Source: an uncultured Chloroflexia bacterium (GTDB taxonomy: Bacteria; Chloroflexota; Dehalococcoidia; SM23-28-2; RBG-16-64-32). From it: DNA of 64,000 nucleotides. The notes under the pieces are model-generated. The model searched no databases, was not told the origin of the DNA, and saw only the letters and a program-made list of their open reading frames with translations. The position numbers and the translations under genes are program-made. The stretch spans positions 727,905 to 791,904 of the forward strand of contig CAVTYE010000002.1 of NCBI GenBank assembly GCA_963738925.1, written 5' to 3'. Positions 1-64,000 of the stretch are shown here, piece after piece. Numbering within the stretch: position 1 is the stretch's first letter; each line of letters begins with the position of its first letter.

Positions 1-1959
1 GTCGTATCCGTAGTGGAAGCAAGTAATCTGATCCAGGGCATCGTGCTGTTCAACGACCCTTCCAGCTGAGTCGTAAACATTGAGACCAAGCGAGCTGTGC
101 CCGTTCACATCTGTGAGAGTGAGCATCCGGTGGTCTTCGTCGTATGTGTACTCAGTGAATGGCCCTTCAGCGGGATCAGATCCGACGTCCTTGACACTCG
201 TGAGATCCCCGTTCTCGTCGTAGTGGAAGGCTACCGTTCGTGTATCCGGATTAGGGAGCGAATCCTCTATCGTCTCAATGCGAGTCGACTCCCCGTCGTA
301 CCCGAATTGCAGATAGGGGGTACCCGCCTGAGCGGCGACTCTATCAAGTCGGCCGTCCTCGTCGTAGGTGACGTCCACCTGATTGTCGTTCCGGTCCAGG
401 ATCGCGGCCAGCCTTCGGATTGAGCCATCGGCCTCGCCGAAGACGAATCTCATCCCGCCTTGGGTGGTCATCGTAAACGTATCGTCAAGTGAGTCGTACG
501 TGAGACTCTCAAGAACCCCTGACGGTGCTAGAAAGTCGCCCGCCGAGTACGTGTACAGGACAGCATGGCCATCGGGGTGGTAGACGTAGATGTCCGAACC
601 AGAGGTCTCAGTGTGCATGTCGTAGTTATGAGTCCATCCGTACCCCAGCGGCCCGTCTTCTGGCGCTCCGGAGTGATACGTACGGGTAAAAGCGAGACCG
701 ATGCCCGGCGTTGGCATCTGGATGTCTGTATGGACATGCTCGAAGTCTCCCGTAGCTAGATTGACCGGGTCTGGGCTCCACGCATCGGGGTGACAAAGCC
801 AATATGTCTGAAAAGGACAAGCCGATGCGGTTGGAGACTTCGGATCGTAGGCGCTGGTCAGCCCATTGAGAGTGAACGTGTAGTCAGTCTCGATGATGCC
901 TTCGTACGAGGAAACGAGAATCGTGTACGTGCCGTCTGCATGAAGCGTGCAGTTTTCAAGAACGTTTAGGCAGAAACTAGAGCCTCCACCAGGAGGGAAG
1001 ACCATGCCATGAACGTTGTACGGATCGTACGCTGGATCCAGCTCGTAGTTGATGACGTCTCCGGTATGCCCAGTGAATGTGTAGGCCTTCACTTCCCCTT
1101 GATCCAGCGACCCTGTCTTGGTTTGCCCGTATCCTGTCGAGGTCGCTCCAACGGGGGAATTGGTTCTCTGAATGTGGACGAAGTAATCAACAGACGTGTC
1201 GCCTGGGAGGCGCTCAATAAGGAGCGTGTGGGTGCCACTGTCAATCAACGGGCACGCCATATCCGAGTAGTGATTGGAACTGTTGCCGTACCCCAGGTCG
1301 GGGCCGCCGGCGCCGCAATACAGCTGACCGTTCGGGCGAAAGACACGGAAGAAAGTGTTAATGTCGTCGTCGGTATCCGTGACAAACTTGATGTAGGCGC
1401 GATCTCCCGAGGAGCCGCTGAAGGTAAGGGTCGCTGCTTCTCCTGACGCTAGAGAACCAGATACCGTATCACCGTAAGCCAGGGATGGTCCGGAGGCCTT
1501 CTTGAGGAGGGAGACTCTATAATCGCCCGTGCCCGATCCGCTCAGAGAGGTCGCCTTCACAATGGCCGTTGTTCCATCCAAAACACAACCGATCGAAACC
1601 TCAATCCACCTCCCATCGTCACCGGCCGAAGAACTGGTACTGCAGAGGACAGACCCGTTCGGTCGTGTCAGAGACACCTTGGGATCAAGGTCCGACGACA
1701 TGGTGGTCATCAGCAGAACCACCGCGTCGCCGTCGGACCCCGTAAGTGTGTATTCGTCCACCTGTGACGTGCTGGCTATCGAACACTCGACCGTGTCGCC
1801 GTAGCTGATCGTCGAGGGACAAGTCGCTAATACCGTCGAATAGTCGCCCACGGTAAACAAAAGGGCGATGGCGACGACAAAGATCGAGAGGAGCCAAGTG
1901 ACTCGGGATTGGACGAGATGCACGGGGATCCCGTGACTGCCGAAGATTGACCAGGACAT
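1..1959 (-). CDS. RHS/YD-repeat protein, N-terminal 653 codons (3' end lies beyond the window edge)
   Basis: Absent from the ORF track because no stop lies inside the window. The reverse-strand ATG at 1959 (GGAGAA ending 4 nt upstream) opens a frame that stays open to nt 1. Translation begins MSWSIFGSHG...VTWLLSIFVVAIALLF (hydrophobic anchor/signal). Three ~100-aa beta-sandwich-like modules follow (EYTLTGSDGD, ATLTFSGSSGD, KAYTFTGHTGD). Then comes the RHS shell entry motif DPVNLATGDFEHVHTDIQMPTPGIGLAFTRTYHS and YD repeats (VTYDEDGRL, FHYDENGDL, YTYDEDHRM, FHYGYD at nt 18-1). Confidence 0.85.
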   Translation of the reverse strand, partial: MSWSIFGSHGIPVHLVQSRVTWLLSIFVVAIALLFTVGDYSTVLATCPSTISYGDTVECSIASTSQVDEYTLTGSDGDAVVLLMTTMSSDLDPKVSLTRPNGSVLCSTSSSAGDDGRWIEVSIGCVLDGTTAIVKATSLSGSGTGDYRVSLLKKASGPSLAYGDTVSGSLASGEAATLTFSGSSGDRAYIKFVTDTDDDINTFFRVFRPNGQLYCGAGGPDLGYGNSSNHYSDMACPLIDSGTHTLLIERLPGDTSVDYFVHIQRTNSPVGATSTGYGQTKTGSLDQGEVKAYTFTGHTGDVINYELDPAYDPYNVHGMVFPPGGGSSFCLNVLENCTLHADGTYTILVSSYEGIIETDYTFTLNGLTSAYDPKSPTASACPFQTYWLCHPDAWSPDPVNLATGDFEHVHTDIQMPTPGIGLAFTRTYHSGAPEDGPLGYGWTHNYDMHTETSGSDIYVYHPDGHAVLYTYSAGDFLAPSGVLESLTYDSLDDTFTMTTQGGMRFVFGEADGSIRRLAAILDRNDNQVDVTYDEDGRLDRVAAQAGTPYLQFGYDGESTRIETIEDSLPNPDTRTVAFHYDENGDLTSVKDVGSDPAEGPFTEYTYDEDHRMLTLTDVNGHSSLGLNVYDSAGRVVEQHDALDQITCFHYGYD

Positions 1960-2541
1960 GGCATTCTCCTGACCGCTCGGACTCGGAGCAGTAGCTGGAA
2001 CTTTAGGGCGCTAGTTGGCCCGGTTAGGCTAAGTCACATGAGGGAGCTCGACAACGCGTCAACGCCTTCTTAATGTGGATAACTCGGCTTCGGTACACTA
2101 TGTTGAGACTACCCTCGACGAAATGGAAATCGACTCCAACTGCCCCAGCGGGATGACTTCGAGACAGAGAATCCAGATTTCGCGAGAGTCAGAAGGCTTG
2201 CCGACACAGCGCCCCTCAGTTACGGTCAATGCTTTATCACAGCCCAAGTCAGATTCTCCGAGGGGCCGTGTCGGGGCGAAATCACCTGAACCTGTACGGA
2301 AGCCGTATCTGGACGGCGGACATACACCGCTCCCTCTGACTGCGGATCGAGACTTCTTGACTCTGATTCAAGAGGTCCAGAATCCCCTTCGCCCTGGTCA
2401 GAATTCGTATCTGACGACGACTGATTGTTCCCCGTCAGCGACTTTCGGAATCTGAGTAAGCAGTTCTTAATGGACAGTTGAAGGGTTTGCTCTCGCTCCC
2501 CAGCGAGCGGTAGGTTACCGCCCAGAGGAAGGAGCAAAGCA

Positions 2542-2928
2542 GTGCCGAGGAAGAGTTCGACAGCAGAAGCGTTGGCCGAGGCAGAGACGGACGAGACCCG
2601 CCAATTCGTCCGCCAGGTGAGAAGGGCGACCCGCCGCAAGTTCACCCCCGAGGAGAAGGTGCGGGTCGTGCTGCAGGGGTTCCGGCGCGAGGTGCCGGTG
2701 AGTGAGCTCTGCCGCCGGGAGGGCATCAAGCCGAACGTCTACTACTCGTGGCTCAAGGACTTCATGGAAGCCGGCAAGTCGAGGCTTCAAGCAGACACGG
2801 TACGGGATGCCACGCGGGCAGAGGTGGACGGCTTCCGGCGAGAGAACGAGCAACTGAAGCAGCTGGTGGCGGAGCTCTCGCTCGAGGTCCTGGTGCTTAA
2901 AAAAACAGCCGTTCCCGACTTCGACTGA
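2542..2928 (+). CDS. IS3-family transposase OrfA (HTH plus leucine zipper)
   Basis: 128 aa. It has RRKFTPEEKVRVVLQG...VSELCRREGIKPNVYYSWLKDF and a coiled-coil ENEQLKQLVAELSLEVLVLKK, typical of IS3/IS911-type OrfA. The GTG start is preceded by GGAAGGAG. Confidence 0.9.
   Translation: MPRKSSTAEALAEAETDETRQFVRQVRRATRRKFTPEEKVRVVLQGFRREVPVSELCRREGIKPNVYYSWLKDFMEAGKSRLQADTVRDATRAEVDGFRRENEQLKQLVAELSLEVLVLKKTAVPDFD
2899..2905 (+). promoter_or_regulatory. A7 slippery run, candidate -1 frameshift site joining orfA to orfB
   Basis: orfA reads CTT AAA AAA ACA. The orfB frame is -1 relative to orfA. That -1 frame is closed by TAA at 2898-2900 and open from 2901 to the orfB ATG at 2946. The frames can therefore only be joined within or after the A7 run. 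The heptamer phase is not the canonical X XXY YYZ, so transcriptional slippage is an alternative mechanism. Confidence 0.6.
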
Positions 2929-2945
2929 GGCCGAGGTACGCACGC

Positions 2946-3914
2946 ATGGAGCCTGCTGAAAAGGCAACCGTGATCGCGCTCGTACGAGCCTCGCCCCTGC
3001 CGCACAAGCAAGTGTTGGCCCAGCTGGGGCTGCCGAAGTCGACCTACTACGACTGGTGCGGCCGCGGCGGCCGGACGCTGCCGCCCAAGACACCCTGGAA
3101 CAGGCTGCGGCCAGAGGAAGAGGAATCTATCCTGGCGCTGGCCCGGGCCTCGCCGGAGCTGAGCCCGAGGGAACTGTCGCTGCGCATCACCGATGCCGGC
3201 GCTTTTTCTGTATCTGAATCCTCCTGCTACCGCCTGCTCAAGCGCCACGGCCTCGTAAAGCCAGCGGAAGTGCTGGGGTTCGCTGCCCAGAAAGAGTTCT
3301 ACCGCAAGACGGCGCGCCCCAACCAGATGTGGGCCACCGACGGCGCCTACCTTAAGGTCGCCGGCTGGGGTTACTACTACCTCGTCACCGTCCTCGACGA
3401 CTACAGCCGCTTCATTCTGGCCTGGCGTCTGCAGACGGACATGACGGCTGGATCCTTGATCGAGGTGGTCCAGGACGCGGTGGAGAAGACTGGCATGACC
3501 GAGGTACCGCTCAGTGACCGGACCTCACTCCTCTCCGACAACGGACCCGGCTACCTCTCCCACGTTTTCGCTGCTTACCTAAGGCTGCTCGGCATCCGCC
3601 ACATCGTCTCGGCACCCTATCACCCTCAGACGAACGGCAAGATCGAGCGCTACCACCGCACCCTCAAAGGACAGGTCAAGCTGGTGGTCTATGAGACACC
3701 CGCCGTGCTGGAGCAGGCCCTCGCCGACTTCGTTGACTACTACAACTACCTCCGCTACCACGAGGGCATCGGCAACGTCACCCCAGCCGATGTCTACTAC
3801 GGGCGCCGGGACGAGATCCTGGCCAAGAGAAAGGAGGTCAAACAGAGGACGCTACAACAGCGACGGGACTGTTTCCCGTCAGCGACTTTCGGAATCTGTA
3901 TAAGCAGTTGTTAA
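2946..3914 (+). CDS. IS3-family transposase OrfB (rve/DDE integrase core), native 3' end replaced by the copy B insertion
   Basis: Carries WATDGAYLKV...YYLVTVLDDYSRFILAW...LLSDNGPGY...YHPQTNGKIERYHRTLK (DDE/rve core). The C-terminus reads ...QQRRDCFPSATFGICISSC instead of ...QQRRDYNRASNE as in copy B, because the frame runs into the copy B IRL at 3870. Confidence 0.85.
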   Translation: MEPAEKATVIALVRASPLPHKQVLAQLGLPKSTYYDWCGRGGRTLPPKTPWNRLRPEEEESILALARASPELSPRELSLRITDAGAFSVSESSCYRLLKRHGLVKPAEVLGFAAQKEFYRKTARPNQMWATDGAYLKVAGWGYYYLVTVLDDYSRFILAWRLQTDMTAGSLIEVVQDAVEKTGMTEVPLSDRTSLLSDNGPGYLSHVFAAYLRLLGIRHIVSAPYHPQTNGKIERYHRTLKGQVKLVVYETPAVLEQALADFVDYYNYLRYHEGIGNVTPADVYYGRRDEILAKRKEVKQRTLQQRRDCFPSATFGICISSC

Positions 3915-3985
3915 TGGACAACTGAAGGGTTTGCTCTCGCTCCCCAGCGGGCGGTAGGTTACCGCCCAGAGGAAGGAGCAAAACA

Positions 3986-4372
3986 GTGCCGAGGAAGAGT
4001 TCGACAGCAGAAGCGTTGGCCGAGGCAGAGACGGACGAGACCCGCCAATTCGTCCGCCAGGTGCGAAGGGCGACGAGACGGAAGTTCACCCCCGAGGAGA
4101 AGGTGAGGGTCGTACTGCAGGGGTTCCGGCGCGAGGTGCCGGTGAGCGAACTCTGCCGCAGGGAGGGCATCAAGCCGAACGTCTACTACGCCTGGCTCAA
4201 GGACTTCATGGAGGCCGGCAAGTCGAGGCTTCAGGCAGACACGTTAAGAGACGCTACGCGGGCAGAGGTTGACGGCTTCCGGCGTGAGAACGAGCAGTTG
4301 AAGCAGCTGGTGGCGGAGCTCTCGCTCGAGGTCCTGGTGCTTAAAAAAACAGCCGTTCCCGACTTCGACTGA
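3986..4372 (+). CDS. IS3-family transposase OrfA
   Basis: 128 aa, near-identical to the copy A OrfA (the ORF-track translations differ at only 2 of 128 residues). Confidence 0.9.
   Translation: MPRKSSTAEALAEAETDETRQFVRQVRRATRRKFTPEEKVRVVLQGFRREVPVSELCRREGIKPNVYYAWLKDFMEAGKSRLQADTLRDATRAEVDGFRRENEQLKQLVAELSLEVLVLKKTAVPDFD
4343..4349 (+). promoter_or_regulatory. A7 slippery run (copy B)
   Basis: Same CTTAAAAAAACAGCC context as copy A. orfB (4390) is in the -1 frame relative to orfA (3986). Confidence 0.6.
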
Positions 4373-4389
4373 GGCCGAGGTACGCACGC

Positions 4390-5337
4390 ATGGAGCCTGC
4401 TGAAAAGGCAACCGTGATCGCGCTCGTACGAGCCTCGCCCCTGCCGCACAAGCAAGTGTTGGCCCAGCTGGGGCTGCCGAAGTCGACCTACTACGACTGG
4501 TGCAGCCGCGGCGGCCGGACGCTGCCGCCCAAGACACCCTGGAACAGGCTGCGGCCAGAGGAAGAGGAATCTATTCTGGCGCTGGCCCGGGCCTCGCCGG
4601 AGCGGAGCCCGAGGGAACTGTCGCTGCGCATCACCGATGCCGGCGCTTTTTCTGTATCTGAGTCCTCCTGCTACCGCCTGCTCAAGCGCCACGGCCTGGT
4701 GAAGCCGGCCGAGGTGCTGGGCTTCGCCGCCCAGAAGGAGTTTTACCGCAAGACCTCGCACCCCAACCAGATGTGGGCCACCGACGGCGCCTACCTTAAG
4801 GTCGCCGGCTGGGGTTACTACTACCTCGTCACCGTCCTCGATGACTACAGCCGCTTCATCCTGGCCTGGCGCCTGCAACTGGACATGACGGCTGGCTCCT
4901 TGATCGAGGTAGTCCAGGACGCCGTGGAGAAGACCGGCATGACCGAAGTTCCGCTCAGCGACCGGACCTCACTCCTCTCCGACAACGGACCCGGCTACCT
5001 CTCCCACGTCTTCGCTGCTTACCTAAGGCTGCTCGGCATCCGCCACATCGTCTCGGCACCCTATCACCCTCAGACGAACGGCAAGATCGAGCGCTACCAC
5101 CGCACCCTCAAAGGACAGGTCAAGCTGGTGGTCTATGAGACACCCGCCGTGCTGGAGCAGGCCCTCGCCGACTTCGTTGACTACTACAACTACCTCCGCT
5201 ACCACGAGGGCATCGGCAACGTCACCCCAGCCGATGTCTACTACGGTCGCCGGGACGAGATCCTGGCCAAGAGAAAGGAGGTCAAACAGAGGACGCTACA
5301 ACAGCGACGGGACTACAATCGAGCCAGCAACGAGTGA
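4390..5337 (+). CDS. IS3-family transposase OrfB (rve/DDE), intact
   Basis: 315 aa with the same DDE core motifs as copy A. Native C-terminus ...RRDYNRASNE. Confidence 0.9.
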   Translation: MEPAEKATVIALVRASPLPHKQVLAQLGLPKSTYYDWCSRGGRTLPPKTPWNRLRPEEEESILALARASPERSPRELSLRITDAGAFSVSESSCYRLLKRHGLVKPAEVLGFAAQKEFYRKTSHPNQMWATDGAYLKVAGWGYYYLVTVLDDYSRFILAWRLQLDMTAGSLIEVVQDAVEKTGMTEVPLSDRTSLLSDNGPGYLSHVFAAYLRLLGIRHIVSAPYHPQTNGKIERYHRTLKGQVKLVVYETPAVLEQALADFVDYYNYLRYHEGIGNVTPADVYYGRRDEILAKRKEVKQRTLQQRRDYNRASNE

Positions 5338-5404
5338 GAGCCCGCCCCAAAAAGTGTCCATTAGCAAAAGGGCCGAAAAGTCCGAAAGTTGCTGACGACG
5401 TACA

Positions 5405-5504
5405 CGACGGGACTACAATCGAGCCAGCAACGAGTGAGAGCCCACCCCAAAAAGTGTCCATTAGCAAAAGGGCCGAAAAGTCCGAAAGTTGCTGACGACG
5501 TACA
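5405..5504 (+). mobile_element. Right-terminal 100 bp of IS copy A (9-bp duplicated target plus 91 bp including IRR)
   Basis: 5405-5504 repeats 5305-5404 with one mismatch seen (G/A at 5344/5444). 2426-3869 plus 5414-5504 sums to 1,535 bp, the same length as copy B. Confidence 0.85.
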
Positions 5505-5790
5505 CTCGCGGGAAGTCCATCCAACGGAATTTCTGGATCGGAGCCTTGTTTGTTGCTGTCCATCTCCGCTGCTCTGGCGTCGTTGCCGCAGTGTACTGAT
5601 CGTCAAAGTTCAGGCGGTTAAGCAGGTACTCCGACTGTCCATCGGGAGCCGTGCGCTTGATGGCGAAACCAGCGAGGTCCTTCGTGAGACTTTAGTCCAG
5701 GTCGAACGCGAGGAGAACCGCTTCGTCACCGCGGTAGGCGCGTATGGAGATGGCGCTGGTTCTGCCTGCTGGCTTTTGAGTCTTGGGCAT
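5505..5790 (-). pseudogene. 5' fragment of an unknown gene, with an in-frame TAA and truncated by the IS right end
   Basis: Reverse-strand ATG at 5790 is preceded by GGAAGAAGGA. It reads MPKTQKPAGRTSAISIRAYRGDEAVLLAFDLD, then TAA at 5694-5692. The same frame continues as plausible protein (SLTKDLAGFAIKRTAPDGQSEYLLNRLNFDDQYTAATTPEQRRWTATNKAPIQKFRWMDFP) until it hits the IS end at 5504. Family not recognised. Confidence 0.5.
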
Positions 5791-6122
5791 CGCTCGTCCT
5801 TCTTCCTAGCGACGTACGCTGTAGCGGAGAGCTTAGCCCTGGGCAGTGATGTTGAGGCGCGCTTCAGCGCGTTCAGGCCGACAGGCCAGGGTTACTCCCC
5901 TAGCCTCGGATCCAAAAGGCTTGGAAGGTGGCAGCCTTCGAACTCGAGGACGCGATATTCGACTGCTGGGACTCTACTGCCGCCCGTCAAAGCTGTCAAC
6001 GCCCGGGATAGCGATCGAGGTTCCGCTGATGCCACACTAAGGTCGGGGTTGCTCTCGTGCGATTTGGTGATCGCCGCCCACGACGATGATTCCGTGAATC
6101 AGGCCAGATACAAATGAAGGGT

Positions 6123-6860
6123 CTACGGACGAGATCCCGCGCCGCGCAGGGCGAGTTGATCATCAATCGGAATGGCAATGTTTGCTCTTACCAGGCGGGA
6201 CTCCCCGCCAACCACGCGCGCGACAGCCTCACTGCGGCTTCGGCAGTCCAACTTCCCCAATATGTTCCGCACGTGTTGTTGAGAAGTTCTCGGAGAGATT
6301 CCCAGCCTTTGACCGATTTCAGCGTCACTGTACCCTTGCGCAACGAGTTCGATTACTTGGACTTCGCGAGGGCTGAGACTTCGCCACCCTGGCGAGACTA
6401 AGGGGGATTCTCGGACAGGCTCGATTCCCGCCGACACTAGCTGCGTCGCGACCGACAACGAAAAGGCGATTCCCCCTCGACAAGTCAACTCAACCGCTGT
6501 ACGGATTGTCTCGATGGGCTCTGATTTTAGGACGAACGATTGTGCGCCGTAGGACATGGCACCAAAGACAACAGTCTGATCAAGATCGCTCGTGAGAACC
6601 ATAAGTAGGCACTCTGGGAAGCGTCCCTTGAGGACCGCAATGTAGCTGGCGTCGAACTTCCCTCCGACACTTGGGTCGCACACCACTACATCAACGCACC
6701 TCGACTCCAGCGATTCGAGATCATCGCCTGGTGAACAAGAGAAGATGATCGAACCATCGATCGTCTGGATAGTTCTTGTCAACGCGTCAACGAAGAGTGG
6801 GTTTTCGTCGACGATGAGGATACGAGGTTTCCCTTCCACGTCATGGTGCATGGCAGTCAC
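6123..6860 (-). CDS. Response regulator, NarL/FixJ (LuxR-type HTH) family
   Basis: REC motifs: ILIVDENPLF, VVVCDPS, LMVLTSD, FVLKSEP. C-terminal HTH: LSPREVQVIELVAQGYSDAEIGQRLGISPRTSQQHVRNILGKL. Confidence 0.85.
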   Translation of the reverse strand: MTAMHHDVEGKPRILIVDENPLFVDALTRTIQTIDGSIIFSCSPGDDLESLESRCVDVVVCDPSVGGKFDASYIAVLKGRFPECLLMVLTSDLDQTVVFGAMSYGAQSFVLKSEPIETIRTAVELTCRGGIAFSLSVATQLVSAGIEPVRESPLVSPGWRSLSPREVQVIELVAQGYSDAEIGQRLGISPRTSQQHVRNILGKLDCRSRSEAVARVVGGESRLVRANIAIPIDDQLALRGAGSRP

Positions 6861-6972
6861 CTTTCCGCGTAGGCCGTCTCCTTACGCATTCTAGCGTACG
6901 TAGTCGCGTTCACCACCCGAATTGGGATACGTATTGTTAGGAATTGCTGCGCCGAACGCCCGAACTTACCTT

Positions 6973-6995
6973 AGATAAGGATCAAACTATTATCT
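6973..6995. promoter_or_regulatory. Inverted repeat AGATAA-N11-TTATCT upstream of the giant RHS gene (candidate operator)
   Basis: AGATAA at 6973-6978 and TTATCT at 6990-6995. They lie in the AT-rich spacer between the divergent response-regulator gene and the RHS gene, 17-39 nt upstream of the RHS ATG. Confidence 0.25.
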
Positions 6996-7011
6996 TTAGC
7001 GGGGGTTCTAC

Positions 7012-10000
7012 ATGTTGTCCACAACAGTTCGTGCAATCGGTGCTCTACTACTGGTCGCCCTATTCTTCGCGTGGTCATCAGCACACGTTCCGGTAACCCT
7101 CGCTGATCCTTCAGCTTCCGGTGCTGATGCTCCTTATCCTCTCAACCACACGTTCGACGGTGACTCGCACACGGTTGACGTTGGTCTAACAAATGGGGAC
7201 TTCGCAGCCGATTCGGAACCGGCGGCCGCGCCGGACAACAACGACTTCAACGACGCCACCTCGTGGGCTGGCAGCCCTCCCAGCAACTCAGATTTTTCTA
7301 CAGGCGATTTCACTGGCTGGTCGCGGGTAAACAACACATCTATCCAATACAACTCCGGTCAGGGCTACTACGGTCAAATGGGCGGATACAGTGAATTGAT
7401 CACCGCCCCCTTCGATGTTGATGACGATGCCCAGGTCTTCACTTTCACGGCAGGCTTCTTTGGCCCATACACCACCAACTGGCTCGATGTTTCAGTTCTC
7501 TCTGGATCCGGGTACTCCACTCAGACTTATTTGACCAGCTACTCTTGTTGGTTCTGCAACGGTGTTTGGTGGGGGTGGTTGACGGCGAATGCCGAGGCCT
7601 TCAGGGGTCAGTCCATTGAGCTGATATTTAATTCGTCGACTCCAGGGACAACGGCCGTCGATGACGTCAATCAGGCAATCATGCTTCCGGGGTATGACCT
7701 GTCGGGCAACGTAAGGCGATATGGAGACGGCTACGGAAATGACTTTGCGCATCTGGACGGTGGCGCGGCCGTCACGTCGTCGGCTGTTACGGTGCCCGAC
7801 GACGCGGATTTTCTCCGGCTTGACGTCAACGGGTATAACAATGCTGGTTTGAGTAAGGTCTCCGTCGCTATCTTGAGCGGAACTGACTTTGGCACGACGG
7901 ACTGGGTCATCAATCAGCAGTACATGCCTTACGGGTGGAGTACCCGATGGATCAGTCTCGAGGGGTATAAAGGGCAGACTGTCAAGATCGTGGTTGGAGA
8001 GAACCAAGATGGCATAGGCGTCGACAATATCTCCTTATGGAACGAAGTACCCGGGTGGTCTACCGCCGGCTCCGTATCACATGTTCGTGACGGCACCGAT
8101 GATTACGTTATCAACCGCGGCTGGTTAATCACACCGCCGATAGATTTAACAGACGAAACCCAGCAAGTGTCGTTCCGCTGGAAGACAGAGGGGGCGGCGG
8201 TCGATGAGTACTACATCGACGTGCTCTCTGGCACGGACTTTGGCACCGAGACCCACATGGTCTACAAGGATGGCTACAACACAGGCTGGCAGTGGATGAC
8301 CGTAGGTCTCAGCCAGTTTGCCGGTCAGACGGTCAAGATCAGGTTCCATCAATGGTATGGCGTGTCGCTCTTAGACGACGTTTCGATCGAGGACACCGTG
8401 CCGGGGTGGACGGTGAATAGCTATTCCGGTGTCGGCGGAGTCGTCACCGGTGAAGATGGCAACGGGACCTTCGTGACGCCATCGGAAAACGGCGACCCGA
8501 TGGACCTCTACTCGTCGCACATCTCAGTGAACCTGCTGGACCGCTCTGGAGTGACAGACCTGGCCTACTTCGACATCAAGTACACCCTCGGTTACGTCTC
8601 AAGCAGCCTTCTGCAAGTCTACTGGCATGGCGATGACGATTCGACCACGCAGATATTCCAGGATGGCGCTAGCTCGCCATCGACACGCACCGGGTTCATC
8701 TGGTTGCCAGACTACTATGGCAACGGCCGATTCGAGATTTACGGATATGGAGTCCGCGTCTACTCGCTTGGGGATAATGTTGCCACGGAGCAACTTCAAG
8801 AGCCCTTCTCCCAAAAAGTGGGGCAGCAGGTCGATACTTCGACCGGCAACTTCGGATATCAAGAGCTTGATCTCAAGACCAACGGCCGGGTGCCTCTTGT
8901 CTTGGAGCGTTACTACAACGGTCACTCCGACCAATTCGGAGAGCTAGGATACCGATGGTCTAACTCGTTCGATACTCATCTGGTGCTTGAAGGCGGCACC
9001 GAACATGTGAGTGTGGCGTTCGGGTCGGGGACCGAAGAGTTCTTCATCACCAACTATATAGGCGGTTACTATCCAGCCGACAGGAGAATCACCGATTCAC
9101 TAACGCACAACGGGGATGGTACCTACACGCTTAAGACGAAGAACGGTACCAACTACGACTTCGATTCTTACGGAAAGCTCAACTCGATTACTGACCTCAA
9201 GGGAAATGTTGTCTCCCTGACCTATAGTTCGGACCGTCTTAGTGAAGTCGAAGACCCGGACGGGCGAACCCTCAATTTCGATTACGACGCAAACGGTCAT
9301 CTGGAGACGGTTAGCGGCCCCGACGAGGCCGTCGTTAGCTACTCATACGATTCCAACGGCGATCTGACATCAGTCTCTGATCCCGAGGACGGCGTCCGTA
9401 CGTACAGCTACGACAAGCATCGGTTGATCGAAGCCGATGACCAGAATGACAATCCAATCTTCACCAACACTTTCGACTCCGTTAACCGCGTCACCGAGCA
9501 AACGGACGCCCAGGACAATACGATTCACATCAGCTACGACGATCCGGATAAAGGTGTGACGACGGTTACCGATCCTAACGGAAACTCCGCGCTCTTCTAT
9601 CACGATCAGTACGACCGTACGACGGACAAGGTCGATGCGCTGGGGAACACTGTTTCGTATGTCTACGACGACAATGGAAGCCTCCAAAGCATCGTCGATC
9701 CGCACTTCAACGAGTGGGCCTTTGAATTCGATAGCAGCGGCGATCTCACTCACACCGAAGACCCCTTGGGCAATCCAGTATCGATCACCTACGGTGCCAA
9801 CCATCTGCCGACAACCGTGACGGATGGGCGAGGGTTTACGACCTATATCACATACGACACGCACGGGAATGTCACAAGTGTCACTGATCCGACACGGGTC
9901 ACAATTGGAACCTCTGAAGCCTCTGTCGATGGGTGCGGCACCGGCGGAACCGGCGACGGGATCGACGATGACAGCGACGGCAGGATCGACGATGGATGCC

Positions 10001-13000
10001 CGTCAACGATCAACACCTATGCAACGGGTGGGAAGCTGACGTCGACTATTGATGCGCTCGGTCGCACAGAGAGCTATGGATACGACTCAGCAGGGAACCG
10101 TACTAGCAAGGTTGATGGAAATGGCAAGACCTGGGCGTGGACTTACGATGATTCTGGCCGCGTTACGTCCGAGACCAATCCACTGGACCAGACAACCAGC
10201 TACGAATACGACCTGTTCGGCCGGCCAATCCTGGAAGAGAACGCGCTAGGACAACAGACGACTTACCTATATGACTTGGCGGGCCACCTCCTGATGGTCG
10301 AGGACCCTCTCGGTCACGACACATTCTGGGACTACGATGATCGCGGCCTCGTCGACGAAAAGATCGACGCTGACGGCAACTCCACGCTCTACACCTACGA
10401 CGCTAACCGCAACATGACGTCGGTCACCGACCCGACACGATTGGCGCACGGCGATGCGGAGACTGGTGACGACTGCGGCGACTCGCACACGGGCGACGGC
10501 GTTGACGACGACAGCGATGGATACGTCGACGATGGTTGCCCGTCGACGTATTACACCTATGACCAGAACAACAAGCTTGCCTCGGTCACCGACGCCGATG
10601 GAGGCTCGACCAACTACACTTACGATGAAGCTGGCCAACTTCTCTCTGAAGAAGACCCGATAGGGCGTACGACTTCTTACGAATACGACGATGCCGGACA
10701 CGTCCTTCAGAAGACTTTGCCCAACGATGGTGTCTGGGCTTACGACTACGATGAGAACGGTAACCTCATCTCGCAGACCGACCCCCTTGACCACACCACG
10801 ACCTACACCTACGACCCTCTAAACCGCCGGATCACGACGACCGATCCTCTGCTGAACGAGACTGACTACACCTATGACCCTGTTGGTCAGTTGATCTCCA
10901 CTCTAGATGCCGAATTGAACACGACAAACTACAGCTACGACAATGACGGCCATCTCGCGTCCATCACGGATCCGATGGAGCATATGCAGACCTTTGGATA
11001 CGACGACGCTGGACAAAAGACGAGCGTCACCGACGCCCTGGGCCGAGTGACCTCCTACGACTACGATGCAGCTGGTCGGCTGGCCTCGCTGACCGATCCT
11101 GCGAGGCAGCCGGACACCACACCGGAAAGCGGCGGCGACTGCGGCACGACTGGGACAGGAGACGGCCTGGACGACGACACAGACACCCACGCCGACGACG
11201 GCTGTCCGTCGACGATCTACAGTTATGACGACGCGGGGCGGATGACCGCGGTGACCAAGGCCGATGGCGGCATAACGACATACGCCTATGACCCGATGGG
11301 CCACCTGCTCTCGCTGACCGATCCTCTGCGGCAGCCGCAGAGTACACCTGAAAGCGGCGGCGACTGCGGCACCGCGGGCACCGGCGATGGCTTGGACGAC
11401 GACAGCGACACCTACGTTGACGACGGCTGTCCCTCGACCATCTACAGTTACGACACCGCCGGACGGCGAACGTCAATGACCGACGCGCTTGGCCATACCA
11501 CTGATTACGGCTTCGACCCAGCGGGGCAAATGACATCAATGACCGATGCCCTGACCCACTCGGTGCTGTTCGGCTTTGACCTGGCTGGCCAGCAAACGTC
11601 CGTGACTAACGCGGACGGGTATACGACCGCTTACACTTACGACGACCTCGGGAACGTCGCCACGAAGACTGACCCGCTCGATCGCACACAGCAGTGGGAG
11701 TACGACCCCGCTGGCAATCTCCTCGACACTATCGACGCGCGCGACGTGGAGGTCGATTACGACTACTACGACAACAACCAGCTCCAGGACGTCACCTTCG
11801 ATGGCGGCAACGTCTCGTACACATACGACGACATCGGCCGGCGCGAGCACATGTACGACAGCACCGGCACCACGACCTGGAACTACGACGCGGCTTCCAA
11901 CGTCACTTCGATCAACTCCCCGAACGGCACGGTGGCGTACACGTACGACGACGCCAACGACCGACAGACGATGACGCTGCCCAGTGATCGCACGTTCACG
12001 TATGGCTACGACGCCACGAGCGGCATGCTGAGCTCCATCACCGACTGGCAGGACCGCGAGATTGACTTCACCTACGACGCCGACGGCAATCGCACTGGCA
12101 TCACCCGGCCGAACGGCCTTGACAGTACTTACACTTACGATCTCGCCGACCGGCTGACGGCAATTGATCACGCGAACAGCGGCGGTACGATCCAGAGCTT
12201 CGACTACACACTCGATGCGATCGGCAACCGCACGGCCGTCACGTCCAACGCTGGCACCGAGACGTACACCCTGGACGACCTGAATCGCGTGTCCAGCGTG
12301 GACTACCCAACTGGAGACGACGTCTCGTACACGTACGATGACAACGGCAACATCCACACGATGACCGTCGGCGCCACGACCACGACGTACAGCTACGACG
12401 ACGGCGGCCAACTCACGTCCGATGGGACGAACACCTTCACCTACGACGAGAACGGTAACATGACCGGCGACGGCGGCGACTCTTATACCTTCGACTACGC
12501 TAACCAGCTAACGTCCGCGACGGTTGACTCGACGACAACTGAATTCGCATACGACGGCGACGGTACGCGGTCCAGCAAGACGACCGGCGATGACACGACG
12601 AACTATCTTTACGACGCGCAGTCTGGCTTGCCGCAAGTAGTCGACGACGGCACCAACTCATATCTTCAGCAAGGTGGTGCCCAGGCCCAAATTGATGATG
12701 GCAGCGACGATCCGTCGTATTTTGTTGACGACGCGCTCGGCTCGGTGCGAGTCGTGACTAACGACTCTGGCGATCCGACCGGCTCCACCGACTACAATGC
12801 CTTCGGCTCCGAACGCACGACATCCGGAGACACCTCCGCACTCGGTTTCACAGGCCAGCAATCAGACCCTGAGACAGGCCTGACTTACTTGCGTGCGCGC
12901 TACCTCAACCCCGCCGTCGGCCGATTCATCAGCGCGGACACCGTGCAGCCGAATGCGCCCGGTACTCAGGGATATAACCTTTACGCCTATGTGGCGAACA

Positions 13001-13779
13001 ACCCGACGAACTGGATGGACCCGTCGGGTCACAGCGCGATGACGCAGTGGCAGGCTGACACAGCGCAGGTGCTAGCCAATCCGCTATCCATTATTCTCAG
13101 CAAGCTGTCTGACAGCACCCTAGTCGGCCTTCCTTTGACGATCATGTCAATCGCCTTTCCCGTGTTGATTTGCGCGTTCACACCGACATGCATAGACGGA
13201 GCGATCGGATTCGCAAACATCATCGAGAAGTTCGGCGCAGATGCAACCAATTCGATTGGGAACTGGAGTTGGGAAGACTTAGCGCACGCAGTCGGTGACT
13301 TTCCGTACGTCCCTGGGCTCCGTGATTCACTCGAAGATGCATGGGCAACGGCCGGCCCGTATATTGTGCAGTGTGCACTCTGGGGTTTGGCTGGCGCGGC
13401 AGGGTACGGAAACGCACTTATCGGCGGCATCGCAGGATGTATAGCCGGCGTCGCCTCACGTATTTTACAGGAAGAATGGCCGAACAGCCCGCTAGTCGAA
13501 TGCATGGTGTGGGGGCTAGCCGCCGGAATCGGAGGGGTGGGCTTGTCGAACCTATCAAAGGGCACTCTGGCCGGATCTGGCTGTCTCGCCGGTATATTCG
13601 GTCGAGGACTTGACGATGTGGGGATCCACTCACCTGGAGCACAGTGTGGCGCATGGGCCCTCTTCGTAACCGTTGGGCAACTAATCGTTCAGTATCTTGA
13701 ACGAAATCCGAATGGTTTGCCTGCGTACGAAGCTGGCGGCTTGTCTTGCTTAGCGTCTGGCTTTCCGCGGCTGTTCTAA
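7012..13779 (+). CDS. Giant RHS/YD-repeat polymorphic toxin (2,255 aa)
   Basis: Signal-like N-terminus MLSTTVRAIGALLLVALFFAWSSAHV. Four ~130-aa jelly-roll-like modules follow, three ending in (V/L)D(D/N)(V/I)S-type strands (AVDDVNQAIMLPGYDL, GVDNISLWNEVPGWS, LLDDVSIEDTVPGWTV). Shell entry motif VDTSTGNFGYQELDLKTNGRVPLVLERYYNGHS. Dozens of YD repeats (YxYDxxGxL). RHS core end ...LRARYLNPAVGRFISADTVQPNAPGTQGYNLYAYVANNPTNWMDPSGH (DPSGH at 13018-13032). A 248-aa variable C-terminal domain follows. Confidence 0.95.
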   Translation: MLSTTVRAIGALLLVALFFAWSSAHVPVTLADPSASGADAPYPLNHTFDGDSHTVDVGLTNGDFAADSEPAAAPDNNDFNDATSWAGSPPSNSDFSTGDFTGWSRVNNTSIQYNSGQGYYGQMGGYSELITAPFDVDDDAQVFTFTAGFFGPYTTNWLDVSVLSGSGYSTQTYLTSYSCWFCNGVWWGWLTANAEAFRGQSIELIFNSSTPGTTAVDDVNQAIMLPGYDLSGNVRRYGDGYGNDFAHLDGGAAVTSSAVTVPDDADFLRLDVNGYNNAGLSKVSVAILSGTDFGTTDWVINQQYMPYGWSTRWISLEGYKGQTVKIVVGENQDGIGVDNISLWNEVPGWSTAGSVSHVRDGTDDYVINRGWLITPPIDLTDETQQVSFRWKTEGAAVDEYYIDVLSGTDFGTETHMVYKDGYNTGWQWMTVGLSQFAGQTVKIRFHQWYGVSLLDDVSIEDTVPGWTVNSYSGVGGVVTGEDGNGTFVTPSENGDPMDLYSSHISVNLLDRSGVTDLAYFDIKYTLGYVSSSLLQVYWHGDDDSTTQIFQDGASSPSTRTGFIWLPDYYGNGRFEIYGYGVRVYSLGDNVATEQLQEPFSQKVGQQVDTSTGNFGYQELDLKTNGRVPLVLERYYNGHSDQFGELGYRWSNSFDTHLVLEGGTEHVSVAFGSGTEEFFITNYIGGYYPADRRITDSLTHNGDGTYTLKTKNGTNYDFDSYGKLNSITDLKGNVVSLTYSSDRLSEVEDPDGRTLNFDYDANGHLETVSGPDEAVVSYSYDSNGDLTSVSDPEDGVRTYSYDKHRLIEADDQNDNPIFTNTFDSVNRVTEQTDAQDNTIHISYDDPDKGVTTVTDPNGNSALFYHDQYDRTTDKVDALGNTVSYVYDDNGSLQSIVDPHFNEWAFEFDSSGDLTHTEDPLGNPVSITYGANHLPTTVTDGRGFTTYITYDTHGNVTSVTDPTRVTIGTSEASVDGCGTGGTGDGIDDDSDGRIDDGCPSTINTYATGGKLTSTIDALGRTESYGYDSAGNRTSKVDGNGKTWAWTYDDSGRVTSETNPLDQTTSYEYDLFGRPILEENALGQQTTYLYDLAGHLLMVEDPLGHDTFWDYDDRGLVDEKIDADGNSTLYTYDANRNMTSVTDPTRLAHGDAETGDDCGDSHTGDGVDDDSDGYVDDGCPSTYYTYDQNNKLASVTDADGGSTNYTYDEAGQLLSEEDPIGRTTSYEYDDAGHVLQKTLPNDGVWAYDYDENGNLISQTDPLDHTTTYTYDPLNRRITTTDPLLNETDYTYDPVGQLISTLDAELNTTNYSYDNDGHLASITDPMEHMQTFGYDDAGQKTSVTDALGRVTSYDYDAAGRLASLTDPARQPDTTPESGGDCGTTGTGDGLDDDTDTHADDGCPSTIYSYDDAGRMTAVTKADGGITTYAYDPMGHLLSLTDPLRQPQSTPESGGDCGTAGTGDGLDDDSDTYVDDGCPSTIYSYDTAGRRTSMTDALGHTTDYGFDPAGQMTSMTDALTHSVLFGFDLAGQQTSVTNADGYTTAYTYDDLGNVATKTDPLDRTQQWEYDPAGNLLDTIDARDVEVDYDYYDNNQLQDVTFDGGNVSYTYDDIGRREHMYDSTGTTTWNYDAASNVTSINSPNGTVAYTYDDANDRQTMTLPSDRTFTYGYDATSGMLSSITDWQDREIDFTYDADGNRTGITRPNGLDSTYTYDLADRLTAIDHANSGGTIQSFDYTLDAIGNRTAVTSNAGTETYTLDDLNRVSSVDYPTGDDVSYTYDDNGNIHTMTVGATTTTYSYDDGGQLTSDGTNTFTYDENGNMTGDGGDSYTFDYANQLTSATVDSTTTEFAYDGDGTRSSKTTGDDTTNYLYDAQSGLPQVVDDGTNSYLQQGGAQAQIDDGSDDPSYFVDDALGSVRVVTNDSGDPTGSTDYNAFGSERTTSGDTSALGFTGQQSDPETGLTYLRARYLNPAVGRFISADTVQPNAPGTQGYNLYAYVANNPTNWMDPSGHSAMTQWQADTAQVLANPLSIILSKLSDSTLVGLPLTIMSIAFPVLICAFTPTCIDGAIGFANIIEKFGADATNSIGNWSWEDLAHAVGDFPYVPGLRDSLEDAWATAGPYIVQCALWGLAGAAGYGNALIGGIAGCIAGVASRILQEEWPNSPLVECMVWGLAAGIGGVGLSNLSKGTLAGSGCLAGIFGRGLDDVGIHSPGAQCGAWALFVTVGQLIVQYLERNPNGLPAYEAGGLSCLASGFPRLF
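9934..11433 (+). repeat. Four Cys-bracketed acidic 23-aa modules inserted between YD repeats
   Basis: Modules at 9934-10002, 10474-10542, 11140-11208 and 11365-11433. Each reads C-G-x4-(T/S)-G-D-G-x-D-D-D-(S/T)-D-x3-D-D-G-C-P, for example CGTGGTGDGIDDDSDGRIDDGCP and CGDSHTGDGVDDDSDGYVDDGCP. The first Cys codon to second Cys codon distance is exactly 63 nt in all four. Confidence 0.85.
13033..13779 (+). other. RHS C-terminal variable (toxin) domain, Gly/Ala/Cys-rich and hydrophobic
   Basis: 248 aa after DPSGH. It contains GxxxG/glycine-zipper-like stretches (WGLAGAAGYGNALIGGIAGCIAGVAS, WGLAAGIGGVGLS, AGSGCLAGIFGRG). No nuclease, deaminase or ADP-ribosyltransferase motif was recognised. Confidence 0.6.
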
Positions 13780-13791
13780 AGTTTAGAGCCT

Positions 13792-14046
13792 ATGGATTAC
13801 TTTACTCTCGTCGCAGGAATCGGACTGTTAATCCTGAGCATTTATTCGTTCCGAAGAAGGAGAAAAAATGCTGAGTTCATATTTCGATATTATGACGAAA
13901 GGTTCCAAAGGGTTACCTCCAAGTGGTTGCGCGCCTGGCAACTTCACCCTTCACGATCTGCTGCCCTCTTTCTCAGCACGCTTCTGACCTTTGCCTTTGC
14001 GGGGTGCGGCGCAGCCTTCGTCGCTTACGCGTTGGTAACTGGATAG
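13792..14046 (+). CDS. Small 2-TM protein, candidate RHS immunity protein
   Basis: 84 aa, starting 12 nt after the RHS stop. Two hydrophobic helices (FTLVAGIGLLILSIYSF and AALFLSTLLTFAFAGCGAAFVAYALV). Its position matches the usual toxin-immunity order. Confidence 0.5.
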   Translation: MDYFTLVAGIGLLILSIYSFRRRRKNAEFIFRYYDERFQRVTSKWLRAWQLHPSRSAALFLSTLLTFAFAGCGAAFVAYALVTG

Positions 14047-14291
14047 GCTCTTGGAATAGATATTCCCAAGAAGGGCCGGAGGAAAGCGGCTTCGAATAGT
14101 TGCCGTCGTCCGCTGTTTGCGCTCGGTGACCTGCCACATCCGGAGACACACCCACTCACGGATTCACAGGCGAGCAATCAGGACTGGCGTACCTGCGAGG
14201 GGACCATCTGAACCCCCCGCTACAGCAGTCATCTGCTTAGACCCTGTGACTTGAGAAACACCGCCACCTCGAGGCATCTACAACGAAGCGA

Positions 14292-16130
14292 ATGAGACGA
14301 TTTGATCTAAAAGAATTCGTGGACTACTTCCACGAGTCGGCACTCGAGTCGCCTTGGATCCTCTGGGTAGGTTCTGCAATCTCGCGTCCCGCCCCTTCGC
14401 TCCTGCCCATGGCTGAGCCAATCATCCGCGCCCTCTGTGCGCACCTGGCTGATACTCCGGAGACGAATCGGCTACTGGACACGGTAATGAGCGATTTTGC
14501 GCGGTGCGGGTCCCTGGACCTCGTCGCCCCATGGAAAAACGTCGCAATGACCACCGGCTGGCGAATGCCCTTCGAGGCCATCATGGGCGAGATTACCAGT
14601 CAAACCGGCAACCTGGTTCAGTCATTTCTCGATGCCCAGTTTCCGAGAAGCGCCGACTCCGAGCCGAATCTCAACCATGCAGCGATCGCGGCGATCGCCG
14701 AGTCTGGACTCGCCGATATCGTTGTGACAACTAACTTCGACGAGTGCCTGGACAAGATCTGGAGAGGAACAATCGTCGTTCCGACCGATGCCTTTGCTCC
14801 ACCGAACGCGACTCCCGCCCTCGTCAAAGTGCATGGTACGATCAGCGACTTCTCGACGGTCGCCGTCAATCCTGACGCCCTTGCAAAACGTTCGCGCGTG
14901 TCTTGGCAAGCGTCACTCGCGTCCCTCCTCAGGGGCCGCCGCGTTTTGTTCGTTGGTTACGGATTCCAGGACCGCTTTGACCTGACGCCGGCGTTGATAC
15001 AAGCAGAGCGAGACGGCGCCGAATTCTTCTGGGCGAACCAAAGCTTCCCCCCAACTCTCCCTCTCGCGACGATGTCCACAATCGACCACGACTTGAGTGA
15101 TCCAAATAGAAATCTGCTGCTCGCTCTCTGCCCAAATGCCCCCTCCAAAACCTCACCGGCCCGCTGGCCTTCAAACGAAGAGCAGGAGGCTTCTGTGACG
15201 TCGACTCTTCGAGGCCTGGCAGATCAGCCTTCTCTCGCCGAGCGCCTGAAGGCTTTCGCGTCCCTGTACTACTGGTTAGAAGACGGAAAGAGGTCTCTTC
15301 GCTTGTTCCGCGCCGCTCGCTCCGCTGACGCGACCAGCGTCGACACTCACGCACTCGCCCGCGCTTTCCTCCGGGCCAGGCGATATCGTCGGGCTGTCTT
15401 TCTATTTGATCGGATGCTGAACACGGAACTCCCAACAGACCCGGACGAGCGTTTGGACAAGACGATCGATTGGCACTGTGGGGCCGCCCATTGTGCCGCA
15501 GCCGGGGGGCGCGTACTAACAGCGCAGAAGCACTACGAACTGGCGAATGAGTCTCTTCGCTCCAGCGGCAAAGCCGCCGCGGAACTCGATCCCTATTTGA
15601 TGGATCAACTGCTGCGGGGAAGAGCTGGAAACTTGATCCGCCTCGCCGCTCGTTCATGGAGCTTTAGGGAGCGCGACGAATTGCTCTCGGCTGCTGAGGT
15701 GGATCTTGTGCTGCTGGCGTCACAGATCGATCGTCTTGAGTTGCGGGTACAGTACTTGATGAAGAGAGACCTTGCACGAATACAACTCATCCGCGGAAAC
15801 TCCTCGGACGCCGTGCGAGGCTTCGGTGAGGTTAAGGAATTCTTCGAATACTGGGGCGATCCCGATGGCTTGACAGTTGCCATGAGAGACCTGGCAGCCG
15901 CTGGCAAAGTGGGGGGATTCCGCTCGCTCGCACCAGCTGCGGCGGAGGCACGGAAGCGCGGTAGGTGGCTGGAGTGGATTAAGATTGAAGCCACACGCGT
16001 TGGCCTAACTGGCTATGGCCCTCTGGCTCCAGCGCAAGCGCGAATACGCAACGCGGCAATCGCCATCTGGGACGCGATCAAGGAGATGTTGCTAAGCACT
16101 TGGGAGTTTGCACTGGGCCGGAGGCCATAA
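14292..16130 (+). CDS. SIR2-like (SIR2_2 type) domain protein with C-terminal TPR-like helical repeats
   Basis: 612 aa. SIR2_2 motifs: ILWVGSAISRPA, VVTTNFDECL, LVKVHGTISD, VLFVGYGFQDRFD. The C-terminal ~300 aa is Leu/Ala/Arg-rich helical repeat (YYWLEDGKRSLRLFRAARS..., ARAFLRARRYRRAVFLFDRML...). Confidence 0.8.
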   Translation: MRRFDLKEFVDYFHESALESPWILWVGSAISRPAPSLLPMAEPIIRALCAHLADTPETNRLLDTVMSDFARCGSLDLVAPWKNVAMTTGWRMPFEAIMGEITSQTGNLVQSFLDAQFPRSADSEPNLNHAAIAAIAESGLADIVVTTNFDECLDKIWRGTIVVPTDAFAPPNATPALVKVHGTISDFSTVAVNPDALAKRSRVSWQASLASLLRGRRVLFVGYGFQDRFDLTPALIQAERDGAEFFWANQSFPPTLPLATMSTIDHDLSDPNRNLLLALCPNAPSKTSPARWPSNEEQEASVTSTLRGLADQPSLAERLKAFASLYYWLEDGKRSLRLFRAARSADATSVDTHALARAFLRARRYRRAVFLFDRMLNTELPTDPDERLDKTIDWHCGAAHCAAAGGRVLTAQKHYELANESLRSSGKAAAELDPYLMDQLLRGRAGNLIRLAARSWSFRERDELLSAAEVDLVLLASQIDRLELRVQYLMKRDLARIQLIRGNSSDAVRGFGEVKEFFEYWGDPDGLTVAMRDLAAAGKVGGFRSLAPAAAEARKRGRWLEWIKIEATRVGLTGYGPLAPAQARIRNAAIAIWDAIKEMLLSTWEFALGRRP

Positions 16131-16640
16131 GCGCCTGGCTCGCGAACTACCAGACACGCCAAATCTCGTCTCGTCGTCGCCACGTAATTTCACAGACGTC
16201 CCGGGGGCCGGACGAGCCTCGCAAACGGCCGGTGCTGTTTCGCGACACTTATACAAACGAGATCGAACTCTTCGCCTTGGACGTAAACTCGTTCTTGGTG
16301 CAGCGCACTCAGTTGCCGTAACGCGCTTCGCCGAAAAAGCCGGGCAGCGTACGCCGAGCCGGGCGAATCGCTGGCTAAAGTCTGGACTTGTTCTGGTCTC
16401 GGAGGTGCTGCACAGCGGCTTCACGCTCTGGCCAAAACCATCGGTGATTTATCGGTGTCCAGGCGAGTTGGCGTGTCTCTAACAACGGGCCTAACCATCA
16501 GGCGGAGGTGAAATGTAGTCTAAGTAACCACAATGACGGTCTCCCCTCAAGCATTGAACGTCAGACTGCCGTCACTTAGTCCGCCGCAAAAGCTGACGCT
16601 CTACTTGCGTGTGATGCAGGCAGAAGGGTGCCCAGCCTGC

Positions 16641-17343
16641 TCAAGTGGAGCTGAGCCAGGGCATGTCTAGGATGACGGCCTCGTCGGAACGATCGCCCGC
16701 TTGACTGAGCACGACGCTGGCGCCGTCGACGGCAGTGTTGTCTCGCCGGTAGGTCAGGGACAGGCGATATTGACCTTCGACAAGCTGAGATCCAAGGGTT
16801 GTCGCCGCTGGCAAGAGGATGATGGTGTCCAGGCCGTCGGCCCGGCGCAGCACTTTGATCGCCGGCACGCTTGAATAAGCTCCCGGCGGCAGGAATCGGC
16901 GCGAGTGGCCGGCCGGGCCCGCAGCGTCGCGCAACCGCAGTTCGACGGGGAGGCTAACAGGAAGTCGCGCGCGGCCGGAGTCCTGCATAGCGGCGAGGAA
17001 CCGATGCGAGAGGCCGGGTGTTGGCGGCGACGTCCAGTCCTTGCCGTTGCCGGAGTGGATGCGAATACGTGAGCCGGCCGGCACGGGCTCCTCATCTGGC
17101 CCAAAACGGTAATGGGTCGACCAGTCAGCGGCTGTGACGCGGACCGATTGGAAACGAGCGCCAGTGTTGCCCCAGCAATAGAGACCAATCTTGCCCGCCG
17201 TGACGCCGCTATCCAGCACCGAAAACAACCGCACACCGTTTAGATAACCCTCCAACGCGTCGCCGACTATGTCGAGCGTTACCAGGTACCCGCGCCCAAG
17301 CTCGTAAACAGTGTTGTCGCTCCACAATTCACTGACCACCCCA
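16641..17343 (-). pseudogene. 3' fragment of a gene with a concanavalin/LamG-like C-terminal region, truncated by IS copy C
   Basis: The track ORF 16641-17612 is chimeric. Its first ~90 aa are read-through of the IS right end. Genuine sequence starts at 17343: GVVSELWSDNTVYELGRGYLVTLDIVGDALEGYLNGVRLFSVLDSGVTAGKIGLYCWGNTGARFQSVRVTAADW..., and ends at the stop at 16641. Confidence 0.55.
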
Positions 17344-17409
17344 TGTACGTCGTCAGCAAATTCGGACTTTTCGGCCCTTTTGCTAATGGACACTTTTTGG
17401 GGCGGGCTC

Positions 17410-18357
17410 TCACCCGTTGCTGGCTCGATTGTAGTCCCGTCGCTGTTGTAGCGTCCTCTGTTTGACCTCCTTTCTCTTGGCCAGGATCTCGTCCCGGCGA
17501 CCGTAGTAGACATCGGCCGGGGTGACGTTGCCGATGCCCTCGTGGTAGCGGAGGTAGTTGTAGTAGTCAACGAAGTCGGCGAGGGCCTGCTCCAGCACAG
17601 CGGGTGTCTCATAGACCACCAGCTTGACCTGTCCTTTGAGGGTGCGGTGGTAGCGCTCGATCTTGCCGTTCGTCTGAGGGTGATAGGGTGCCGAGACGAT
17701 GTGGCGGATGCCGAGCAGCCTTAGGTAAGCAGCGAAGACGTGGGAGAGGTAGCCGGGTCCGTTGTCGGAGAGGAGTGAGGTGCGGTCGCTGAGCGGAACT
17801 TCGGTCATGCCGGTCTTCTCCACGGCGTCTTGGACCACCTCGATCAAGGAGCCAGCCGTCATGTCCAGTTGCAGGCGCCAGGCCAGGATGAAGCGGCTGT
17901 AGTCGTCGAGGACGGTGACGAGGTAGTAGTAACCCCAGCCGGCGACCTTAAGGTAGGCGCCGTCGGTGGCCCACATCTGGTTGGGGTGCGAGGTCTTGCG
18001 GTAAAACTCCTTCTGGGCGGCGAAGCCCAGCACCTCGGCCGGCTTCACCAGGCCGTGGCGCTTGAGCAGGCGGTAGCAGGAGGACTCAGACACAGAAAAA
18101 GCGCCGGCATCGGTGATGCGCAGCGACAGTTCCCTCGGGCTCCGCTCCGGCGAGGCCCGGGCCAGCGCCAGGATAGATTCCTCTTCCTCTGGCCGCAGCC
18201 TGTTCCAGGGTGTCTTGGGCGGCAGCGTCCGGCCGCCGCGGCTGCACCAGTCGTAGTAGGTCGACTTCGGCAGCCCCAGCTGGGCCAATACTTGCTTGTG
18301 CGGCAGGGGCGAGGCTCGTACGAGCGCGATCAGGGTTGCCTTTTCAGCAGGCTCCAT
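17410..18357 (-). CDS. IS3-family transposase OrfB (rve/DDE)
   Basis: 315 aa. It differs from copy B OrfB at only a few residues (ATLIALV, ...ASNG). Confidence 0.9.
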   Translation of the reverse strand: MEPAEKATLIALVRASPLPHKQVLAQLGLPKSTYYDWCSRGGRTLPPKTPWNRLRPEEEESILALARASPERSPRELSLRITDAGAFSVSESSCYRLLKRHGLVKPAEVLGFAAQKEFYRKTSHPNQMWATDGAYLKVAGWGYYYLVTVLDDYSRFILAWRLQLDMTAGSLIEVVQDAVEKTGMTEVPLSDRTSLLSDNGPGYLSHVFAAYLRLLGIRHIVSAPYHPQTNGKIERYHRTLKGQVKLVVYETPAVLEQALADFVDYYNYLRYHEGIGNVTPADVYYGRRDEILAKRKEVKQRTLQQRRDYNRASNG

Positions 18358-18374
18358 GCGTGCGTACCTCGGCC

Positions 18375-18761
18375 TCAGTCGAAGTCGGGAACGGCTGTTT
18401 TTTTAAGCACCAGGACCTCGAGCGAGAGCTCCGCCACCAGCTGCTTCAACTGCTCGTTCTCCCGCCGGAAGCCGTCAACCTCTGCCCGCGTGGCGTCTCT
18501 TACCGTGTCTGCTTGAAGCCTCGACTTTCCGGCCTCCATGAAGTCCTTGAGCCAGGAGTAGTAGACGTTCGGCTTGATGCCCTCGCTGCGGCAGAGTTCG
18601 CTCACCGGCACCTCGCGCCGGAACCCCTGCAGCACGACCCTCACCTTCTCCTCGGGGGTGAACTTCCGTCTCGTCGCCCTTCTCACCTGGCGGACGAATT
18701 GGCGGGTCTCGTCCGTCTCTGCCTCGGCCAACGCTTCTGCTGTCGAACTCTTCCTCGGCAC
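18375..18761 (-). CDS. IS3-family transposase OrfA
   Basis: 128 aa, near-identical to the OrfA of copies A and B. Confidence 0.9.
   Translation of the reverse strand: MPRKSSTAEALAEAETDETRQFVRQVRRATRRKFTPEEKVRVVLQGFRREVPVSELCRSEGIKPNVYYSWLKDFMEAGKSRLQADTVRDATRAEVDGFRRENEQLKQLVAELSLEVLVLKKTAVPDFD
18398..18404 (-). promoter_or_regulatory. A7 slippery run (copy C; T7 on the plus strand)
   Basis: Same context as in copies A and B. orfB is in the -1 frame relative to orfA. Confidence 0.6.
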
Positions 18762-18877
18762 TGTTTTGCTCCTTCCTCTGGGCGGTAACCTACCGCCCGC
18801 TGGGGAGCGAGAGCAAACCCTTCAGTTGTCCATTAACAACTGCTTATACAGATTCCGAAAGTCGCTGACGGGAAACA

Positions 18878-19077
18878 AGCTTCGCGGTCTCGGCGTGCTG
18901 CTCGATCACCTGGAACGGCAGGACGATGTTGCAGACTTCACTAGTCTTGCCGTTCCAGACCAACTCCACCTCGCGCTTGTCTTCGAACAGCAAAAAGCGG
19001 TATCTGTCCGACAACGGCTTGTCCGCTTCCAGGAAGCGGAGGATCTCTTGCTGCTCTTGTTCAGTCAGTCGGGGCAT
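18878..19077 (-). pseudogene. 5' fragment (~66 codons) of a DNA methyltransferase-like gene, cut by IS copy C
   Basis: MPRLTEQEQQEILRFLEADKPLSDRYRFLLFEDKREVELVWNGKTSEVCNIVLPFQVIEQHAE. The ELVWNGK...LPFQ.IE pattern is the N-terminal signature I associate with type III Mod-like / N6-adenine methylases. The frame then runs into the IS left end at 18877. Confidence 0.5.
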
Positions 19078-19116
19078 GATGCCGAGTCTCCATGGGTGAC
19101 GTGACGCTTCGTGAAT

Positions 19117-19627
19117 TCACGGTTGACTAGTTGTCCCGCTACTGCTCTGTGGTGACTGAAACATGTTGAGGAAATCCTGCCGATCGTTTAGGCGCACCAG
19201 AACGGGATCTGCACAAGAGGAGGCCTTGCCAAATACTATGGCGTGACGGTCTTCCATCGTCGACAGGACACTGGCAAAGTCATCGCCGATGTAAGTTCCG
19301 AAGGAACTCAATCCCGGTCGAGTCGTATACACGCATCGCTATGATGGTATTGCACTGGTTGAGTATGGACTTCGTCACGTTCGCGGTTCTCTGAGTGACT
19401 AGAAGGCACCCGAGACCGTACTTTCGGCCTTGCAGTATTGCCTTCGCCGTCCCGTTTGAAGCTGTTTGGTCGCCAGGCGCCGCCGTCGAATTCCACTCCG
19501 GGACAAGGGAGTGAGCTTCCTCATAGACGATGCAGACCCGCGCGCGACTGGTCGGTCCGAGCGCCTGCACGAGAGATAGCGCTTCCTCAGTGATGACTCG
19601 TGTGATTTGAGTCGGTGTTAAAGAATA
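19117..19627 (-). pseudogene. 3' fragment of a HerA/DUF87-like ATPase, 5'-truncated and frameshifted
   Basis: Two overlapping frames. The first reads ...LTPTQITRVITEEALSLVQALGPTSRARVCIVYEEAHSLVPEW...AKAILQGRKYGLGCLLVTQRTANVTKSILNQCNTIIAMRVYDSTGIEFL. After a shift near 19280-19332 the second reads YIGDDFASVLSTMEDRHAIVFGKASSCADPVLVRLNDRQDF. The frame is closed upstream by TGA at 19630-19628, so no Walker A region is present. Confidence 0.55.
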
Positions 19628-19813
19628 TCAGACACCAAGTCTTGCACAACCAGCTTCGTTCATACAGAGCTTACGGTTCCTATCGCGGCGGGCAGGCTGC
19701 CCGTTGCCTCTGATTCGCTAAGCATCACAACCCCGACCGCGGTAGTCGTCGCTGGGGATACTGCGGCCATCCAACCAACTACCGTCGCGGTTAACAGGGA
19801 CGGCACGTTAGCT

Positions 19814-20788
19814 TTGCCGGTTCTGCCAGTCGGGCAAGATGTGCTTGAGGTGAGCATACCCCTCCACCTGCAAGAATCCAGCAACGTCGCGCCTCAGGTT
19901 CTGGCAGATAATGCCTTCCAGGCCCTCGTCTCAGTAAACGGCGATCCATTTGCTGAAGATGGCTCCGCTACTGTCGGACAAACGGTCAGGGTGGAACTCT
20001 CCATACAGCAGACCGATCTGCCGTTGCATGACGTAAAATTTTCCGTGGATCCCGCCATCGTTGGGGAAGACGCGACCATAGAAGGGACCTTACAAGTCGT
20101 CGGCGGTGCGACCAGCTCTTCATCAGCGCACATCAAAGTCCCACCGGGAGTGCGCCTCCAATACAACACCGGATCCACCGTCTACGGGTCCGGCCCCAAC
20201 GAGGAGAACATTACGCAATTGTTGGACATAAATGGAATCTCCGTAGCGACTTGCACAGGAATGCGAATTACGAGTGTCCACGGTGGGGCTTTCCTGCGAC
20301 TCGATTTCACGGTGGTGGATGCCTCGTCGCCGTCTCTCGAGCCGCGATCGAATCCTTGGTTGGCGTCGGTCGTTTATCTGAACGGCAACCGGCTCGAATC
20401 CCCGGCGAGCATTTCGGTGAAGAGCGGAGATCGAGTTGATTTTGACATCGGATTAGGTCCGATGGCGAACGGCTCGTGGCTTCGCAAAGCGACGCTTGAA
20501 ATTGAGACCGCAAAGAAGGGCGACTCGACGGACGTGATCATGATTGCTTCTAGCGAGCATAATGCCGACACCGCCGCTCGGGTTGCAGTCGATCTCCCCG
20601 ACGGGCTCAGCTTGGTGTATCAGAGGGGCACTACCTCGGTTTGGACCCAAGCGGACGGCTGGAAGACGGTGGCCGACGTGGGGGACACTTCCCCCCTTCT
20701 GTCGCAAGGACTCCATCTGAACGACATCGGCGGCTGCAGTGACGATATTCCTGAGGATTGGGCGTACGCACGTTTTATCGTCGAATGA
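19814..20788 (+). CDS. Hypothetical protein (two beta-rich repeats); possibly 5'-truncated
   Basis: 324 aa from a TTG start. The frame is open from 19622 with no ATG or GTG before 19814. It has internal repeat-like segments (VRLQYNTGSTVYGSG / LSLVYQRGTTSVWTQ). Family not recognised. Confidence 0.45.
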   Translation: MPVLPVGQDVLEVSIPLHLQESSNVAPQVLADNAFQALVSVNGDPFAEDGSATVGQTVRVELSIQQTDLPLHDVKFSVDPAIVGEDATIEGTLQVVGGATSSSSAHIKVPPGVRLQYNTGSTVYGSGPNEENITQLLDINGISVATCTGMRITSVHGGAFLRLDFTVVDASSPSLEPRSNPWLASVVYLNGNRLESPASISVKSGDRVDFDIGLGPMANGSWLRKATLEIETAKKGDSTDVIMIASSEHNADTAARVAVDLPDGLSLVYQRGTTSVWTQADGWKTVADVGDTSPLLSQGLHLNDIGGCSDDIPEDWAYARFIVE

Positions 20789-20881
20789 TGATGACCTGCC
20801 CCCCGTTTGCGTACCACGCATAATTACAGTCCGGCCGGCCCGGGCCTAATGGCCATAGTGCGAACGTTGGCAACAAATCGG

Positions 20882-20930
20882 GACCTTCTGATCCGAAGTC
20901 AGACGCTCTGTCCAATTGAGCTACTCATGA
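20882..20930 (-). pseudogene. tRNA-Arg(UCG)-like 5' fragment (acceptor-like 5' strand, D-arm, anticodon arm and variable loop; no T-arm or 3' acceptor)
   Basis: The reverse strand reads TCATGAG-TA-GCTC-AATTGGACA-GAGC-G-TCTGA-CTTCGGA-TCAGA-AGGTC. This fits canonical tRNA positions 1-48 with anticodon UCG. The downstream sequence (CCCGATTTGTTGCC...) cannot form a T-arm, and no CTCATGA 3' acceptor strand is present. Confidence 0.45.
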
Positions 20931-21031
20931 TGCTGGCAGCCCCGGCGAATCATCTGATTGAAGCTTGCTCCGACGCTTGCCGAGTCGTAAAGCCATCTGC
21001 TTCCATGCTAGGCTCCGACGACTTCTAGAGA

Positions 21032-22498
21032 TTACATGTAATAACGGTATGACAATTCAGGGTCTACGTCTTCGGGAACCTCCGCCATGATCGGTCCTAC
21101 TACGCCAGCCATTTGCATCGTTATCGGGAATTTGCCTCCAACAGACGCGGCATTCCAATTCATTTTGGTCAACGCCAACGTCTCTTCGCAAACTCTTCGT
21201 ATATCCGCACCCCCGCCCTGTATTTCAATCGGTTGTGGGATATGTGGCCCTGGGTAAGTGCCCCAATCGGGATAAAAGCCCGTCGTGTACAGACAGATCT
21301 TCTCTTCCCCCACAATAAGTGCCGTACCTCGGGGCGGAGGATATTTTGTCTCAGGCATCAAGCGAAGGTCCGATCCCCGAACAGAGAGAAGTTCCAGGGT
21401 TCCAATATCCGCGAAGCCCCGGTGGAAGCCAGCGACTTCGGCATCGGAATAGACGCTTGTCTTGTGGATGGTTACGCGCGTCGGCGTACGACCTGCCCGC
21501 TCGCGATACTCCGACACAACGGCACGGGCTAGATGAGCTGCTTGATCTTCGGAGAGGTGAACCTCCGTTCCATCGGTCCATGGGATACGATCTCCTCGAA
21601 GAACGAATCCATCGATCTCAGAAGAGAATGCCTGGGCAATACTGCTGTACATGAGTGTTCTAGTGGTGGTCACGAGACGATGGAAACTGATGCCGACGTA
21701 GCAAACGTGAGGTGAGTCATACGCTAGTCGCCAGGGTATACCTCCAGCCTTATAAAATAGGCCAACGCCGACGCTCCATGCCCGAGTGGCGGGATCGTCC
21801 TTCTCCGGGCCATCGAGAAACAAATGATCCGTCGCCAGTTGTACTGGCACTCGATCGCGAAGTAGCATCACCTTTCCCTTAATCGCCCGACGCAACGTTC
21901 TGAATGCCAAATGCTCCGCATCTCCAGACTCACCAAAGTCGAATGGCAACGGTAGTTGCTCCCGGCGCCCGCGCGGCGTCAAAGAGAGGCGTTGGGGGCC
22001 CGCCTGCTGAAGTGTAGCGGTAGTCCGCAAGACCTCTTCAGGTATGCCGCAGATGACTAGAGCTGGACCCATTTCCCGCGTTGTGAGAGCGCGAATGCCT
22101 TCTAAATAGAGGTCAACAATCGAGTCGAAGCGAGCATTCTTTGTAAGACCGAGCGCTCGAGCCAGCCGCAAGTCCGAAATCTCGTATTTCCACCGATCAG
22201 CTAATTCAAGAGACGAGTGAAAGACGCTGGCGAACCCGGGAAAGTCCGGGAATCGTCGCCTATTTGTTCCTCCTGATAGCACCGTTCCTCGGCATCTCTC
22301 GAACCAAGAGGTCGCCTTCGCAATCATCGAAGGGGGGCCGACTATACCGATTCTTGTTTGGCTTGGGTGGCCGCCACCATACTGAAGGCTAAATGGGCCA
22401 CTTCTGGTCAGCCCACTCTTTGGGTCAGCGTCTACGTCGCGACCGCCGAACTCTAGTTCAGGTTCAGGCAATTTACTTAGAAGGATTGGGATGGTCAT
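21032..22498 (-). CDS. Short prokaryotic Argonaute (MID-PIWI only)
   Basis: 488 aa, too short to carry N/PAZ domains. The N-terminal PELEFGGRDVDADPKSGLTRSGPF matches the short-pAgo L.F...D...GL..GP pattern. PIWI-like core: HVCYVGISFHRL, RVTIHKTS, KFPITMQMAGVVG. C-terminal ...LSYRYYM. No acidic residue at the GISF position, so an inactive PIWI is likely. The ATG overlaps the upstream stop (ATGA at 22495-22498). Confidence 0.85.
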   Translation of the reverse strand: MTIPILLSKLPEPELEFGGRDVDADPKSGLTRSGPFSLQYGGGHPSQTRIGIVGPPSMIAKATSWFERCRGTVLSGGTNRRRFPDFPGFASVFHSSLELADRWKYEISDLRLARALGLTKNARFDSIVDLYLEGIRALTTREMGPALVICGIPEEVLRTTATLQQAGPQRLSLTPRGRREQLPLPFDFGESGDAEHLAFRTLRRAIKGKVMLLRDRVPVQLATDHLFLDGPEKDDPATRAWSVGVGLFYKAGGIPWRLAYDSPHVCYVGISFHRLVTTTRTLMYSSIAQAFSSEIDGFVLRGDRIPWTDGTEVHLSEDQAAHLARAVVSEYRERAGRTPTRVTIHKTSVYSDAEVAGFHRGFADIGTLELLSVRGSDLRLMPETKYPPPRGTALIVGEEKICLYTTGFYPDWGTYPGPHIPQPIEIQGGGADIRRVCEETLALTKMNWNAASVGGKFPITMQMAGVVGPIMAEVPEDVDPELSYRYYM

Positions 22499-25065
22499 GT
22501 CTTGATTCTGGGCTCGTCCACGTTTATTCCGTCCTGCGGCATGTCGGCGGCCAATGGACGCGCACGAATGACGATGGGGTTGTCGCCTGTCAGCGTAAGA
22601 CGAATCTCATTCTCCTCAGGCTCCAATATCGATCGCCAGAAAAAGACATCTGCAAGTGCCTTCTGGTTGTAGTCCTCGGTGCTGTTTGACGTTGCGAGGG
22701 AGGTAGCTTCTCGCCCTCGAATGCGATCACGATCACCGTCGAGCGTAAAGACGTATGTGGGTGCAATTCTGAGGCACCAATAGCCAGAGATGTGCTCGAA
22801 ATGAAACTCAGCCGCCTTGTGAATGCAATAAGTTCGCGTTGCACCAGGCCACCACGCGACGCGACGACTAGGTTGATGAACGCGCGCCTGGTACTTAATC
22901 CTTCGTACGGGGCCCTTTGTGCATGGAAAATACGCTCGGCGGCGCTTCCAATCAACGCGTAATCCTTGTCGGCGTAGGACAGTAAGTAGTGTCTCGTTTA
23001 GAAGCTCAGTAATAATGTTCTTGCCGTCCGTTCGATCTTGGAAGTCACGCATGTCGAGCAGCGTGACGTTCGGGCCATCGAGCGGACCCACATAGAGTGC
23101 GGGAAACAGAGCGGGATTTACCAAGGCAAACAGTTGACCTTCGTGCGGAACGAACGGAGGACACGCCGCACGTTCACGAGTTGGCAAATCACGTCGGTCT
23201 CTCAACGTGGTTGGCATCGCGAAGAGGGTTCGCGGAAGCTCGATGACTTCAAATAGGTTAGTGTGTGCTCGAACCTGTAAATCGGATGGACGAGCCGTCG
23301 ACGTGCGAGAATCAACCGCAGCTTGGCGAGGTATCAGGCGTGCCGTGAAAGCGGTATTCTGAACTGAAACCTCGACTAGTAATTGTCCGTCAATTGCTTC
23401 CATGGATGCCAATGCATCTGACAGTCCAGATCCCGCCTTGTCTATAAGACCATTGCCGAACCAAAGGTCGGCTATCACAGGATTGCGGTATCCAGTGATC
23501 CCTGGCCCCCTCTCTCCACGAGCAATTCGTCGTTGCAGAAGATCAGGTGGTATGCGCGACTCGGACTCGTCATAGTCTTCGCCCAGGAGCCGACGCAGCA
23601 ATGAGGGTTCGATTCCTCCGGGACTCTCGATGGATATCTGATTCGTTTCGACGCGAATTACGATCGGGTCTGGCGATTCATAGCTCCGGTGAACTAAAGC
23701 GTTTGCGAGTACTTCTTTGATTGCATCTCGGGAATAGCGTCTGACCGTTTTAGAGCGTTGCCCCTTCATCCGGACGGGTGGATTCACATCTGATATGACG
23801 CTCATGGCGGATTCGAACTGTGTCCAGAGCGTGCCATCGAGGGCCGTGGGGGGTTTTCCTGGAAGTCGAATCTCTACCCAGGCGCCTCGTGCCACAACGC
23901 GAGGATCTTTCTCGAGCAAGAGGACACCTGCGTTTGTAAGGTTGGTTGCATCGCCGTCGCGAACCGCAAGTCCCGCCGTGGCCAAAAGATTGAAGGCAGC
24001 ATCTCTTTCTGTGGAGTCCGAGGAAAATCGCTCCGCATAGTCCGTCATTTCGATTGGCAGCGTGTCAGGAGCGCGCACTGGCGAGGTCGGCAATCTTAAG
24101 TCAAATGTCAGCGGCGCGCCGGTGGGATATGTATAGCCCTGAGCGCCCTCTGTCCCCGAGGACCGCCAGCACTCACGAAGCTCCGTCAGCAGCGCGTCAA
24201 AGTCGGTAATCGCGACCGAATTGAAGTTGCGTCCTAAAGCATCTGCCAAGTCAGATACCATGGGTGCCAATCCGGAGCTTGGCCTTCGTGAGCACCAGTA
24301 GACCCCATGTTTGAAACGATCGACAGACTGCACGTTCTGAAACAAAAGGTCATGCATTACAGACCTCTCAGAACCACGGTATCCAACAACGACCAATGGG
24401 TGGTCGCGCAGCATGGGAAGTAGACGAGCAACTAGAAGCTCATCCAACGATTCTGTCTCACCCGGGAGGTTGCGATCTTTGTAGTATTCGGCTTGGCCGT
24501 GAAGATAAATGACCTGGGGATATGCGGGCGCCGTTGTGATCGCAACATACTCTTCTTGTTTACCGATCGTGATAAGCGACCCGGGGCCATAAGCGGTGCG
24601 AATCAAATCGTCAAAGTTAGTCGTCAATACGGAATGAATGATTCGTCGCCGCAGTAGCGAAGCGAGACACTGGTATCCGACGTTGGGAGGAGCGGTCTGC
24701 TTTAGTAGGCTTAGAAGAAATCGTCGGCGAAATTCTCTCGGACTGTCTAGCAACCGAATGAGATCGGGGAACATGTCTGCCCAATCTCTGTCCGCACGGT
24801 ACCAGTGTTCCGATTCGAGCACCGTGGATATGTCGCCGGGGCGAATGCGCGGATCGTCAGGTAGCCATCCTTGTCGTTTGGCGTAAAGCCAACGAGCACC
24901 AAGTCGAACCAGATCGCCGCTCGCTGGAATTCCGGAGCTAACGGACGCACCCGCCCCCAGCAGAAAGATGGGGTCCGGGCCATCGATAAGGCGTGAGAAG
25001 AGGCTCCTGACGTCCAGCGGTTTAGTTGCAGCGATTGTGTCAGACATGGAGTGTGTCGCTGCCAT
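22495..25065 (-). CDS. SIR2 / HATPase_c_4-like / putative APAZ protein (pAgo partner), 856 aa
   Basis: N-terminal SIR2_2 motifs: IFLLGAGASVSSGIP, VLTTNFDDLI, VIYLHGQAEY, LVVVGYRGSERS. Central segment: AIKEVLANALVHRSYESPDPIVIRVETNQISIESPGG ... YRNPVIADLWFGNGLIDKAGSGLSDAL. This is the HATPase_c_4 signature seen in Schlafen/AlbA_2-type proteins. The C-terminal ~250 aa (RAYFPCTKGPVRRIKYQ...WCLRIAPTYVFTLDGD...) lies where APAZ is expected in pAgo partners. The APAZ assignment rests on position only. Confidence 0.8.
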   Translation of the reverse strand: MAATHSMSDTIAATKPLDVRSLFSRLIDGPDPIFLLGAGASVSSGIPASGDLVRLGARWLYAKRQGWLPDDPRIRPGDISTVLESEHWYRADRDWADMFPDLIRLLDSPREFRRRFLLSLLKQTAPPNVGYQCLASLLRRRIIHSVLTTNFDDLIRTAYGPGSLITIGKQEEYVAITTAPAYPQVIYLHGQAEYYKDRNLPGETESLDELLVARLLPMLRDHPLVVVGYRGSERSVMHDLLFQNVQSVDRFKHGVYWCSRRPSSGLAPMVSDLADALGRNFNSVAITDFDALLTELRECWRSSGTEGAQGYTYPTGAPLTFDLRLPTSPVRAPDTLPIEMTDYAERFSSDSTERDAAFNLLATAGLAVRDGDATNLTNAGVLLLEKDPRVVARGAWVEIRLPGKPPTALDGTLWTQFESAMSVISDVNPPVRMKGQRSKTVRRYSRDAIKEVLANALVHRSYESPDPIVIRVETNQISIESPGGIEPSLLRRLLGEDYDESESRIPPDLLQRRIARGERGPGITGYRNPVIADLWFGNGLIDKAGSGLSDALASMEAIDGQLLVEVSVQNTAFTARLIPRQAAVDSRTSTARPSDLQVRAHTNLFEVIELPRTLFAMPTTLRDRRDLPTRERAACPPFVPHEGQLFALVNPALFPALYVGPLDGPNVTLLDMRDFQDRTDGKNIITELLNETLLTVLRRQGLRVDWKRRRAYFPCTKGPVRRIKYQARVHQPSRRVAWWPGATRTYCIHKAAEFHFEHISGYWCLRIAPTYVFTLDGDRDRIRGREATSLATSNSTEDYNQKALADVFFWRSILEPEENEIRLTLTGDNPIVIRARPLAADMPQDGINVDEPRIKT

Positions 25066-25175
25066 CGTATCTCTCTGCTAGTGGAATCCCTGACCCAAAG
25101 TGGCACTAGTTTGTGGATACGGATTAACCCCCGAAGCCGGCCACGCTGCTAGGAGGAGTAATCGGGACCAATGAG

Positions 25176-25181
25176 TATAAT
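25176..25181 (+). promoter_or_regulatory. Candidate -10 box TATAAT for the DUF4263 gene
   Basis: A perfect TATAAT lies 63 nt upstream of the ATG at 25244, in the 178-bp divergent spacer shared with the pAgo operon. No convincing -35 was seen. Confidence 0.3.
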
Positions 25182-25243
25182 CCCTGCTACCAACACACCT
25201 TGCGTGATGTCAGGTATTTGAGAGGAGTTCAGATCAAGAGACC

Positions 25244-26656
25244 ATGGAAAGTGACCTCGACCTAAAGAGGGCTCGCGCGTCGCTAGATGAGTTTGCGGCA
25301 CTCCTCGCGGCCAAACCAAAGGAATCCGAGTGGCAGCGTCTCTTCTCATCAAATCCACACATCCTCTCGCAAGCGCTACCCTTGCGCCTGGAACCAGGCG
25401 ACATCAGACCGGGTGGTAGACCGGGTCAGAGCGAGGCAGACTTCATAATCCACCCTCGGGCCGTTGGTCCGATCCCGTTTTACGGCGTAATTGAACTGAA
25501 GCGCAACGATGCTTCGGTCGTGCGAGTCAAGCGAGCCGACCTCTTGGAGTTGACCAGTGACGCACAGACAGCAGTTAGGCAGGCCCAAAATTACGCGCGA
25601 AAACTGCGCAAGGCACTTCTTGTGGGAGGTGAGCGTTCACTGATCCTCGGAAACCCAGCCTACAACTTCATCATCATGGGTATGTCCGATGAGATCGCAA
25701 GAAAGGTAGCGGAAGAAGTCTTGGCCAAACAAATGGCGGGACTTCTCCCTGGTGGATGTCACCTGGTCAACTACGACCAACTATTCGAGCAATTCAAGGC
25801 AAGCATCCCTCCGACCTTCCTCCAACTCGTTCCTGCTTTGCCATCGTTTCCTAGGCCACGTTGGGATTTGAACCAAACATCGCGCCTCCTGGATCGCCTG
25901 GTCCAATCGAAACCCACCAGACCCGCGGAGCCTTGGGCGGCGGCAAGATCCCCGAGCGGTAGCGGACGGTTCTGTGTAGTCGCGGATGGATTGGCAAGCT
26001 CATCCGCGTCAAGCGAGGAACTGATGCGGGACATTTCGTCCAAATCATCAAATGACATTCAGTTCCGCGCCGTCAGCTACAGCGGAGTAGGCCGGAGCTA
26101 TGGCCGATATGACACGCATAGGTCTCTGAGTTCGCTGGCAAGATCTCTACGAGAATATCTGCCTCAAAGGCCGTTCGACTCGACAATCTCCTATGTCGGC
26201 ATTGGCATCGGCTCTAATGTAATTGTTGGAGGCCTTGCGAGGGCGATGTCGGAACTCCCAACGTCCGAGTCCTCCCGATGGGCTTCGTCAATTCGCAGGC
26301 TCGTGCTCGTCGGACCTATGTTCAGAGCTCCTACGTGGATGCAGGATTGGCTCCGGGACGGCGCTCGAGTAATTCCGGCGCCAATGGCTGAGTTGATGGC
26401 GGGTGGTGACGGGCCATACACCGTTGAAGGTCTACGAATAATACGGCAATTGGGAATACCCGTGACAGTAATCCTTAGCGTTGCCGATGGATTGGCAGAG
26501 TACGATGAGGGCCTTATTGGCAGCCTCACTCAAATGGGCGCCGAGGTGATTAGGGTGACAGCGGAATCGACAGGCCGTGAGCCATTCGCGGCTCACTTCT
26601 CGACCTATCGGTCACCTTCGGTGATGCGGATCGTTGCTTCCCTGGTTAACAGTTAG
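25244..26656 (+). CDS. DUF4263 (Shedu-type PD-(D/E)xK nuclease)-like N-terminal domain fused to an unknown ~240-aa C-terminal domain
   Basis: 470 aa. The N-terminal half has ESEWQRLFSSNPHILSQAL...SEADFIIH...FYGVIELKRNDASVV...AVRQAQNYARKL...YNFIIMG. This matches the DUF4263 pattern (E..W..f...nP.il ... D ... vEiK ... Q ... iiG). The C-terminal half (ISYVGIGIGSNVIVGGLARAM, RRLVLVGPMFRAPTW) looks alpha/beta, but no clean GxSxG nucleophile elbow was seen. Confidence 0.65.
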   Translation: MESDLDLKRARASLDEFAALLAAKPKESEWQRLFSSNPHILSQALPLRLEPGDIRPGGRPGQSEADFIIHPRAVGPIPFYGVIELKRNDASVVRVKRADLLELTSDAQTAVRQAQNYARKLRKALLVGGERSLILGNPAYNFIIMGMSDEIARKVAEEVLAKQMAGLLPGGCHLVNYDQLFEQFKASIPPTFLQLVPALPSFPRPRWDLNQTSRLLDRLVQSKPTRPAEPWAAARSPSGSGRFCVVADGLASSSASSEELMRDISSKSSNDIQFRAVSYSGVGRSYGRYDTHRSLSSLARSLREYLPQRPFDSTISYVGIGIGSNVIVGGLARAMSELPTSESSRWASSIRRLVLVGPMFRAPTWMQDWLRDGARVIPAPMAELMAGGDGPYTVEGLRIIRQLGIPVTVILSVADGLAEYDEGLIGSLTQMGAEVIRVTAESTGREPFAAHFSTYRSPSVMRIVASLVNS

Positions 26657-26769
26657 CGCCATCCCGCATCAAACTTCGGAGGACAAACAGACGTAAGGCT
26701 TCCTCGAGCCTGGGCATGGGTGCACAGGAAAGTCGAGTCAGCCGATAGTCTTAGCTCCGGGCTTGCCGC

Positions 26770-27284
26770 CTAGACTGCGCCTTTGCGTCGGTTGTCCTCC
26801 AGGCACAGCATCTGGCAGTTGGCTCCGTTTGTCTTCCCGCGCTTCGACCACGGGGTGATGTGGTCCGCTTCCATCTCGCCGATCTCGAAATGCTTGCCGC
26901 ACTTGGGACAGGTTGTAGAGGGTGCCCCAGTCGATGGTCTTCATCTCCTTGCGATACGTGGTGAACGTCAACTCCACCCACGAGATGACGGCTTGGAAGT
27001 ATGACCACAGCTCGTTGGCGTTCGGATCATGCTGGTGGTCCGACATGTACTGCTCGATCTTGTCGCCGAACAGCCACGATATGGCCGTTTCCAGAAAATC
27101 CTGGCGGATCGGTGTGCCAGTCACGTACTTGCTGCCTATGGCTCTGTCCGATGAGGTCTTCACCCTCTGCCGTCAAGGGGCGGCGCCAACGGTGAGCATA
27201 AACGACCTCCGTCCCGTAGGGCCCCTTCCATTCATCCCTCCCCGATCGCGCCTCTTTGCCCTTGACGCCATTCACCTCGCTCAC
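26770..27284 (-). pseudogene. Decayed DUF262-associated HNH endonuclease gene (frameshifts and internal deletion)
   Basis: One frame gives ...FLETAISWLFGDKIEQYMSDHQHDPNANELWSYFQAVISWVELTFTTYRKEMKTIDWGTLYNL. A shifted frame continues CPKCGKHFEIGEMEADHITPWSKRGKTNGANCQMLCLEDNRRKGAV, an HNH motif with its stop at 26772-26770. A further shift occurs near 27150. No DGQQR-type DUF262 N-terminal domain is present. Confidence 0.6.
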
Positions 27285-27453
27285 TGTCCTTCATGGCTTG
27301 TTTCAAGCTGAGCCCACTTCAAGTCTACGAACGCAAGATCGGGCGATGTCAAAGCGTCAATTCATACGCAGTCCACTGGCGGCAGTGTTTGATGGGCGTC
27401 TATAGTCATGGACAAACGTCCTGGAACGTGCCAGGCAGCCGTGAGGATTCCAA

Positions 27454-30400
27454 ATGCCTTTGCAGACTCTGGATCCAGATCTCGATCTTCTTCGGGAGGA
27501 GTACGTTCTCGTCCAAGCATGGAAGAAGACATCAAACTACATTCGCCAGCACAACTGGTATGCAGATACTGTTGAGCTCGATCTGGCGAGCTCTGATCTC
27601 CAAGGGTTTCTTCAACAGCTCAAACAACGTCTGACCGAACCGAGTCAATGGAGATCGGGACTATTGCGACTTGTTCCCGCACCAAAGAATCAGAAGTGGG
27701 TCATTGCGAATGGCGCCTGGACTCCCGCGGAGTCCGTAGAACCAATCGATAGGCTCCGTCCGCTTGCCAATGTCAGACTCATCGATCAAGTTATCGCCAC
27801 CGCCATTGCCTTGTGTATTGCGGACCGAGTCGAGACTATACAAGGAGTTCCACGAGTCTCAATAACTGACAACCTGGCGAGAAGGCGAGTCATATCCTAT
27901 GGCAATCGGCTCTTCTGTCAGGAGGTAGAAGGCGAACTTTTGCATCGCTGGGGGTCGTCGACCTTGTATCGCCGCTTCTTTGAAGACTACCGCAACTTTC
28001 TGAAGCGGCCACAGGCCGTCGCGGAGTCTCTTAGAACGCAGCCAAACTCCGATGTGGTCATAGTTAAGTCAGACCTCAGAAATTTTTACGATCGCGTTTC
28101 GCCGGCGCTATTGCAGGCCAAACTTGCGGCTCTTATGCGTCCCTATGACGATGCGGGGTTCCTTGATCTCGCCAGTCGGGTCCTAAACTGGCACTGGGAT
28201 GCCCAGGACCTACCGCAAGTCCAGGATTACGCGCGCCGAGCCGGTATCCAAGACTTCAACGTTGTCGCATTGCCGCAAGGCCTAGCAACAGCAGGGTTCT
28301 TCGCGAACGTGGCGCTCCTTGACTTCGATGATGCTCTACGAAACTCACTCGGCGAAGAAATCGAGCCCGGAGTAAAGCTCGAGGACGCCTGCCGATATGT
28401 GGACGACCTCCGCCTAGTCTTGATGGTCGAGGGCTCGCGGCAACTCAGTGAAATTAAGACAATCGTTTATCGTTGGGTTCAGAACTTGCTGGACCTGAAT
28501 GCTGAAGACTTGCTCGCATCCGAGGAAAAGACAGTACCAGCGCCATTTGGCGCGGCGGAACGGCCATTGGTGCCGCAAAGCTGGAAGATGAACCGCATCC
28601 AGCATGCAATATCAGGGGGATTCGATCCCACTCAAGCGGAGGAGATTCTTGCGTCTGTACAGGCTCTAGTGCAATCTCAGCAGAGGCTCGCCGAACGGCT
28701 TGAAGTGGCAGATAGCCAAGATGAGCCGTGGCGAATGTCGCCAGCCCCAGATGTGGAAGACGACACGGTGTCAAGATTCGCTGCTCATCGCTTCAGGACC
28801 ACTTATCGGTCGCTACGTCCGCTCCTCGAAGATACTGCTCCGCAAGATGAGGCCCCTCATCGCTCAGGTTTAGAGCCGCTACGCACGAAAGCAGAACTTG
28901 ACGCGGAAGCCCAAGCATTCGCCTTCGACCTTGTAGAAAAATGGGTGCGCGATCCTTCACATGTCCGACTTCTTCGAATTGGATTGGACATCTGGCCGGA
29001 TTCACAGCTCCTCGACAGCGTTTTGGAGCTCCTGCGGCCCTACACGACGGCTAGACGAGCGACTTCAGCCGACTTCGTCGCTTGGTACGCCCTGGCGGAA
29101 GTCTTCCGCGCTGGCGCTACCGAAACCGGCTTGGTTACTGACGAGGAGATGTTGCCAGATGCCGTCGACTTCGCGGGTTTCAAGGCCACCCTTGCTAACG
29201 AGGCTCGCCGACTTCTGTCCCTGCCGGTATCCAGCGTGCCATGGTACGTGCGACAGCAAGCCTTGCTATATTTGGCCGCCTTCGACCCGAACGACGTCGA
29301 CCTTGGGCGCGACCGAACCGAGGAAACACGAAGGTACCGAGACTTAATTCGGTTCCTGAATCGCGGAGGGAAAGGATGGAGCGAGCGGAAGTTTGCCACG
29401 TACTCAGTCTTGGCGAGAAAGAGCTTCCTTTCAGCCGGCGATGCAATCAAGCTTGTTCGCGGCCGACTGAATCGAGGAATTCTGAACATGATCGGAGCGA
29501 TGGATCCATCATTCGCAGCTGAGATTGTCGCCACCGGACCATCCACCGGTATTTCGCGTCGACTATCCCGCGACCTAGGAGTGGAGCCGAAGCCTGGGAC
29601 TCTCCGGTCGCTTGTCTTGGGTGAGTCAAAGGGCAAAGTTCGGAATGAACGGACGATCCTGCGATTCGCGGAGCAGTTCTTATCGCAGGCACCCGGACTC
29701 ACGGACGAGGTAATAACACCCTCTGATGCATTTCTGGAGCTGTCCGATAGCAGGACGCGAGATGAGACAGACGTATTGCTTACTCGCTTGAAACTCAAGC
29801 CACTTAGAGTTCAGCGTGAACAGTCGATGTATCGTCCGCCGGACTGGTGCGATCCAACTGAACGATGGCGGTTTCAATTGGGCTATCTCATACGGTTTAT
29901 TCTCGCTGGCCAACCTGATTTCACAAGAATTGTCAGACGTTCTAGGCGTATCCAGGCCGAGGGTGGCCGCTATCGCCGACCAGAGAGCAATTGGTACCAG
30001 CGCCTGTACGGCATGTTCACGGCGCACGCAGCATTTGGTGACGACTGGTTAGCCGTGTCCGACTGGCTGGAACTCTTTCTCTTTGAGTTGCTCCTTTGGC
30101 CCGGATGTGAGCCATCCGATCTAGATTTCGTTCGCCGAGGACGTTTAGCAACGTTACGTGCCGTGCGAAAGAGGCTAAGCGACTTGGAAGAGCTTCAGGG
30201 ACCGGCTCGCAGCGTCTTCATTCTTCCCCTGAATGTACGTCGACCGGACAGCACGGCGGAAGACAGGAAGCTGAGGGGTTGCGTCGTCCAGACCGTTTTA
30301 CCCCGGATGAAAGATCTTCTGAAAGACGCTACGGTCTCTGACCCAGCTGCAAGACGCGTACAACGCCGTCATCTCTCCACGATTCTAGAGTCCGTTAAAA

Positions 30401-31152
30401 GAATGCTGGCGGTCAGAGGTACGCACGAACCCGACGGATCGAGGCTGGATTGGTTGATTCTTCCGGAGCTTTCTGTTCACCCGGACGACGTCGGAACCCA
30501 TTTGAGGCGCTTTGCGCTTCAGCACAAGACAATAATTCTCGCCGGGCTCACTTACCAGAGTCAGGGCCCAGGCGGGCCACTCGTCAACATGGGAGTATGG
30601 ATCGTCCCCGAATTGTCGGCGAGCCGCGGTTTGCAGATTAGGCAGCGCTACCAAGGCAAGCAGTATCTAGCACAGGATGAGAAGGGCCTGGGCATTCAGG
30701 GTTATCGACCATGTCAGTGGATCATCCAGTATCCGTGGGCGAATGATAAACCGCCCCTTCGCCTCACAGCCTCAATCTGTTACGACGCAACCGACGTTGA
30801 TCTTGCATCGGATCTTCGTGAAAACTCCGACGTGTACGCGATCCCCGCATTAAATAAGGACGTCAACACGTTTGACCAGATGGCGCTCTCTCTTCAGTAC
30901 CACATGTTCCAGATGGTCATTGTCGCAAATAATGGGGAATTTGGCGGGAGCAATGCCTATGTGCCCTATCGGGAGCAATACGATCGCCAAGTCTTCCATC
31001 TTCACGGGCAACCGCAGGCGTCGATAGGATTCATCGAAATCGATCCGATCGAAGACTTCCTCTCCCGAAAGAAGATCGGGAGCAAGAAGTCCGCCGCGCC
31101 GTCTCGCCCTGTCGGTCGGGCGTTTAAGTATCCCCCTGCAGGACTGACCTAG
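27454..31152 (+). CDS. Reverse transcriptase fused to a C-terminal nitrilase (C-N hydrolase) domain; DRT type 1 / UG1-like
   Basis: 1,232 aa. RT motifs: RPLANVRLIDQVIATAIALCIADRVE (motifs 1-2), VVIVKSDLRNFYDRVS (A), LPQGLATAGFFANVAL (B), CRYVDDLRLV (C; YVDD codons at 28396-28407). A long helical middle region follows. The C-terminal nitrilase-like triad context is WLILPELSVH (Glu codon 30466-30468), RYQGKQYLAQDE (Lys) and LTASICYDATD (Cys codon 30778-30780). Confidence 0.85.
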   Translation: MPLQTLDPDLDLLREEYVLVQAWKKTSNYIRQHNWYADTVELDLASSDLQGFLQQLKQRLTEPSQWRSGLLRLVPAPKNQKWVIANGAWTPAESVEPIDRLRPLANVRLIDQVIATAIALCIADRVETIQGVPRVSITDNLARRRVISYGNRLFCQEVEGELLHRWGSSTLYRRFFEDYRNFLKRPQAVAESLRTQPNSDVVIVKSDLRNFYDRVSPALLQAKLAALMRPYDDAGFLDLASRVLNWHWDAQDLPQVQDYARRAGIQDFNVVALPQGLATAGFFANVALLDFDDALRNSLGEEIEPGVKLEDACRYVDDLRLVLMVEGSRQLSEIKTIVYRWVQNLLDLNAEDLLASEEKTVPAPFGAAERPLVPQSWKMNRIQHAISGGFDPTQAEEILASVQALVQSQQRLAERLEVADSQDEPWRMSPAPDVEDDTVSRFAAHRFRTTYRSLRPLLEDTAPQDEAPHRSGLEPLRTKAELDAEAQAFAFDLVEKWVRDPSHVRLLRIGLDIWPDSQLLDSVLELLRPYTTARRATSADFVAWYALAEVFRAGATETGLVTDEEMLPDAVDFAGFKATLANEARRLLSLPVSSVPWYVRQQALLYLAAFDPNDVDLGRDRTEETRRYRDLIRFLNRGGKGWSERKFATYSVLARKSFLSAGDAIKLVRGRLNRGILNMIGAMDPSFAAEIVATGPSTGISRRLSRDLGVEPKPGTLRSLVLGESKGKVRNERTILRFAEQFLSQAPGLTDEVITPSDAFLELSDSRTRDETDVLLTRLKLKPLRVQREQSMYRPPDWCDPTERWRFQLGYLIRFILAGQPDFTRIVRRSRRIQAEGGRYRRPESNWYQRLYGMFTAHAAFGDDWLAVSDWLELFLFELLLWPGCEPSDLDFVRRGRLATLRAVRKRLSDLEELQGPARSVFILPLNVRRPDSTAEDRKLRGCVVQTVLPRMKDLLKDATVSDPAARRVQRRHLSTILESVKRMLAVRGTHEPDGSRLDWLILPELSVHPDDVGTHLRRFALQHKTIILAGLTYQSQGPGGPLVNMGVWIVPELSASRGLQIRQRYQGKQYLAQDEKGLGIQGYRPCQWIIQYPWANDKPPLRLTASICYDATDVDLASDLRENSDVYAIPALNKDVNTFDQMALSLQYHMFQMVIVANNGEFGGSNAYVPYREQYDRQVFHLHGQPQASIGFIEIDPIEDFLSRKKIGSKKSAAPSRPVGRAFKYPPAGLT

Positions 31153-31157
31153 TAGAA

Positions 31158-31979
31158 CTAAGCAGATTCGCCGGTTTGCGACTCGCCAATCACGGCCTTC
31201 ACGTCATCTGGGAAGTCTCCCTTCAGGATCCAGGTCAAATAATCGGGGGCTTCTGACTTCACCTGTGTTAGTGGTACTCCCCTGTATTTTCCAAAGTTCA
31301 AACAGATTTCATCGTTTGCTCTGATTAGCAGGCCGTGCTCGTCTATCCAATTCTCGTCGACCCTTCTCGGCGCAGAAATCTGATCAAGCTCCCGCAGTTC
31401 GCGCGTGAGATCGGGATACCGCTCCAGTTGTCCGAGTAGCACGTCCATGGAAGCCAGCGTGTCGGCCTCTGATGAGTGGGCGCCGTTGTGCTCTCGCCCT
31501 CGATAGAACTGGAGCGCTGCTGTCAGATCTCGAGGCTCGCGCTCGAAATAGATCGCGAGCGCATCGACGATGGCGCGATCGTCAATAGAAAACCAGTGCC
31601 CAGCTCGGCGGAACTCAGCGCTGAGTACTTTCAAATCGAATCGTGCTATTCCGAACCCAGCCAAATCGCATCCATCAAGATGCCTAGCCAATGAACGCGC
31701 TATTCTCCGAAATGTTGGCTCGTGTTCGACGTCGGCAGTAGTTATGCCGTGAACGGCGGTAGCTTCCTCCGGCACTGGCATTTCCGGATTCACCCTGCGC
31801 GTAACGACATTCAAGGCACCAGATGGAGACACCTTCGCAACTGAGACCTCCACTACGCGCGCGGTCATTGGGTTAGTACCCGTGGTTTCGAGATCGATAA
31901 AAGCCAATGGGCGGTCTAATTTCAAACTCCGAGCAAGTTTCGCCGCCACCTCGATATATGGGGAATTTGCTTCTGCCAT
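31158..31979 (-). CDS. DEDDh 3'-5' exonuclease (DnaQ/epsilon-like) with ExoX-like C-terminal motif
   Basis: 273 aa. Exo I AFIDLETTG, Exo II LAGFGIARFDLKVL, Exo III HSSEADTLAS. C-terminal FGKYRGVPLTQV...PDYLTWIL. Its stop lies 5 nt from the RT-nitrilase stop (convergent). Confidence 0.85.
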   Translation of the reverse strand: MAEANSPYIEVAAKLARSLKLDRPLAFIDLETTGTNPMTARVVEVSVAKVSPSGALNVVTRRVNPEMPVPEEATAVHGITTADVEHEPTFRRIARSLARHLDGCDLAGFGIARFDLKVLSAEFRRAGHWFSIDDRAIVDALAIYFEREPRDLTAALQFYRGREHNGAHSSEADTLASMDVLLGQLERYPDLTRELRELDQISAPRRVDENWIDEHGLLIRANDEICLNFGKYRGVPLTQVKSEAPDYLTWILKGDFPDDVKAVIGESQTGESA

Positions 31980-32453
31980 CGTTAATCAGCCTCTCGAAGC
32001 TGCGCTCAGGTGAGCATGATACAACGCTATGCGCAAAGAACCGTCTGCACGCGGCGAAATGCATCCAAGTGCCGCCATGGTGTCTGTAACTACGCGCTCC
32101 ATCGTCACGGGCGAACTTCCGAAGTCTGCTGTCCTTGTGCACGACGCGGAAGCCGCCGAGCAATTGAACGGCTATCGCGGCGTCAGAACCGTGCGGCTCC
32201 TGTCCGGATTGCACGCCTTTTGGGCCAGGGTCGGCGCCATCCATCTGACTTTCCCCCAGTGCAGCGAGTAGTTCGCCGATTATAGCGTTATCAAGACGGC
32301 GGCTGGCCCCGCTGGGTGGTTCACTGGCGATCTATGTTGACACGGTCACGACTCCGACGGGTCCGTCGCGGCTGAACGGCAACAGCGCGCATTTCACCGC
32401 CGGACGCTCGCACAGCGTGGCACAAGGGACCAAGAGACTCAACAATTCGTATC

Positions 32454-32515
32454 TGGAGCGGGAGACGGGGCTCGAACCCGCGACCCTCTGCTTGGGAAGC
32501 AGATGCTCTACCAAC
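32454..32515 (-). pseudogene. tRNA-Gly(CCC) 3' portion only (D-loop to CCA); candidate att remnant
   Basis: The reverse strand reads ...GTTGGTAGAGC-A-TCTGC-TTCCCAA-GCAGA-GGGTC-GCGGG-TTCGAGC-CCCGT-CTCCCGC-T-CCA. No GCGGGAG 5' acceptor strand or proper D-stem lies upstream (the sequence there is GGCGGGTCCTTGGCGTTTCAGTT). Confidence 0.6.
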
Positions 32516-32676
32516 AACTGAAACGCCAAGGACCCGCCTGCAAACGAAACTGCAAACGAACGCGCCATAACAGGGGGCTACCAGCCGTCATCTTATCGGT
32601 CGTTGCGCCCGGAGAACAGATACCACAAGGCACCACAAGGAACGGCCGAGTATGGGAAATGACCGGCCTGACTTAA

Positions 32677-32721
32677 TTTGGGGCCAGGAGGCCCTCGGTT
32701 CGAATCCGAGCGCCCCGACCA
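32677..32721 (+). pseudogene. tRNA-Pro(UGG) 3' half only (anticodon loop to CCA); candidate att remnant
   Basis: TTTGGGG-CCAGG-AGGCC-CTCGG-TTCGAAT-CCGAG-CGCCCCG-A-CCA. The 5 nt upstream (CTTAA) cannot pair with CCAGG. No CGGGGCG 5' acceptor strand was found upstream anywhere in the inspected spacer down to the tRNA-Gly fragment (~32516). Confidence 0.6.
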
Positions 32722-32730
32722 ACCTCCAAC

Positions 32731-32964
32731 CTAGTCCGCCGCCTCTTTGACTCGCTCCTTCAAGCCGTCCAGCCAGTCCGCCGAGGCGTGCGCCTTCTCC
32801 TGGAAGGTCAGGCTCACCTCCGGGGTGAACACGCCCTGCAGATACGTGTCGGCGCGGTTCATGCCTTGCTCCCAGCCGGGCTGCTGTTGGGCGTCAGTCC
32901 CGCTGTTGCTGAAGGCGAGTATCACTCCGATGCCTACGAACGCTAAAAGTATCATGACCTTCAT
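32731..32964 (-). CDS. Small secreted/anchored hypothetical protein
   Basis: The start was moved to the ATG at 32964 (AGGAGG 7 nt upstream). MKVMILLAFVGIGVILAFSNSG is signal-like. 77 aa. Confidence 0.55.
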   Translation of the reverse strand: MKVMILLAFVGIGVILAFSNSGTDAQQQPGWEQGMNRADTYLQGVFTPEVSLTFQEKAHASADWLDGLKERVKEAAD

Positions 32965-33097
32965 GGACGTCTCCTCCTTCACCCGCATTCTCCGCCGGCG
33001 CTCTCACCGGCCTCTCGCCGCGCTAGCGTTAAGGCTCCCGCGGTCCCTTAACCGTCTCGCTTCCGCTCCCCGTCCCGCGCGATACGATGATCCCGCT

Positions 33098-33370
33098 ATG
33101 GCTCCCTACGGCAGCCGACAACGACGAGCTGGACGAAGACGACGAGGAGGCTCTGAACGTCGCGCTCTGATGCGCCAGGTGCCGCTGGGCATCATCTTCG
33201 CGCGCATCATCGTCGTCTCAGCGATGAGCTTCGCCGCCGCCGGCTCGATCTTCTTCCTCATCGGGGCCATCTGGGCCCCCGCCCTGGCCTGCGCCGGCGT
33301 CACCGTCCTCTTCCTCTTCCTGATGTTCTTCATCGAACGTGGCGCCGACGCCCGTTCCCGCACTTCCTGA
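33098..33370 (+). CDS. Possible small membrane protein (Arg-rich N-terminus, 2 TM)
   Basis: Internal ATG of track ORF 32747-33370. MAPYGSRQRRAGRRRRGG...LGIIFARIIVVSAMSFAAAGSIFFLIGAIWAPALACAGVTVLFLFLMFFI. No clear RBS. Confidence 0.3.
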   Translation: MAPYGSRQRRAGRRRRGGSERRALMRQVPLGIIFARIIVVSAMSFAAAGSIFFLIGAIWAPALACAGVTVLFLFLMFFIERGADARSRTS

Positions 33371-33433
33371 CCGCCCTTTGCGCTTGAACGGCAGTAGTCG
33401 CGCGGGTGATTAGGTGGTACGCTTTAGGTAGAA

Positions 33434-33664
33434 ATGTTTGGCTCGCTTGGCGCTCCGGAACTCCTGATCATCCTGGCGATCGTCGTCGTCCTCTTCGGCG
33501 CGTCGCGCCTCAGCGGCCTTGGCAAGGGCCTGGGCCGGGGAATCCGCGAATTCCGCAAGGAGCTGCGTGAGGGCCAGGAAGAGGACGAAGAGGCCAAGAC
33601 CAAGACCGTCTCCTCAGCCGCTTCCGCCAAGCCGTCCGAGGACAAGCCCAGCCAGACGCACTAG
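33434..33664 (+). CDS. tatA: Twin-arginine translocase subunit TatA/E
   Basis: MFGSLGAPELLIILAIVVVLFGASRLSGLGKGLGRGIREFRKEL is the canonical TatA N-terminal TM plus amphipathic helix. An acidic/Ser-rich tail follows. Confidence 0.9.
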   Translation: MFGSLGAPELLIILAIVVVLFGASRLSGLGKGLGRGIREFRKELREGQEEDEEAKTKTVSSAASAKPSEDKPSQTH

Positions 33665-33686
33665 CACCATTCCTTCTGACATGCGA

Positions 33687-33716
33687 AAAGGCCGACCAGA
33701 TTGGTCGGCCTTTCTG
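33687..33716. terminator. Bidirectional rho-independent terminator between tatA and the cyclophilin gene
   Basis: GAAAA-GGCCGACCA-GAT-TGGTCGGCC-TTTCTGTTTG. The 9-bp GC-rich stem is flanked by an A-run and a T-rich run. Confidence 0.6.
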
Positions 33717-33733
33717 TTTGCCCGCTGTGAAAG

Positions 33734-34534
33734 CTAGGAGGCCGGCTCGACGTCCACGTGCTGGATGATCAGCGCGTTCGAGAGGTCCTGGTCGCAGCCG
33801 ACCACGGCCTGGGTGAGGGCGGAGCAGAGCCTGAGGTCCGGCTGCGCCTCCAGGATGTCCATCCCCTTCGTCACCGTCCCGAACACCGTCTCCGTGCCGT
33901 CCAGGCGCGGGTCGTCCGTGAAGAGGATGCGGAACTGGCCGCCGCTGACGTCTTCAGTCCCCTGCACCACGGGAGCCACGACGGCCCAGGTCACGTGCTT
34001 GGCCGCGGTCGTCTCCACCGGCACCTTGTAGCCCGCGTCGCCGGTGCCGGTGCAGGTCGTCACGCCCTCGAGGACGCACTCGGAGTCGCCGGCCTGCGCC
34101 CAGTACTGGTGATCGAGGTAGAAAAAGGCCGTCCCGTCGTAGTAGCCCTTGGCCGCCAGGAAGGCGAAGCTGTTGACCGTCTGCGGCGTGTCCGTCGCCA
34201 GCGTCATCTCGATGTCGCCCTTGTTAGTGGTCAGGGTCGCCACATAGGCCTTCGTCCCGTCAATCACCGCAGCCGGGCTGGCAAAGACCTTCGCCGCCGC
34301 CGAAGCCTGCGGTGTCGGCGTTATGTCAATGTTTTCCGGTGGCGCCACGTTGTTCTTCCCCTGCGAGACGCCCAGCCCTACCGCCGCCATCGAGACGATC
34401 ATGACGATGATGAAGAGGAAATAGAACGCCTTGACGTTGAAGATCAGGTTTACCGGAAACGGCAGCTTTGTCTTTCGCTCCCCTTCGGTTACAACCGGGC
34501 CTCGCCGCCGCCGTCTTCGTTGCTTATTCGCCAA
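33734..34534 (-). CDS. Membrane-anchored cyclophilin-type peptidyl-prolyl isomerase
   Basis: N-terminal Arg-rich region plus TM (FYFLFIIVMIVSMAAVGLGV). Cyclophilin core: TNKGDIEMTL...TVNSFAFLAAKGYYDGTAFF...GQFRILFTDDPRLDGTETVFGTVTKGMDIL. The TTG start is preceded by AGGAG. Confidence 0.8.
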   Translation of the reverse strand: MANKQRRRRRRGPVVTEGERKTKLPFPVNLIFNVKAFYFLFIIVMIVSMAAVGLGVSQGKNNVAPPENIDITPTPQASAAAKVFASPAAVIDGTKAYVATLTTNKGDIEMTLATDTPQTVNSFAFLAAKGYYDGTAFFYLDHQYWAQAGDSECVLEGVTTCTGTGDAGYKVPVETTAAKHVTWAVVAPVVQGTEDVSGGQFRILFTDDPRLDGTETVFGTVTKGMDILEAQPDLRLCSALTQAVVGCDQDLSNALIIQHVDVEPAS

Positions 34535-34707
34535 TCTGTGTCACTCCTGTTTCTGAATCACGATTCAGTATAGCAAAGCGCCTTGTTACGATCTGATGCC
34601 GGACTTTAGCGCCGGCCGACCCTGTGCTTGCCCATTCAACAATACGAAAGCGGCTTTTGTAACGGTTCGCCCCACCCGTCCATCAAATATTCCGACAATC
34701 AAACTAA

Positions 34708-34995
34708 ATGGGGGGACAAATGACGCTGAGACAGGGCACACAACCAACAAACTCCGTTGCATCCGATAGCTGGGCCGATCTCAGCAGCCGCTGGTTCTTC
34801 GCCTGGCGCATGGCCGCCGCCTGCGAAGGTGCGCTCCGAGAGGTCAACGCCGCCCGCGACTCCCAGCCAGACCCGGAGCGGTCCGGCGCCCTCGGCCGCG
34901 CCAGCGAGCTTCTCCAGGAAGAGCTGATGCGCTGGGTGCGCCGCGGCGAGGCGCTGGACATGATCGTCGATCACCTGCCCCGCGGTACGCAGTAG
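34708..34995 (+). CDS. Hypothetical small protein
   Basis: 95 aa with GC3-rich codon usage like neighbouring core genes. No recognised motif and no clear RBS. Confidence 0.35.
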   Translation: MGGQMTLRQGTQPTNSVASDSWADLSSRWFFAWRMAAACEGALREVNAARDSQPDPERSGALGRASELLQEELMRWVRRGEALDMIVDHLPRGTQ

Positions 34996-34996
34996 T

Positions 34997-35863
34997 CTAG
35001 CGCGCCGTCAGGGCGCTCGCCGACCCGACGACAACCTTCGTGCCGTCGGCCTTCGCCACCCACACCTGCGAGTGGGCCCGCATCCGCGAACCTTCCGCCG
35101 TCTCCTCCGTGACCTGCCCGCCGGCCGCGACCCGCTCGCCCTGCCAGAGCACGTTGACCAGGTTCACGTTCATCTTGCCGCCCCTGAACCAGCCCTCCCC
35201 GAACCGCTCCGTCATCATCCCGGAGACAAAGCAGAGCGACATCATCCCCTGCACTACGATGTCCGGAAAGCCCAGCTTCCGCGCCTCCTCCACGTCGTTG
35301 TGGTAGTTCTTGTTGGGGCCGGAGAAGAGCTGGCACATCTCGATGGTGATCTCGCGCTCCGGGCCGGCGAGCGTCTCGATCACCCCCGCCTGCTCGATCT
35401 CGAACTTGCGGTCGGTCCGCTTCTCCCGGTCCTTGTCGACGACCACGCCCGAGGACTTGTTGACGAAGCTCTGGTGAGTACGGCCGCGGTTCAGGAGCTG
35501 CCCATCGTCGCCGTAGACGCCGACTTCCATGACCACGTACTCGCGGTCGCGCTTCAGATAGCGCTCGACGATCTGACGCCGCGCGGTGACCGTATCGCCG
35601 ACCATGATCGGCGCGAAGACCTCGAACTCCTGGCGCGCGTGCAGGTTCCCGAAGTAGCTGAGGTACCAGTCGATCGTGTGGTAGACCTCCGAGTGCAGGA
35701 TCAGCGCCGGCGCCACCGGCCCGCCGAACGGCGAGGCCCCGAAGTACCACGGGTTCTGGTCCTGGACCGCTCCCGCGTAGTGCGCCACCAGCTCCGGCGT
35801 AATCTCGATTCGTCGCTCGCCGTAGTACCGGCCGACGTACTTCTCGTCCGTGCGCGTGACCAT
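34997..35863 (-). CDS. MaoC-like (double hot-dog) dehydratase family protein
   Basis: 288 aa. HAYAGAVQDQNPWY...ILHSE and a second half NKNYHNDVEEARKLGFPDIVVQGMM are typical of MaoC/hot-dog folds. Confidence 0.7.
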   Translation of the reverse strand: MVTRTDEKYVGRYYGERRIEITPELVAHYAGAVQDQNPWYFGASPFGGPVAPALILHSEVYHTIDWYLSYFGNLHARQEFEVFAPIMVGDTVTARRQIVERYLKRDREYVVMEVGVYGDDGQLLNRGRTHQSFVNKSSGVVVDKDREKRTDRKFEIEQAGVIETLAGPEREITIEMCQLFSGPNKNYHNDVEEARKLGFPDIVVQGMMSLCFVSGMMTERFGEGWFRGGKMNVNLVNVLWQGERVAAGGQVTEETAEGSRMRAHSQVWVAKADGTKVVVGSASALTAR

Positions 35864-35898
35864 GTGCCCAGTCTACGGGAGGCGGCGAAAAGTGGAAA

Positions 35899-37104
35899 CT
35901 AGCGGAACGGCGTCGGTGTTACCGATGTGACCGGCGTCGCCTGGTCGGTCGTCAGTTGCGTCAGCCCCGTGCCGTCCGGGCGGATCGTATAGACGTCGCG
36001 GCGGCCGTTCCGGGTGGACGAGAAGGCGATCACACTGCCGTCCGGCGACCAGTGTGGCGTCGCGTCCCAGGCAGGATCGTCCGTCAACCGCTTTTGCCCG
36101 GAGCCGTCGGCGTTGGCGACGTACAGCTCCCGGTTGAGGTCGCGGATCGAGATAAAGGCCAGGCGACTCCCGTCCGGCGACCAGGCCGGCGACGTGTCGT
36201 CGCGCAGCGCGTCGGTCACCCGCGTCAACTCGGAGAGACGCGTGTCCATCGTGTAGATCTCCCCGTCGGCGTCCCGGTGCGAGACGAAGGCCAAGCGCAC
36301 GCCGTCCGGCGACCAGGCCGGCGAGTCGTCGGACAGCGGCCGCACGGTCATGTTCACCTTGTCGGAGCCGTCGGCGTTCATCACGAAGATGTCGACGCTG
36401 GCGATGTCCGTGGTCTCGTAGGCTATGCGCGATCCGTCCGGCGACCAGCTCGCCTGCAGGTCGTCGTAGGGGTCGTCGGTCAGGCGCACCTGGTTGCTGC
36501 CGTCGGCGTTCATCACCCAGATATCGAAGTCGTCGTTGCGGTTGCTGGCGAAGAGCAGCTTCGTCCCGTCCGGCGAGTAGCCGTAAGGGATATCGACTCC
36601 CGGCGAATTGGTCAGGCGGGTGACGTTGCCGCCGTCCGGGTCCATCGCATAGATCTCGCCGTTGCCGTCGCGCTCGCTGTAGAACGCGATCCGCTTGCCG
36701 TCTGGAGACCAGACCGGGAAGGCGTCCGGCTCCTTGCCGCTGGTCAGCCGCGTCAGATCGGACCCGTCGGCGTTCATCACGTACACGTCGGTGTTGTCGT
36801 CGGCGTTCGTCAGGTCGAACACGCGGTCGCTGTAAAACGCGATCCGCGATCCGTCCGGCGACCAGATCGGCTCGGCGTCCCAGGGGAAGAACGCCCCCAG
36901 CTCCTGCGGAGAGCGGTTGCCCAGGCGCGGCAGCCGGACGACGTAGTCGCCGTTCTTCCGGGAGATGAAGATCATGTGGCCGTAGCCGGGTGAGCTCCCG
37001 CCCAGCGACTCGGCCACGATGACGACGCCGGCCAGCCCCGCAACCAGCGCAACGATGACCGCTACGGCGATCAGCGCCAGCCGCTTCACCGCGCCGGCCT
37101 CCAC
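35899..37104 (-). CDS. PD40/TolB-like beta-propeller repeat protein (N-terminal TM anchor)
   Basis: Repeated PxWSPDGxRIAFxSxRDGxxEIYxMxADGS units (at least 7). N-terminal LALIAVAVIVALVAGLAGVVIV. Confidence 0.85.
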   Translation of the reverse strand: MEAGAVKRLALIAVAVIVALVAGLAGVVIVAESLGGSSPGYGHMIFISRKNGDYVVRLPRLGNRSPQELGAFFPWDAEPIWSPDGSRIAFYSDRVFDLTNADDNTDVYVMNADGSDLTRLTSGKEPDAFPVWSPDGKRIAFYSERDGNGEIYAMDPDGGNVTRLTNSPGVDIPYGYSPDGTKLLFASNRNDDFDIWVMNADGSNQVRLTDDPYDDLQASWSPDGSRIAYETTDIASVDIFVMNADGSDKVNMTVRPLSDDSPAWSPDGVRLAFVSHRDADGEIYTMDTRLSELTRVTDALRDDTSPAWSPDGSRLAFISIRDLNRELYVANADGSGQKRLTDDPAWDATPHWSPDGSVIAFSSTRNGRRDVYTIRPDGTGLTQLTTDQATPVTSVTPTPFR

Positions 37105-39026
37105 ACCGGGTCGCTGGCCGCGCCGTCCGTCGGGCTCACGCGCGCCGGGGCTGAGCCGTCAGCGTTCATCACGTAAATGCCCGCCGGCGCCTCCCGCTCG
37201 GAGACAAAGGCGATCAAATTGCCGTCCGGAGACCACTCTGGCTCGCTGTCAGCGCCGCTCGCATCCGTCAGGCGGGTGAGGTTGCTCCCGTCGGCGGCCA
37301 CCGTGTAGACGTCCGGGTTGCCATCGACATCGCTGCTGAAGGCGATGAGCGACCCGTCAGGCGACCAGGCGGCGTCGGCCTGCTGCCCGGGCGTGTCCAC
37401 CAGCACGTGATCATCGCTCCCGTCAGAGCCAACCTCGCGCAAGGTGCTCTGCCCGTCCGCCGTCGACTCGTAGACGATCTGGGAGCCGTCCGGCGACCAG
37501 GCCGGGTGGTTGTCCACGGCGCGGCTGGTCGTCAGCCGGATCTCGCCGCTGCCGTCCACGTTGGCGACGTAGAGGTCAACGTTCATGTCCTCCTGCAGGG
37601 CGCCGGTGGTGCGGATGAAGGCGATGCGCTTGCTGTCCGGGGACCAGACCGGCTCGCTGGCTCCGTTGGGGTTGTCGGCCAGCAGCGCCGGGTCCGTCCC
37701 GTCCGGCTTCGACGTGTAGACCTCATCATGGCCGCTGCGGTTCGAGACAAAGGCGAGCAACGACCCGTCCGGGGACATCACGGGGTCATGAGCTTCCGCC
37801 GCATCGGGGATCAGGAGCTGTTGCGACTTGCCATCGGCGTTCATCGAGTAGATCGAGCGGCGCCCGTCGCGCAGCGTATCGAAGATGATCTTCGAGCCGT
37901 CGATCAGCCACGTCGGCGAACGGTCGCTGCTTGGGCGGTCCGTGTACAGGGACGTCGGCGACCCGCTGGCCTTCACACCTTCGATGCTCAGATTGCCGTC
38001 GCGGCTGGACGAAAAGATGATGTACTGCCCGCTCGGCGACCAGGCCGGCGTCGCCAGCGTAGACAGCTGCTGCGAGGCCATCTTCTGCAGGCCGGACCCA
38101 TCGATGTTGATCTTGTAGATCTCGCGCAGACCGTCGCGGTCGGAGTAGAAGGCGAGCTGCGACCCGTCCGGCGACCACTCGGGGTCTCCGTCGTTGGCCG
38201 GGTCGTGGACCACGCGCCGCAGCCCCCCGCCATCAATGTTGACGAAGTACACATCGGTGTTGCCCGACTGGTCAGAGGCGAAGGCGACGCGGTCTCCCCC
38301 AGGCGACCACTTCGGCGTGATGTCCTGCCCCTCACTGCCGTAAAGCAGCTGCTGGCCGGAGCCGTCGGCGTTCATCACCCAGATGTCGTAGGTGCCGCCC
38401 CGGTCCGACTCAAAGACGAGGCGCGAACCGTCCGGCGACCAGTCCGGGAACCCATCGTCGGCGGGATCGTTGGTGAGGCGCGTCTGGTTCGTCCCGTCGG
38501 CGTTCATCACGTAGATCTCGCCGTTTCCGTCACGATTGGAGGCGAAGGCCAGGCGATTGCCGTCCGGCGACCACCTGGCGAACCCGTCGTCCGAGTCCTC
38601 GAAGGTCAGCCTATGCTGATCGCTGCCGTCGGCGTTCATCACGTACACATCCGCCGAGCCCTCCCGCTGGGACGTGAACGCGATCTGGCGCGAGTCCGGG
38701 GACCAGGCCGGGTACGTGTTCGTGGCGTACCCGGTGCTGGACGGCTGGTGGAGATCGCTGCCGTACTCGTTGACAGTCCGGATCACCGTCGCCCCCTGCA
38801 CGTTGGCGACGAACGCCAGCACCCGCGCTCCCACCGGCGTTCCGGTGACCAGCGGCGTCCCGGTCACCCGGTCAATCGCCTCGCTGCCGCCACAGGCGAC
38901 GGCCGCCACCAGCGCCAACGCCAAGAGCGGCGCGCAAAGACAAGCGCGCCTGACTGACGGGCGCCGAACCAGAGGTGGGATGCTCAAATGCACTCGATTC
39001 TTGTTATTGAGCGACTCGCAAGTCAA
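37086..39026 (-). CDS. PD40/TolB-like beta-propeller repeat protein (lipoprotein-like signal)
   Basis: 646 aa. LLALALVAAVACGG is lipobox-like. About 12 PD40 units (WSPDGxxxAFxSxRxGxxDxYxMNADGS). It overlaps the downstream paralogue by 19 nt. Confidence 0.85.
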   Translation of the reverse strand: MTCESLNNKNRVHLSIPPLVRRPSVRRACLCAPLLALALVAAVACGGSEAIDRVTGTPLVTGTPVGARVLAFVANVQGATVIRTVNEYGSDLHQPSSTGYATNTYPAWSPDSRQIAFTSQREGSADVYVMNADGSDQHRLTFEDSDDGFARWSPDGNRLAFASNRDGNGEIYVMNADGTNQTRLTNDPADDGFPDWSPDGSRLVFESDRGGTYDIWVMNADGSGQQLLYGSEGQDITPKWSPGGDRVAFASDQSGNTDVYFVNIDGGGLRRVVHDPANDGDPEWSPDGSQLAFYSDRDGLREIYKINIDGSGLQKMASQQLSTLATPAWSPSGQYIIFSSSRDGNLSIEGVKASGSPTSLYTDRPSSDRSPTWLIDGSKIIFDTLRDGRRSIYSMNADGKSQQLLIPDAAEAHDPVMSPDGSLLAFVSNRSGHDEVYTSKPDGTDPALLADNPNGASEPVWSPDSKRIAFIRTTGALQEDMNVDLYVANVDGSGEIRLTTSRAVDNHPAWSPDGSQIVYESTADGQSTLREVGSDGSDDHVLVDTPGQQADAAWSPDGSLIAFSSDVDGNPDVYTVAADGSNLTRLTDASGADSEPEWSPDGNLIAFVSEREAPAGIYVMNADGSAPARVSPTDGAASDPVWRPAR

Positions 39027-39131
39027 GCGAAACTCTAACGTCTACGTAATAGTTTCTTAGTGACTGACCGGTCTGTTCCTTGCAGCGTAACTTTCACTCC
39101 CCTTAAACTACAATCCCACTGGAACCCCCAC

Positions 39132-40259
39132 ATGCTTTTGGTCGCCCGTAAGAATCTCTTCTCGGAGAAGACGCGCCTCGCCATCTCCATCGGTGGCGTC
39201 GCCCTGTCCGTTTTCCTGATCGGAATCCTGCTTTCGCTCTATCGCGGCTGGGACCAGCAGGTCGGCAGCTTCGTCGAGCAGGTCCCGGCCGATCTCTGGG
39301 TCGCCAGTGATGGTACGACCGACTTCGCCGCCGCGGCCTCCATTCTCCCGCAGTCCCTGGGCACCCAGCTCAGCTACGCCCCCGACGTCGAAACCGTGAG
39401 CCAGCTGATCGTCCGGCCGATGGGCGTCTACCGCCAACAGGACCCGCCGACTGACACGTTCGACCTGCAGATGGTCGGCTACGATCCGAAAGTCGCCATC
39501 GGCGGCCCCCTGCGCATCATCGAGGGCAAGAGCACGCCCGGCCCCGGCGAGATCATCGTCGATGAGCAGATGCACAAGCGGCACAACGTCAACATCGGCG
39601 ACAAGCTGGTCCGTGGCACGAAAACGCTGACCGTCACCGGCTATTCGGCCGGCGGCGACTTCGTCTACACCCAGGTCGGCTTCGTCACCCTGGACACCGC
39701 GATCGACTTCCTCTCGCTAAACCCCCAGGGCCAGCGCACGTTCTTCATCATCAAGCTCAAGGACGGCGTCGACGTCGACTCGGCGGCCGCGCGCTTCCAG
39801 CTGGCGACACCGGGCGTCAAGTTCATCAAGCCTTCCGACTTCGCCCACGAGACCCGCAAGCGCATCCTCGGCAACATCCTGCCGATCCTGATCGTGGTCC
39901 TCATCATCTCCTTCATCGTCGGCCTCGCCGTCGCCGGCCTCACAATTTACACAGCGACGATCGAAAAATCCCGCGAGTATGGCATCCTGAAGGCGGAGGG
40001 CTTCACGAACCGCTACTTATACCGGCTTGTCTTCGAACAGAGCCTGTTGACCGGGCTGCTCGGCTTTCTCGTCGGGGCCGGGCTGACCCTGATCGTCGCT
40101 CCGTTCGCCCAGGAAAGCGTGCCCCAGTTCGTCGTCTTTGTCCGCTGGCAGGACATCAGCGCCGTCGCCGGGACGACGCTGGTCATGTCGCTGCTCGCGG
40201 CGTATATCCCAATTAGAAGGTTGACCAGCATTGATCCAGTCTCCGTCTTCAAAGGCTAG
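39132..40259 (+). CDS. ABC transporter permease, FtsX/MacB-like
   Basis: The start was moved to ATG 39132 (MLLVARKNLFSEKTRLAISIGGVALSVFLI, a typical family N-terminus). It has a large periplasmic loop and a C-terminal FtsX-type 3-TM bundle (REYGILKAEGF...). Confidence 0.8.
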   Translation: MLLVARKNLFSEKTRLAISIGGVALSVFLIGILLSLYRGWDQQVGSFVEQVPADLWVASDGTTDFAAAASILPQSLGTQLSYAPDVETVSQLIVRPMGVYRQQDPPTDTFDLQMVGYDPKVAIGGPLRIIEGKSTPGPGEIIVDEQMHKRHNVNIGDKLVRGTKTLTVTGYSAGGDFVYTQVGFVTLDTAIDFLSLNPQGQRTFFIIKLKDGVDVDSAAARFQLATPGVKFIKPSDFAHETRKRILGNILPILIVVLIISFIVGLAVAGLTIYTATIEKSREYGILKAEGFTNRYLYRLVFEQSLLTGLLGFLVGAGLTLIVAPFAQESVPQFVVFVRWQDISAVAGTTLVMSLLAAYIPIRRLTSIDPVSVFKG

Positions 40260-40980
40260 CCCGGACCCCGCCGGAGAGCGGCAGTCGATTCTCCACCTGG
40301 AGAACGTCAGCAAGTTCTACCGGACAGGCGACTTCACGGTCACCGCGCTGAAGGACGTCAACTTCCAGGTCTTCGGCGGCGAAATCGTCGCCGTCATGGG
40401 CCCGTCCGGCTCCGGCAAGACCACGCTCCTCACGATCGCCGGCGCCCTCCTCCGGCCCTCGGTCGGGCGCGTCGAGATCTGTGGCATCGATGTCACCAAC
40501 ATGCGCGAGAGCCAGCTCGCCGAGGTCAGGCGCCAGCGAGTCGGCTTCGTCTACCAGAGCTTCAACCTGCTGGAGTCGTTGACGGCCACGGAGAACGTCA
40601 GGCTGGTCATCCAGAATCACAACAAGAGCAGCCGCAAAGACGCCGCCAATCGCGCCCGTGAGCTGCTCGAGATGTTCGGCCTCGGCCACCGCCTCAACTC
40701 CCTGCCCAAGAAGATGAGCGACGGCGAGAAGCAGCGCGTCGCCATCGCCCGTGCCCTCGCCAAGGACCCCGAGCTTCTCCTCGCCGACGAGCCTACCGCC
40801 AACCTGGACGCGCGCCGCGGCCAGGAAGTGATGGGGCTGCTAAGAGAGAAGGCCGTGGAGCTGAACAAGGCCGTCGTCGTCGTTTCCCACGACAACCGCA
40901 TCCGCCAGTTCGCGCACCGCATCGTCTGGCTGGAAGACGGGACGATCAAGGACGAGGACACGCACGACGTGGGCCACTAG
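40231..40980 (+). CDS. ABC transporter ATP-binding protein (MacB/LolD-like)
   Basis: Walker [11 protein letters not shown]-loop YQSFNL, signature [15 protein letters not shown], Walker [10 protein letters not shown]-loop VVVSHD. The exact start is uncertain (TTG at 40231). Confidence 0.9.
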
Positions 40981-40986
40981 GCCCGG

Positions 40987-41136
40987 CTACTCGGTCTTGT
41001 CGCGCCGATCGTCGATGTAGTGCTCGGCAAGAAACGGTATCGCCACGAAGGCGCCCATCAAGGCCAGGATCAGGACCGCGGTCACGGTCACCTCGATGAT
41101 GTCGCCGGAGCTCCAGGTCAGGTAGATCGCCAGCAT
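40987..41136 (-). CDS. Possible 49-aa single-TM peptide
   Basis: Not in the track (below the length cutoff). MLAIYLTWSSGDIIEVTVTAVLILALMGAFVAIPFLAEHYIDDRRDKTE. Weak RBS. Confidence 0.25.
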   Translation of the reverse strand: MLAIYLTWSSGDIIEVTVTAVLILALMGAFVAIPFLAEHYIDDRRDKTE

Positions 41137-41278
41137 TCGTTCGTCTCACATTGAGCATAGGGCGGCTGCGCCCCGCGCTCAAGCTGGCGCAGGCTGACCT
41201 GCTTCGGAAACCAGAGACCGGCCGGGCGCCGATGCGAACGTTCACATCAGCGCCCGGCCGGGCCGGAACGGGACTGGC

Positions 41279-42394
41279 TCAGGCAGTCGCGGCCTGGGCG
41301 TGGACGCCCTCCTTGGGGTCGATCATCCCGAGCTTCTTGACCACGGAGAACTCGCCGTCGTGCGCCTGCGCGACGTACATGTTCAGGCGTGGGTGGTGCT
41401 CGCCGGGGACCATCTCCGCCGGTCCGCCGGGGCCCTGGGCGATCTTCGCGTGGTCCAGCGCCCGGATCACGTCGTCCTGGTTCAGGGTGCCGGCTTCCTT
41501 CACCGCTGCCTCCCAGAGCTTGAGGCCGCGGTAAGTGCCGGAACAGGCGCTGCCGGCCGTGAACTTCACGTCGCCCGGGAAGCGCGTGTTGTAGCGGTCC
41601 AGAAGCTGGCGGCTGAACGGATCGCCGACGCTTTCGTAGAAGTCCAGGCAGCTGTACAGCCCCTCGACGTGCTCCGCCGGCACCAGGTTGAGGAAGTTCT
41701 CGTCGAAGTAGGTGCAAATGAGCTGTCCGCCGCCCTTCGTGAAGCCCGCGTTGTACAGCAGCTCCAGGAACGGGGTCAGCCCCGGCGGCACGATGGTGTT
41801 GAAGACCGCGTCGGCGCCGCTGGAGACGATCTTCTTGACGGTCTCGCCGTACTCCATCTCGTCCATCGGGAAGTACTCCTCGCCGACGATCTCACCGCCC
41901 GCGGCCGTGACCAGCTCGCGGACCTTCTTGTTCATCACGTGCGGCCAGATGTAGTCGGCGGAGGGCAGGTAGAAGCGCTTCGCGCCCGTCTCCCGCATCA
42001 TCCAGGGGATGAAGTGCTCGAGTTGCTGCGCCGGCACCGGGCCTGTGCAGAAGAGCAGCGGATCGTACTCCTGGCCCTCGTACTGCTCCGGGTAGATGTA
42101 GAGCTTCTTCGCCTCTGCCACCACCGGCCCCTTGATCGCCTGCCGCGTGGAGCTGTAGATGCCGCCGAGAACCAGGTCGACGTTGTCGCGCTGGACCAGC
42201 TTCGCCGCCTTCGCTGCCGCGACGCTGTCGTTCGTCTCGCTGTCCTCCAGGATCAACTCGATTCGCCGCCCCAGCAGGCCGCCTTCGGCGTTGATGTCGT
42301 CGATGACCATCCTCGCCACGTTCGCGTTCGCCTGGCCCATGAACGAAAGCGGTCCGGTCTGGTCCATGATGACCCCCACTTTGATGTCTGCCAT
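41279..42394 (-). CDS. Type 1 periplasmic-binding-fold protein, AmiC / branched-chain amino-acid-binding family, no signal peptide
   Basis: The start was moved to ATG 42394 (AGGAGG 6 nt upstream). MADIKVGVIMDQTGPLSFMGQANANVARMVIDDINAEGGLLGRRIELILEDSETN... is typical of the family. The missing signal peptide suggests a cytoplasmic AmiC-like sensor. Confidence 0.75.
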   Translation of the reverse strand: MADIKVGVIMDQTGPLSFMGQANANVARMVIDDINAEGGLLGRRIELILEDSETNDSVAAAKAAKLVQRDNVDLVLGGIYSSTRQAIKGPVVAEAKKLYIYPEQYEGQEYDPLLFCTGPVPAQQLEHFIPWMMRETGAKRFYLPSADYIWPHVMNKKVRELVTAAGGEIVGEEYFPMDEMEYGETVKKIVSSGADAVFNTIVPPGLTPFLELLYNAGFTKGGGQLICTYFDENFLNLVPAEHVEGLYSCLDFYESVGDPFSRQLLDRYNTRFPGDVKFTAGSACSGTYRGLKLWEAAVKEAGTLNQDDVIRALDHAKIAQGPGGPAEMVPGEHHPRLNMYVAQAHDGEFSVVKKLGMIDPKEGVHAQAATA

Positions 42395-42493
42395 TGCCGT
42401 CCTCCTCTTGGTGATTTGATCTCGAAGCAAGTCGCTTCCAACTCACCTTATTGAGGTGCGGCAGGGGATGGTATCGACAGAACTGTCGATTTC

Positions 42494-43997
42494 TCAGTCG
42501 AGGAGCCCGTGCTCCATGGCGAACAGCGCTGCACCGGCGCGCGTGGAGATCGCCGCCTTCTCGTAGACGTGCGCCGCGTGCGTGTGCGCCGTCGAGGGCG
42601 AGATGACTAGCTCCTCGGCGATCTGCTTAAGCGTCAGGCCGCGCGCCAGGAACTGCAGCACTTCGATCTCCCGCCGGGTCAGCCCCGCCGGTCCGCGCTC
42701 GCTTCTTCTCCGGCGGTTTCGCGCCCGCCACCTGCAGCACCGCCCGCACGGCGTCGGCATCCAGCGCCTCTTTCGCTAGCTCGGCGACGCATTCGTCAGG
42801 CGTGAGCGCCGGCCGGCCCGGTCTCTCCACGAGCAGCTCCGCACAGGCGTCCGCCGCGGCCAGGACGCGCGCCGGCCTGTCCAGCGAGGACCCGGGCAGA
42901 CCGCGATAGTAGCCGCTGCCGTCGGTCCGTTCGTGGTGAAGGCCGGCCACCCGGGCCAGCGGCTGGAACAAAGTGCTGCGCTCCAGGATGCGCTCAGTGT
43001 GGTATGGGTGCAGCCGCACCTGCTCCAGCTCAATCGTGCCAAGCGACGGCCTCTCCCAGATCCCCGTCGAGATCCCCACGCGGCCCAGGTCGTGCAGCAG
43101 TCCGGCCCGCCGCAGCGTGTCGCACTCCTCATCGCTCATCCCCAGCGACCTCGCCGCCCCCTCGGCGAGCCGGGCGACCCGCGAAGAGTGTCCGTGCAGA
43201 AACGGCGTCTTCAGATCGACGAAGTCCCCGAACACCCGGCAGATGTCGTCGAGGCGCTCCCCGCCGACGATCCGCCACGGCCCGGGCTCCGCGGCCAGCA
43301 CCGCTTGCCAGGAGTCCGGGGCCTCGAGGCATTCGAACAGCTCGTCGGCATGCTCGACGAACATCTCCGAGATGGTGGGGTCCAGCACGCGTCCGGACCA
43401 CGCTTGCACCGTCCCCAGCGCGTGCTCTGGCCCCGCCGCCTGGCCAAACATCGCGGCGGCGCTTGCCACGTGGCCGATGCGGGTCGCCAGCGGGATGTCG
43501 TCTCCGGCCACGCCGTTGGGAACGCCCTGGCCGTCCCAGCGCTCGAAGATGTGCCGCACGCTGTCGGCCACGCTCTCCTCCAGCCCCAGGCGCCGGACCA
43601 GGCGGCCCCCGACCTCGCGGTCCGTCTTGCTTCCCTCAGCCACCACCTGCATCGCCTCGGCCGGGTCCATCCCGTCCTTGCCGAGGTTGGTCAGCAGGCG
43701 CGTGAGCTGATCGAGGTCGTCCGTGTCGATCGCGTCACCGCCGAAGCGGACGGCGACGTCATTGCCGCCCAGGTACAGCGCGAACTCGTGCGAGGTCGAC
43801 GTGCAGCCGGCGGCGCGCAGCAGCGTCGAGAAATAGACCACGGTCCGGTCCTCGCGCGAGAGGCCAAGGTGTCCCGCCAGGTTCGTCGCGATGATCGTCT
43901 TGTACAGCGCCTGCCCAGGCGGCTGCCCGCGCACGAGGTCCGTCGCCACCGAGAGGGCGGCCAGCGGCTCCGCCAGGCGAAACTCAGAAGCTGTCAC
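42494..43997 (-). pseudogene. HD/HD-GYP-type phosphohydrolase fused to a LuxR-type HTH, split by one frameshift (may be a sequencing error)
   Basis: ORF 42627-43997 has HGHSSRVARLAEGAA...LLHDLGRVGI...HHERTDGSGYYRGL (HD-GYP-like) and ends ...AKPPEKKRARTGG. The overlapping ORF 42494-42760 in another frame reads ...SERGPAGLTRREIEVLQFLARGLTLKQIAEELVISPSTAHTHAAHVYEKA. The frames join near 42715-42725. Confidence 0.7.
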
Positions 43998-44040
43998 TGG
44001 TCATACTGACGCCGCGGTCGGCGACGCTCTTGGCACGAAG

Positions 44041-44757
44041 TCATTCGGCCTCGAGGACGAAGCGCCGGAACGCCTCGCCCAGCTCGAAGTCCTGCCCCTC
44101 CGCCATCCAGCCACCAAGCCACCGCGCAAACTCCACCGCGTCCTCTCCGAGCTGGCTCGAATGCGCGAGCAGCGCCTTGCACTTGAGGTCGAACGTCTCG
44201 CCGATGTCGACAAATGTGTTCGGCTGGGCGGATGCCGCCAGCCAGAGCTGCGCCACCTTGTGCGGCTCCAGCCCGTCGGCCAGCAGCTCAGGAAAAGTCA
44301 GCCGGTCGCGGGCGGTTGGGAAGACGGCGTCGATCGTCGCGTCACCGCTGGCCCGGTGGTCCGGGTGATTGACATAGGTCTCCGTCAGGAAGCGGTTCGT
44401 CGGGTCGTAGCAGATCACCACCTCGGGCCGGTGGGTGCGGATGACCCGCGCCAGGTCCCGCCGCAGCTCCAGCGTGTGCTGCAGATAGCCATCGGGATAG
44501 CCCATGAACACGAACTCCGCGACCCCCAGGATCCGGCCGGCCTCCCGCTGCTCCTTCTCCCGGATCTCGGCGAGCTGGGAGGGCGTCATCTTCGGGTCAT
44601 CGCTGCCCTTGTCGCCCTTCGTCACGACGACGTAGGTGACGCGGCTGCCGGCCTTGCTCCACTTGGCGACGGTGCCGGCGGAGATGAACTCGGCGTCGTC
44701 AGGGTGAGCCACGACGACCATCGCCGACTTCGGAGTGTAGTTCTGGCTATCGGTCAC
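44041..44757 (-). CDS. PIG-L/LmbE family deacetylase
   Basis: VVVAHPDDAEF, VVVTKGDKGS and YVNHPDHRASG are LmbE-like zinc-deacetylase motifs. The GTG start is preceded by AGGGAG. Confidence 0.8.
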   Translation of the reverse strand: MTDSQNYTPKSAMVVVAHPDDAEFISAGTVAKWSKAGSRVTYVVVTKGDKGSDDPKMTPSQLAEIREKEQREAGRILGVAEFVFMGYPDGYLQHTLELRRDLARVIRTHRPEVVICYDPTNRFLTETYVNHPDHRASGDATIDAVFPTARDRLTFPELLADGLEPHKVAQLWLAASAQPNTFVDIGETFDLKCKALLAHSSQLGEDAVEFARWLGGWMAEGQDFELGEAFRRFVLEAE

Positions 44758-44784
44758 TGAGACTCCCTTGCGACGGGCTCATCT

Positions 44785-44859
44785 TGGCGCCCCCGACAGG
44801 ACTCGAACCTGTGCCCCCGGCTTCGGAGGCCGGTGCTCTATCCACTGAGCTACGGGGGC
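44785..44859 (-). tRNA. tRNA-Arg (anticodon CCG), CCA encoded
   Basis: The reverse strand folds as GCCCCCG-TA-GCTC-AGTGGATA-GAGC-A-CCGGC-CTCCGAA-GCCGG-GGGC-ACAGG-TTCGAGT-CCTGT-CGGGGGC-G-CCA. It is 75 nt and all stems are complementary. Confidence 0.9.
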
Positions 44860-44876
44860 GCAGCGCCGATTGTAAC

Positions 44877-46481
44877 ATGCAACACGCACGCAACCGATTG
44901 GCCCGCCAGGTGTTGTTGACAGCCTCCGGAGCGCTCGTCCATCCTCGAAGTGTGACCACTCCCGAAGGCGCAATTCGAGACCGGATTCGCCGCCTCGACG
45001 ACCTCGCAAGGCGCCTCCTCCAGGACCGCCGCCTGATCATCGCCAGCAACCGCGGCCCCATCCAGTACGAGATCGACCAGGACGGCGCGCTAACCGCCCA
45101 GAGGGGCTCCGGCGGCATGGTCACCGCTCTGCTCGCCACCGCCCAGATGGTGCCGATGACCTGGGTCGCCATGGCCATGACCGATGGCGACCGCCGCGCC
45201 GCCGCCGAAGCCAACGGCGATCTAATCCGCAGCCCCGGCGAAGACCTCTCCGTCAAATTCGTCACCGTCGCCAGCCCCACTTACCAGCGCCACTACTACG
45301 TCTTCTGCAACCCACTCCTCTGGTTCGTCCAGCACCTGATGTGGAACGCGCCCCGCACCCCGAACATCGGCCGCGCCGTCTACGAGGCCTGGGACAGCGG
45401 CTACATCCCGGTCAACCAGGCGATCGCCGACGCGATTATCGAAGAGGCGCGAGCGTCCACGGGGCCCGCCTGCGTTCTGATCCAGGACTACCACCTCTAC
45501 CTGGCCCCCGCCATGGTCCGCGCCGAAGTCCCCAACGCCACCATCCTCCACTTCACGCACATCCCCTGGCCCGGCCCGCGCTACTGGGGCCTCCTCCCCG
45601 AATTCATGCGCCGCCGCATCCACGAAGACATGTGCGCCAGCGACATCATCGGCCTCCAGACCCGCGCCGACGTCCAGAACTTCCTCCACTGCTCCGAGGT
45701 TATCCTCGAAGGCTCCTCCGTCGACTACGAGACCTGCACCGTGCGCTTCCGCGGCCGCGTCATCCACGTCCGCGAGTACCCGATCTCCATCGACTCCGGC
45801 GGCCTGTTGGAGTTCAGAGACTCGCCCGAAGTCCAGAAGTACGTCGCCAGGCTGCGGCCGCTGCTCGGCGAAAAGACCATCGTCCGCGTCGATCGCTCCG
45901 AGCCCAGCAAGAACATCATCCGCGGCCTCCGTTCGCTGGAGCTTCTACTGGAGCGCTACCCGGACCTGCGCGGCCGCGTCAACTTCCTGCAGTTCCTCGT
46001 GCCTTCCCGCAGCGAGCTCGGCGTCTATCAGACCTACACCGACGAGATCTTCGAGCTGGTCGAGTCGATCAACGACCACTTTGGCGATGTTGACTGGCAG
46101 CCGATCCGCGTCTTTTACGAGGACAACTACGCGCAGGCCATCGCCGGGATGACCCTCTACGACGTCCTGCTGGTCAACCCGATCATCGACGGCATGAACC
46201 TCGTCTCCAAAGAGGGGCCGCTGATCAACGCCAGGGACGGCGTCCTCGTGCTCTCAGAGCAGGCCGGCTCCTTCGAGCAGCTCCAGTCCCACGTCTTGCC
46301 CGTCGCCCCTTCGGACCTGGAGGGTACGGTCCGCGCGCTACACCACGCCCTGACGATGCCGGAAGACGAACGCCGCACCCGCGCCGAGGGACTGCGCCGC
46401 AGCATTGAGGACTTCGATATCGTCTACTGGCTTGAGTCGCAGTTCAAAGACCTGCTCGCACTCACCGGCGAAGGGATCTGA
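44877..46481 (+). CDS. otsA: Trehalose-6-phosphate synthase (GT20)
   Basis: RLIIASNRGPIQYE, RGSGGMVTAL, LIQDYHLYLAP, DRSEPSKNIIRG, PIIDGMNLVSKEG. The track start at 44784 overlaps the tRNA. The first ATG after the tRNA is 44877. GTG 44952 is an alternative start. Confidence 0.85.
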   Translation: MQHARNRLARQVLLTASGALVHPRSVTTPEGAIRDRIRRLDDLARRLLQDRRLIIASNRGPIQYEIDQDGALTAQRGSGGMVTALLATAQMVPMTWVAMAMTDGDRRAAAEANGDLIRSPGEDLSVKFVTVASPTYQRHYYVFCNPLLWFVQHLMWNAPRTPNIGRAVYEAWDSGYIPVNQAIADAIIEEARASTGPACVLIQDYHLYLAPAMVRAEVPNATILHFTHIPWPGPRYWGLLPEFMRRRIHEDMCASDIIGLQTRADVQNFLHCSEVILEGSSVDYETCTVRFRGRVIHVREYPISIDSGGLLEFRDSPEVQKYVARLRPLLGEKTIVRVDRSEPSKNIIRGLRSLELLLERYPDLRGRVNFLQFLVPSRSELGVYQTYTDEIFELVESINDHFGDVDWQPIRVFYEDNYAQAIAGMTLYDVLLVNPIIDGMNLVSKEGPLINARDGVLVLSEQAGSFEQLQSHVLPVAPSDLEGTVRALHHALTMPEDERRTRAEGLRRSIEDFDIVYWLESQFKDLLALTGEGI

Positions 46482-46537
46482 CCAGCTCCTCCAGCAGCCA
46501 CTCCACGCCTTCCACCCCGCGCACGAAGTAATCCGCC

Positions 46538-47251
46538 TCATCCAGCACCTCCGGCTGCACCTCCTCGCTCCAGACCGCAACGCTGGCCCCCGAAACCCCC
46601 GGAGCTGTGGACCGCGCGGAACATATCGAGGTCCGTCACGTCGTCACCGATCGCCAGCACTGACTTCGCGCCCATCCGGCCGATCAGCAGCTCCGCCGCC
46701 GTCCCCTTGTGCACATCGAGAGGCGGCCGCAGCTCGATCACCTTGCGGCCCTCGTGCACCTGGAAATGCGCCGCCGCCGCCGACCCCGAAACAAAATCCG
46801 CGATCGCCGCGCGCGCTTCCGACTCCGACTCCGCCGTCCGGTAGTGAAAGGCGACGACCGGCCCCTTGTCCTCGACGATGACACCACGTACTCGCAGCGC
46901 CGACGCATCGCGGATCACCTGCCGCGCCCACCCGGCGTACTGCTGCACTTCGTCGGGCGTCTGCGTCTTGCCGTCGGCCTCGACGTTCAGCCCGTGGTTA
47001 GACGCGATGAAGGCGCCCGGAATCGCGACAAGCTCGCGCGCTTTTTCCGGCGCCCGGCCGGTCACAAACGCCACAAGCACGCCCTGGCCCGTCAGTTGGA
47101 GCAGCGCATCCCTGGCGCGGCTCGAAATCCGCGCGTCTTCGGGGTTCGGAACGATGGGCGCGAGCGTGCCGTCGATGTCGCTGAGGATGGCGAAGGGCTT
47201 GTGGGAGAGCAGTGGCCGCAGCGGCTCGATGTCTTGCAGCTCCTCGGCCAT
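46538..47251 (-). CDS. otsB: Trehalose-6-phosphate phosphatase (HAD), 3' end apparently frameshifted
   Basis: FAILSDIDGTLAP (HAD motif I), AIGDDVTDLDMF (motif IV). After ...FRAVHSSGG the annotated frame gives a Gly-rich tail. A shifted frame gives ASVAVWSEEVQPEVLDEADYFVRGVEGVEWLLEELV, the expected family C-terminus, with its stop at 46464-46462. Confidence 0.8.
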   Translation of the reverse strand: MAEELQDIEPLRPLLSHKPFAILSDIDGTLAPIVPNPEDARISSRARDALLQLTGQGVLVAFVTGRAPEKARELVAIPGAFIASNHGLNVEADGKTQTPDEVQQYAGWARQVIRDASALRVRGVIVEDKGPVVAFHYRTAESESEARAAIADFVSGSAAAAHFQVHEGRKVIELRPPLDVHKGTAAELLIGRMGAKSVLAIGDDVTDLDMFRAVHSSGGFGGQRCGLERGGAAGGAG

Positions 47252-47266
47252 GCCCGTCCTTTCCTG

Positions 47267-48801
47267 CTATGCCTGCCCCCGCTGCCGGTATTGTAGCGCC
47301 TCCGCCACGTGCGACGAGGCGATTACCTCAGACCCAGCCAGGTCGGCGATCGTCCGCGCCACCTTGAGCACCCGGTGATACCCTCGCGCCGACAGCGCCA
47401 GCTGATTCACCGCCAGCTTCAGCAGCGAGCGAGCGGCGTCTTCCAGGTAGCGCTGGCAGAACTGCCGCACCTCCACCGGGCCCATCTCGCTGTTCGCCGA
47501 AAGGTGCGACTCCGAGTACCTCAGCCGTTGCACCCCTCGGCTCTTGTCCACCCGCTCCCGCACATCGAGCGATCCCTCCGGCGCCGGGCCCTGCGACAGC
47601 TTCTCGTAGTCCACCCGCGGTACCTCGACGAAGATGTCGATCCGGTCCAGCAGCGGACCTGAAATCCGGTGCTGGTAGCGGGTCACCGCCGAGGGCGCGC
47701 ACGTGCACTGCCGCGCCGTGTCGCCGTAGTACCCGCAGGGACACGGGTTCATCGCCGTCAGCAGCGTGAAGTTCGCCGGGAACGTAACGTTTCCGGCCGC
47801 CCGGCTCACCGTCACCTTCCGGTCCTCCAGCGGCTGCCGGATCGACTCCAGGACCGCGTGCGCGAACTCCGGCAACTCGTCCAGGAAGAGCACCCCGCGG
47901 TGGCTCAGACGTGATCTCGCCCGGACGCGGCTGCTTGCCGCCGCCGACCAGCCCCGCGTGCGAAATCGTGTGGTGGGGCGCCCGGAACGGCCGCATCCGC
48001 ATCAGCGGCGTGTCGTTCGGCAACATCGCCGCCACGCTGTAGATCTTCGTCACCTCCAGCGCCTCGTTCGCCGACATCCTGGGCAGGATGCCCGGCATCG
48101 CCCGCGCCAGCAGCGTCTTGCCCGAGCCCGGCGGCCCAACCATCAGCACGTTGTGTCCGCCCGCCGCCGCCACCTCCAGCGCGCGTTTCACGTGCTCCTG
48201 CCCCTTGATCTCGCGGAAGTCGGCTCCCTCGTGCGGCGCAGCCTCGCCGAGGTCTACGTCGCGCTGTGGCACAAAAGCGTCGATCTGGCGCGTTGAACCC
48301 CAGGTGCTCCACGAGCGCCCGCAGCGAGTCGACCGGGATCACCTCGACGCCTTCGACCAGCGCCGCCTCGCCGGCGTCCACGTCCGGGACGAAGATCGTC
48401 GTGAAGCCGCGCTCCTTGGCCAGGCCGACCATCGGCAGCACACCGTTGGTGTGACGCAGCCGCCCGTTCAGCGAAAGCTCGCCGATGAACACCGCGTCCC
48501 GCCGCGGCTCCGGCACCTGCCCCGAGGCCACCAGTATCCCGACGGCGATCGGCAGGTCGTAGGCCGGTCCCTCCTTGCGCAGGTCCGCCGGCGCCAGGCT
48601 GACGGTGATCTTGTGGGCCGGGAACTGCAGGCCGGAGTTGCGGATCGCCGACATCACCCGCTCCCGCGCCTCCTGCACCGCCGCGTCCGGCAGGCCGACG
48701 ACCGCGAACTTCGGGAGTCCCATGTTGACGATGTCGACTTCGACGTCGACGATCTCGCCGTCCATCCCGATCACCGCGCAGCTGTTGACTTTGGAAAGCA
48801 T
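47267..48801 (-). pseudogene. comM: YifB/ComM-type Mg-chelatase-like AAA+ ATPase, split by two frameshifts (may be sequencing error)
   Basis: Three consecutive frames. 48801-~48290: MLSKVNSCAVIGMDGEIVDVEVDI...LSLNGRLRHTNGVLP (Lon-like N-domain). ~48272-~47905: DFREIKGQEHVKRALEVAAAGGHNVLMVGPPGSGKTLLA...RAPHHTISHAGLVGGG. 47893-47267: LFLDELPEF...NPCPCGYYGD...YHRVLKVARTIADL. The shift near 47905 turns the expected PGEI-LSHRGVLFLDE into PGEITSEPPRG. Confidence 0.8.
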
Positions 48802-48849
48802 CTGCTTGACGCGACGTTACCAGCACAAACGTTCTCAGCGAAGCGGTAA

Positions 48850-50136
48850 ATGGCACAGCCCGTGAGATTTGGCCGCCGAGCCGCTATCCTGTGGAGCGAC
48901 ATGCCTCCCGAACTGCCGCCCGAAGTCCAGGACGTACTCGATCGCCTGATCGCCGGCCTCGGCGAAGACCTGCGCGCCGTCTTCTGGCACGGCTCCTGGG
49001 CCCGCGGCGAGGCCAGACCCTGGTCCGACCACGACATGATCATCGTCCTCAAGCGCCTCGACGACGCCCTCCTCGCCAGGCTCCAGGAGATCTTCCGCGG
49101 CCGCGAGGGTTGGTCCACCTTCGTGCGGACAGAGGAGGAGCTGCGCCAGTACCCGGCGGAGGGCCGCCCGCAGTTCCACTTCGGCCTCGTCAAGCTCTAC
49201 GGCGACTTCGATCCGCCCCCACTGACCCGTGACAACATCATCGACGAGCTGCGCATCCTCGCCCTCAACATCAGCTTCGAGACGCGGTACCGCCTCTTCC
49301 ACAGCGAGCCCCTCTACAGCGAGATGGAGCCGCACATGCCCGGCTTCCAGCGCCGCCGCAACGCCCGCCTCCTGCGTTACGCCGCCAAGCTTGCCATCCT
49401 CGCCATGAAAGCGCGCGAGCTCCTGGCCGGCCGCGAGTATCCCGTCTCAATCGCCAACCTCCGACCACTCCTGAGCGACGCGAACGAGCTCCAGATCGTC
49501 GACACTGTCGACCGCTGGGACGATTTCCAGTCCGGAGTCGAAGCCGACTGCGGCCCGTTCGCTCTCCGCCTGGACGCCTTCGCCCGCAACCTCGTCGCCT
49601 GGCTCGAAAGCGAAGCCCCGTCCCTCCACCCTTCACAATTCACCATTCACAATTCAGTCCGTCACTTCACCGCCACCGCCTTCGTCGTCCGCGGCGAGGC
49701 CACGGTCCTCCACTGGCACCGCCGCCTCGGCCAGTGGATGCCCCCCGGTGGCCACGTCGAACCCAACGAGGACCCCGCCACCGCCGCCCTGCGAGAAGTC
49801 CGCGAAGAGACCGGCCTCATCTGCGAAATCGTCCCGACATCCCCGGCCCTTGACTTCACCTACCCCGAACAACTGCCCGCGCCCTACACCATCCTCCTCG
49901 AAGACATCCCCGGCCCCGGCGAACCCCACAAGCACATCGATCACATCTACTTCGTCCGCCCCGTCGAGACCGCCGCCCACGGCCGCGTCGACGACCCAAC
50001 CCTGCGCTGGCTCACAGCCGCCGAGCTGCGCGAAAACGCCCCGCTGGACGTCGCCGGCTGCGGCGTCTCCGCCGCCGTCCCCGAAGACGTCCGTCAGCTG
50101 GCCCTCGCCGCCATCGAAACCCTCCACTCGTCCTGA
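48850..50136 (+). CDS. Nucleotidyltransferase-domain / Nudix-hydrolase fusion ORF
   Basis: N-terminal minimal NTase motif VFWHGSWARGEARPWSDHDMIIV. C-terminal Nudix box GGHVEPNEDPATAALREVREETGL. The linker (LHPSQFTIHNSVRHF, nt ~49625-49670) is encoded by a G-free heptad tract of the kind otherwise seen in intergenic spacers. Confidence 0.7.
   Translation: MAQPVRFGRRAAILWSDMPPELPPEVQDVLDRLIAGLGEDLRAVFWHGSWARGEARPWSDHDMIIVLKRLDDALLARLQEIFRGREGWSTFVRTEEELRQYPAEGRPQFHFGLVKLYGDFDPPPLTRDNIIDELRILALNISFETRYRLFHSEPLYSEMEPHMPGFQRRRNARLLRYAAKLAILAMKARELLAGREYPVSIANLRPLLSDANELQIVDTVDRWDDFQSGVEADCGPFALRLDAFARNLVAWLESEAPSLHPSQFTIHNSVRHFTATAFVVRGEATVLHWHRRLGQWMPPGGHVEPNEDPATAALREVREETGLICEIVPTSPALDFTYPEQLPAPYTILLEDIPGPGEPHKHIDHIYFVRPVETAAHGRVDDPTLRWLTAAELRENAPLDVAGCGVSAAVPEDVRQLALAAIETLHSS
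49632..49659 (+). repeat. Heptad tract TTCACAA TTCACCA TTCACAA TTCAGTC (inside the NTase-Nudix ORF)
   Basis: 7-nt periodic. The plus strand is G-free from 49621 to 49656. Confidence 0.7.
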
Positions 50137-50151
50137 GCAATCAGTACCGCT

Positions 50152-50186
50152 TTCACCATTCCCTCTTCCCTCTTCCCCCTTCCGCC
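50152..50186 (+). repeat. Heptad tract TTCACCA TTCCCTC TTCCCTC TTCCCCC TTCCGCC upstream of serS
   Basis: 7-nt periodic. G-free from 50150 to 50183. It continues TCGTACC CTTGTCG C ATG. Confidence 0.7.
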
Positions 50187-50189
50187 TCG

Positions 50190-50195
50190 TACCCT
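50190..50195 (+). promoter_or_regulatory. Candidate -10 box TACCCT exactly 6 nt upstream of the serS ATG (leaderless architecture)
   Basis: TACCCT-TGTCGC-ATG. No Shine-Dalgarno. Same geometry as at 51643 and 61809. Confidence 0.4.
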
Positions 50196-50201
50196 TGTCG
50201 C

Positions 50202-51515
50202 ATGCTGAACATCCAGCTCCTGCGGGAGCAGCCTGACCTAGTCCGGCGCGCTCTCGCACTGCGCCACACCGAGGCCCCGCTCGACGAAGCGATCGCCCTG
50301 GACAGCGAGCGGCGCACCCTCCTCACCGAAGTCGAGGGCCTCCGCGCCGAACGCAACGCGCTGGCCAAGGAGGTCGGCGAGATGGCGCGCCAGATGAAGT
50401 CCGCCGACACCAAAGACGCCCTCCACGCCGAGCACCGCCGCACGGACCTCATGGCCCGCTCCAACTTCGTCGGCGAGAAGCTGGAGCAGATCGAAGGCCG
50501 CCTCAAAGAGCTGGACACGGAGCTGCGCGGCCTGCTCTTCCAGATCCCCAACATCCCGGACGAGACCGCCCCCGAAGGCCCCGACGAGTCCGGCAACGTC
50601 GTCGTCCGCCAGTCCGGCGAGCCGCCAGACCTGGGCTTTGCGCCGAAGCCCCACTGGGAGCTCGGCGAAACGCTCGACATCATCGACTTCGACCGCGGCG
50701 CCAAGCTCGCCGGCAGCCGCTTCTATATCCTCAAGGGCGAAGGCGCACACCTCCAGCGCGCCCTGATCAGCTGGATGGTCGACTTCCACCGCGCCCGCGG
50801 CTACAGCGAGGTCTACCCGCCGGCGATGATCAAGGAGGAGAACCTCTGGGCCGGCGGCTGGCTCCCCAAGTTCGGCGAGAACATGTACCACGACGCCGAA
50901 GAGGACTTCTGGTGGATCCCCACCGCTGAAGTCGCGCTCACCAACATGCATCGAGACGAAATCCTCGAGCCCGGCGCTATGCCCGCCAACTACGTCGCCT
51001 ACACGCCCTGCTTCCGCCGCGAGAAGATGTCCGCCGGCCGCGACGTCCGCGGCATCAAGCGCGGCCACCAGTTCGACAAGGTCGAGATGTACAGCTTCGT
51101 CGAGCCGGAGAAGTCCGCCGCCGCCCTCGAAGCGATGATCGCCGAAGCCGAAGCCGTCGCCGGGGCCCTCGGCCTGACCCATCGCGTCCTCGAGCTCTGC
51201 ACCGGCGACCTCGGCTTCAACGCCGCCAAGACCTACGACCTCGAAGTCTGGTCACCCGGCTCCGACGAGTGGCTCGAAGTCTCGTCCTGCTCCAACTGCA
51301 CCGACTTCCAGGCCCGCCGCGCCAACATCCGTTTCCGCCGCGAAAAGGGCGCGAAGCCGGAGCACCCGCACACCCTTAACGGCAGCGGCCTCGCCCTCCC
51401 CCGCACGATGATCGCCGTCCTCGAAAACTACCAGCAGCCCGACGGCTCCATCGTCATCCCGGAGACCCTCCGCCCCTACATGAACGGACTGGAGCGCATC
51501 ACCTCCTCGCCCTGA
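50202..51515 (+). CDS. serS: Seryl-tRNA synthetase
   Basis: 437 aa. N-terminal coiled-coil MLNIQLLREQPDLVRRAL. Class II motifs FRREKMSAGRDVRGIKRGHQF, GDLGFNAAKTYDLEVW, TLNGSGLALPRTMIAVLENYQ. Confidence 0.95.
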   Translation: MLNIQLLREQPDLVRRALALRHTEAPLDEAIALDSERRTLLTEVEGLRAERNALAKEVGEMARQMKSADTKDALHAEHRRTDLMARSNFVGEKLEQIEGRLKELDTELRGLLFQIPNIPDETAPEGPDESGNVVVRQSGEPPDLGFAPKPHWELGETLDIIDFDRGAKLAGSRFYILKGEGAHLQRALISWMVDFHRARGYSEVYPPAMIKEENLWAGGWLPKFGENMYHDAEEDFWWIPTAEVALTNMHRDEILEPGAMPANYVAYTPCFRREKMSAGRDVRGIKRGHQFDKVEMYSFVEPEKSAAALEAMIAEAEAVAGALGLTHRVLELCTGDLGFNAAKTYDLEVWSPGSDEWLEVSSCSNCTDFQARRANIRFRREKGAKPEHPHTLNGSGLALPRTMIAVLENYQQPDGSIVIPETLRPYMNGLERITSSP

Positions 51516-51597
51516 GGCCCGCAGGCTTAGGGCCGTCCCAAGAGATGTCGAACCGCATCCCGGGACTCAGCCAGATCGCCACACCTGGACAAAACCC

Positions 51598-51632
51598 CTC
51601 ACTCTTCACACTTCCTACTTCACTATTCCCCC
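51598..51632 (+). repeat. Heptad tract CTCACTC TTCACAC TTCCTAC TTCACTA TTCCCCC upstream of the DUF1786-like gene
   Basis: 7-nt periodic. G-free from 51589 to 51632. It continues GTCCACC TCGTACC ATTCCCC C ATG. Confidence 0.7.
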
Positions 51633-51642
51633 GTCCACCTCG

Positions 51643-51648
51643 TACCAT
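51643..51648 (+). promoter_or_regulatory. Candidate -10 box TACCAT exactly 6 nt upstream of the ATG (leaderless architecture)
   Basis: TACCAT-TCCCCC-ATG. TTCACT lies 18 nt upstream as a possible -35. No Shine-Dalgarno. Confidence 0.4.
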
Positions 51649-51654
51649 TCCCCC

Positions 51655-52740
51655 ATGCGAATCCTCGCCGTAGACGTCGGCACCGGCACCCAGGACATCC
51701 TCCTCTTCGACTCCGCCCAGCCCATCGAGAACGCCTTCCAGCTGGTCATGCCGTCGCCGACGCAGATCGCCGCCGCCCGCATCCGGCGCGCCACCGAGGC
51801 CCGGCGGGCCGTCGCCATCAGCGGCGCCATCGCCGGCGGCGGCCCCTGCCACTGGGCGCTCGAAGACCACCTCCGCGCCGGCCTCCCCGCCTACGCCACC
51901 CGCGACGCCGCCCAGACCTTCGACGACGACCTCGAGGCCGTCCAGCGCATGGGCGTCACGCTGGTCTCCGAAGACGAGATCGCCCGCCTCGACGCCGACC
52001 ACGTCGTCCTGCGCGACCTCGACCTCGCCGCGATCCGCAGCGCCCTCGCCGCCTTTGACGTGCCCGGCCAATTCGACGGCCTCGCCCTCGGCTGCCTGGA
52101 CCACGGCGCAGCCCCGCCCGGCTACTCCGACCGCCTCTTCCGCTTCGAGCACTTGCGCCGCGTCGTCGAGGCCCGCAACGATCTGCGCGCCTTCGCCTGC
52201 CTGCCCGCCGAAGTGCCCGAGTACCTGACCCGCGCCCGCAGCCTGCTCGCCTCCGTCGATGTCGATACGCCCGTCGTCTTCCTGGACACCGGCCCGGCCG
52301 CCGCCCTGGGCGCGCTCCAGGACCCCACCGTCGGCGATCGCGACGAGCAGGTCGTCCTCAACCTCGGCAACATGCACGCCCTCTGCTTCCACCTGCGCGG
52401 CGCACAGATCGTCTCGCTGTACGAGCACCACACCGGCGAGCTCACCACCGCGCAGATCGAAGACTTCACCCGGCGCCTCATCGCCGGCGCCCTCCCCCAC
52501 GAAGACGTCTTCAACAGCAAAGGCCACGGCGTCTACTACGCCGCCGCGCCCAACGCCGCTGCACAGCCCCTCGTCGCCGTCACCGGCCCCCAGCGCGCCC
52601 GGCTCCGCGGCTCTACGCTCAACCCCTACTTCGCGGTCCCCCACGGCGACATGATGCTCTCCGGCTGCTTCGGGCTCCTCGCCGCCTTCGCCGAAAAGCA
52701 CCCCGACGCCGCCGAACACATCCTTCCCGCGCTCCGCTAA
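51655..52740 (+). CDS. DUF1786-like ASKHA-fold protein
   Basis: MRILAVDVGTGTQDILLFDS...IENAFQLVMPSPTQ matches the N-terminal signature I recall for DUF1786 (putative PFL-activase-like, actin/Hsp70-fold). Confidence 0.55.
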   Translation: MRILAVDVGTGTQDILLFDSAQPIENAFQLVMPSPTQIAAARIRRATEARRAVAISGAIAGGGPCHWALEDHLRAGLPAYATRDAAQTFDDDLEAVQRMGVTLVSEDEIARLDADHVVLRDLDLAAIRSALAAFDVPGQFDGLALGCLDHGAAPPGYSDRLFRFEHLRRVVEARNDLRAFACLPAEVPEYLTRARSLLASVDVDTPVVFLDTGPAAALGALQDPTVGDRDEQVVLNLGNMHALCFHLRGAQIVSLYEHHTGELTTAQIEDFTRRLIAGALPHEDVFNSKGHGVYYAAAPNAAAQPLVAVTGPQRARLRGSTLNPYFAVPHGDMMLSGCFGLLAAFAEKHPDAAEHILPALR

Positions 52741-52834
52741 CCTACGCCCTCACCTCCCCGTTCACTCTTCACCAATTGACACATCCGCGCATTCGCACCA
52801 AGATTGCCTCAGAAACCGAAGAAGGAGGCCCAGA

Positions 52835-53744
52835 ATGGCCAGCCCAGCCCTAGACGCAATCATCCAGATGCTCAAATCACGCCCGGCGTCCGAAAGGCTG
52901 GACGCCCCCGAGACTCGCGCCAGCTTCGAGCTGATCGCCCAGATGTTCCCGGTGGCCGCCGACGTCAAGCGCGAGCCCGCCAGCGCCAACGGCGTGCCCG
53001 GTGAGTGGATCACCGTCCCCAACTCCAGCGACGCCGTCACGATCTACTACCTGCACGGCGGCGGATACATCATCGGCTCCATCAACACCCACGCCGACAT
53101 GGTCTCGCGAATCGCCAGGGCGTCCGGAGCCCGCGCTTTCTCGTTGAACTACCGTCTGGCCCCGGAAGACCCGTTCCCCGCCGCCGTTGAAGACGCCACC
53201 GCGGCCTACCGCTGGCTCCTGGCCCAGGGCATCCGCCCTGAGTCCATCGTCATCGCCGGTGACTCCGCGGGCGGCGGCCTCGCCCTGGCGACGATCCTCT
53301 CCCTGAAGGCTGCCGGCGATCCGCTTCCCGGCGCGGCCGTCTTGCTCTCGCCGTGGACAGACCTCGACGGCACGGGCGAGTCGATGAAGACCCGCGCCGA
53401 CGCGCGACCCGATGATCCCGGTCCGGACCCCTCAAGGAGATGGCCCAGATGTACGCCGGCGACGTGCCGAGCTGACCGACCCGCTCGTCTCGCCGCTCTA
53501 CGGCGACTACGACGGCTTCCCGCCGATGCTGATCCACGTCGGAGACGCCGAAGTCCTGCTCGATGACTCCACCCGTGTCGCAGCGAAAGCCAAGGCCGCT
53601 GGCGTCGAAGTCACGCTCAAGGTCTGGGACGAGATGATCCACGTCTTCCAGATCTTCTCCGCCACTCTGCCCGAGGGCCAGCAGGCCATCGACGAGATCG
53701 GCGAATGGGTCAAGGCCCACGTGAAGAGCAAGGCGGCTGCTTGA
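52835..53744 (+). pseudogene. Alpha/beta hydrolase, HSL/Aes-type esterase, broken by two closely spaced frameshifts (may be sequencing error)
   Basis: YYLHGGGYIIGS (HGGG oxyanion motif) and IAGDSAGGGLA (GDSAG nucleophile) in ORF 52835-53566. [31 protein letters not shown]...WDEMIHVF (Asp/His region) in ORF 53412-53744. A third frame between ~53420 and 53475 reads RSGPLKEMAQMYAGDVP, the expected connecting peptide. Confidence 0.75.
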
Positions 53745-54625
53745 GCATCCTCGTCGGCAAAGACACGCGTCTCATCGTCCAGGGGATCACCGGCAAGGAA
53801 GGCTCTTTCCAGACCCGCCGCTGCATCGAATACGGCACCAACGTCGTCGGCGGCGTCACGCCCGGCCGCGGCGGCGAGACCGCTGAAGGCGTTCCCGTCT
53901 TCGACACCGTGAAGGACGCCGTAGCGAAGACCAGCGCCAACGTCGCCCTGATCTTCGTCCCCGCGCCCTTCGCAGCCGACGCCGTCCTGGAAGCCGCCTA
54001 CTCCGAGGTCCCCGTCATCGTCTGCATCACAGAAGGCGTCCCGACGATGGACATGGTGCGGGTCAAGCGCTTCCTCCGCGGCTCCGGCCTGACGCTCATC
54101 GGCCCCAACTGCCCCGGCGTCATCACCCCCGGCGAGGCGCGCGTCGGCATCATGCCCGGGCACGTCTTTTCGCCGGGCCGCGTCGGCGTCATCTCCCGCT
54201 CCGGCACGCTTGTCTACGAGGCAGTCGCCCAGCTCAGCGCACGCGGCATCGGCCAGAGCACCTGCGTCGGCGTCGGCGGCGACCCGATCATCGGCACCAG
54301 CCAGGTCGAAACGCTGCGCATGTTCAACGAAGACCCCGGCACAGACGCCGTCATCCTCATCGGCGAGATCGGCGGCGTCGCCGAGCAACAGGCCGCCGAG
54401 TTCATCGCCGCGGAGATGCGCAAGCCCGTTATCGCCTTCATCGGCGGGGCCAGCGCGCCTCCCGGCCGCCGCATGGGCCACGCCGGCGCCATCATCGTCG
54501 GCGCAGCCGGCACCGCGGCCGCCAAGAAGGAAGCGCTGAAAGCCGCCGGCGCCACCATCGTCGACTCCCCGGCCGACATCGGCGAAGTCGCCCAGCAGGT
54601 GCTGGCCAGGCGCGCTCCGGCGTAG
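53741..54625 (+). CDS. sucD: Succinyl-CoA synthetase alpha subunit
   Basis: TTG start gives (M)[22 protein letters not shown]. Also [20 protein letters not shown] and the MGHAGAII phosphohistidine loop. No sucC is adjacent. Confidence 0.9.
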
Positions 54626-54644
54626 CCCCGGGCTGTCCCGCACC

Positions 54645-55733
54645 GTGCCCTACCTCAACCTCCACGACCTGGAACCCCTGGCGCGCGAGAAGATCCCGCC
54701 GCCGCTCTTCGACTTCATCGCCGGCGGCGCCGAGGACGAGGTCACCCTCCGCGCCAACCGCGCCGCCTTCGAAGAGATCGAGTTCCGGCCGCGCGTTCTC
54801 GTCGACGTCACACGCATCGACACGACGACTTCGGTGCTCGGGCAGGAGCTGCCGTTCCCGCTGATGCTGGCGCCGGTCGCCATGCACATGCTGGCCAATC
54901 CTGAGGGCGAGAAGGCGACCGCCCGCGCCGCGAAGTCCGCCGGGACGGTGATGATCCTCAGCACGATGTCCAGCGTCACCATCGAAGACGTCGCCGCTGC
55001 CGCCGACGGCCCGAAGTGGTTCCAGCTCTACTGCTACTCCGAAAAGGGCGTCACCGAGCGTCTCGTCAAGCGAGCCGAGGACGCCGGCTTCCGCGCCCTC
55101 TGCCTCACCGTCGACGTGCCGCGCCTCGGCCGCCGCGAGCGGGACCTCCGCCACATGCTCCAGTTCCCGGAAGACGTGCTCCCCCGCAACTTCCTGCAGG
55201 AGATCGATCTCAGCTCTATCCCGCTCGGCTCCCAGGGCTCCGCGATCTCCGCCTACGCCGCCAGCCTGATGGACCAGTCGCTGACCTGGGACACGATCGC
55301 CTGGCTACGCTCGATCACGAAGATGCCGATCGTCGTCAAGGGCATCCTCACACCGGAAGACGCCGTCCTGGCCGCGGAGCACGGCGTCGACGCCATCGTC
55401 GTTTCCAACCACGGCGGCCGCCAGCTGGACGGCTCGCCCGCGACGGTCCGGGTCCTCCCGGAGATCGTTGACGCCCTCGGCGGGAGGCTGGACGTAATCG
55501 TTGACGGCGGCGTCCGGCGCGGCACGGATATCCTCAAGGCGGTGGCCCTGGGCGCGAGCGCCGTGCTCATCGGCCGCCCCTACATCTGGGGGCTCGCCGT
55601 TGACGGCGAATCCGGGGTCTCGCACGTCCTCTCCCTCCTCAAGCTGGAGTTCGAGTGGGCGATGGCCCTCTGCGGCGTCACCAGCGTCGATCAGATATCC
55701 CGCCGCCTCGTGCGGGTGCCCTGGCTAGCCTGA
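54645..55733 (+). CDS. FMN-dependent alpha-hydroxy-acid dehydrogenase/oxidase (LldD / glycolate oxidase family)
   Basis: FDFIAGGAEDEVTLRANRAAFEEIEFRPRVL, WFQLY, CLTVDVPRLGRRERD, IVVSNHGGRQLD, VDGGVRRGTDILKA. Confidence 0.9.
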   Translation: MPYLNLHDLEPLAREKIPPPLFDFIAGGAEDEVTLRANRAAFEEIEFRPRVLVDVTRIDTTTSVLGQELPFPLMLAPVAMHMLANPEGEKATARAAKSAGTVMILSTMSSVTIEDVAAAADGPKWFQLYCYSEKGVTERLVKRAEDAGFRALCLTVDVPRLGRRERDLRHMLQFPEDVLPRNFLQEIDLSSIPLGSQGSAISAYAASLMDQSLTWDTIAWLRSITKMPIVVKGILTPEDAVLAAEHGVDAIVVSNHGGRQLDGSPATVRVLPEIVDALGGRLDVIVDGGVRRGTDILKAVALGASAVLIGRPYIWGLAVDGESGVSHVLSLLKLEFEWAMALCGVTSVDQISRRLVRVPWLA

Positions 55734-55782
55734 TTCTTCACACCTGACTTGCAACGCGGCCCGCCTCCCGGCGTCTTACCGT

Positions 55783-56031
55783 GTGGAGGCGATAGCTATG
55801 AGCCAGGCACAACCACGCTCGAAAAAACTGCACGACATCAACGTAAGGCACGCCAACCTCCTGAGCTTCTTCACGGCGGCGATCGGCCTCGCCTTTGTCG
55901 ACTTCATGGCCTACCTCAGCGGAGGCTTCGAGATGGCCGGGATCTTCGCCGCCAGCGTCATCGTCTTCCTCGGCGTCCGCGCCGCCGTCATCGCTTCGCG
56001 CAAGCGCGCGCACCAAGCCGAAGACCAATAG
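55783..56031 (+). CDS. Hypothetical small 2-TM protein
   Basis: 82 aa. LLSFFTAAIGLAFVDFMAYL and AGIFAASVIVFLGVRAAVIA. Confidence 0.35.
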   Translation: MEAIAMSQAQPRSKKLHDINVRHANLLSFFTAAIGLAFVDFMAYLSGGFEMAGIFAASVIVFLGVRAAVIASRKRAHQAEDQ

Positions 56032-56066
56032 GCCTGGCCTCCCTCCGCGCGTAGCGCGACCCGGGT

Positions 56067-56609
56067 CTAGGCCTGCGAGGCCGTCCAGGCCTCGATCACC
56101 GCTTGAATCTGTTCGGCGTGGTCGTGGCAGTGCGCCGCGTACGACCGCAGCCAGTCCTCCGCCGAATATCGCCCCGACTCCGTGTGCGTCCCGACCCGTG
56201 CCCAGGCGCTCTCCGGCGCCCTCCGCAGGATCGGCACAGTGTTCGCCCGCACGGCCTCGACCGTCAGCATCGCCGCATCGATCGGGTGGTCCAGGTAATG
56301 GAACGCCGCCGCCCAGGTTGGCGGGTCGTAGCCGATGATCGTCGCGTTGTCTTCGGTCATCAGGTAGCGGATCCGCCCGTGCGAATTCGCCTCCGAGTCC
56401 GCGCAGTGAACGATGATCTCGTGCACTGAGAACTCCTCCGGCTCCGGCTTCCACTTCCGCATCCGCTCCGGCGCCCTGGCCAGCGCCTCCCGCAGCACCC
56501 CCGCCCCGTCGGCGTACCGCTCGATCAGCTTTTCGCGCTCCTTCTTGCTCAGCGTCAGCTCACCATCCACCAGCGTCCTCCGTCCGCTACTCCGGCCACT
56601 CGCCTTCAA
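56067..56609 (-). CDS. DinB-family (DinB_2-like) four-helix-bundle protein
   Basis: HEIIVHCADSEANSHGRIRY ... YAAHCHDHAEQI (His-triad pattern). Confidence 0.7.
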   Translation of the reverse strand: MKASGRSSGRRTLVDGELTLSKKEREKLIERYADGAGVLREALARAPERMRKWKPEPEEFSVHEIIVHCADSEANSHGRIRYLMTEDNATIIGYDPPTWAAAFHYLDHPIDAAMLTVEAVRANTVPILRRAPESAWARVGTHTESGRYSAEDWLRSYAAHCHDHAEQIQAVIEAWTASQA

Positions 56610-57426
56610 AGATGAACTCCGCCGGGCCCGTCAGGTACACGTCGCCGCGCCCGTCCCACTCCACCGTCAGCAGGCCGCCGGGTTGCGTTATGTCGACTTT
56701 GTCGCCAACCAGCCCCTTCAGATGCGCCATCACCATCGCGGCGCAGCAGCCGCTGCCACAGGCCAGCGTTTCGCCAGCGCCGCGCTCCCAGACGCGCACG
56801 TCCATCCGCTCCCGCGAGACCACGCGCGCGACGCCGTAGTTCACGCGCGCCGGAAACGCCGCGTGGTGCTCCACCTTCGGCCCGATGCGCTCCAGCGGGT
56901 GGTCGTTCACATCTCCGGCGATGAAGTTGACCGCGTGGGGGTTGCCGATCGCCATGCAGCTCACTGGGATCTTCTCGCCCTCGACATCGATCTCGTAGTC
57001 CAGCACCGGCGCTTTCACCTCGGCACGCAGCGGGATCTCCTTCGGCTCGAACTTCGGCTGCCCCATCGAAAGCCGGGAGCGCACAACCTTCAGGCCCTCG
57101 CGGAAGACCTGCGCCTCCAGGACATCGTGCACCGCCTCTATCGTCACCCGGTCGCCCTTCGCCGCTGCAATTCCGCGCTCGACGGCGTATTTCACCAGGC
57201 AGCGGACGCCGTTGCCGCTGACCTCGGCCTCGGAGCCGTCGGCGTTGAACAGCCGCATCCGGAAGTCCGCCTTGTCGGAAGGCAACACCAGCATCAGCCC
57301 GTCCGCGCCGGCCCCGAGGTGCCGCTCGCAGATGGCGATCGAAAGCGCCGCCCAGTCGCGCTCTTCTCCCGCCGATTCGACGATCAGGAAGTCGTTCCCC
57401 GCGCCGTGCATCTTGGCGAACTTCAT
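56587..57426 (-). CDS. dapF: Diaminopimelate epimerase
   Basis: The start was moved to ATG 57426 (MKFAKMHGAGNDFLIVE). SADGSEAEVSGNGVRC and ACGSGCCA are the two catalytic Cys motifs. The track's longer N-terminus is Arg/Gly-rich read-through. Confidence 0.9.
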   Translation of the reverse strand: MKFAKMHGAGNDFLIVESAGEERDWAALSIAICERHLGAGADGLMLVLPSDKADFRMRLFNADGSEAEVSGNGVRCLVKYAVERGIAAAKGDRVTIEAVHDVLEAQVFREGLKVVRSRLSMGQPKFEPKEIPLRAEVKAPVLDYEIDVEGEKIPVSCMAIGNPHAVNFIAGDVNDHPLERIGPKVEHHAAFPARVNYGVARVVSRERMDVRVWERGAGETLACGSGCCAAMVMAHLKGLVGDKVDITQPGGLLTVEWDGRGDVYLTGPAEFIFEGEWPE

Positions 57427-57896
57427 CGCGCGGCCTTCAGCATCGCCACCGTCATGTGGATGTGGCCCAGGTGGATGCCCGCGTGCTCCAGGACGTGCGC
57501 CAGCGAGCCCCGCCGCTCGTAGTCCGTCGGCGTGCCCTCTCCCCACAGCTCCTGCGCCGGCACGAAGTGGTCGCCCAGCGTCGCCGGGTCCAGCTTCTGC
57601 AGCGCCGCCTCAACTTCGCCACTCAGCTTTGCAGCGGCGGCGCCGAGCTCTTCATATGTCCCGCGCGAGGCGAACTCGCCCGGGCGGTCGCGCCGAAGCT
57701 CCTGCCCGCAGATGATCCCCAGCACCCAGGCCCGCACGTTCCCGAAGGTGTGGACGGCGATAACGAAGCCGCTGTTGGCCCCCGGCACGTCCGGGGCGCG
57801 GTTCAACTCCTCTTCGCTCAGCTCCCCGAGCGCCGCGTGAATCTGCGATATCTTTTCGCGGATGAATTTGCTGTACGTCGCGACCTCGGCGTCCAT
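57423..57896 (-). CDS. DinB-family protein
   Basis: 157 aa. VIAVHTFGNVRAWV ... LAHVLEHAGIHLGHIHMT. ATGA overlap with the dapF start. Confidence 0.7.
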   Translation of the reverse strand: MDAEVATYSKFIREKISQIHAALGELSEEELNRAPDVPGANSGFVIAVHTFGNVRAWVLGIICGQELRRDRPGEFASRGTYEELGAAAAKLSGEVEAALQKLDPATLGDHFVPAQELWGEGTPTDYERRGSLAHVLEHAGIHLGHIHMTVAMLKAAR

Positions 57897-57900
57897 TGTC

Positions 57901-58452
57901 CTACGATTCTACCAGCCCCTCATCAAGGCGCCGCATGATCTCGTCCACCGTCTCCTCCGCCGTTTGCCGCGTGCCGTCCACCCACAACCCGGCGCCCGCC
58001 ATCGTCCGCCGAAGCTCTCCATCCAGGTGCTCCGCCCACCCCGCGCCCACCGTCTTTGGCCGTCCCGCATCCCGCGTGATCACCGTCTCCACCTCAGGCG
58101 CCAGGACCACGAAGTAGAACGGCAGCCCGGCCAGGTCCTCACGCAGGTGGTCCCAGCGCTCCCCGATGATGATGTCGTCGATCACCGCCGTGAACCCGGC
58201 TTCGCGAAACGATCGCGCCAGCAGGCACGCGTTCCGCAGCCGCAGCCGCAGCTGTCGCCGCGTCTCCTCCGTCATCGGGCCGCCGGGCTCTCCCGTCTCG
58301 GTCGCCCATTCGCCGCCGCTAACGATCATCTTCTGCAGCGCGTCCGCCTCGACAAACGCCCCCCGCTCGAATCGAGCCGCCAACAACGCGCCAACCGTCG
58401 ACTTGCCGGCTCCCTGTATGCCCGTGACGACGATGATCGCCGGCTCAGCCAT
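57901..58452 (-). CDS. P-loop kinase-like protein (AAA_33-type)
   Basis: The start was moved to ATG 58452 (MAEPAIIVVTGIQGAGKSTVGALLA, Walker A). It overlaps the miaA 3' end by 8 nt. Confidence 0.7.
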   Translation of the reverse strand: MAEPAIIVVTGIQGAGKSTVGALLAARFERGAFVEADALQKMIVSGGEWATETGEPGGPMTEETRRQLRLRLRNACLLARSFREAGFTAVIDDIIIGERWDHLREDLAGLPFYFVVLAPEVETVITRDAGRPKTVGAGWAEHLDGELRRTMAGAGLWVDGTRQTAEETVDEIMRRLDEGLVES

Positions 58453-59338
58453 CGCTGTGGCCCACGCCGGCCACGGCCTCCGCATCGTCCAGCCACTGGA
58501 TCCGCGGGTCGCTGGACTTGAACCACGCGTTCTGGTGCCGCGCCAGCCTGTGCGTCCCGATCTTCGTCCGCGAAACGGCCTGCTCCAGCGTCAGCTCTCC
58601 GGCCAGGTACGCGCAGATCTCCCCGTAGCCGATCCCGGACATCGCCGGCAGCTCGCGGCCGAACCCCATCGTCAGCAGCCGCTCCACCTCTTCGACGAAG
58701 CCCGCCTCGAACATCGCCTCCACCCGTGAGTCGATCCGCGAGTAGAGCTCCTCCCGCGAGAGGCGAAACCCCATGGCCAGCCAGTCGAACTCCGGCGGCT
58801 CCTTCGTGCGCCAGTAAGAGAACGGCTTGCCCGTCGCGCGGTACACCTCCAGCGCCCGGATCACGCGGCGCACGTTCTGCGGCTGGATGAACTCCTGCGA
58901 CTCCGGATCGATCCGCCGCAGCTCGGCCAGCAGCTCCTCCGGCGGCCGCCCTTCCAGCTCGCGCCGCAAATCGTCCTGCGGCGGCACCTCCGGCACCCGC
59001 CAGCCTTCCAGCAGCGCCCAGATGTACTGCCCCGTCCCCCCGACGACGACCGGCACGCCATCGCGGGCCCAGATGCGCTCCATCGCCTCGTTCGCCAGCC
59101 GCAGCCACGTCGCCAGCCCGAACGGCTCGTCCGGGTCGACGATATCGACGAGGTGATGCGGCAGGGCCTCTCGCTCCTCCGCCGTCGGCTTGGCGGTACC
59201 GATGTCCATGTGGCGGTAGACCTGCCGCGAGTCGGCGTTGATCGCCTCGAAGCCGGGCCGCGAGCGCGCCAGCTGAACTGCCAGAGTCGTCTTTCCAGAC
59301 GCGGTAGGGCCAACTATAGCGATAAGTTTGCGCCGCAT
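58445..59338 (-). CDS. miaA: tRNA dimethylallyltransferase
   Basis: LIAIVGPTASGKTTLAVQLA, INADSRQVYRHMDIGTAKP, VVVGGTGQYIWALLEG. Confidence 0.9.
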   Translation of the reverse strand: MRRKLIAIVGPTASGKTTLAVQLARSRPGFEAINADSRQVYRHMDIGTAKPTAEEREALPHHLVDIVDPDEPFGLATWLRLANEAMERIWARDGVPVVVGGTGQYIWALLEGWRVPEVPPQDDLRRELEGRPPEELLAELRRIDPESQEFIQPQNVRRVIRALEVYRATGKPFSYWRTKEPPEFDWLAMGFRLSREELYSRIDSRVEAMFEAGFVEEVERLLTMGFGRELPAMSGIGYGEICAYLAGELTLEQAVSRTKIGTHRLARHQNAWFKSSDPRIQWLDDAEAVAGVGHSDG

Positions 59339-59347
59339 CGCCGCGAG

Positions 59348-60067
59348 CTACGCCCGGACCCGCAGCGCCTCTTCGACGATCCCGCAGAACGCGTCCGCCT
59401 TGAGGCTGGCCCCGCCCACCAGTCCACCGTCGATCCCCTCGCGCTCCAGGAACTGCGCGATGTTCTCCGGCGTCACGCTGCCGCCGTACAGAATCCGCCC
59501 CGTCTCCGCCTTCGCGGCCCCGAACATCGATGCCACCTCGCGCCTGATCAGAGAGATCGCCGCCTCCGCGTCGTCCGCCGTCGCGGCTCGCCCTGTGCCG
59601 ATCGCCCAGACCGGCTCGTAGGCGATCACGAAACCGTCCGGGACCTCCGTCCCCTCCAGCCCGGCGCGGGTCTGCCGCACCAGCACCGTCTCCATCTGCC
59701 CGGCCTCCCGCTCCTCCAGAGTCTCGCCGACGCACATGATCGGCTGCAGGTTCGCGGCCAGCGCCGCCTTCACCTTGCGGTTCACCTCTTCGTCCGTCTC
59801 GCCGAATACGTGCCGCCGCTCGGAGTGACCGATGATCACGAAGTCGCAGAGCTCCTCCAGCTGCCGCGGCCCGACCTCGCCGGTGGCGGCGACGTCGTCC
59901 TCCCAGTGCACATCCTGCGCGCCCAGCCGGATGCTGCTCATCGTGATCACCGACTCCACCGTCGCCAGGTACACAAACGGCGGGCAGAGAACCACATCCA
60001 GCCCATCCACCTCGCCGACCTGCTGGCAAATGCCGTCCGCCAGCCGGAACGCAGTGTCCAGCCGCAT
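59348..60067 (-). CDS. tpiA: Triosephosphate isomerase (5' end uncertain)
   Basis: IIGHSERRHVFGE, AYEPVWAIGTG, ILYGGSV. The conserved AGNWK motif (AAGNWKCN) lies in frame upstream of the annotated Met with no start codon before a TAG. An out-of-frame ATG at 60111 suggests another indel near 60085-60105. Confidence 0.85.
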   Translation of the reverse strand: MRLDTAFRLADGICQQVGEVDGLDVVLCPPFVYLATVESVITMSSIRLGAQDVHWEDDVAATGEVGPRQLEELCDFVIIGHSERRHVFGETDEEVNRKVKAALAANLQPIMCVGETLEEREAGQMETVLVRQTRAGLEGTEVPDGFVIAYEPVWAIGTGRAATADDAEAAISLIRREVASMFGAAKAETGRILYGGSVTPENIAQFLEREGIDGGLVGGASLKADAFCGIVEEALRVRA

Positions 60068-60201
60068 GTTGCACTTCCAGTTGCCCGCAGCATCGTACTC
60101 ACCCGTCGCATCCGTCTAGCCTATGCCCCGTTCACCCTGAGCTTGTCGAAGGGCCGCGCTCTCGTCGCACTGAGCCTGCCGAAGTGCCTCGTTCCCATCC
60201 C

Positions 60202-60540
60202 CTAACTCCGGGCCGCCGCCTGCGCCGCCGTCATCGCCCGCGTGATCTCCCGTAGCCACTCCTTCGTGCGGCGGTTGCCGGTCAGCAGCGAAAGCGCCCA
60301 CCACTGCGGGAAAATCACCACCTCGCCCTTCTCCGTCTCCAGCTTGATCGCGTCGCCGTCCGCCTCGCAGCTCTTGATCTTCTCCAGCCGCAGCGCGATC
60401 TCGTGGTCGCCGAACGGATCGATGCTGAGGCTCTTCTCCCAGATCAAGCGCCGGTCGGTCAGGGTCAGCTTGCCGCGGGTGATCGGCGTCTCGTAGCCGG
60501 CCCGGCCCTCAAGGATCACCGTTTCGCCTGTCTCCAGCAT
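60202..60540 (-). CDS. Small PH/GRAM-like domain protein
   Basis: Only the last 112 aa of track ORF 60202-61134 are credible (MLETGETVILEGRAGYETPITRGKLTLTDRRLIWEK...). The upstream part is an out-of-frame overlap of apgM. The start lies 2 nt after the apgM stop. Confidence 0.55.
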   Translation of the reverse strand: MLETGETVILEGRAGYETPITRGKLTLTDRRLIWEKSLSIDPFGDHEIALRLEKIKSCEADGDAIKLETEKGEVVIFPQWWALSLLTGNRRTKEWLREITRAMTAAQAAARS

Positions 60541-60542
60541 CT

Positions 60543-61745
60543 CTATGCTCCAAACTTCCGGAAGCGGCGGGCGTGGGCCATCGCCAGCGCCATCGCCTCC
60601 TTCGCCGGGAACGTGCCCAGCGATCCCTTCGTTAGCTCGATCTCGTTGAACGATTCGCAGCCGTCGGCCCGCCCCAGCTTGGACCGCAGCATGAACGGCA
60701 CCGGGTGCCAGGAGTGCGCGGCCATGATCGCCGGCGTCGAGTGGTCTCCCGTCACCATCAGCACGTCGGGATCGAGGTCGATGATCCCCTCGATCGCCGC
60801 GTCCACCTCGCCGATCTTGTCCACCTTGCGGTCGTAGTCCCCGTCCTCGCCGGCGGTGTCCGTCGCCTTGTAGTGGACGAAGAAGAAGTCGTAGCGGTCC
60901 CAGCTCTCCGAGACGGCGGCGATGCTGTCCTCCAGCGTCGGCCCGACGGGCAGCGCGTCCATCCCGACGAGCTTGGCGAGGCCCCGGTACATCGGGTAGT
61001 GGGCCACCGCCGCCGCCCGCAGCTTGAACATCTCCGGCATCTGGGGCCAGTCCGGCCGCCTGGCGAACCCGCGCAGCAGCAGCATGTTCGCCGGGGACTT
61101 GTCCGCCAGCACCTTTTCGGCCTGGGCGATCCACTTGTTCACCAGTTTCGTCGTCATTTCGCCGTCAGGGGCCGTGGCGCGCGCGGCCAGCGGCTTTTCG
61201 CCCAGCTTCTCCGGGTCCGTGTCCGAGACCGCGTCCGAGAGCTCCTCGCCGCGCAAGACCAGCACGAAGCGATGCTCCCGCACCGGCTCCACGAACGCCT
61301 GCACGCCGTCAACCTTGATCGACCGCAACTGCTCACACAGCCTCGCGCTCTCCTCGGTCGCGATGCGGCCGGCGCGGCGGTCCGTGATCCGGCCTTCGCC
61401 ATCGACAGTGCAGAAGTTCCCGCGGGCAGCGATGTCCGCGGGCCGCAGGTCGAAGTCGATCCCCGTCGCCTCCAGCGCGCCGCGGCCTATCGTGTACTCC
61501 AGCGGGTCGTATCCAAAGAGCGCTAGGTGCCCCGGCCCGCTCCCCGGCGTCACACCGAGCGCCACCGGCAGCGTGAACCCGCAGCTGCTCTCGCGCGCGA
61601 TGCGGTCCAGGTGCGTCGTGTAGGCGGCCTCAAGCTCCGTGCGGCCCGTCTCCGGGTGCGGCAGCCCGCCCAGCCCGTCCATCACGAACAGCACGATCTT
61701 CGTGTCGCCCTCCTGGGCAAGCTCACGCACAAGCTCAAAGTCCAT
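60543..61745 (-). CDS. apgM: Cofactor-independent phosphoglycerate mutase, archaeal type
   Basis: IVLFVMDGLGGLP, TPGSGPGHLALFGYDP, FFFVHYKATDTAGEDGD, MVTGDHSTP. These are alkaline-phosphatase-superfamily ApgM motifs. Confidence 0.85.
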   Translation of the reverse strand: MDFELVRELAQEGDTKIVLFVMDGLGGLPHPETGRTELEAAYTTHLDRIARESSCGFTLPVALGVTPGSGPGHLALFGYDPLEYTIGRGALEATGIDFDLRPADIAARGNFCTVDGEGRITDRRAGRIATEESARLCEQLRSIKVDGVQAFVEPVREHRFVLVLRGEELSDAVSDTDPEKLGEKPLAARATAPDGEMTTKLVNKWIAQAEKVLADKSPANMLLLRGFARRPDWPQMPEMFKLRAAAVAHYPMYRGLAKLVGMDALPVGPTLEDSIAAVSESWDRYDFFFVHYKATDTAGEDGDYDRKVDKIGEVDAAIEGIIDLDPDVLMVTGDHSTPAIMAAHSWHPVPFMLRSKLGRADGCESFNEIELTKGSLGTFPAKEAMALAMAHARRFRKFGA

Positions 61746-61777
61746 CGCGCTTGATTATTCCCCGCGCCGCGCTTAAC

Positions 61778-61805
61778 TGTCCACTGTCCACTATCAACCG
61801 TCCAC
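61778..61805 (+). repeat. Heptad tract TGTCCAC TGTCCAC TATCAAC CGTCCAC in the apgM / oxidoreductase divergent spacer
   Basis: 7-nt periodic. It continues CAATACA CTGTCTC C ATG. Confidence 0.65.
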
Positions 61806-61808
61806 CAA

Positions 61809-61814
61809 TACACT
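61809..61814 (+). promoter_or_regulatory. Candidate -10 box TACACT exactly 6 nt upstream of the ATG (leaderless architecture)
   Basis: TACACT-GTCTCC-ATG. No Shine-Dalgarno. Confidence 0.4.
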
Positions 61815-61820
61815 GTCTCC

Positions 61821-63146
61821 ATGCCCAGAGTTATCGTCATCGGCGCAGGCATCGCCGGTCTCACCGCCGCCTACGAGCTTCAGAAGCGCGGCCTCGAGGT
61901 CGTCGTCGTCGAAAAGGAGGCGACTCCCGGCGGCCGCATGCGCTCCGAGCGTCACGGCGACTACGTGATCGAACGCGGCGCACAGTTCATCGCCTCCTCC
62001 TACCGCAACATGCGCGCCCTGGCCGCCGAGCTCGGAATCGCCGACCAGATCGAAAAGCTGGCGGACACACGTAACGCGGTCCTCAAGGACGGCGAGTTCG
62101 TGATGACCAACTACGACGGCCTCGGCGCCCTCCGCAAGTCCCGCGACCTCTCGATCTCCAGCAAGGTGCGCCTGCCCGCCCTCCTCTGGCCGATCTGGAA
62201 GTACCGCAAACGCCTGGACTTCTACCACCCGGAACGCGCCACCCGCCTGGATGACGAGAGCGCCGCCGCCTACACCGAGCGCACCCTGGGCCGCGAGGCG
62301 CTGGACTACCTGATCGAGCCCGCCTTCGCCGGCACCTTCACCGTCCTCCCGGAGAACATGTCCAAGGCCTTCATGTTCAACACCTTCGCCACGATCTTCA
62401 AGGGCTTCCGGCTGCTCTCCTTCCGCGGCGGCAACGGCCTCCTCACCCGGACCCTCGCTTCGCGCCTCGATGTGCGCCTCGCCACGCCTGTAGAGCGCGT
62501 CCAGGCCAACCGCAACGGCGTCGCCGTCTACCCCGTCGGCGGCTCCGACGAGGACATCATCCGCGCCGACGCGGCCGTCGTGGCCGTCCCCGGGAACGCC
62601 GTCAACCGGCTCTGCGGACCGCTCACGCCGATGGAAAGGCAGTTCTTCGCCGGCGTCCGCTACGCTGCCAGCATCATCGTCTTCGTGATGGCCGGCGCCG
62701 AGGCCCTTCCGCCCTTCTACGGCGCCGGCATCACCCGCCGGGAGCGCGTCCGCCTCTACGGACTGGCCGTTGAGAACGCCAAGAGCGGCGTCGTCCCGCC
62801 CGGCAAGACCCTGTTCAACTGCGCGCTCTCCGAAGAGATGGCCGCCGAGCTGATGGACGCCCCCGACGAAGACGTCATCTGGGCCGTCAACCGCGAGCTC
62901 CGCAAACTCCCGCTCCCCGGCCTCGACACCATCGAGGGCTACGTCGTCCACCGCTGGCCCTCGCTCGTCCCGCAATTCTGGCCCGGCTACCACCGCTCGC
63001 TGCGCCGCTTCCTCCGCCGCGCCGACCGCACCCACCGCCTCTTCTTCGCCGGCGACTACCTGGTCGGCCCCTACACAGAGGCCGCCCTCACCTCCGGCCA
63101 GCGCGCCGCCGAGTCCTGCGCGGCCTACCTCTCCGCGCCATCCTGA
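61821..63146 (+). CDS. FAD-dependent oxidoreductase (amine oxidase / protoporphyrinogen oxidase-like)
   Basis: VIVIGAGIAGLTAAYELQKRGLEVVVVEKEATPGGR (GxGxxG dinucleotide fold). C-terminal FFAGDYLVGPYTEAALTSG. Confidence 0.75.
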   Translation: MPRVIVIGAGIAGLTAAYELQKRGLEVVVVEKEATPGGRMRSERHGDYVIERGAQFIASSYRNMRALAAELGIADQIEKLADTRNAVLKDGEFVMTNYDGLGALRKSRDLSISSKVRLPALLWPIWKYRKRLDFYHPERATRLDDESAAAYTERTLGREALDYLIEPAFAGTFTVLPENMSKAFMFNTFATIFKGFRLLSFRGGNGLLTRTLASRLDVRLATPVERVQANRNGVAVYPVGGSDEDIIRADAAVVAVPGNAVNRLCGPLTPMERQFFAGVRYAASIIVFVMAGAEALPPFYGAGITRRERVRLYGLAVENAKSGVVPPGKTLFNCALSEEMAAELMDAPDEDVIWAVNRELRKLPLPGLDTIEGYVVHRWPSLVPQFWPGYHRSLRRFLRRADRTHRLFFAGDYLVGPYTEAALTSGQRAAESCAAYLSAPS

Positions 63147-63151
63147 CCGCC

Positions 63152-63186
63152 CTCACAATTCACTATTCACCATTCACCATTCTCAG
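63152..63186 (+). repeat. Heptad tract CTCACAA TTCACTA TTCACCA TTCACCA TTCTCAG downstream of the oxidoreductase stop
   Basis: 7-nt periodic. G-free from 63150 to 63185. Confidence 0.7.
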
Positions 63187-63234
63187 ACGCGCTGCCCCTA
63201 AGCGCCCGCTCAACTAAACTGCTAGTCACGTCCC

Positions 63235-64000
63235 ATGGAAGAGCTCCAGACCACCGAACCGCCAATCGCCGAGGTCGAACGTTCGCTTCTCCTCTCGCTC
63301 TTTCGCGGGCAGCGCTTCTCCTCGCTCCAGTCGTCCCAATTTCGCTGGCTGCTGGCAGGCACGGCCCTCTCCCAGGTCGCCAGCTGGATGGAGGAAGTCA
63401 CCCGCAGCTGGCTCGTCCTCCAGCTCACCAACTCGCCCGTCCAGCTGGGCATCCTCGCCTTCATCCGGGGCATGAGCCAGCTCATCGTCTCACCCTTCGC
63501 CGGCGTCCTCACTGACCGCATCGACCGCCGCCGCCTGGCGATCATCACCCAGCTCATGCCCGCCGCCGACGCCGTCATCGTCGGCACGCTCGTGGCCACC
63601 GGGCAGATCGCGATCTGGCAGCTCTATCCGCTGGTCACCATCGCCGGGATCAGCGGCGCGATCAACATCCCCTGCCGCCAGGTGCTGGTCTACGACGTTG
63701 TCGGCGGCGAAGGCATCACCAACGCCATCGGCCTCAGCTCCGTCGTCTCCAACATCTCGCGCATCCTGGCGCCCGTCGCCGGCGGCGTCACGATCGCGGC
63801 CATCGGCATCAGCGCCTCCTACTACACCCAGATGGTCTTCTTCGTCCTCGCCACCGGCGCTACTTGGATGCTCCACCCGATGATGCATGCCGAGCCCGTC
63901 CGCGAGCCCTACCTCCGCAGCATCCGCAACGGCTTCGCCTACACCCGCCGTGACCCCAAGATCGCCCGCCTGGTGCTGCTCAACTCCATCCCCAACCTGC
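63235..64000 (+). CDS. MFS transporter (MFS_3 / EntS-like), 5' part; runs off the window
   Basis: Not in the track because it has no stop in the window. ATG 63235: MEELQTTEPP...FRWLLAGTALSQVASWMEEVTRSWLVLQLTNSP...GVLTDRIDRRRL...QLYPLVTIAGISGA... Confidence 0.75.
   Translation, partial: MEELQTTEPPIAEVERSLLLSLFRGQRFSSLQSSQFRWLLAGTALSQVASWMEEVTRSWLVLQLTNSPVQLGILAFIRGMSQLIVSPFAGVLTDRIDRRRLAIITQLMPAADAVIVGTLVATGQIAIWQLYPLVTIAGISGAINIPCRQVLVYDVVGGEGITNAIGLSSVVSNISRILAPVAGGVTIAAIGISASYYTQMVFFVLATGATWMLHPMMHAEPVREPYLRSIRNGFAYTRRDPKIARLVLLNSIPNL

Follow-up and report, generated by a model that had tools for sequence, protein, structure and literature searches.

A clade S2B short prokaryotic Argonaute system with a SIR2-APAZ partner that contains a GHKL ATPase module, a proposed ATP switch

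Short Argonaute systems and an ATPase-containing long Argonaute

SPARSA of Geobacter sulfurreducens, the GsSir2-APAZ/GsAgo complex (PDB 8jkz, 8in8, 8y80), belongs to the short-pAgo clades S1A/S1B. The catalytic residues of GsSir2 are N142 and H186, and tetramerisation is required to position H186. SPARHA (HNH-APAZ/pAgo; PDB 9om4) and SPARDA (DREN-APAZ/pAgo; PDB 9qbp, 9qbl, 9jsb) are members of clade S2B, the systems of which are activated via filament formation; according to Prostova et al., this clade also contains 'a subgroup of SIR2 effectors'. A further system with which the locus described here can be compared is RzAgo from Runella zeae, an SLFN-pAgo in which a single-chain long-B pAgo of 1,071-1,187 aa carries a Schlafen tRNA nuclease. 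RzAgo tetramerises and thereby activates its effector; tetramerisation is driven by ATP binding, mainly through the ATPase domain, in which E314 and N318 (E-x3-N) coordinate the ATP gamma-phosphate and Mg (bioRxiv 10.64898/2026.05.29.728809).

The locus

The window, a 64,000-nucleotide stretch of DNA from an uncultured Chloroflexia bacterium, contains two intact open reading frames on the minus strand, one encoding 856 aa (22495..25065) and the other, downstream, 488 aa (21032..22498). Positions 22495..22498 read TCAT on the plus strand and hence ATGA on the coding strand, such that the stop codon of the first gene overlaps the start codon of the second and couples the two genes. The junction between the partner gene and the pAgo gene is likewise tight or overlapping in most of 43 related loci. 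The locus is surrounded by a defence island comprising DRT1a, one Shedu-like gene, and fragments of HerA and REase, and the GC content at the island is 55%, compared with 68% in the flank.

The PADLOC model PDLC02402 'Aga_SIR2-PNTD1-PNTD2' (876 positions) matches aa 22-824 of the larger protein with an E value of 3.5e-209. The locus is an intact two-gene short-pAgo defence operon in which the SIR2 partner has a built-in histidine-kinase-like (GHKL) ATPase module. An earlier note on this DNA had described the two genes with their ATGA overlap and a short-pAgo operon, the SIR2 partner of which has three modules, a description borne out by profile, sequence and fold matches; the four strings it quoted (TTNFD, YLHG, ALVHRSYESPDPIVIRVETNQISIESPGG and YRNPVIADLWFGNGLIDKAGSGLSDAL) were all located in the 856-aa translation. 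We assign a probability of roughly 0.6 to the more specific reading that the locus is an intact clade S2B short-pAgo system, the APAZ partner of which combines a SIR2 NADase with an inserted PF13749-type GHKL ATPase as the proposed ATP switch.

The SIR2 domain

The N-terminal domain (aa 17-303; 24157..25017, minus strand) is a SIR2 NADase domain. Pfam SIR2_2 matches aa 145-263 above the gathering score (E 4e-6), and phmmer aligns aa 32-301 with GsSir2 (8jkz/8in8; E 7e-18), placing N150 and H189 opposite the catalytic N142 and H186. N150, D152 and H189 are invariant in two sets of homologues (n=54 and n=43). As in SPARSA, two genes encode a short pAgo and a SIR2-APAZ partner with a homologous SIR2 domain and the same catalytic Asn and His, and by analogy the expected output is a target-triggered, oligomerisation-dependent depletion of NAD+. 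Instead, SIR2 might have a regulatory or NAD-sensing role, or the GHKL module might be a kinase-type enzyme acting on a protein or nucleotide substrate, so that the main output would be something other than NAD+ depletion. PADLOC labels the module 'Kinase', its fold matches include PDK-type protein kinases, and a diversification of outputs is suggested by the additional enzymes (Metallophos, PNP_UDP_1, trypsin-like, TIR) at the N-terminus of some relatives. Such an output is nevertheless highly improbable: the invariant SIR2 residues equal those of the SPARSA NADase, a HisKA-type phospho-acceptor domain was not detected in the 856-aa protein by Pfam scan, and the characterised PF13749 domain turns ATP into ADP and phosphate, and no phospho-acceptor of it is known (bioRxiv 10.64898/2026.05.29.728809).

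SIR2 is followed by a linker (aa 304-337; 24055..24156, minus strand) that is mostly coil and of low confidence (pLDDT 57-63) in the full-length AF2 model. The mean pLDDT of this model is 82.6 and its pTM 0.56, which makes the predicted inter-domain arrangement uncertain.

APAZ and the short pAgo

The C-terminal ~260 aa of the 856-aa protein are a real APAZ domain (aa 581-843; 22537..23325, minus strand), the pAgo-docking analogue of N/L1/L2. The earlier note had placed it within the last ~250 aa, and the assignment is upheld by phmmer, which aligns aa 592-840 with the HNH-APAZ chain 9om4_A (E 1.8e-11), and by Foldseek, which superimposes the domain on the same chain with a TM score of 0.73 (normalised to the target) and an rmsd of 4.2. 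The domain also matches DREN-APAZ (9qbp/9qbl) in phmmer and, with an E value of 6e-24, the REase-PNTD1-PNTD2 models of PADLOC. Unlike these chains, GsSir2-APAZ gave no sequence match to the APAZ domain of the window.

The 488-aa protein is a MID-PIWI-only Argonaute, as the note had stated. The PADLOC model pAgo_I PDLC02376 covers its full length (E 1.7e-126), and in the PDB its sequence is matched best by the SPARHA pAgo 9om4_B (E 5e-74, 252.6 bits), whereas GsAgo of SPARSA, with 81.5 bits, is the weakest match among the solved short pAgos. The MID pocket for the 5' end consists of R203, K207, Q220 and K250. Across 44 sequences there is no variation at K207, Q220 or K250, and R (34) or Y (9) occupies position 203; most family members thus have the R-K type of motif discussed for the SPARDA pAgo NbaAgo. 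SPARHA and SPARDA provide the nearest pAgo and the nearest APAZ, and the pair is closest to the clade S2B nuclease systems rather than to canonical S1 SPARSA. The designation SPARSA-like therefore holds for the SIR2 effector but not for pAgo and APAZ, which group with S2B. The effector, in turn, sets the system apart from SPARHA and SPARDA, being a SIR2 NADase joined to a GHKL ATPase in place of an HNH or DREN nuclease.

The central GHKL ATPase module

The earlier note had put canonical SIR2-APAZ proteins at about 550-600 aa, in agreement with the 584-587 aa of the GsSir2-APAZ chains. The 856-aa partner differs from them in having a GHKL module of ~250 aa, together with the linker, between SIR2 and APAZ. 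Pfam HATPase_c_4 matches aa 518-569 with 23.9 bits (E 4e-5), slightly under the gathering score of 26, and a second match, to HATPase_c, is weak. The HATPase_c_4 match is weak by itself; the predicted module was confirmed by structure modelling, Foldseek and invariant motifs. Modelled separately, the module (aa 338-580) folds confidently. Its best Foldseek match is DIP2311 (3lmm; E 5.5e-12, ~275 columns, TMq 0.61), followed by histidine-kinase CA domains and PDK2/4. Residues ~330-600 are thus not an extension of APAZ but a separate ATPase fold, in accord with the proposal of an independent HATPase_c_4-type domain wedged between NADase and APAZ.

The ATP-binding GHKL/Bergerat core (aa 428-580; 23326..23784, minus strand) contains an N-box (E451-x3-N455), HRxY (459-462), a G1-like P482-G483-G484, YRN (526-528) and a G2 motif (G545-S546-G547). 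These motifs do not vary across the homologues, and for the N-box pair E451/N455 and the glycines of G1 and G2 this holds down to 27% identity. In place of the classical G1 box, DxGxG, the protein has xxPGG, which looks typical of PF13749-type proteins, since free AlbA_2+HATPase_c_4 proteins show SNPG, SSPG or SPGG at this place. With DIP2311 and the free 'Schlatpase' proteins the module shares ALxExxxNALxH, xPG(G) and RNxxxAxxxxxxxxxExxGxG. The PADLOC pAgo model PDLC02394 (1121 positions), which from its length we take to represent the SLFN-pAgo family, weakly matches the N-box region (aa 444-485, E 3e-4) and fits relatives better than the window protein (profile positions 172-380).

Preceding the core is a subdomain (aa 338-427; 23785..24054, minus strand; pLDDT of the central model 90.8) in which a helix-helix-hairpin-helix segment with a winged-helix-like layout in the models (aa 338-384) is followed by a beta/alpha unit; the subdomain co-aligns with DIP2311 inside the ~275-column match. 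The earlier note had called the central block Schlafen-type, a label that was not sustained: a Pfam scan and comparison with the free AlbA_2+HATPase_c_4 proteins revealed no AlbA_2/Schlafen domain and no HTH in the 856-aa protein. In the free proteins, AlbA_2 occupies about aa 8-129 at the N-terminus and the sequences read extend roughly 90-100 aa beyond GHKL, whereas in the window protein SIR2 lies upstream and APAZ downstream of GHKL. Similarity to them starts only downstream of their AlbA_2 domain (tblastn matches begin at ~aa 352), so that, of the 'Schlatpase' supradomain, the block resembles the ATPase half alone.

The note had also proposed that the module is a second sensor or binder of nucleic acid (guide, target or other invader nucleic acid) that supplies the NADase with an additional recognition input. 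The winged-helix-like layout fits this proposal, as do the historical Pfam name, which mentions a DNA helicase, and the free relatives, which are mostly fused to Schlafen/AlbA_2; according to the RzAgo preprint, most of them have no other domain or a short C-terminal HTH (bioRxiv 10.64898/2026.05.29.728809). A sensor is distinctly unlikely, however. The folds that rank behind 3lmm are ATP-binding domains of kinases and not nucleic-acid binders, the invariant residues are ATP/Mg motifs within a Bergerat fold, and AlbA_2 and HTH both went undetected. In RzAgo the equivalent N-terminal subdomain is engaged in protein-protein contacts, and the ATPase of this Argonaute-linked relative, the only characterised one, is an ATP-driven oligomerisation switch (bioRxiv 10.64898/2026.05.29.728809).

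A model of activation

The present analysis established the architecture, folds, motif conservation and conserved synteny of the system; what follows on the formation of the complex, the type of guide and target, the NADase output and the role of ATP is inferred. As in the solved relatives, pAgo and SIR2-GHKL-APAZ would form a heterodimer via APAZ. The R/K/Q/K pocket of MID would load a 5'-phosphorylated guide, probably for the recognition of complementary invader DNA. Target binding would then elicit an assembly of higher order, tetrameric like that of SPARSA or filamentous like those of SPARHA and SPARDA, which would juxtapose the SIR2 domains and align N150 and H189, with NAD+ depletion and abortive infection as the presumed outcome. 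By analogy with the same domain type in RzAgo, the GHKL module most likely gates this assembly, licensing or shaping it as a switch for dimerisation or oligomerisation that depends on ATP. The two proteins have in common the order of effector, PF13749 GHKL ATPase and Argonaute scaffold, and E451/N455 are the counterparts of E314/N318 in the E-x3-N motif. They differ in the effector, which in the window protein is SIR2 without AlbA_2, and in the Argonaute core, which is split into APAZ and a separate short pAgo. As GHKL of RzAgo works with the Schlafen domain, which is absent from the window protein, its role here may differ.

Distribution of the family

The SIR2-GHKL-APAZ architecture is not new but is that of a widespread family already present in defence-gene catalogues. 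Beside PDLC02402, PADLOC holds a sibling model, PDLC02418, named 'Aga_SIR2-Kinase-PNTD1-PNTD2'. Among the APAZ proteins of Ryazansky 2018 is 'SIR2_1 fused with Schlafen' (orthogroup og_40), and the homologue WP_059000176.1 is present in the APAZ alignment of that study; a search of supplementary material did not recover the term og_40. 'Schlafen' in this label appears to mean the ATPase part, since AlbA_2 is undetectable in the window protein, and og_40 is putatively the SIR2-GHKL-APAZ family. These listings are bioinformatic and assign neither function nor mechanism to the central module. The literature searched contained no biochemical or genetic characterisation of the architecture, so that of the earlier claim of something uncharacterised and new, the first part is upheld by this search and the second is not, the family having already been catalogued.

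Clustering at 50% identity gives ~60 clusters with this layout. All 43 genome loci that encode a full-length partner, drawn from ~10 phyla, have a pAgo gene directly downstream of it in the same orientation. GHKL might instead be a constitutive scaffold or dimerisation spacer, with ATP perhaps a cofactor, a nucleotide state without regulatory effect, and activation driven purely by guide and target as in SPARSA. SPARSA, SPARDA and SPARHA are all activated without any ATPase, and the hydrolysis-dead RzAgo E314A still oligomerises, although less efficiently (bioRxiv 10.64898/2026.05.29.728809). We regard a scaffold as rather unlikely: the catalytic E451 and the Mg-binding N455 are strictly invariant in lineages at 27-50% identity, which points to selection for nucleotide chemistry and not for the fold alone, and the module is retained across the clusters. 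It is also kept in a split-gene variant, locus L083, in which the natural gene split maps to the region matching the linker junction (aa 304-337).

Operon layout and the ends of the effector protein

The operon consists of two intact open reading frames on the minus strand, an upstream gene (22495..25065) that encodes the 856-aa SIR2-GHKL-APAZ protein and a downstream gene (21032..22498) that encodes the 488-aa short pAgo. The plus strand has TCAT at bases 22495-22498, hence ATGA in the coding orientation, and within these four bases the stop codon of the upstream gene overlaps with the start codon of the downstream one. The two-gene arrangement with an ATGA overlap described in the earlier note was thus read directly in the sequence, and the peptide strings quoted there (TTNFD, YLHG, ALVHRSYESPDPIVIRVETNQISIESPGG and YRNPVIADLWFGNGLIDKAGSGLSDAL) were all found in the translation. 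A sigma-70 promoter scan of the operon yielded no promoter-like sites, and terminator-like sites occurred at chance level.

Three folded modules are predicted for the 856-aa protein. AF2 modelling of the full-length chain on a 54-sequence alignment gave a mean pLDDT of 82.6 and a pTM of 0.56, the latter meaning that the placement of the domains relative to each other is uncertain. The SIR2 domain (aa 17-303) exceeds the threshold of Pfam SIR2_2, and sirtuin matches in an NCBIfam scan were all sub-threshold. By phmmer it matches the Geobacter SPARSA SIR2-APAZ chain (E 7e-18), in an alignment that places N150 and H189 opposite N142 and H186 of GsSir2, the catalytic residues of that enzyme (Cui et al. 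2024). N150 and H189 are invariant across the family in both homologue alignments. A 34-residue coil of low confidence in the full-length model (aa 304-337) links SIR2 to the central module. The APAZ domain (aa 581-843) was delimited by phmmer and Foldseek; it matches the HNH-APAZ chain of SPARHA (9om4_A) with E 1.8e-11 by phmmer and a target-normalised TM score of 0.73 by Foldseek, and DREN-APAZ of SPARDA was matched as well.

The central GHKL module

The segment between linker and APAZ (aa 338-580) was defined from the structure model and Foldseek. Modelled alone, aa 310-585 reach a pLDDT of 90.8 and a pTM of 0.89. The top fold match is DIP2311 (PDB 3lmm; E 5.5e-12 over about 275 columns), a protein composed of AlbA_2 and HATPase_c_4, followed at E ~1e-4 by the CA/ATP-binding domains of the histidine kinases CusS, HK853, PhoQ and CheA (P4) and by the pyruvate dehydrogenase kinases PDK2/4. 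By these matches the module is a GHKL domain of the Bergerat fold, predicted to be an alpha/beta sandwich of the HATPase_c_4 (PF13749) type, and it has a subdomain at its N-terminus. The Pfam score of the window protein for HATPase_c_4 is 23.9 bits, below the gathering cutoff of 26, and many of its homologues do exceed the cutoff, precomputed matches included.

In both alignments the residues E451-x3-N455, H459, G483, R527-N528 and G545/G547 show no variation, with pairwise identities to the window protein as low as about 27%. R460, Y462, P482, G484, Y526 and S546 do not vary among the 54 aligned proteins, and among the 43 genome-derived ones they are at least 90% conserved or variable. The N-box E451-x3-N455 is the counterpart of E314/N318 of RzAgo, the SLFN-pAgo of Runella zeae, the G1 box is of the PGG rather than the DxGxG type, and G545/G547 belong to the G2 box. 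Such strict conservation of the putative catalytic Glu and Mg-binding Asn argues against a merely structural spacer.

According to the earlier note, its interpretation would fall if residues ~330-600 turned out to be an ordinary N-terminal extension of APAZ. That reading is rejected because aa 310-585 fold independently as a GHKL domain, and it is also ruled out by the APAZ homology, which begins only at about aa 581-592. The central block had further been proposed to act as a second nucleic-acid sensor. The helix-hairpin layout of the N-terminal subdomain is compatible with such a function, but the modelled fold retrieved no nucleic-acid-binding match, which argues against it.

The Schlafen-type component that the earlier note saw in the central block was not recovered. 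Pfam detected no AlbA_2 domain (PF04326) in the window protein, even at E values up to 1, and the 34-aa linker leaves no room for one; a Schlafen domain is therefore rejected. In free AlbA_2 + HATPase_c_4 proteins obtained by the genome scan, AlbA_2 occupies approximately aa 8-129, and resemblance to the window protein starts only at about aa 167-192, corresponding to about aa 339-377 of the latter. The arrangement that the 2026 RzAgo preprint (bioRxiv 10.64898/2026.05.29.728809) names "Schlatpase", a supradomain with SLFN/AlbA_2 N-terminal to GHKL, is thus not present. With AlbA_2 absent and the similarity confined to the ATPase, the window protein contains the ATPase half of a Schlatpase; SIR2 occupies the place otherwise held by the Schlafen nuclease.

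The short pAgo and its placement

The 488-aa protein matches PADLOC pAgo_I profiles from end to end (aa 8-488 against positions 4-455 of 455; PDLC02376, E 1.7e-126) and aligns over its full span with short pAgos of solved structure such as 9jsb (aa 11-487 with 9-484). Its sequence is that of a short pAgo with MID and PIWI only, lacking N and PAZ. The MID pocket for the guide 5' end, of the (Y/R/H)-K-Q-K type, is R203-K207-Q220-K250; K207, Q220 and K250 do not vary in the 44 family members that were aligned, and position 203 holds R in 34 of them and Y in nine. PIWI is assumed to lack the catalytic DEDX tetrad, given the close homology to inactive short pAgos. VGISF at the place of GxDV in active Argonautes suggests, on inspection of this sequence by itself, that the first Asp has been lost.

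The bit score of the pAgo is highest against SPARHA (252.6), followed by SPARTA (~139), SPARDA (~135) and GsAgo of SPARSA (81.5). The APAZ domain matches HNH-, DREN- and REase-APAZ by sequence (E 6e-24 against the PADLOC REase-PNTD profiles) but not GsSir2-APAZ. By this score ranking, neither pAgo nor APAZ falls in the S1 lineage, and the system fits clade S2B. The designation "SPARSA-like" used earlier is appropriate for the SIR2 effector with its catalytic Asn and His, but neither for the lineage of pAgo and APAZ nor for a two-module partner. SPARSA sensu stricto (S1A/S1B) has a SIR2-APAZ partner of about 580 aa or a SIR2-APAZ-pAgo fusion, whereas the window protein, with 856 aa, contains the additional GHKL module. 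A SIR2 effector on an S2B-like scaffold suggests effector shuffling between clades.

Catalogued relatives and their distribution

The architecture had been put forward as new, a claim that was overturned by existing catalogues. The PADLOC profile PDLC02402, "Aga_SIR2-PNTD1-PNTD2" (876 positions), matches aa 22-824 at profile positions 5-815 (E 3.5e-209, 695 bits), and its sibling PDLC02418, "Aga_SIR2-Kinase-PNTD1-PNTD2", matches aa 409-820. For the domain name "PNTD1" the literature search returned no relevant paper, and no definition is given in the SiAgo preprint. Among the orthogroups of Ryazansky et al. (2018), og_40 comprises APAZ-containing proteins of short-pAgo operons, annotated "SIR2_1 fused with Schlafen". 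Their APAZ alignment includes WP_059000176.1 of Leptolyngbya sp. NIES-2104, which is a full-length homologue of the window protein (36% identity) with a pAgo gene directly downstream. Within clade S2B, "a subgroup of SIR2 effectors" was noted by Prostova et al. (2023) and DHS-like-APAZ partners by Koopal et al. (2022), and the SPARHA paper speaks of "additional uncharacterized effectors" there.

The family is widespread. A word-indexed protein search yielded at least 120 homologues of roughly 700-1050 aa; among those listed most cover at least 91% of the query and two cover 80-81%, nearly all carry a precomputed SIR2_2 match and more than half also HATPase_c_4. In an exhaustive search of 1.84 billion representatives, 115 proteins reached E values of 1e-30 or lower; near full-length clusters at 50% identity account for about 60 of them. 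On contigs of one genome per species, 43 loci encode a near full-length homologue. As expected of a short-pAgo system, in which the neighbouring co-oriented gene encodes APAZ fused to an effector, pAgo follows immediately downstream on the same strand in every one of the 43. The hosts, from roughly ten phyla, belong to Chloroflexota, Poribacteria, Acidobacteriota, Bacteroidota, Planctomycetota, Alpha- and Gammaproteobacteria, Actinomycetota, Myxococcota and Cyanobacteria. With homologues in so many proteins, clusters and loci, the system is not unique to this genome. The locus adds a new, intact member to an S2B family, SIR2-GHKL-APAZ with pAgo, that is known from catalogues rather than from experiments, and it serves as an example of this architecture rather than as its discovery. 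The earlier description of the system as uncharacterised agrees with the literature on Argonaute, SIR2, APAZ, GHKL and Schlafen, in which no experiments on SIR2-GHKL-APAZ were found; subscription journals were under-covered, so that this absence is not proof.

Several relatives depart from the three-module form. In four full-length proteins (P0128, P0134, P0155 and P0049) a fourth, N-terminal enzyme domain precedes SIR2-GHKL-APAZ: a calcineurin-like phosphoesterase (1267 aa), a PNP_UDP_1 nucleoside phosphorylase (1221 aa), a trypsin-like protease (1096 aa) and TIR (1053 aa). Other relatives have N-terminal extensions of 100-270 aa without a Pfam match. A natural split is found at locus L083 (3976-8257), where the end of a 341-aa SIR2_2 gene and the start of a 585-aa GHKL-APAZ gene share base 5001 and a 500-aa gene, presumed to encode pAgo, overlaps the end of the latter; a three-gene system or a frameshift may account for it. 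At locus L084 (2876-8488) an HTH (transposase-like) ORF stands between the SIR2 gene and the GHKL-APAZ gene.

A possible nucleotide-dependent control

Every mechanistic study known to us of a short-pAgo NADase system (SPARSA, SPARTA) has nucleic acid as the sole driver of activation. In a widespread S2B branch, an ATPase that is conserved and apparently catalytic lies between effector and Argonaute scaffold, which suggests extra, nucleotide-dependent control. In SPARSA the heterodimer is formed through APAZ; recognition of single-stranded DNA by the guide RNA leads to pAgo-pAgo dimerisation and SIR2 tetramerisation, by which H186 is positioned and NAD+ is hydrolysed. S2B nuclease systems are activated through target-induced filaments. 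RzAgo is a long-B Schlafen-Argonaute whose PF13749 domain binds and hydrolyses ATP, with E314 and N318 coordinating the ATP gamma-phosphate and Mg; its tetramerisation is driven by ATP binding, mostly via the ATPase domain (RzAgo preprint).

From the intact MID pocket the window system would share the sensing logic of its relatives, and from the intact N150 and H189 it would share their NADase output. To these the GHKL module would add a dimerisation or oligomerisation step that depends on ATP and that licenses the assembly of SIR2 or gives it its shape. A more far-reaching reading, with a probability of about 0.4, is that SIR2-GHKL-APAZ/pAgo would be a mechanistically distinct subtype of Argonaute immunity in which firing of the NADase requires both pAgo-guided recognition of invader DNA and a particular nucleotide state of GHKL, ATP binding or hydrolysis. 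If so, abortive infection would be coupled to the ATP status of the cell or would have a reset timed by hydrolysis. The split variant (SIR2 / GHKL-APAZ / pAgo) and the four-domain relatives would then point to GHKL-APAZ as a general adaptor that connects diverse effectors to Argonaute sensing. Since the same type of domain acts in RzAgo as an ATP-driven tetramerisation switch, the SIR2 version offers an obvious and tractable test of the generality of the principle.

The surrounding defence island

The GC content is about 55% over positions ~1-32000 and about 68% over 33000-64000, with a step near 32 kb. The low-GC stretch of ~32 kb, in which the operon lies, is with its defence genes probably a horizontally acquired island, and such surroundings speak for a role of the operon in defence and for its horizontal acquisition. 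No tRNA gene lies at the GC boundary; the only one in the window is Arg-CCG (44785-44859).

An IS3-family element (17410-18761, minus strand) carries an integrase ORF matching Pfam rve, and the upstream 128-aa ORF (18375-18761) is taken, without a profile scan, to be orfA. Two ORFs of about 320 aa lie beside the element. The one at 19814-20788 (plus strand) has no Pfam or PADLOC match; the other, at 16641-17612 (minus strand), has no Pfam match, shares about 200 bp with the integrase ORF and is perhaps spurious in part. A 96-aa HerA fragment (19280-19570, minus strand; PADLOC HerA, E 5e-18, profile positions 416-491 of 576) and a 141-aa fragment of a type II restriction enzyme (26738-27163, minus strand; E 2e-23) point to decay and turnover within the island.

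Divergent from the SIR2-GHKL-APAZ gene is a Shedu-like gene (25244-26656, plus strand). The N-terminal ~120 aa of its 470-aa product match the SduA nuclease domain (Pfam SduA_C, E 6e-6; PADLOC SduA, E 2e-6) and the remaining ~340 aa match nothing in Pfam or PADLOC; the protein is perhaps an atypical variant of Shedu. A full-length DRT type 1 reverse transcriptase-nitrilase gene (27454-31152, plus strand; 1232 aa) lies some 2.4 kb away from the operon on the opposite strand; its product is matched by PADLOC Drt1a PDLC03745 over aa 1-1230 (E = 0) and weakly by Pfam RVT_1. Further genes encode a 2255-aa RHS-repeat protein with 18 RHS repeats and DUF6531 (7012-13779, plus strand), a second, unrelated SIR2_2 protein of 612 aa with a weak Dsr1-like match (14292-16130, plus strand) and, at the edge of the island, a DEDDh exonuclease (31158-31979) with PADLOC PDC-S48 and DEDDh matches.

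Follow-up and report, generated by a model that had tools for sequence, protein, structure and literature searches.

A nuclease-first Shedu-like protein with a C-terminal alpha/beta-hydrolase-fold domain that lacks the nucleophilic serine

Within the window analysed here, a stretch of 64,000 nucleotides from an uncultured Chloroflexia bacterium, the open reading frame 25244-26656 on the forward strand encodes a nuclease-first Shedu-like protein of 470 amino acids, in which a DUF4263 nuclease domain at the N-terminus is joined to a C-terminal domain of alpha/beta-hydrolase fold having glycine at the position of the nucleophilic serine. That both domains are correctly identified is held with very high confidence. 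With rather less assurance, the gene product is probably a Shedu-family defence nuclease that works alone as a single protein, with the C-terminal pseudo-enzyme acting as its regulator or sensor.

The gene and its genomic setting

The gene had originally been placed at 25066-26656. An open reading frame is present there, but base 25066 opens the upstream spacer and the gene itself opens at 25244, with a start codon consistent with the starts of its homologues. The spacer and the neighbouring genes are as follows.

21032-22498: short pAgo gene (PADLOC pAgo_I, 421 bits)
22495-25065, upstream and divergent: SIR2-APAZ gene (PADLOC Aga_SIR2-PNTD1-PNTD2, 695 bits)
25066-25243, no strand: divergent spacer of 178 bp between the starts of the SIR2-APAZ gene and ORF 25244-26656
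25176-25181, forward strand: TATAAT in the divergent spacer (sequence read)
25222-25227: GAGGAG in the divergent spacer (sequence read)
27454-31152, same strand and downstream of ORF 25244-26656: DRT1 RT-nitrilase gene (PADLOC Drt1a, 1224 bits)

The SIR2-APAZ and short pAgo genes overlap, and a DEDDh exonuclease gene comes after DRT1 in converging orientation. By PADLOC, ORF 25244-26656 is flanked by two recognised defence systems, SIR2-APAZ/short pAgo and DRT1. Reading of the sequence bore out the 178-bp divergent spacer and its perfect TATAAT at 25176 as first described; a consensus scan of 25066-25243 gave no full sigma-70 -35/-10 promoter.

GC content is 54-61% throughout the left half of the window and 63-69% beyond about 32 kb. 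GC3, the GC content at third codon positions, is 87-92% in two core genes and 54-59% in the neighbouring defence genes; for the two halves of ORF 25244-26656 it is 59% and 58%. The gene has no counterpart in any of 40 genomes from the bacterium's own genus, family and order. This absence from 40 relatives, with a GC3 that is island-like and not core-like, identifies the gene as cargo in a horizontally acquired defence island. The island around it includes IS elements and gene stumps, and a search of a phage collection gave no match.

The N-terminal nuclease domain

Residues ~20-200 had been read as a DUF4263 nuclease in the original prediction, and Pfam (at its cut-off), PADLOC, a profile comparison with the PDB and Foldseek all lead to SduA for this part of the protein. 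The domain and its motifs are listed below; each motif was located by HMM alignment, by a 20-sequence alignment and by the motif list of Gu et al.

25244-25843, forward strand: DUF4263 / Shedu-type PD-(D/E)xK nuclease domain, residues 1-200 (Pfam, PADLOC, profile against the PDB, AF2 with Foldseek)
25322-25324, forward strand: motif I, Glu27 (B. cereus SduA E204)
25439-25441, forward strand: motif II, Asp66 (D249)
25493-25501, forward strand: motif III, Glu84-Leu85-Lys86 (E264/K266)
25580-25582, forward strand: motif IV, Gln113 (Q295)

The end of the domain is a conserved LVPALP junction. The sequence stretches by which the domain had been recognised lie where they were placed, with EADFIIH at residues 64-70, GVIELKRND at 81-89, RQAQNY at 112-117 and FIIMG at 142-146.

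Taken alone, the single-sequence matches would be marginal: Pfam SduA_C covers residues 26-123 at 27.0 bits, the gathering cut-off being 27, and the PADLOC SduA match has an E-value of 2.3e-6. Relatives of the nuclease were drawn from the protein database and from one-genome-per-species contigs, and a 20-sequence alignment of residues 1-220 was used as a profile. Against the PDB, this profile matched B. cereus SduA (8ti8) over the whole nuclease domain with an E-value of 6.8e-6, the next match standing at E 1.4. An AF2 model built on the same alignment (pLDDT 87, pTM 0.80) gave nine Foldseek matches at E<=1e-3, all of them SduA structures from B. cereus or E. coli (8ti9, 8ps4, 8ti8), with TM of about 0.5-0.6 to SduA and the next-best match at E 0.4; sequence identity to the solved SduA proteins is 16-18%. 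The one tblastn match on a plasmid lies in an Agrobacterium gene that bears the annotation 'Shedu immune nuclease family protein'; the part that matches occupies residues ~276-457 of 485, the canonical C-terminal position. The profile match and the Foldseek matches, both confined to SduA, together with the annotation of the plasmid gene, place the Shedu match well beyond chance. A failure of the N-terminal region to match DUF4263 had been named beforehand as reason to abandon the assignment; what was found is the SduA_C score just given and a profile match to SduA only.

Glu27, Asp66, Glu84/Lys86 and Gln113 are invariant across the 20-sequence alignment, and the protein has the DUF4263 sequence match, the SduA fold and all of catalytic motifs I-IV that mark membership in the Shedu family. 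It does not have the type 1 architecture, in which the nuclease is C-terminal behind a sensor and linker, as the nuclease here is residues 1-200. The proposal that the domain order is the reverse of that in characterised SduA proteins is confirmed by the order read in ORF 25244-26656.

A clade of nuclease-first proteins

The nuclease half appears, by sequence, to be a member of a sparse clade spread across many phyla. About 38 full-length relatives of it were examined, and all are nuclease-first. In every one of 25 database relatives, at most 21 aa precede the nuclease and 51-329 aa follow it, and the same order is found in all 13 full-length genomic relatives, which come from Acidobacteriota, Solirubrobacterales, Dormibacterota, Verrucomicrobiota, Armatimonadota, Eisenbacteria and Rhodospirillales MAGs. 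Their Pfam SduA_C scores reach 47.8 bits (full model). Identity within the clade is about 40-50% up to a common "IPPxxxxLVPA" junction, where similarity ends, and behind this junction at least 12 different C-terminal domains occur across the clade, including Sigma70_r4, HTH_26, FGE-sulfatase, NTP_transferase, TIR_2, Pro_isomerase (cyclophilin), Meth_synt_2, zf_Tbcl (treble-clef zinc fingers), DUF1566 and several unknown domains. This shuffling of C-terminal domains mirrors the N-terminal, sensor-end shuffling of canonical Shedu. Truncation or a frameshift is evident in two members of the clade, L014 and L015.

Gu et al. (bioRxiv 10.1101/2023.08.10.552793) divided Shedu proteins into type 1, with N-terminal domains, and type 2, which are nuclease only, and in one sentence reported that 163 of 1,355 "type 1X" proteins extend for more than 100 aa beyond the C-terminal end of DUF4263 and may differ in regulation. 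Loeff et al. described type I as having DUF4263 at the C-terminus and type II as having short flanks. The inverted order has been noticed in the literature in passing, without characterisation. It is reversed with respect to the characterised SduA proteins, as originally stated, but is less unprecedented than that statement implied, given the 163 C-terminally extended homologues already counted.

The C-terminal hydrolase-fold domain

The remainder of the protein had been described as ~240 aa of alpha/beta character without a clean catalytic motif. This description was accurate; the fold is that of an alpha/beta hydrolase in which the nucleophile serine is replaced by glycine. The features of this half are the following.

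25844-25963, forward strand: linker, residues 201-240 (alignment with hydrolase relatives)
25964-26653, forward strand: alpha/beta-hydrolase-fold domain, residues 241-470, probably non-catalytic (AF2 with Foldseek)
26204-26206, forward strand: Gly321 (GGC) in the nucleophile elbow G319-I-G321-I-G323 (alignment and AF2 model)
26486-26488, forward strand: Asp415, aligned with the conserved W-P-x-D acid of the family (alignment only)
26594-26596, forward strand: His451, aligned with the nearly invariant histidine of the family (alignment only)

The linker is the counterpart of the N-terminal ~35 residues of stand-alone hydrolase relatives. The nuclease and hydrolase domains were modelled separately because a joint full-length MAFFT alignment had put the hydrolase relatives onto the nuclease. 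The C-terminal domain gave a confident AF2 model (pLDDT 88, pTM 0.89), and Foldseek, which had been recommended for this part of the protein, returned 525 PDB matches at E<=1e-3 when run on that model. The best 50 of these 525 are monoacylglycerol lipases, esterases and other alpha/beta-hydrolase-fold proteins. A STALD/SLOG identity (E 0.025-0.06) was also considered for the domain and was rejected, as the confident model matches alpha/beta hydrolases throughout.

The elbow serine is found in 14 of 14 hydrolase relatives (G-F-S-L-G), as against Gly321 in ORF 25244-26656 (GIGIG), and the modelled elbow consists of a strand at 93-100, residue 101 (Gly321) and a helix at 102-117 in domain numbering. 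Besides Asp415 and His451, ten other invariant positions of the hydrolase family are kept in the alignment; the residues kept include D28, S34, S58, Y59, G63, Y66, T71, Y85, the Asp and the His. Measured against a serine alpha/beta hydrolase, the domain has the fold and, by alignment, the acid and the histidine, and it lacks the elbow serine. It is a hydrolase-fold module incapable of classical serine hydrolase action. With the serine lost and the other pocket residues of the family kept, the domain most likely binds a ligand rather than hydrolysing one.

It might nonetheless be argued that the protein is a dual effector, the hydrolase still acting beside the nuclease on a lipid or ester substrate, by way of Ser324 or of a water activated by the Asp and His. 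Asp415 and His451 are indeed kept, a serine lies three residues past the elbow (GIGIGS), and the relatives have a full triad. However, the modelled elbow position is glycine, residue 324 falls within helix C, and all 14 relatives use the canonical serine, which makes residual catalysis very unlikely.

Relatives of the hydrolase domain

The alpha/beta-hydrolase family to which the C-terminal domain belongs is very rare. An exhaustive HMMER search of 1.84 billion representatives with residues 221-470 as query yielded no more than 19 matches at E<=1e-3, and a word-index search with the hydrolase alignment profile gave only two proteins. Three of the 19 matches (P0009, P0012 and P0014) were discarded as repeat-rich, low-complexity artefacts. 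The true relatives are proteins of about 265-320 aa, one protein of 179 aa and the C-terminus of one 883-aa protein, and their alignment has the G-F-S-L-G elbow, the W-P-x-D acid and a nearly invariant histidine.

In five of five cases, a small (about 155-182 aa) and poorly conserved gene lies directly upstream of the stand-alone hydrolase gene, the two genes either overlapping by 14 or 1 nt or standing 1 or 7 nt apart, and one such two-gene cassette is carried by an element that also encodes a relaxase, a DUF87 ATPase and an integrase. A hidden kinship between the small upstream partner and the nuclease domain was considered and rejected on an hhalign probability of 0.9%.

The 883-aa protein (P0013, metagenomic, L017:8001-10652) is an independent case of an N-terminal PD-(D/E)xK effector combined with a C-terminal domain of the same hydrolase family. 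Its N-terminus is a nuclease of the Cap4/LmuA/Avs2 type (E 2e-18), followed by a STAND-type ATPase and then by the hydrolase at the C-terminal end, which is the sensor position of Avs proteins. The gene is a single-gene insertion between housekeeping genes.

Integrity of the fusion

Searches of about 5.8 billion clustered proteins and of 1.84 billion representatives found this nuclease combined with this hydrolase in ORF 25244-26656 alone. As the fusion is a singleton, selection on it is not demonstrable, and two explanations that would deprive it of meaning were weighed.

An assembly or frameshift artefact could have joined a nuclease-only Shedu gene to a stand-alone hydrolase gene, and the tightly coupled gene that always precedes the stand-alone hydrolases, as well as the retention of nearly the whole stand-alone hydrolase with its N-terminal leader, would fit such an origin. 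The junction itself, however, contains neither a stop codon in frame nor a homopolymer of more than 4 nt, composition is uniform across it, and every nuclease relative is likewise fused to some C-terminal domain from the same LVPA junction. An artefact of this kind is barely credible.

The main rival to a functional protein is a decaying or non-functional chimera, the product of recombination in a fast-turnover defence island, with its hydrolase half inactivated by the change from serine to glycine. The loss of the serine could equally mark decay, and may have required only a single AGC-to-GGC change; the singleton nature of the fusion, the damaged clade members L014 and L015, and the presence of IS elements and gene stumps in the island also agree with degeneration. 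Against it, the 470-codon frame is intact, the five nuclease motif residues and the ten other invariant hydrolase positions are kept, both halves give confident AF2 models, and GC3 is uniform across the nuclease/hydrolase junction. Decay is on balance considered unlikely, and the intact, functional nuclease is preferred.

Relation to the neighbouring pAgo system

Two options had been offered for the gene, an independent Shedu variant or an accessory nuclease of the pAgo system; the first fits the data and the second finds no support in the genomic context of the homologues. As an accessory of the adjacent SIR2-APAZ/short-pAgo pair, the nuclease would be co-regulated with it from the shared 178-bp spacer, and the divergent layout and a GC3 equal to that of the pAgo operon are in keeping with this. 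Yet co-occurrence of homologues with short pAgo operons, the check proposed at the outset, turned out negative: with tblastn of the window's proteins, pAgo, SIR2-APAZ, DRT1 and DEDDh genes were found within +-10 kb at none of 16 homologue loci, and they were likewise absent from three further metagenomic contexts. Among 400 genomes of the phylum there is only one other related SIR2-APAZ/pAgo operon, and no homologue of ORF 25244-26656 was found in the ~9 kb on each side of it. The SIR2-APAZ/pAgo pair alone matches complete PADLOC class I models, and no functional link between DUF4263 and Argonaute was found in the literature. The conserved co-occurrence with pAgo or APAZ expected of a short pAgo system component is not seen, and an accessory role is highly improbable. 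In view of the lack of a conserved pAgo link, ORF 25244-26656 is annotated apart from the neighbouring pAgo system.

When 132 neighbouring ORFs from the 16 loci were compared all against all by BLAST, no conserved partner gene emerged beyond four sporadic pairs, and the protein has the character of a single-gene system without an obligatory partner, as is usual for Shedu. PADLOC matches near the relatives include MADS genes, AriA/GajA/PtuA-type ATPases, bSEFIR, SAVED-TIR and ThsB-like genes, R-M methylases and an OLD-TOPRIM ATPase, and some relatives lie beside OLD/ABC-type ATPases; one clade member is in an IS-rich region and others are among ordinary housekeeping genes. By this uncontrolled PADLOC tally, the clade is associated to some extent with defence or mobile regions but not with pAgo. 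A lack of association with either defence islands or pAgo had been put forward as evidence against the prediction, and it was borne out for pAgo and not for defence or mobile regions.

The same contexts bear on a non-immune role, in which the nuclease would serve mobile-element maintenance or addiction, or DNA repair, and would merely be located in the island. The clade members among housekeeping genes or IS elements, and the occurrence of the hydrolase family on an integrative or conjugative-type element, could be taken in this sense. On the other side, the fold and motifs point specifically to Shedu rather than to PD-(D/E)xK nucleases in general, the gene lies between two recognised defence systems, and the neighbours of its relatives include the MADS, AriA/GajA/PtuA-type, bSEFIR, SAVED-TIR and ThsB-like genes named above. 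A non-immune nuclease is accordingly thought quite improbable, and a Shedu-family defence protein remains the favoured reading.

Proposed function

For this defence protein we infer an anti-phage function, oligomerisation, control from the C-terminus and ligand binding. Its DUF4263 PD-(D/E)xK domain sits at the extreme N-terminus with a swappable domain behind it. By homology, this domain would be a DNA endonuclease or nickase dependent on metal, and it probably forms oligomers as SduA does. The C-terminal domain, a hydrolase fold without the nucleophilic serine but with the rest of the conserved pocket apparently kept, would most likely bind its ligand and leave it intact. B. cereus SduA was shown by Gu et al. 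to be toxic and constitutively active without its non-nuclease domains, from which the domain attached here is expected to be a brake or a sensor. The pseudo-hydrolase may restrain the nuclease until infection and release it upon binding of an infection-related ligand or protein, after which the activated nuclease would attack invading DNA, cutting or nicking it at the site formed by Glu27, Asp66, Glu84, Lys86 and Gln113, as do the B. cereus and E. coli SduA proteins.

Comparison with known systems

With the type 1 or type I SduA proteins (B. cereus B4264, 8TI8/8TI9; E. coli, 8PS4/8PS5), ORF 25244-26656 shares the nuclease fold and all four catalytic motifs, and it resembles them in being a single gene in a defence island that carries a variable non-nuclease domain on a constant nuclease. 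It differs in its inverted order, with no N-terminal sensor or helical linker ahead of the nuclease, and in a Pfam score that lies at the cut-off, with the consequence that routine annotation would often miss it. Like the type 1X homologues of Gu et al. (bioRxiv 10.1101/2023.08.10.552793), it has a large extension behind the nuclease; those proteins, however, were only counted, their domains and clade were not described, and no alpha/beta-hydrolase partner was mentioned. As in the type 2 or type II nuclease-only Shedu, the nuclease begins at the N-terminus without an N-terminal sensor, whereas type 2 proteins have the short flanks described by Loeff et al. and ORF 25244-26656 has 270 further residues with a folded domain.

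In current Shedu models, the N-terminal domains and linker hold the C-terminal nuclease tetramer inactive. The variable domains of the nuclease-first clade are at the opposite end, and these proteins cannot for this reason use the geometry of autoinhibition by an N-terminal domain; they offer a natural means of testing whether the model of autoinhibition and octamer activation holds generally. With members at or below the Pfam cut-off, the clade is probably under-counted in defence censuses.

Plant GID1 is a non-catalytic alpha/beta-hydrolase receptor that has kept its pocket, has an incomplete triad, and switches its partner upon ligand binding. The likeness to ORF 25244-26656 is one of working principle only, GID1 being eukaryotic, unrelated in sequence and without a nuclease link. 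With a hydrolase that lacks its serine joined to an immune nuclease, the known kinds of bacterial immune sensor would be extended to include a pseudo-enzyme receptor. In a broader and distinctly tentative reading, the nuclease-first proteins might form a distinct, undescribed branch of Shedu that senses at the C-terminus, in which a pseudo-enzyme receptor for a small molecule or peptide gates the nuclease in a manner similar to GID1/D14, and the hydrolase family might be a reusable immune sensor module. The last of these suggestions is made because the family is also found C-terminally in the Cap4-nuclease/STAND protein and in two-gene cassettes of mobile elements. That protein, P0013, is like ORF 25244-26656 in joining an N-terminal PD-(D/E)xK effector to a C-terminal domain of the same rare family. 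It differs in that a STAND NTPase and a helical region separate these domains, its nuclease is of another family, and its elbow (GFSFG) keeps the serine.

Relatives of the hydrolase-fold domain

Directly 5' of every stand-alone hydrolase examined (five loci carrying relatives of the C-terminal domain of the Shedu-type fusion protein) there lies a small gene of about 155-182 aa, and the pairs are located as follows.

L018:675-2067, small gene and hydrolase
L019:3-1216, small gene and hydrolase
L020:2-1163, small gene and hydrolase
L022:7466-8846, small gene and hydrolase
L023:7547-8822, small gene and hydrolase

The hydrolases of these pairs retain an intact Ser-Asp-His triad, and the two genes of a pair either overlap, by 14 or 1 nt, or are separated by 1 or 7 nt. 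The small gene is fast-evolving, and no family match was found for it. One cassette belongs to an element that also encodes a relaxase, a DUF87 ATPase and an integrase. Together, the small gene and the stand-alone hydrolase look like a rare, undescribed two-gene cassette.

A domain of the same hydrolase family also forms the C-terminus of P0013 (883 aa; metagenomic locus L017:8001-10652), following an N-terminal Cap4/LmuA/Avs2-type nuclease and a STAND-type ATPase; its gene is a single-gene insertion with rpsU on one side and an ogt-like gene on the other.

Members of the nuclease-first clade elsewhere

Two members of the clade in which the DUF4263 domain stands at the extreme N-terminus look broken: the match at L014:10001-10545 is spread across two frames, and the member at L015:9279-9767 is missing its first ~48 residues and stops prematurely. 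Another adjoins a 940-aa protein (L006:11490-14309, minus strand) whose N-terminus matches the REase domain found in REase-APAZ proteins associated with pAgo (E 2e-24); nothing in this protein matched APAZ, and no pAgo lies near it.

Neighbouring genes in the window

22495-25065, minus strand, SIR2-APAZ partner of short pAgo (PADLOC Aga_SIR2-PNTD1-PNTD2)
26738-27163, minus strand, 141-aa ORF
27454-31979, convergent pair, DRT1 RT-nitrilase and DEDDh/RNase_T exonuclease

The SIR2-APAZ protein contains, between SIR2 and APAZ, an HATPase_c_4 (Schlafen/AlbA-type) stretch (aa 518-569), but nonetheless matches its PADLOC model end to end (695 bits). The 141-aa ORF, possibly a gene remnant, has no Pfam match and occupies part of the ~800 bp (26657-27453) separating the fusion gene from DRT1. 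The latter matches PADLOC Drt1a (1224 bits), and its stop codon is ~5 nt from that of the exonuclease, which bears an ExoX-like tail and is also matched by PADLOC PDC-S48 (E 1.9e-27).

Composition shifts sharply between 1-32000 and 32000-64000, with GC3 of 54-59% in island genes versus 87-92% in core genes. ARAGORN found no intact tRNA near 32.4-32.7 kb, its sole tRNA being tRNA-Arg(CCG) at 44785-44859.

Follow-up and report, generated by a model that had tools for sequence, protein, structure and literature searches.

Does a 3.7-kb gene that fuses a reverse transcriptase (RT) to a nitrilase-like domain encode a working antiphage enzyme, and does that enzyme work alone? The gene, drt1a, lies in a 64,000-nucleotide stretch of Chloroflexia DNA (the window, to which all coordinates refer), and its stop codon is 5 nt from that of an exonuclease gene on the opposite strand. 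The family itself is known: DRT1 has been catalogued as antiphage defense, and its core mechanism was published in 2026. The features on which our analysis draws are the following.

27164..27453, no strand: upstream spacer, 290 bp (outside the homology block up to 27442), with no noncoding RNA (ncRNA) detected
27443..27447, + strand: GAGGA Shine–Dalgarno sequence, read from the sequence, 6 nt 5' of the drt1a ATG
27454..31152, + strand: drt1a, 1,232-aa RT/alpha-helical repeat/nitrilase fusion, DRT type 1 (UG1)
27751..28503, + strand: RT (palm/fingers) domain, about aa 100–350, with Pfam RVT_1 at aa 190–344 and with motif A Asp207 and motif C YVDD inside
28396..28407, + strand: YVDD catalytic motif, aa 315–318; Asp317/Asp318 correspond to Asp324/Asp325 of the characterized DRT1
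28441..30198, + strand: alpha-helical repeat region, about aa 330–915, from two AlphaFold2 models
28612..28614, + strand: Ser387, predicted to prime DNA synthesis, in the invariant SGGFD loop; equivalent to Ser402 of PDB 9YFD
30220..31068, + strand: nitrilase-superfamily (C–N hydrolase) domain, about aa 923–1205, from Foldseek and alignment to the 9YFD nitrilase domain
30466–30468, 30658–30660, 30679–30681 and 30778–30780, + strand: nitrilase tetrad Glu1005, Lys1069, Glu1076 and Cys1109, respectively
31123..31143, + strand: C-terminal lid F-K1225-Y-P-P-A1229-G, equivalent to K1219...A1223 of 9YFD, predicted to complete or occlude a neighboring nitrilase site
31158..31979, − strand: 273-aa DEDDh (DnaQ-like) 3'–5' exonuclease with an ExoX-like C-terminal tail, tail-to-tail with drt1a

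Family Assignment

The gene is present in a single copy in the genome and consists of one open frame with an ATG start and no internal stops. Its protein matched the PADLOC Drt1a profile PDLC03745 over nearly the full length of both (E = 0, 1,224 bits; protein residues 1–1230, profile positions 1–1175 of 1176) and the solved DRT1 filament, PDB 9YFD, at E = 1.5e-135 (phmmer); the PADLOC RTasNitrilase profile matched at 5.6e-68. Systems of the UG5/DRT5 type, either UG5-large or UG5-small with a separate nitrilase, similarly associate an RT with a C–N hydrolase effector (PMC13436386, PMC9226505), and DRT5 synthesis is likewise protein-primed and template-free (PMC13275509). The PADLOC RT_UG5-nitrilase profile was, however, confined to aa 995–1197 of our protein (7e-29, 99 bits), whereas the RT and the middle region match Drt1a. 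Other PADLOC RT models outside DRT1 scored at most 44 bits, and the NCBIfam models for group II introns, retrons, Drt2 and Drt3 gave 15 to 21 bits against cutoffs of 200 to 390. Judged from its sequence, the protein is almost certainly a full-length Drt1a/UG1, a class 3 UG/Abi RT–nitrilase. A preliminary description had proposed the same class, with introns or retrons as the alternative placement of the RT.

Catalytic Residues and Comparison with the Solved DRT1

The preliminary description had reported an RT motif series ending in YVDD, a helical middle of about 600 aa and a C-terminal C–N hydrolase-like region with an apparently intact catalytic set, and each of these was borne out at the positions given. 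Asp207 and YVDD (aa 315–318) are unchanged in 121 of 121 relatives. The AlphaFold2 model of aa 330–800 (pLDDT 85) is nearly all alpha-helix and places Ser387 in a loop following a helix; in the model of aa 783–1232 (pLDDT 83, pTM 0.85) the helices run on to about aa 915, giving a helical total of about 585 aa. A Foldseek search with the latter model found nitrilase-superfamily amidases, Nit2/Nit3, formamidases and nitrilase 4 (probability 1.00, E ~1e-9); the Pfam CN_hydrolase model did not match the protein. The tetrad residues Glu1005 (in LPELS), Lys1069 (in YQGKQY) and Cys1109 (in SICYD) are invariant in all 121 relatives, and Glu1076 is Glu in 119.

The reference for comparison is the cryo-EM structure of DRT1, 9YFD (Neville et al., Nat Struct Mol Biol 2026; PMC13275509). 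We mapped residues through a bridging alignment of 161 sequences, in which 9YFD is represented by a 90%-identical proxy and which also contains the Drt1a of Klebsiella pneumoniae, whose DRT type 1 system is attributed to Gao et al. 2020 in PMC9226505. The equivalence of Ser387 and Ser402 was placed with L-INS-i using 75 intermediate sequences, a first alignment having shown a 2-residue offset, and the column is Ser in 161 of 161 sequences across three subgroups. YVDD and the tetrad are also conserved in this alignment, and the K-x-x-P-A-G columns of the lid are kept in all three subgroups. All mapped pairs are identical: D324/D325 of 9YFD correspond to D317/D318, S402 to S387, C1116 to C1109, E1017 to E1005, K1219 to K1225 and A1223 to A1229. 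In the characterized DRT1, defense is lost in the D324N/D325N, S402A, K1219A and A1223F mutants (PMC13275509). By alignment, every residue found experimentally essential in DRT1 is thus retained in drt1a.

The two proteins also share the three-part architecture, a similar length (1,232 aa in drt1a, 1,229 in 9YFD), a defense-island location and the absence of ncRNA signals. They differ in several respects. Identity is about 30% over the aligned parts, as estimated by eye, and phmmer left 222 residues of the drt1a middle unaligned; drt1a belongs to the large environmental branch described by PDLC03745, whereas 9YFD represents an enterobacterial/Vibrio branch. The priming loop is 2 residues shorter in drt1a (SGGFD compared with G-[TA]-S-S). 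The 9YFD-like and intermediate groups retain the pseudoknot contacts Arg1210/Tyr1215, but variable residues or gaps take their place in the drt1a clade, which has a longer, Ser/Ala/Pro-rich linker before the lid. This domain-swap pair is a trait of the solved filament rather than a criterion of the family profile, and because it is not conserved, filament geometry or locking may differ in the drt1a clade. The priming serine, the RT aspartates, the tetrad and the lid Lys/Ala have been conserved across this divergence and the pseudoknot contacts have not, a distinction that shows structural biologists which features of DRT1 are general.

In the two-gene form of DRT1, Drt1a is accompanied by a small membrane protein, Drt1b, found beside 33 of 175 UG1 genes (~18–19%). 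The drt1a locus differs in having no adjacent small transmembrane Drt1b: none of the 10 small flanking ORFs had a PADLOC match. It also differs from the characterized DRT1 by its conserved DEDDh exonuclease partner.

Predicted Mechanism

The template, the product and the role of the nitrilase had been regarded as unresolved in the preliminary description, a statement that is now outdated. The characterized DRT1 uses no template; it makes protein-primed, Ser-linked adducts of A-rich single-stranded DNA (ssDNA), which assemble the nitrilase effector and lock it in a DNA-driven filament (PMC13275509). By homology, drt1a likely shares this core mechanism. Its RT domain would begin DNA synthesis without a template on the Ser387 hydroxyl, and the product would be a short A-rich ssDNA covalently bound to the protein. 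Such adducts would promote nitrilase-mediated tetramers and then stacked filaments, in which the K1225-x-P-P-A1229-G lid of one protomer would shut the nitrilase site (Glu1005/Lys1069/Glu1076/Cys1109) of another; with the neighboring site closed in this way, the effector would be assembled but locked. Phage replication functions, in the case of T4 the ssDNA helicase Dda together with further factors, would free the lock, and the freed nitrilase would attack an essential amide or amine metabolite and abort the infection. Neither an ncRNA nor a Drt1b membrane partner would be needed. As the best explanation of the locus, drt1a is very probably a functional Drt1a, a single-polypeptide abortive-infection defense enzyme.

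This scheme resembles that of retrons in that, by homology, RT-made DNA would serve as a structural "antitoxin" keeping an effector inactive within a filament until a phage infects, and the authors of the DRT1 study call DRT1 a minimal retron (PMC13275509). Unlike retrons, which combine an RT, msDNA and an effector, DRT1 has no ncRNA template and makes, by covalent protein priming, DNA whose sequence is semirandom; retron RT models reached only 21 bits on the drt1a protein.

Flanking Sequence and Genomic Setting

The drt1a module is located at the edge of a low-GC defense island. Its upstream neighbor is a truncated restriction-enzyme-like stump, and copies of IS3 and tRNA-fragment scars surround the island. 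The 290-bp upstream spacer and the 470-bp region past the exonuclease (31980–32450) contain no convincing ORF; the spacer probably holds only a promoter, with TATAGT at 27402–27407.

Noncoding space of this kind would be expected if the RT copied an ncRNA encoded at the locus (in 27164–27453 or 31980–32450), as in the class 2 systems DRT2, DRT9 and DRT10. Yet an Rfam search of the flanks matched no family except a tRNA fragment, and the upstream spacer folds no better than chance (z = 0.03 on the + strand and 0.5 on the − strand; 0.03 to 1.1 for the flanks overall), in agreement with an earlier reading of the spacer as lacking obvious structured ncRNA. The upstream region gave no cross-matches among six related loci, and the flanks are not conserved in a 69%-identical relative or in five others. 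We therefore consider a locus-encoded template highly improbable; the missing ncRNA fits the template-free mechanism of DRT1. An equally small probability goes to drt1a being an inactive relic in a decaying island, IS elements and gene stumps being common in this genome. The stump just upstream and the IS3 and tRNA-fragment scars would suit such decay, but the unbroken 3.7-kb frame, the presence of all invariant family positions checked and the retention of all five DEDDh residues in the exonuclease speak against it.

A Conserved Two-Gene Block

The exonuclease matched Pfam RNase_T (7.3e-17) and ExoX-like_C, and its catalytic residues D29, E31, D115, H168 and D173, in the motifs D-x-E, D and H-x4-D (Exo I/II/III), are invariant in 23 relatives. 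A profile search returned only 3'–5' DNA exonucleases (DinG exonuclease, Pol III epsilon, Cas2-DEDDh, ExoX and TREX1); a single-sequence search of the PDB had no match at E ≤ 1e-3. The PADLOC candidate defense family PDC-S48 was rejected as an assignment, as its match (1.9e-27) covers only profile positions 6–175 of 411, the exonuclease domain. The protein shares the RNase_T fold signature, the five DEDDh residues and the ExoX-like C-terminal motif with ExoX (Escherichia coli, 4FZX), Pol III epsilon, Cas2-DEDDh and the DinG N-terminal exonuclease, but it has about 80 aa of additional conserved sequence at the C terminus and belongs to a distinct branch physically tied to DRT1.

In comparison with the closest relative, L081, the conserved block consists of exactly drt1a and the exonuclease (27443–31904, 67.5% identical, blastn): DNA homology begins at the Shine–Dalgarno sequence, 11 nt before the ATG, and the flanks are unrelated. 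Seven independent lineages carry the pair, again with unrelated flanks, and adjacency is retained down to 44% DRT1 identity. The genes are convergent in five lineages (including L081/82/84, L083, L087/88 and L090) and co-directional in two (L091–94 and L097). Junctions are very tight, ranging from reading frames that overlap by 12 nt to frames 38 nt apart; gaps of 20 to 80 nt separate the co-directional pairs. No third conserved gene was found at the paired loci. The four DRT1s in the homologue list that have a linked exonuclease make up one clade (support 0.99–1.0); together with two more distant ones they occupy one side of the tree, separate from 117 others, and the linked DRT1s share a W1224-to-F/Y signature. 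In the papers searched we found no mention of a DRT1–exonuclease pairing. What is new here is that drt1a and a DEDDh exonuclease make up a conserved two-gene block in this DRT1 branch, a candidate new two-gene form of a known family.

Possible Role of the Exonuclease

On the basis of gene neighborhood, we lean toward a functional link between the exonuclease and DRT1. The competing view, that the exonuclease is an unrelated defense, repair or mobile-element gene traveling with drt1a while DRT1 works alone, is the less likely one but has several observations in its favor. The characterized DRT1 protects as a single gene (PMC13275509), and the exonuclease occurs at only 0 to 1 of 80 other DRT1 loci. 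The genes cannot be cotranscribed in the five lineages where they are convergent. DRT1 is missing from L089 and also from L085, whose exonuclease is 90% identical to that of L087, so the exonuclease can persist alone, and its domain resembles that of a candidate defense family. A chance neighbor would, on the other hand, hardly explain adjacency across seven lineages in which all remaining neighbors differ, nor its survival through a switch of relative orientation with such tight junctions. The linked exonucleases also form their own branch, distant relatives of the family being found in housekeeping contexts, and the PDC-S48 similarity is partial.

If the two genes do work together, the substrate of the exonuclease, inferred from gene neighborhood and enzyme polarity, would be the Ser-linked DNA, attacked at its free 3' end. 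Because the adduct would be 5'-anchored with a free 3' end, trimming or resetting it would be the most likely activity, and filament length and dormancy would thereby be tuned; that the exonuclease works by such trimming we propose only tentatively. A stronger version, which is equally speculative, makes the exonuclease an obligate second component that continually trims the Ser387-linked ssDNA from its free 3' end. By setting adduct length it would determine how much nitrilase lies dormant in filaments and how much is active, and disturbance of that balance by phage, e.g., through ssDNA-binding proteins or helicases, exonuclease inhibitors or a flood of competing 3' ends, would be the trigger. 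If true, this would place a polymerase/exonuclease "timer" inside a defense system. As we see it, a dedicated exonuclease bears on how adducts stay short in vivo and on what phage infection changes, and the two-gene module is a compact system for genetics, where point mutations can separate the synthesis of adducts from their removal. At one further locus, L086, the exonuclease adjoins a DRT1 remnant, and an IS110-family transposase gene lies in the same stretch.

drt1a encodes a complete DRT1 of ordinary type

The reading frame of drt1a (27454-31152, +) is uninterrupted and encodes 1232 aa from an ATG start, with the sequence GAGGA (27443-27447) ahead of it. The PADLOC profile Drt1a (PDLC03745) matched the protein with E=0 and 1224 bits, residues 1-1230 aligning to profile positions 1-1175/1176, while the remaining RT classes in PADLOC reached at most 44 bits and the NCBIfam RT models for group II introns, retrons, Drt2 and Drt3 scored 15-21 bits against cut-offs of 200-390. 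With Pfam, RVT_1 stayed below threshold and CN_hydrolase gave no match even at E<=1; the C-terminus was matched by the nitrilase-specific profiles RTasNitrilase (5.6e-68) and RT_UG5-nitrilase (7e-29). The sole PDB match was 9YFD, the cryo-EM filament of a characterised DRT1 ('Defense-associated reverse transcriptase 1', E=1.5e-135), aligned in two blocks covering residues 5-612 and 814-1213. AlphaFold2 models computed from homologue alignments predicted a helical region from ~aa 330 to 915 (pLDDT 85) and a C-terminal alpha-beta-beta-alpha domain (pLDDT 83, pTM 0.85). In a Foldseek library copy that does not include 9YFD, the latter domain matched aliphatic amidases, Nit2/Nit3, formamidases, beta-alanine synthase and nitrilase 4 with probability 1.00 and E ~1e-9, and given the predicted fold and these matches, the nitrilase assignment holds structurally too.

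The preliminary description had recognised an RT of the DRT1/UG1 class with a ~600-aa helical middle and a C-N hydrolase-like C-terminus, preceded by a 290-bp spacer (27164-27453), and our analyses agree with it on each of these points, including the residues at which it placed the motifs (YVDD at 315-318, LPELS with Glu1005, YQGKQY with Lys1069 and SICYD with Cys1109). Its statement that the template, the product and the role of the nitrilase were unresolved has been overtaken by a 2026 study (Neville et al., Nat Struct Mol Biol, PMC13275509). According to that work, the product of DRT1 is A-rich ssDNA of which ~17-30 nt are protected, tetramers and filaments depend on the adducts, and the effector is the nitrilase with its Cys1116. 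The final 19 residues are exchanged between tetramers and shut a neighbouring nitrilase site, Lys1219 and Ala1223 being essential, and the C-terminal 'pseudoknot' is stabilised by Arg1210 and Tyr1215; triggering requires the T4 Dda helicase, which does not suffice by itself (PMC13275509).

We mapped the functional residues through two sets of homologues. The first contained 120 homologues that share 48-69% identity with the window protein; the second was retrieved with the 9YFD sequence taken from alignments, its unaligned middle padded with X, and descended gradually from 90% to 37% in its identity to 9YFD, the K. pneumoniae 'antiviral reverse transcriptase Drt1a' being among its members. From the two sets, 159 proteins were aligned with L-INS-i, together with two DRT1s from loci examined here and the 9YFD fragment.

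Correspondence of DRT1 residues in the L-INS-i alignment (9YFD; window protein; role)
D324/D325; D317/D318; RT catalytic Asp
S402; S387; priming Ser
E1017; E1005; nitrilase Glu
C1116; C1109; nitrilase Cys
K1219; K1225; lid
A1223; A1229; lid

Over 161 tallied sequences from three subgroups, every mapped column was identical in 159 or more: the catalytic and priming columns did not vary at all (161/161), and the two lid columns had one exception each. In a first, shallower MAFFT alignment, Ser387 had fallen two residues off Ser402; the bridging alignment superseded this placement, the ambiguity of the priming loop being resolved by intermediate sequences, which lack the two residues inserted in the 9YFD group. 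The 48-aa C-terminal tail of the drt1a product had no match in the PDB, and the tail of 9YFD was compared via P0242, a proxy protein 90% identical to 9YFD. The gene is a Drt1a that retains all residues known to be essential and has the expected folds; it is present in one copy in the 2.7-Mb genome, and as a DRT1 it is ordinary. Unlike 9YFD, the window clade lacks the Arg/Tyr pair knotting the swapped C-termini, positions that both the 9YFD-like and the intermediate group conserve and that are occupied by variable residues here, and it has a longer, Ser/Ala/Pro/Lys-rich linker ahead of the lid motif (aa 1200-1223, 31050-31122). Judged from these sequence differences, filament packing in the window clade may differ from the solved 9YFD structure.

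One branch of DRT1 is paired with a DEDDh exonuclease

The neighbouring gene (31158-31979, -), convergent with drt1a, its stop codon 5 nt from that of drt1a, encodes a 273-aa exonuclease with an RNase_T domain (7.3e-17), an ExoX-like C-terminal motif and the five DEDDh residues, all of them invariant. A single-sequence PDB search with this protein gave no match; a profile search succeeded and found the DinG N-terminal exonuclease, Pol III epsilon, Cas2-DEDDh, ExoX and TREX1, all 3'-5' DNA exonucleases. Membership in PDC-S48 was rejected, as the match was confined to one domain, and a plasmid collection held only distant homologues from Bacteroidales.

The closest DRT1 (P0002, 69% identity) is likewise accompanied by a convergent exonuclease (73% identity), and the stretch of DNA that can be aligned between the two loci coincides exactly with this gene pair (27443-31904, 67.5% nt identity); the flanks are unrelated. 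P0003 and P0020, which form a clade with the window protein and P0002 in a tree of 121 DRT1s (support 0.99-1.0), also have a convergent exonuclease (loci L083 and L087/88, respectively), and L083 has a Gabija-like pair alongside. Three further pairings emerged when the exonuclease was used as the starting point: L090, where the exonuclease is convergent with a 1229-aa DRT1 of 46% identity; L091/L092, where the exonuclease follows DRT1 co-directionally after a 20-nt gap; and L097, also co-directional, with an exonuclease 67% identical to that of L092. The exonuclease of L091/L092 recurs identically on the short contigs L093 and L094. When lineages were counted as independent at <90% exonuclease identity, the pair was present in seven, five of them convergent and two co-directional; no third conserved gene was found in the module.

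The DRT1s of L090 and L092 fall together with the clade of four on one side of the tree, separate from the other 117 homologues listed, and these six DRT1s all have Trp1224 replaced by Phe/Tyr beside the lid lysine. No such exonuclease was found at 80 other DRT1 loci from many phyla (44-52% identity), where a single weak match reached 37 bits, and with 0-1/80 we rejected the exonuclease as a general partner of DRT1. Exonuclease relatives at 38-51% identity occur without DRT1, in housekeeping contexts with glycosyltransferase, dnaN or fumarylacetoacetase-type genes as neighbours. drt1a and the DEDDh exonuclease constitute a conserved two-gene block. An associated exonuclease gene is mentioned neither in the UG/Abi survey (PMC9226505) nor in the DRT1 structure paper (PMC13275509), and a full-text literature search for UG1-nitrilase with an exonuclease returned nothing relevant; on comparative-genomic grounds, we consider the exonuclease-linked DRT1 a candidate new form.

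A few loci have the exonuclease without an intact DRT1. In L086, it abuts a remnant of the DRT1 C-terminus (aa 1017-1232, 57% identity), and the gene called across the remnant stretch (7832-9496) has IS110-family transposase domains; the locus looks like a module decaying by IS insertion. L085 has no DRT1, although its exonuclease is 90% identical to that of L087, and DRT1 is also missing from L089.

A possible role for the exonuclease

By homology to the characterised system, Drt1a would prime on Ser387, make short untemplated ssDNA and assemble into a dormant oligomer stabilised by this DNA; phage replication functions would disturb the dormant state and the nitrilase would then kill. Judging from neighbourhood and polarity, the adduct would be anchored at its 5' end with the 3' end free, so a 3'-5' exonuclease would be naturally suited to shortening or removing it. 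In the published DRT1, E. coli ExoI cuts in-vitro adducts back until the protected 17-30 nt are left, and adducts formed in vivo are shorter than those made in vitro (PMC13275509); by analogy, both observations fit an exonucleolytic trimming role. In hosts of the exonuclease-linked branch, the dedicated exonuclease may supply this activity. The few loci seen include exonucleases that lack a DRT1 but no DRT1 of this branch that lacks the exonuclease, an asymmetry compatible with a protective, antitoxin-like role, in numbers too small to weigh.

The flanks of drt1a contain no detectable RNA partner

The preliminary description saw no structured ncRNA upstream of drt1a, and neither did our searches. 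With Rfam at E<=1, the region 26600-33000 gave only a tRNA fragment (32465-32519) and a chance-level aceE-II match. The plus strand of the spacer 27164-27453 folded no better than its shuffles (z = 0.03), and the z-scores for its minus strand and for the region 31980-32450 were 0.5-1.1. The upstream regions of six related loci had nothing in common, and DNA homology to the closest relative starts at 27443, 11 nt 5' of the ATG. With no other Rfam match, z-scores from 0.03 to 1.1 over both flanks and strands, and unconserved upstream DNA, an ncRNA partner was rejected, and drt1a is without a detectable one. Ten small flanking ORFs, inspected for Drt1b or another small partner, had no PADLOC match, and there is therefore no Drt1b here; Drt1b is missing from ~81% of UG1 genes. 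A TATA-like hexamer lies ~45-55 nt 5' of the drt1a start in the window (TATAGT, 27402-27407) and in L081, L083, L087, L090 and L092, the upstream DNA of these loci being otherwise unalignable; from its sequence and position, it is possibly the -10 box of the drt1a promoter.

The module lies at the edge of a defence island

Over its first ~32 kb, the window has a GC content of 55-61%, which then rises in a sharp step to 63-69%. The low-GC part is a defence island, and the entire left half of the window resembles horizontally acquired island DNA, with several defence systems and IS copies.

Features of the low-GC island and its boundary, other than drt1a
14292-16130: SIR2-domain protein
Within the island: IS3 transposase genes
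21032-22498: short pAgo
22495-25065: SIR2-APAZ partner of the short pAgo
25244-26656: Shedu-like protein
26738-27163 (-): truncated restriction-enzyme-like stump
31158-31979 (-): DEDDh exonuclease, next to drt1a
~32456-32519 (-): tRNA-Gly(CCC) 3' fragment, at the GC step
~32672-32722 (+): second tRNA-like 3' end (T-arm/acceptor/CCA), at the GC step

The two tRNA 3'-end fragments face each other at the boundary, where ARAGORN found no complete tRNA. The Gly fragment occurs 17 times in the 2.7-Mb genome, clustered on two contigs, and this recurrence suggests repeated integrations at tRNA-Gly. Directly upstream of drt1a, the 141-aa stump matches a type II restriction-enzyme profile of 372 positions (2e-23) over positions 188-265 only. 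Its C-terminus appears to be out of frame, and the 5' part that it lacks would overlap with the block formed by drt1a and the exonuclease. In two Alphaproteobacteria genomes (L061 and L064), a short pAgo with 28-31% identity to that of the window lies within 6 kb of DRT1, and the co-location seen in the window therefore recurs elsewhere.

A different arrangement was seen at 12-14 of the 80 main-branch DRT1 loci (L003, L004 and ~10 others of L001-L080), where drt1a stands between two conserved genes on the same strand: an Eco57I-type methylase/Peptidase_S24 gene ~90 nt upstream, itself preceded by an SNF2-type helicase, and a 1262-aa SF1 helicase (AAA_30 / UvrD_C_2) ~26 nt downstream, the domains of which we take to be those of RecD/Dda-type helicases.
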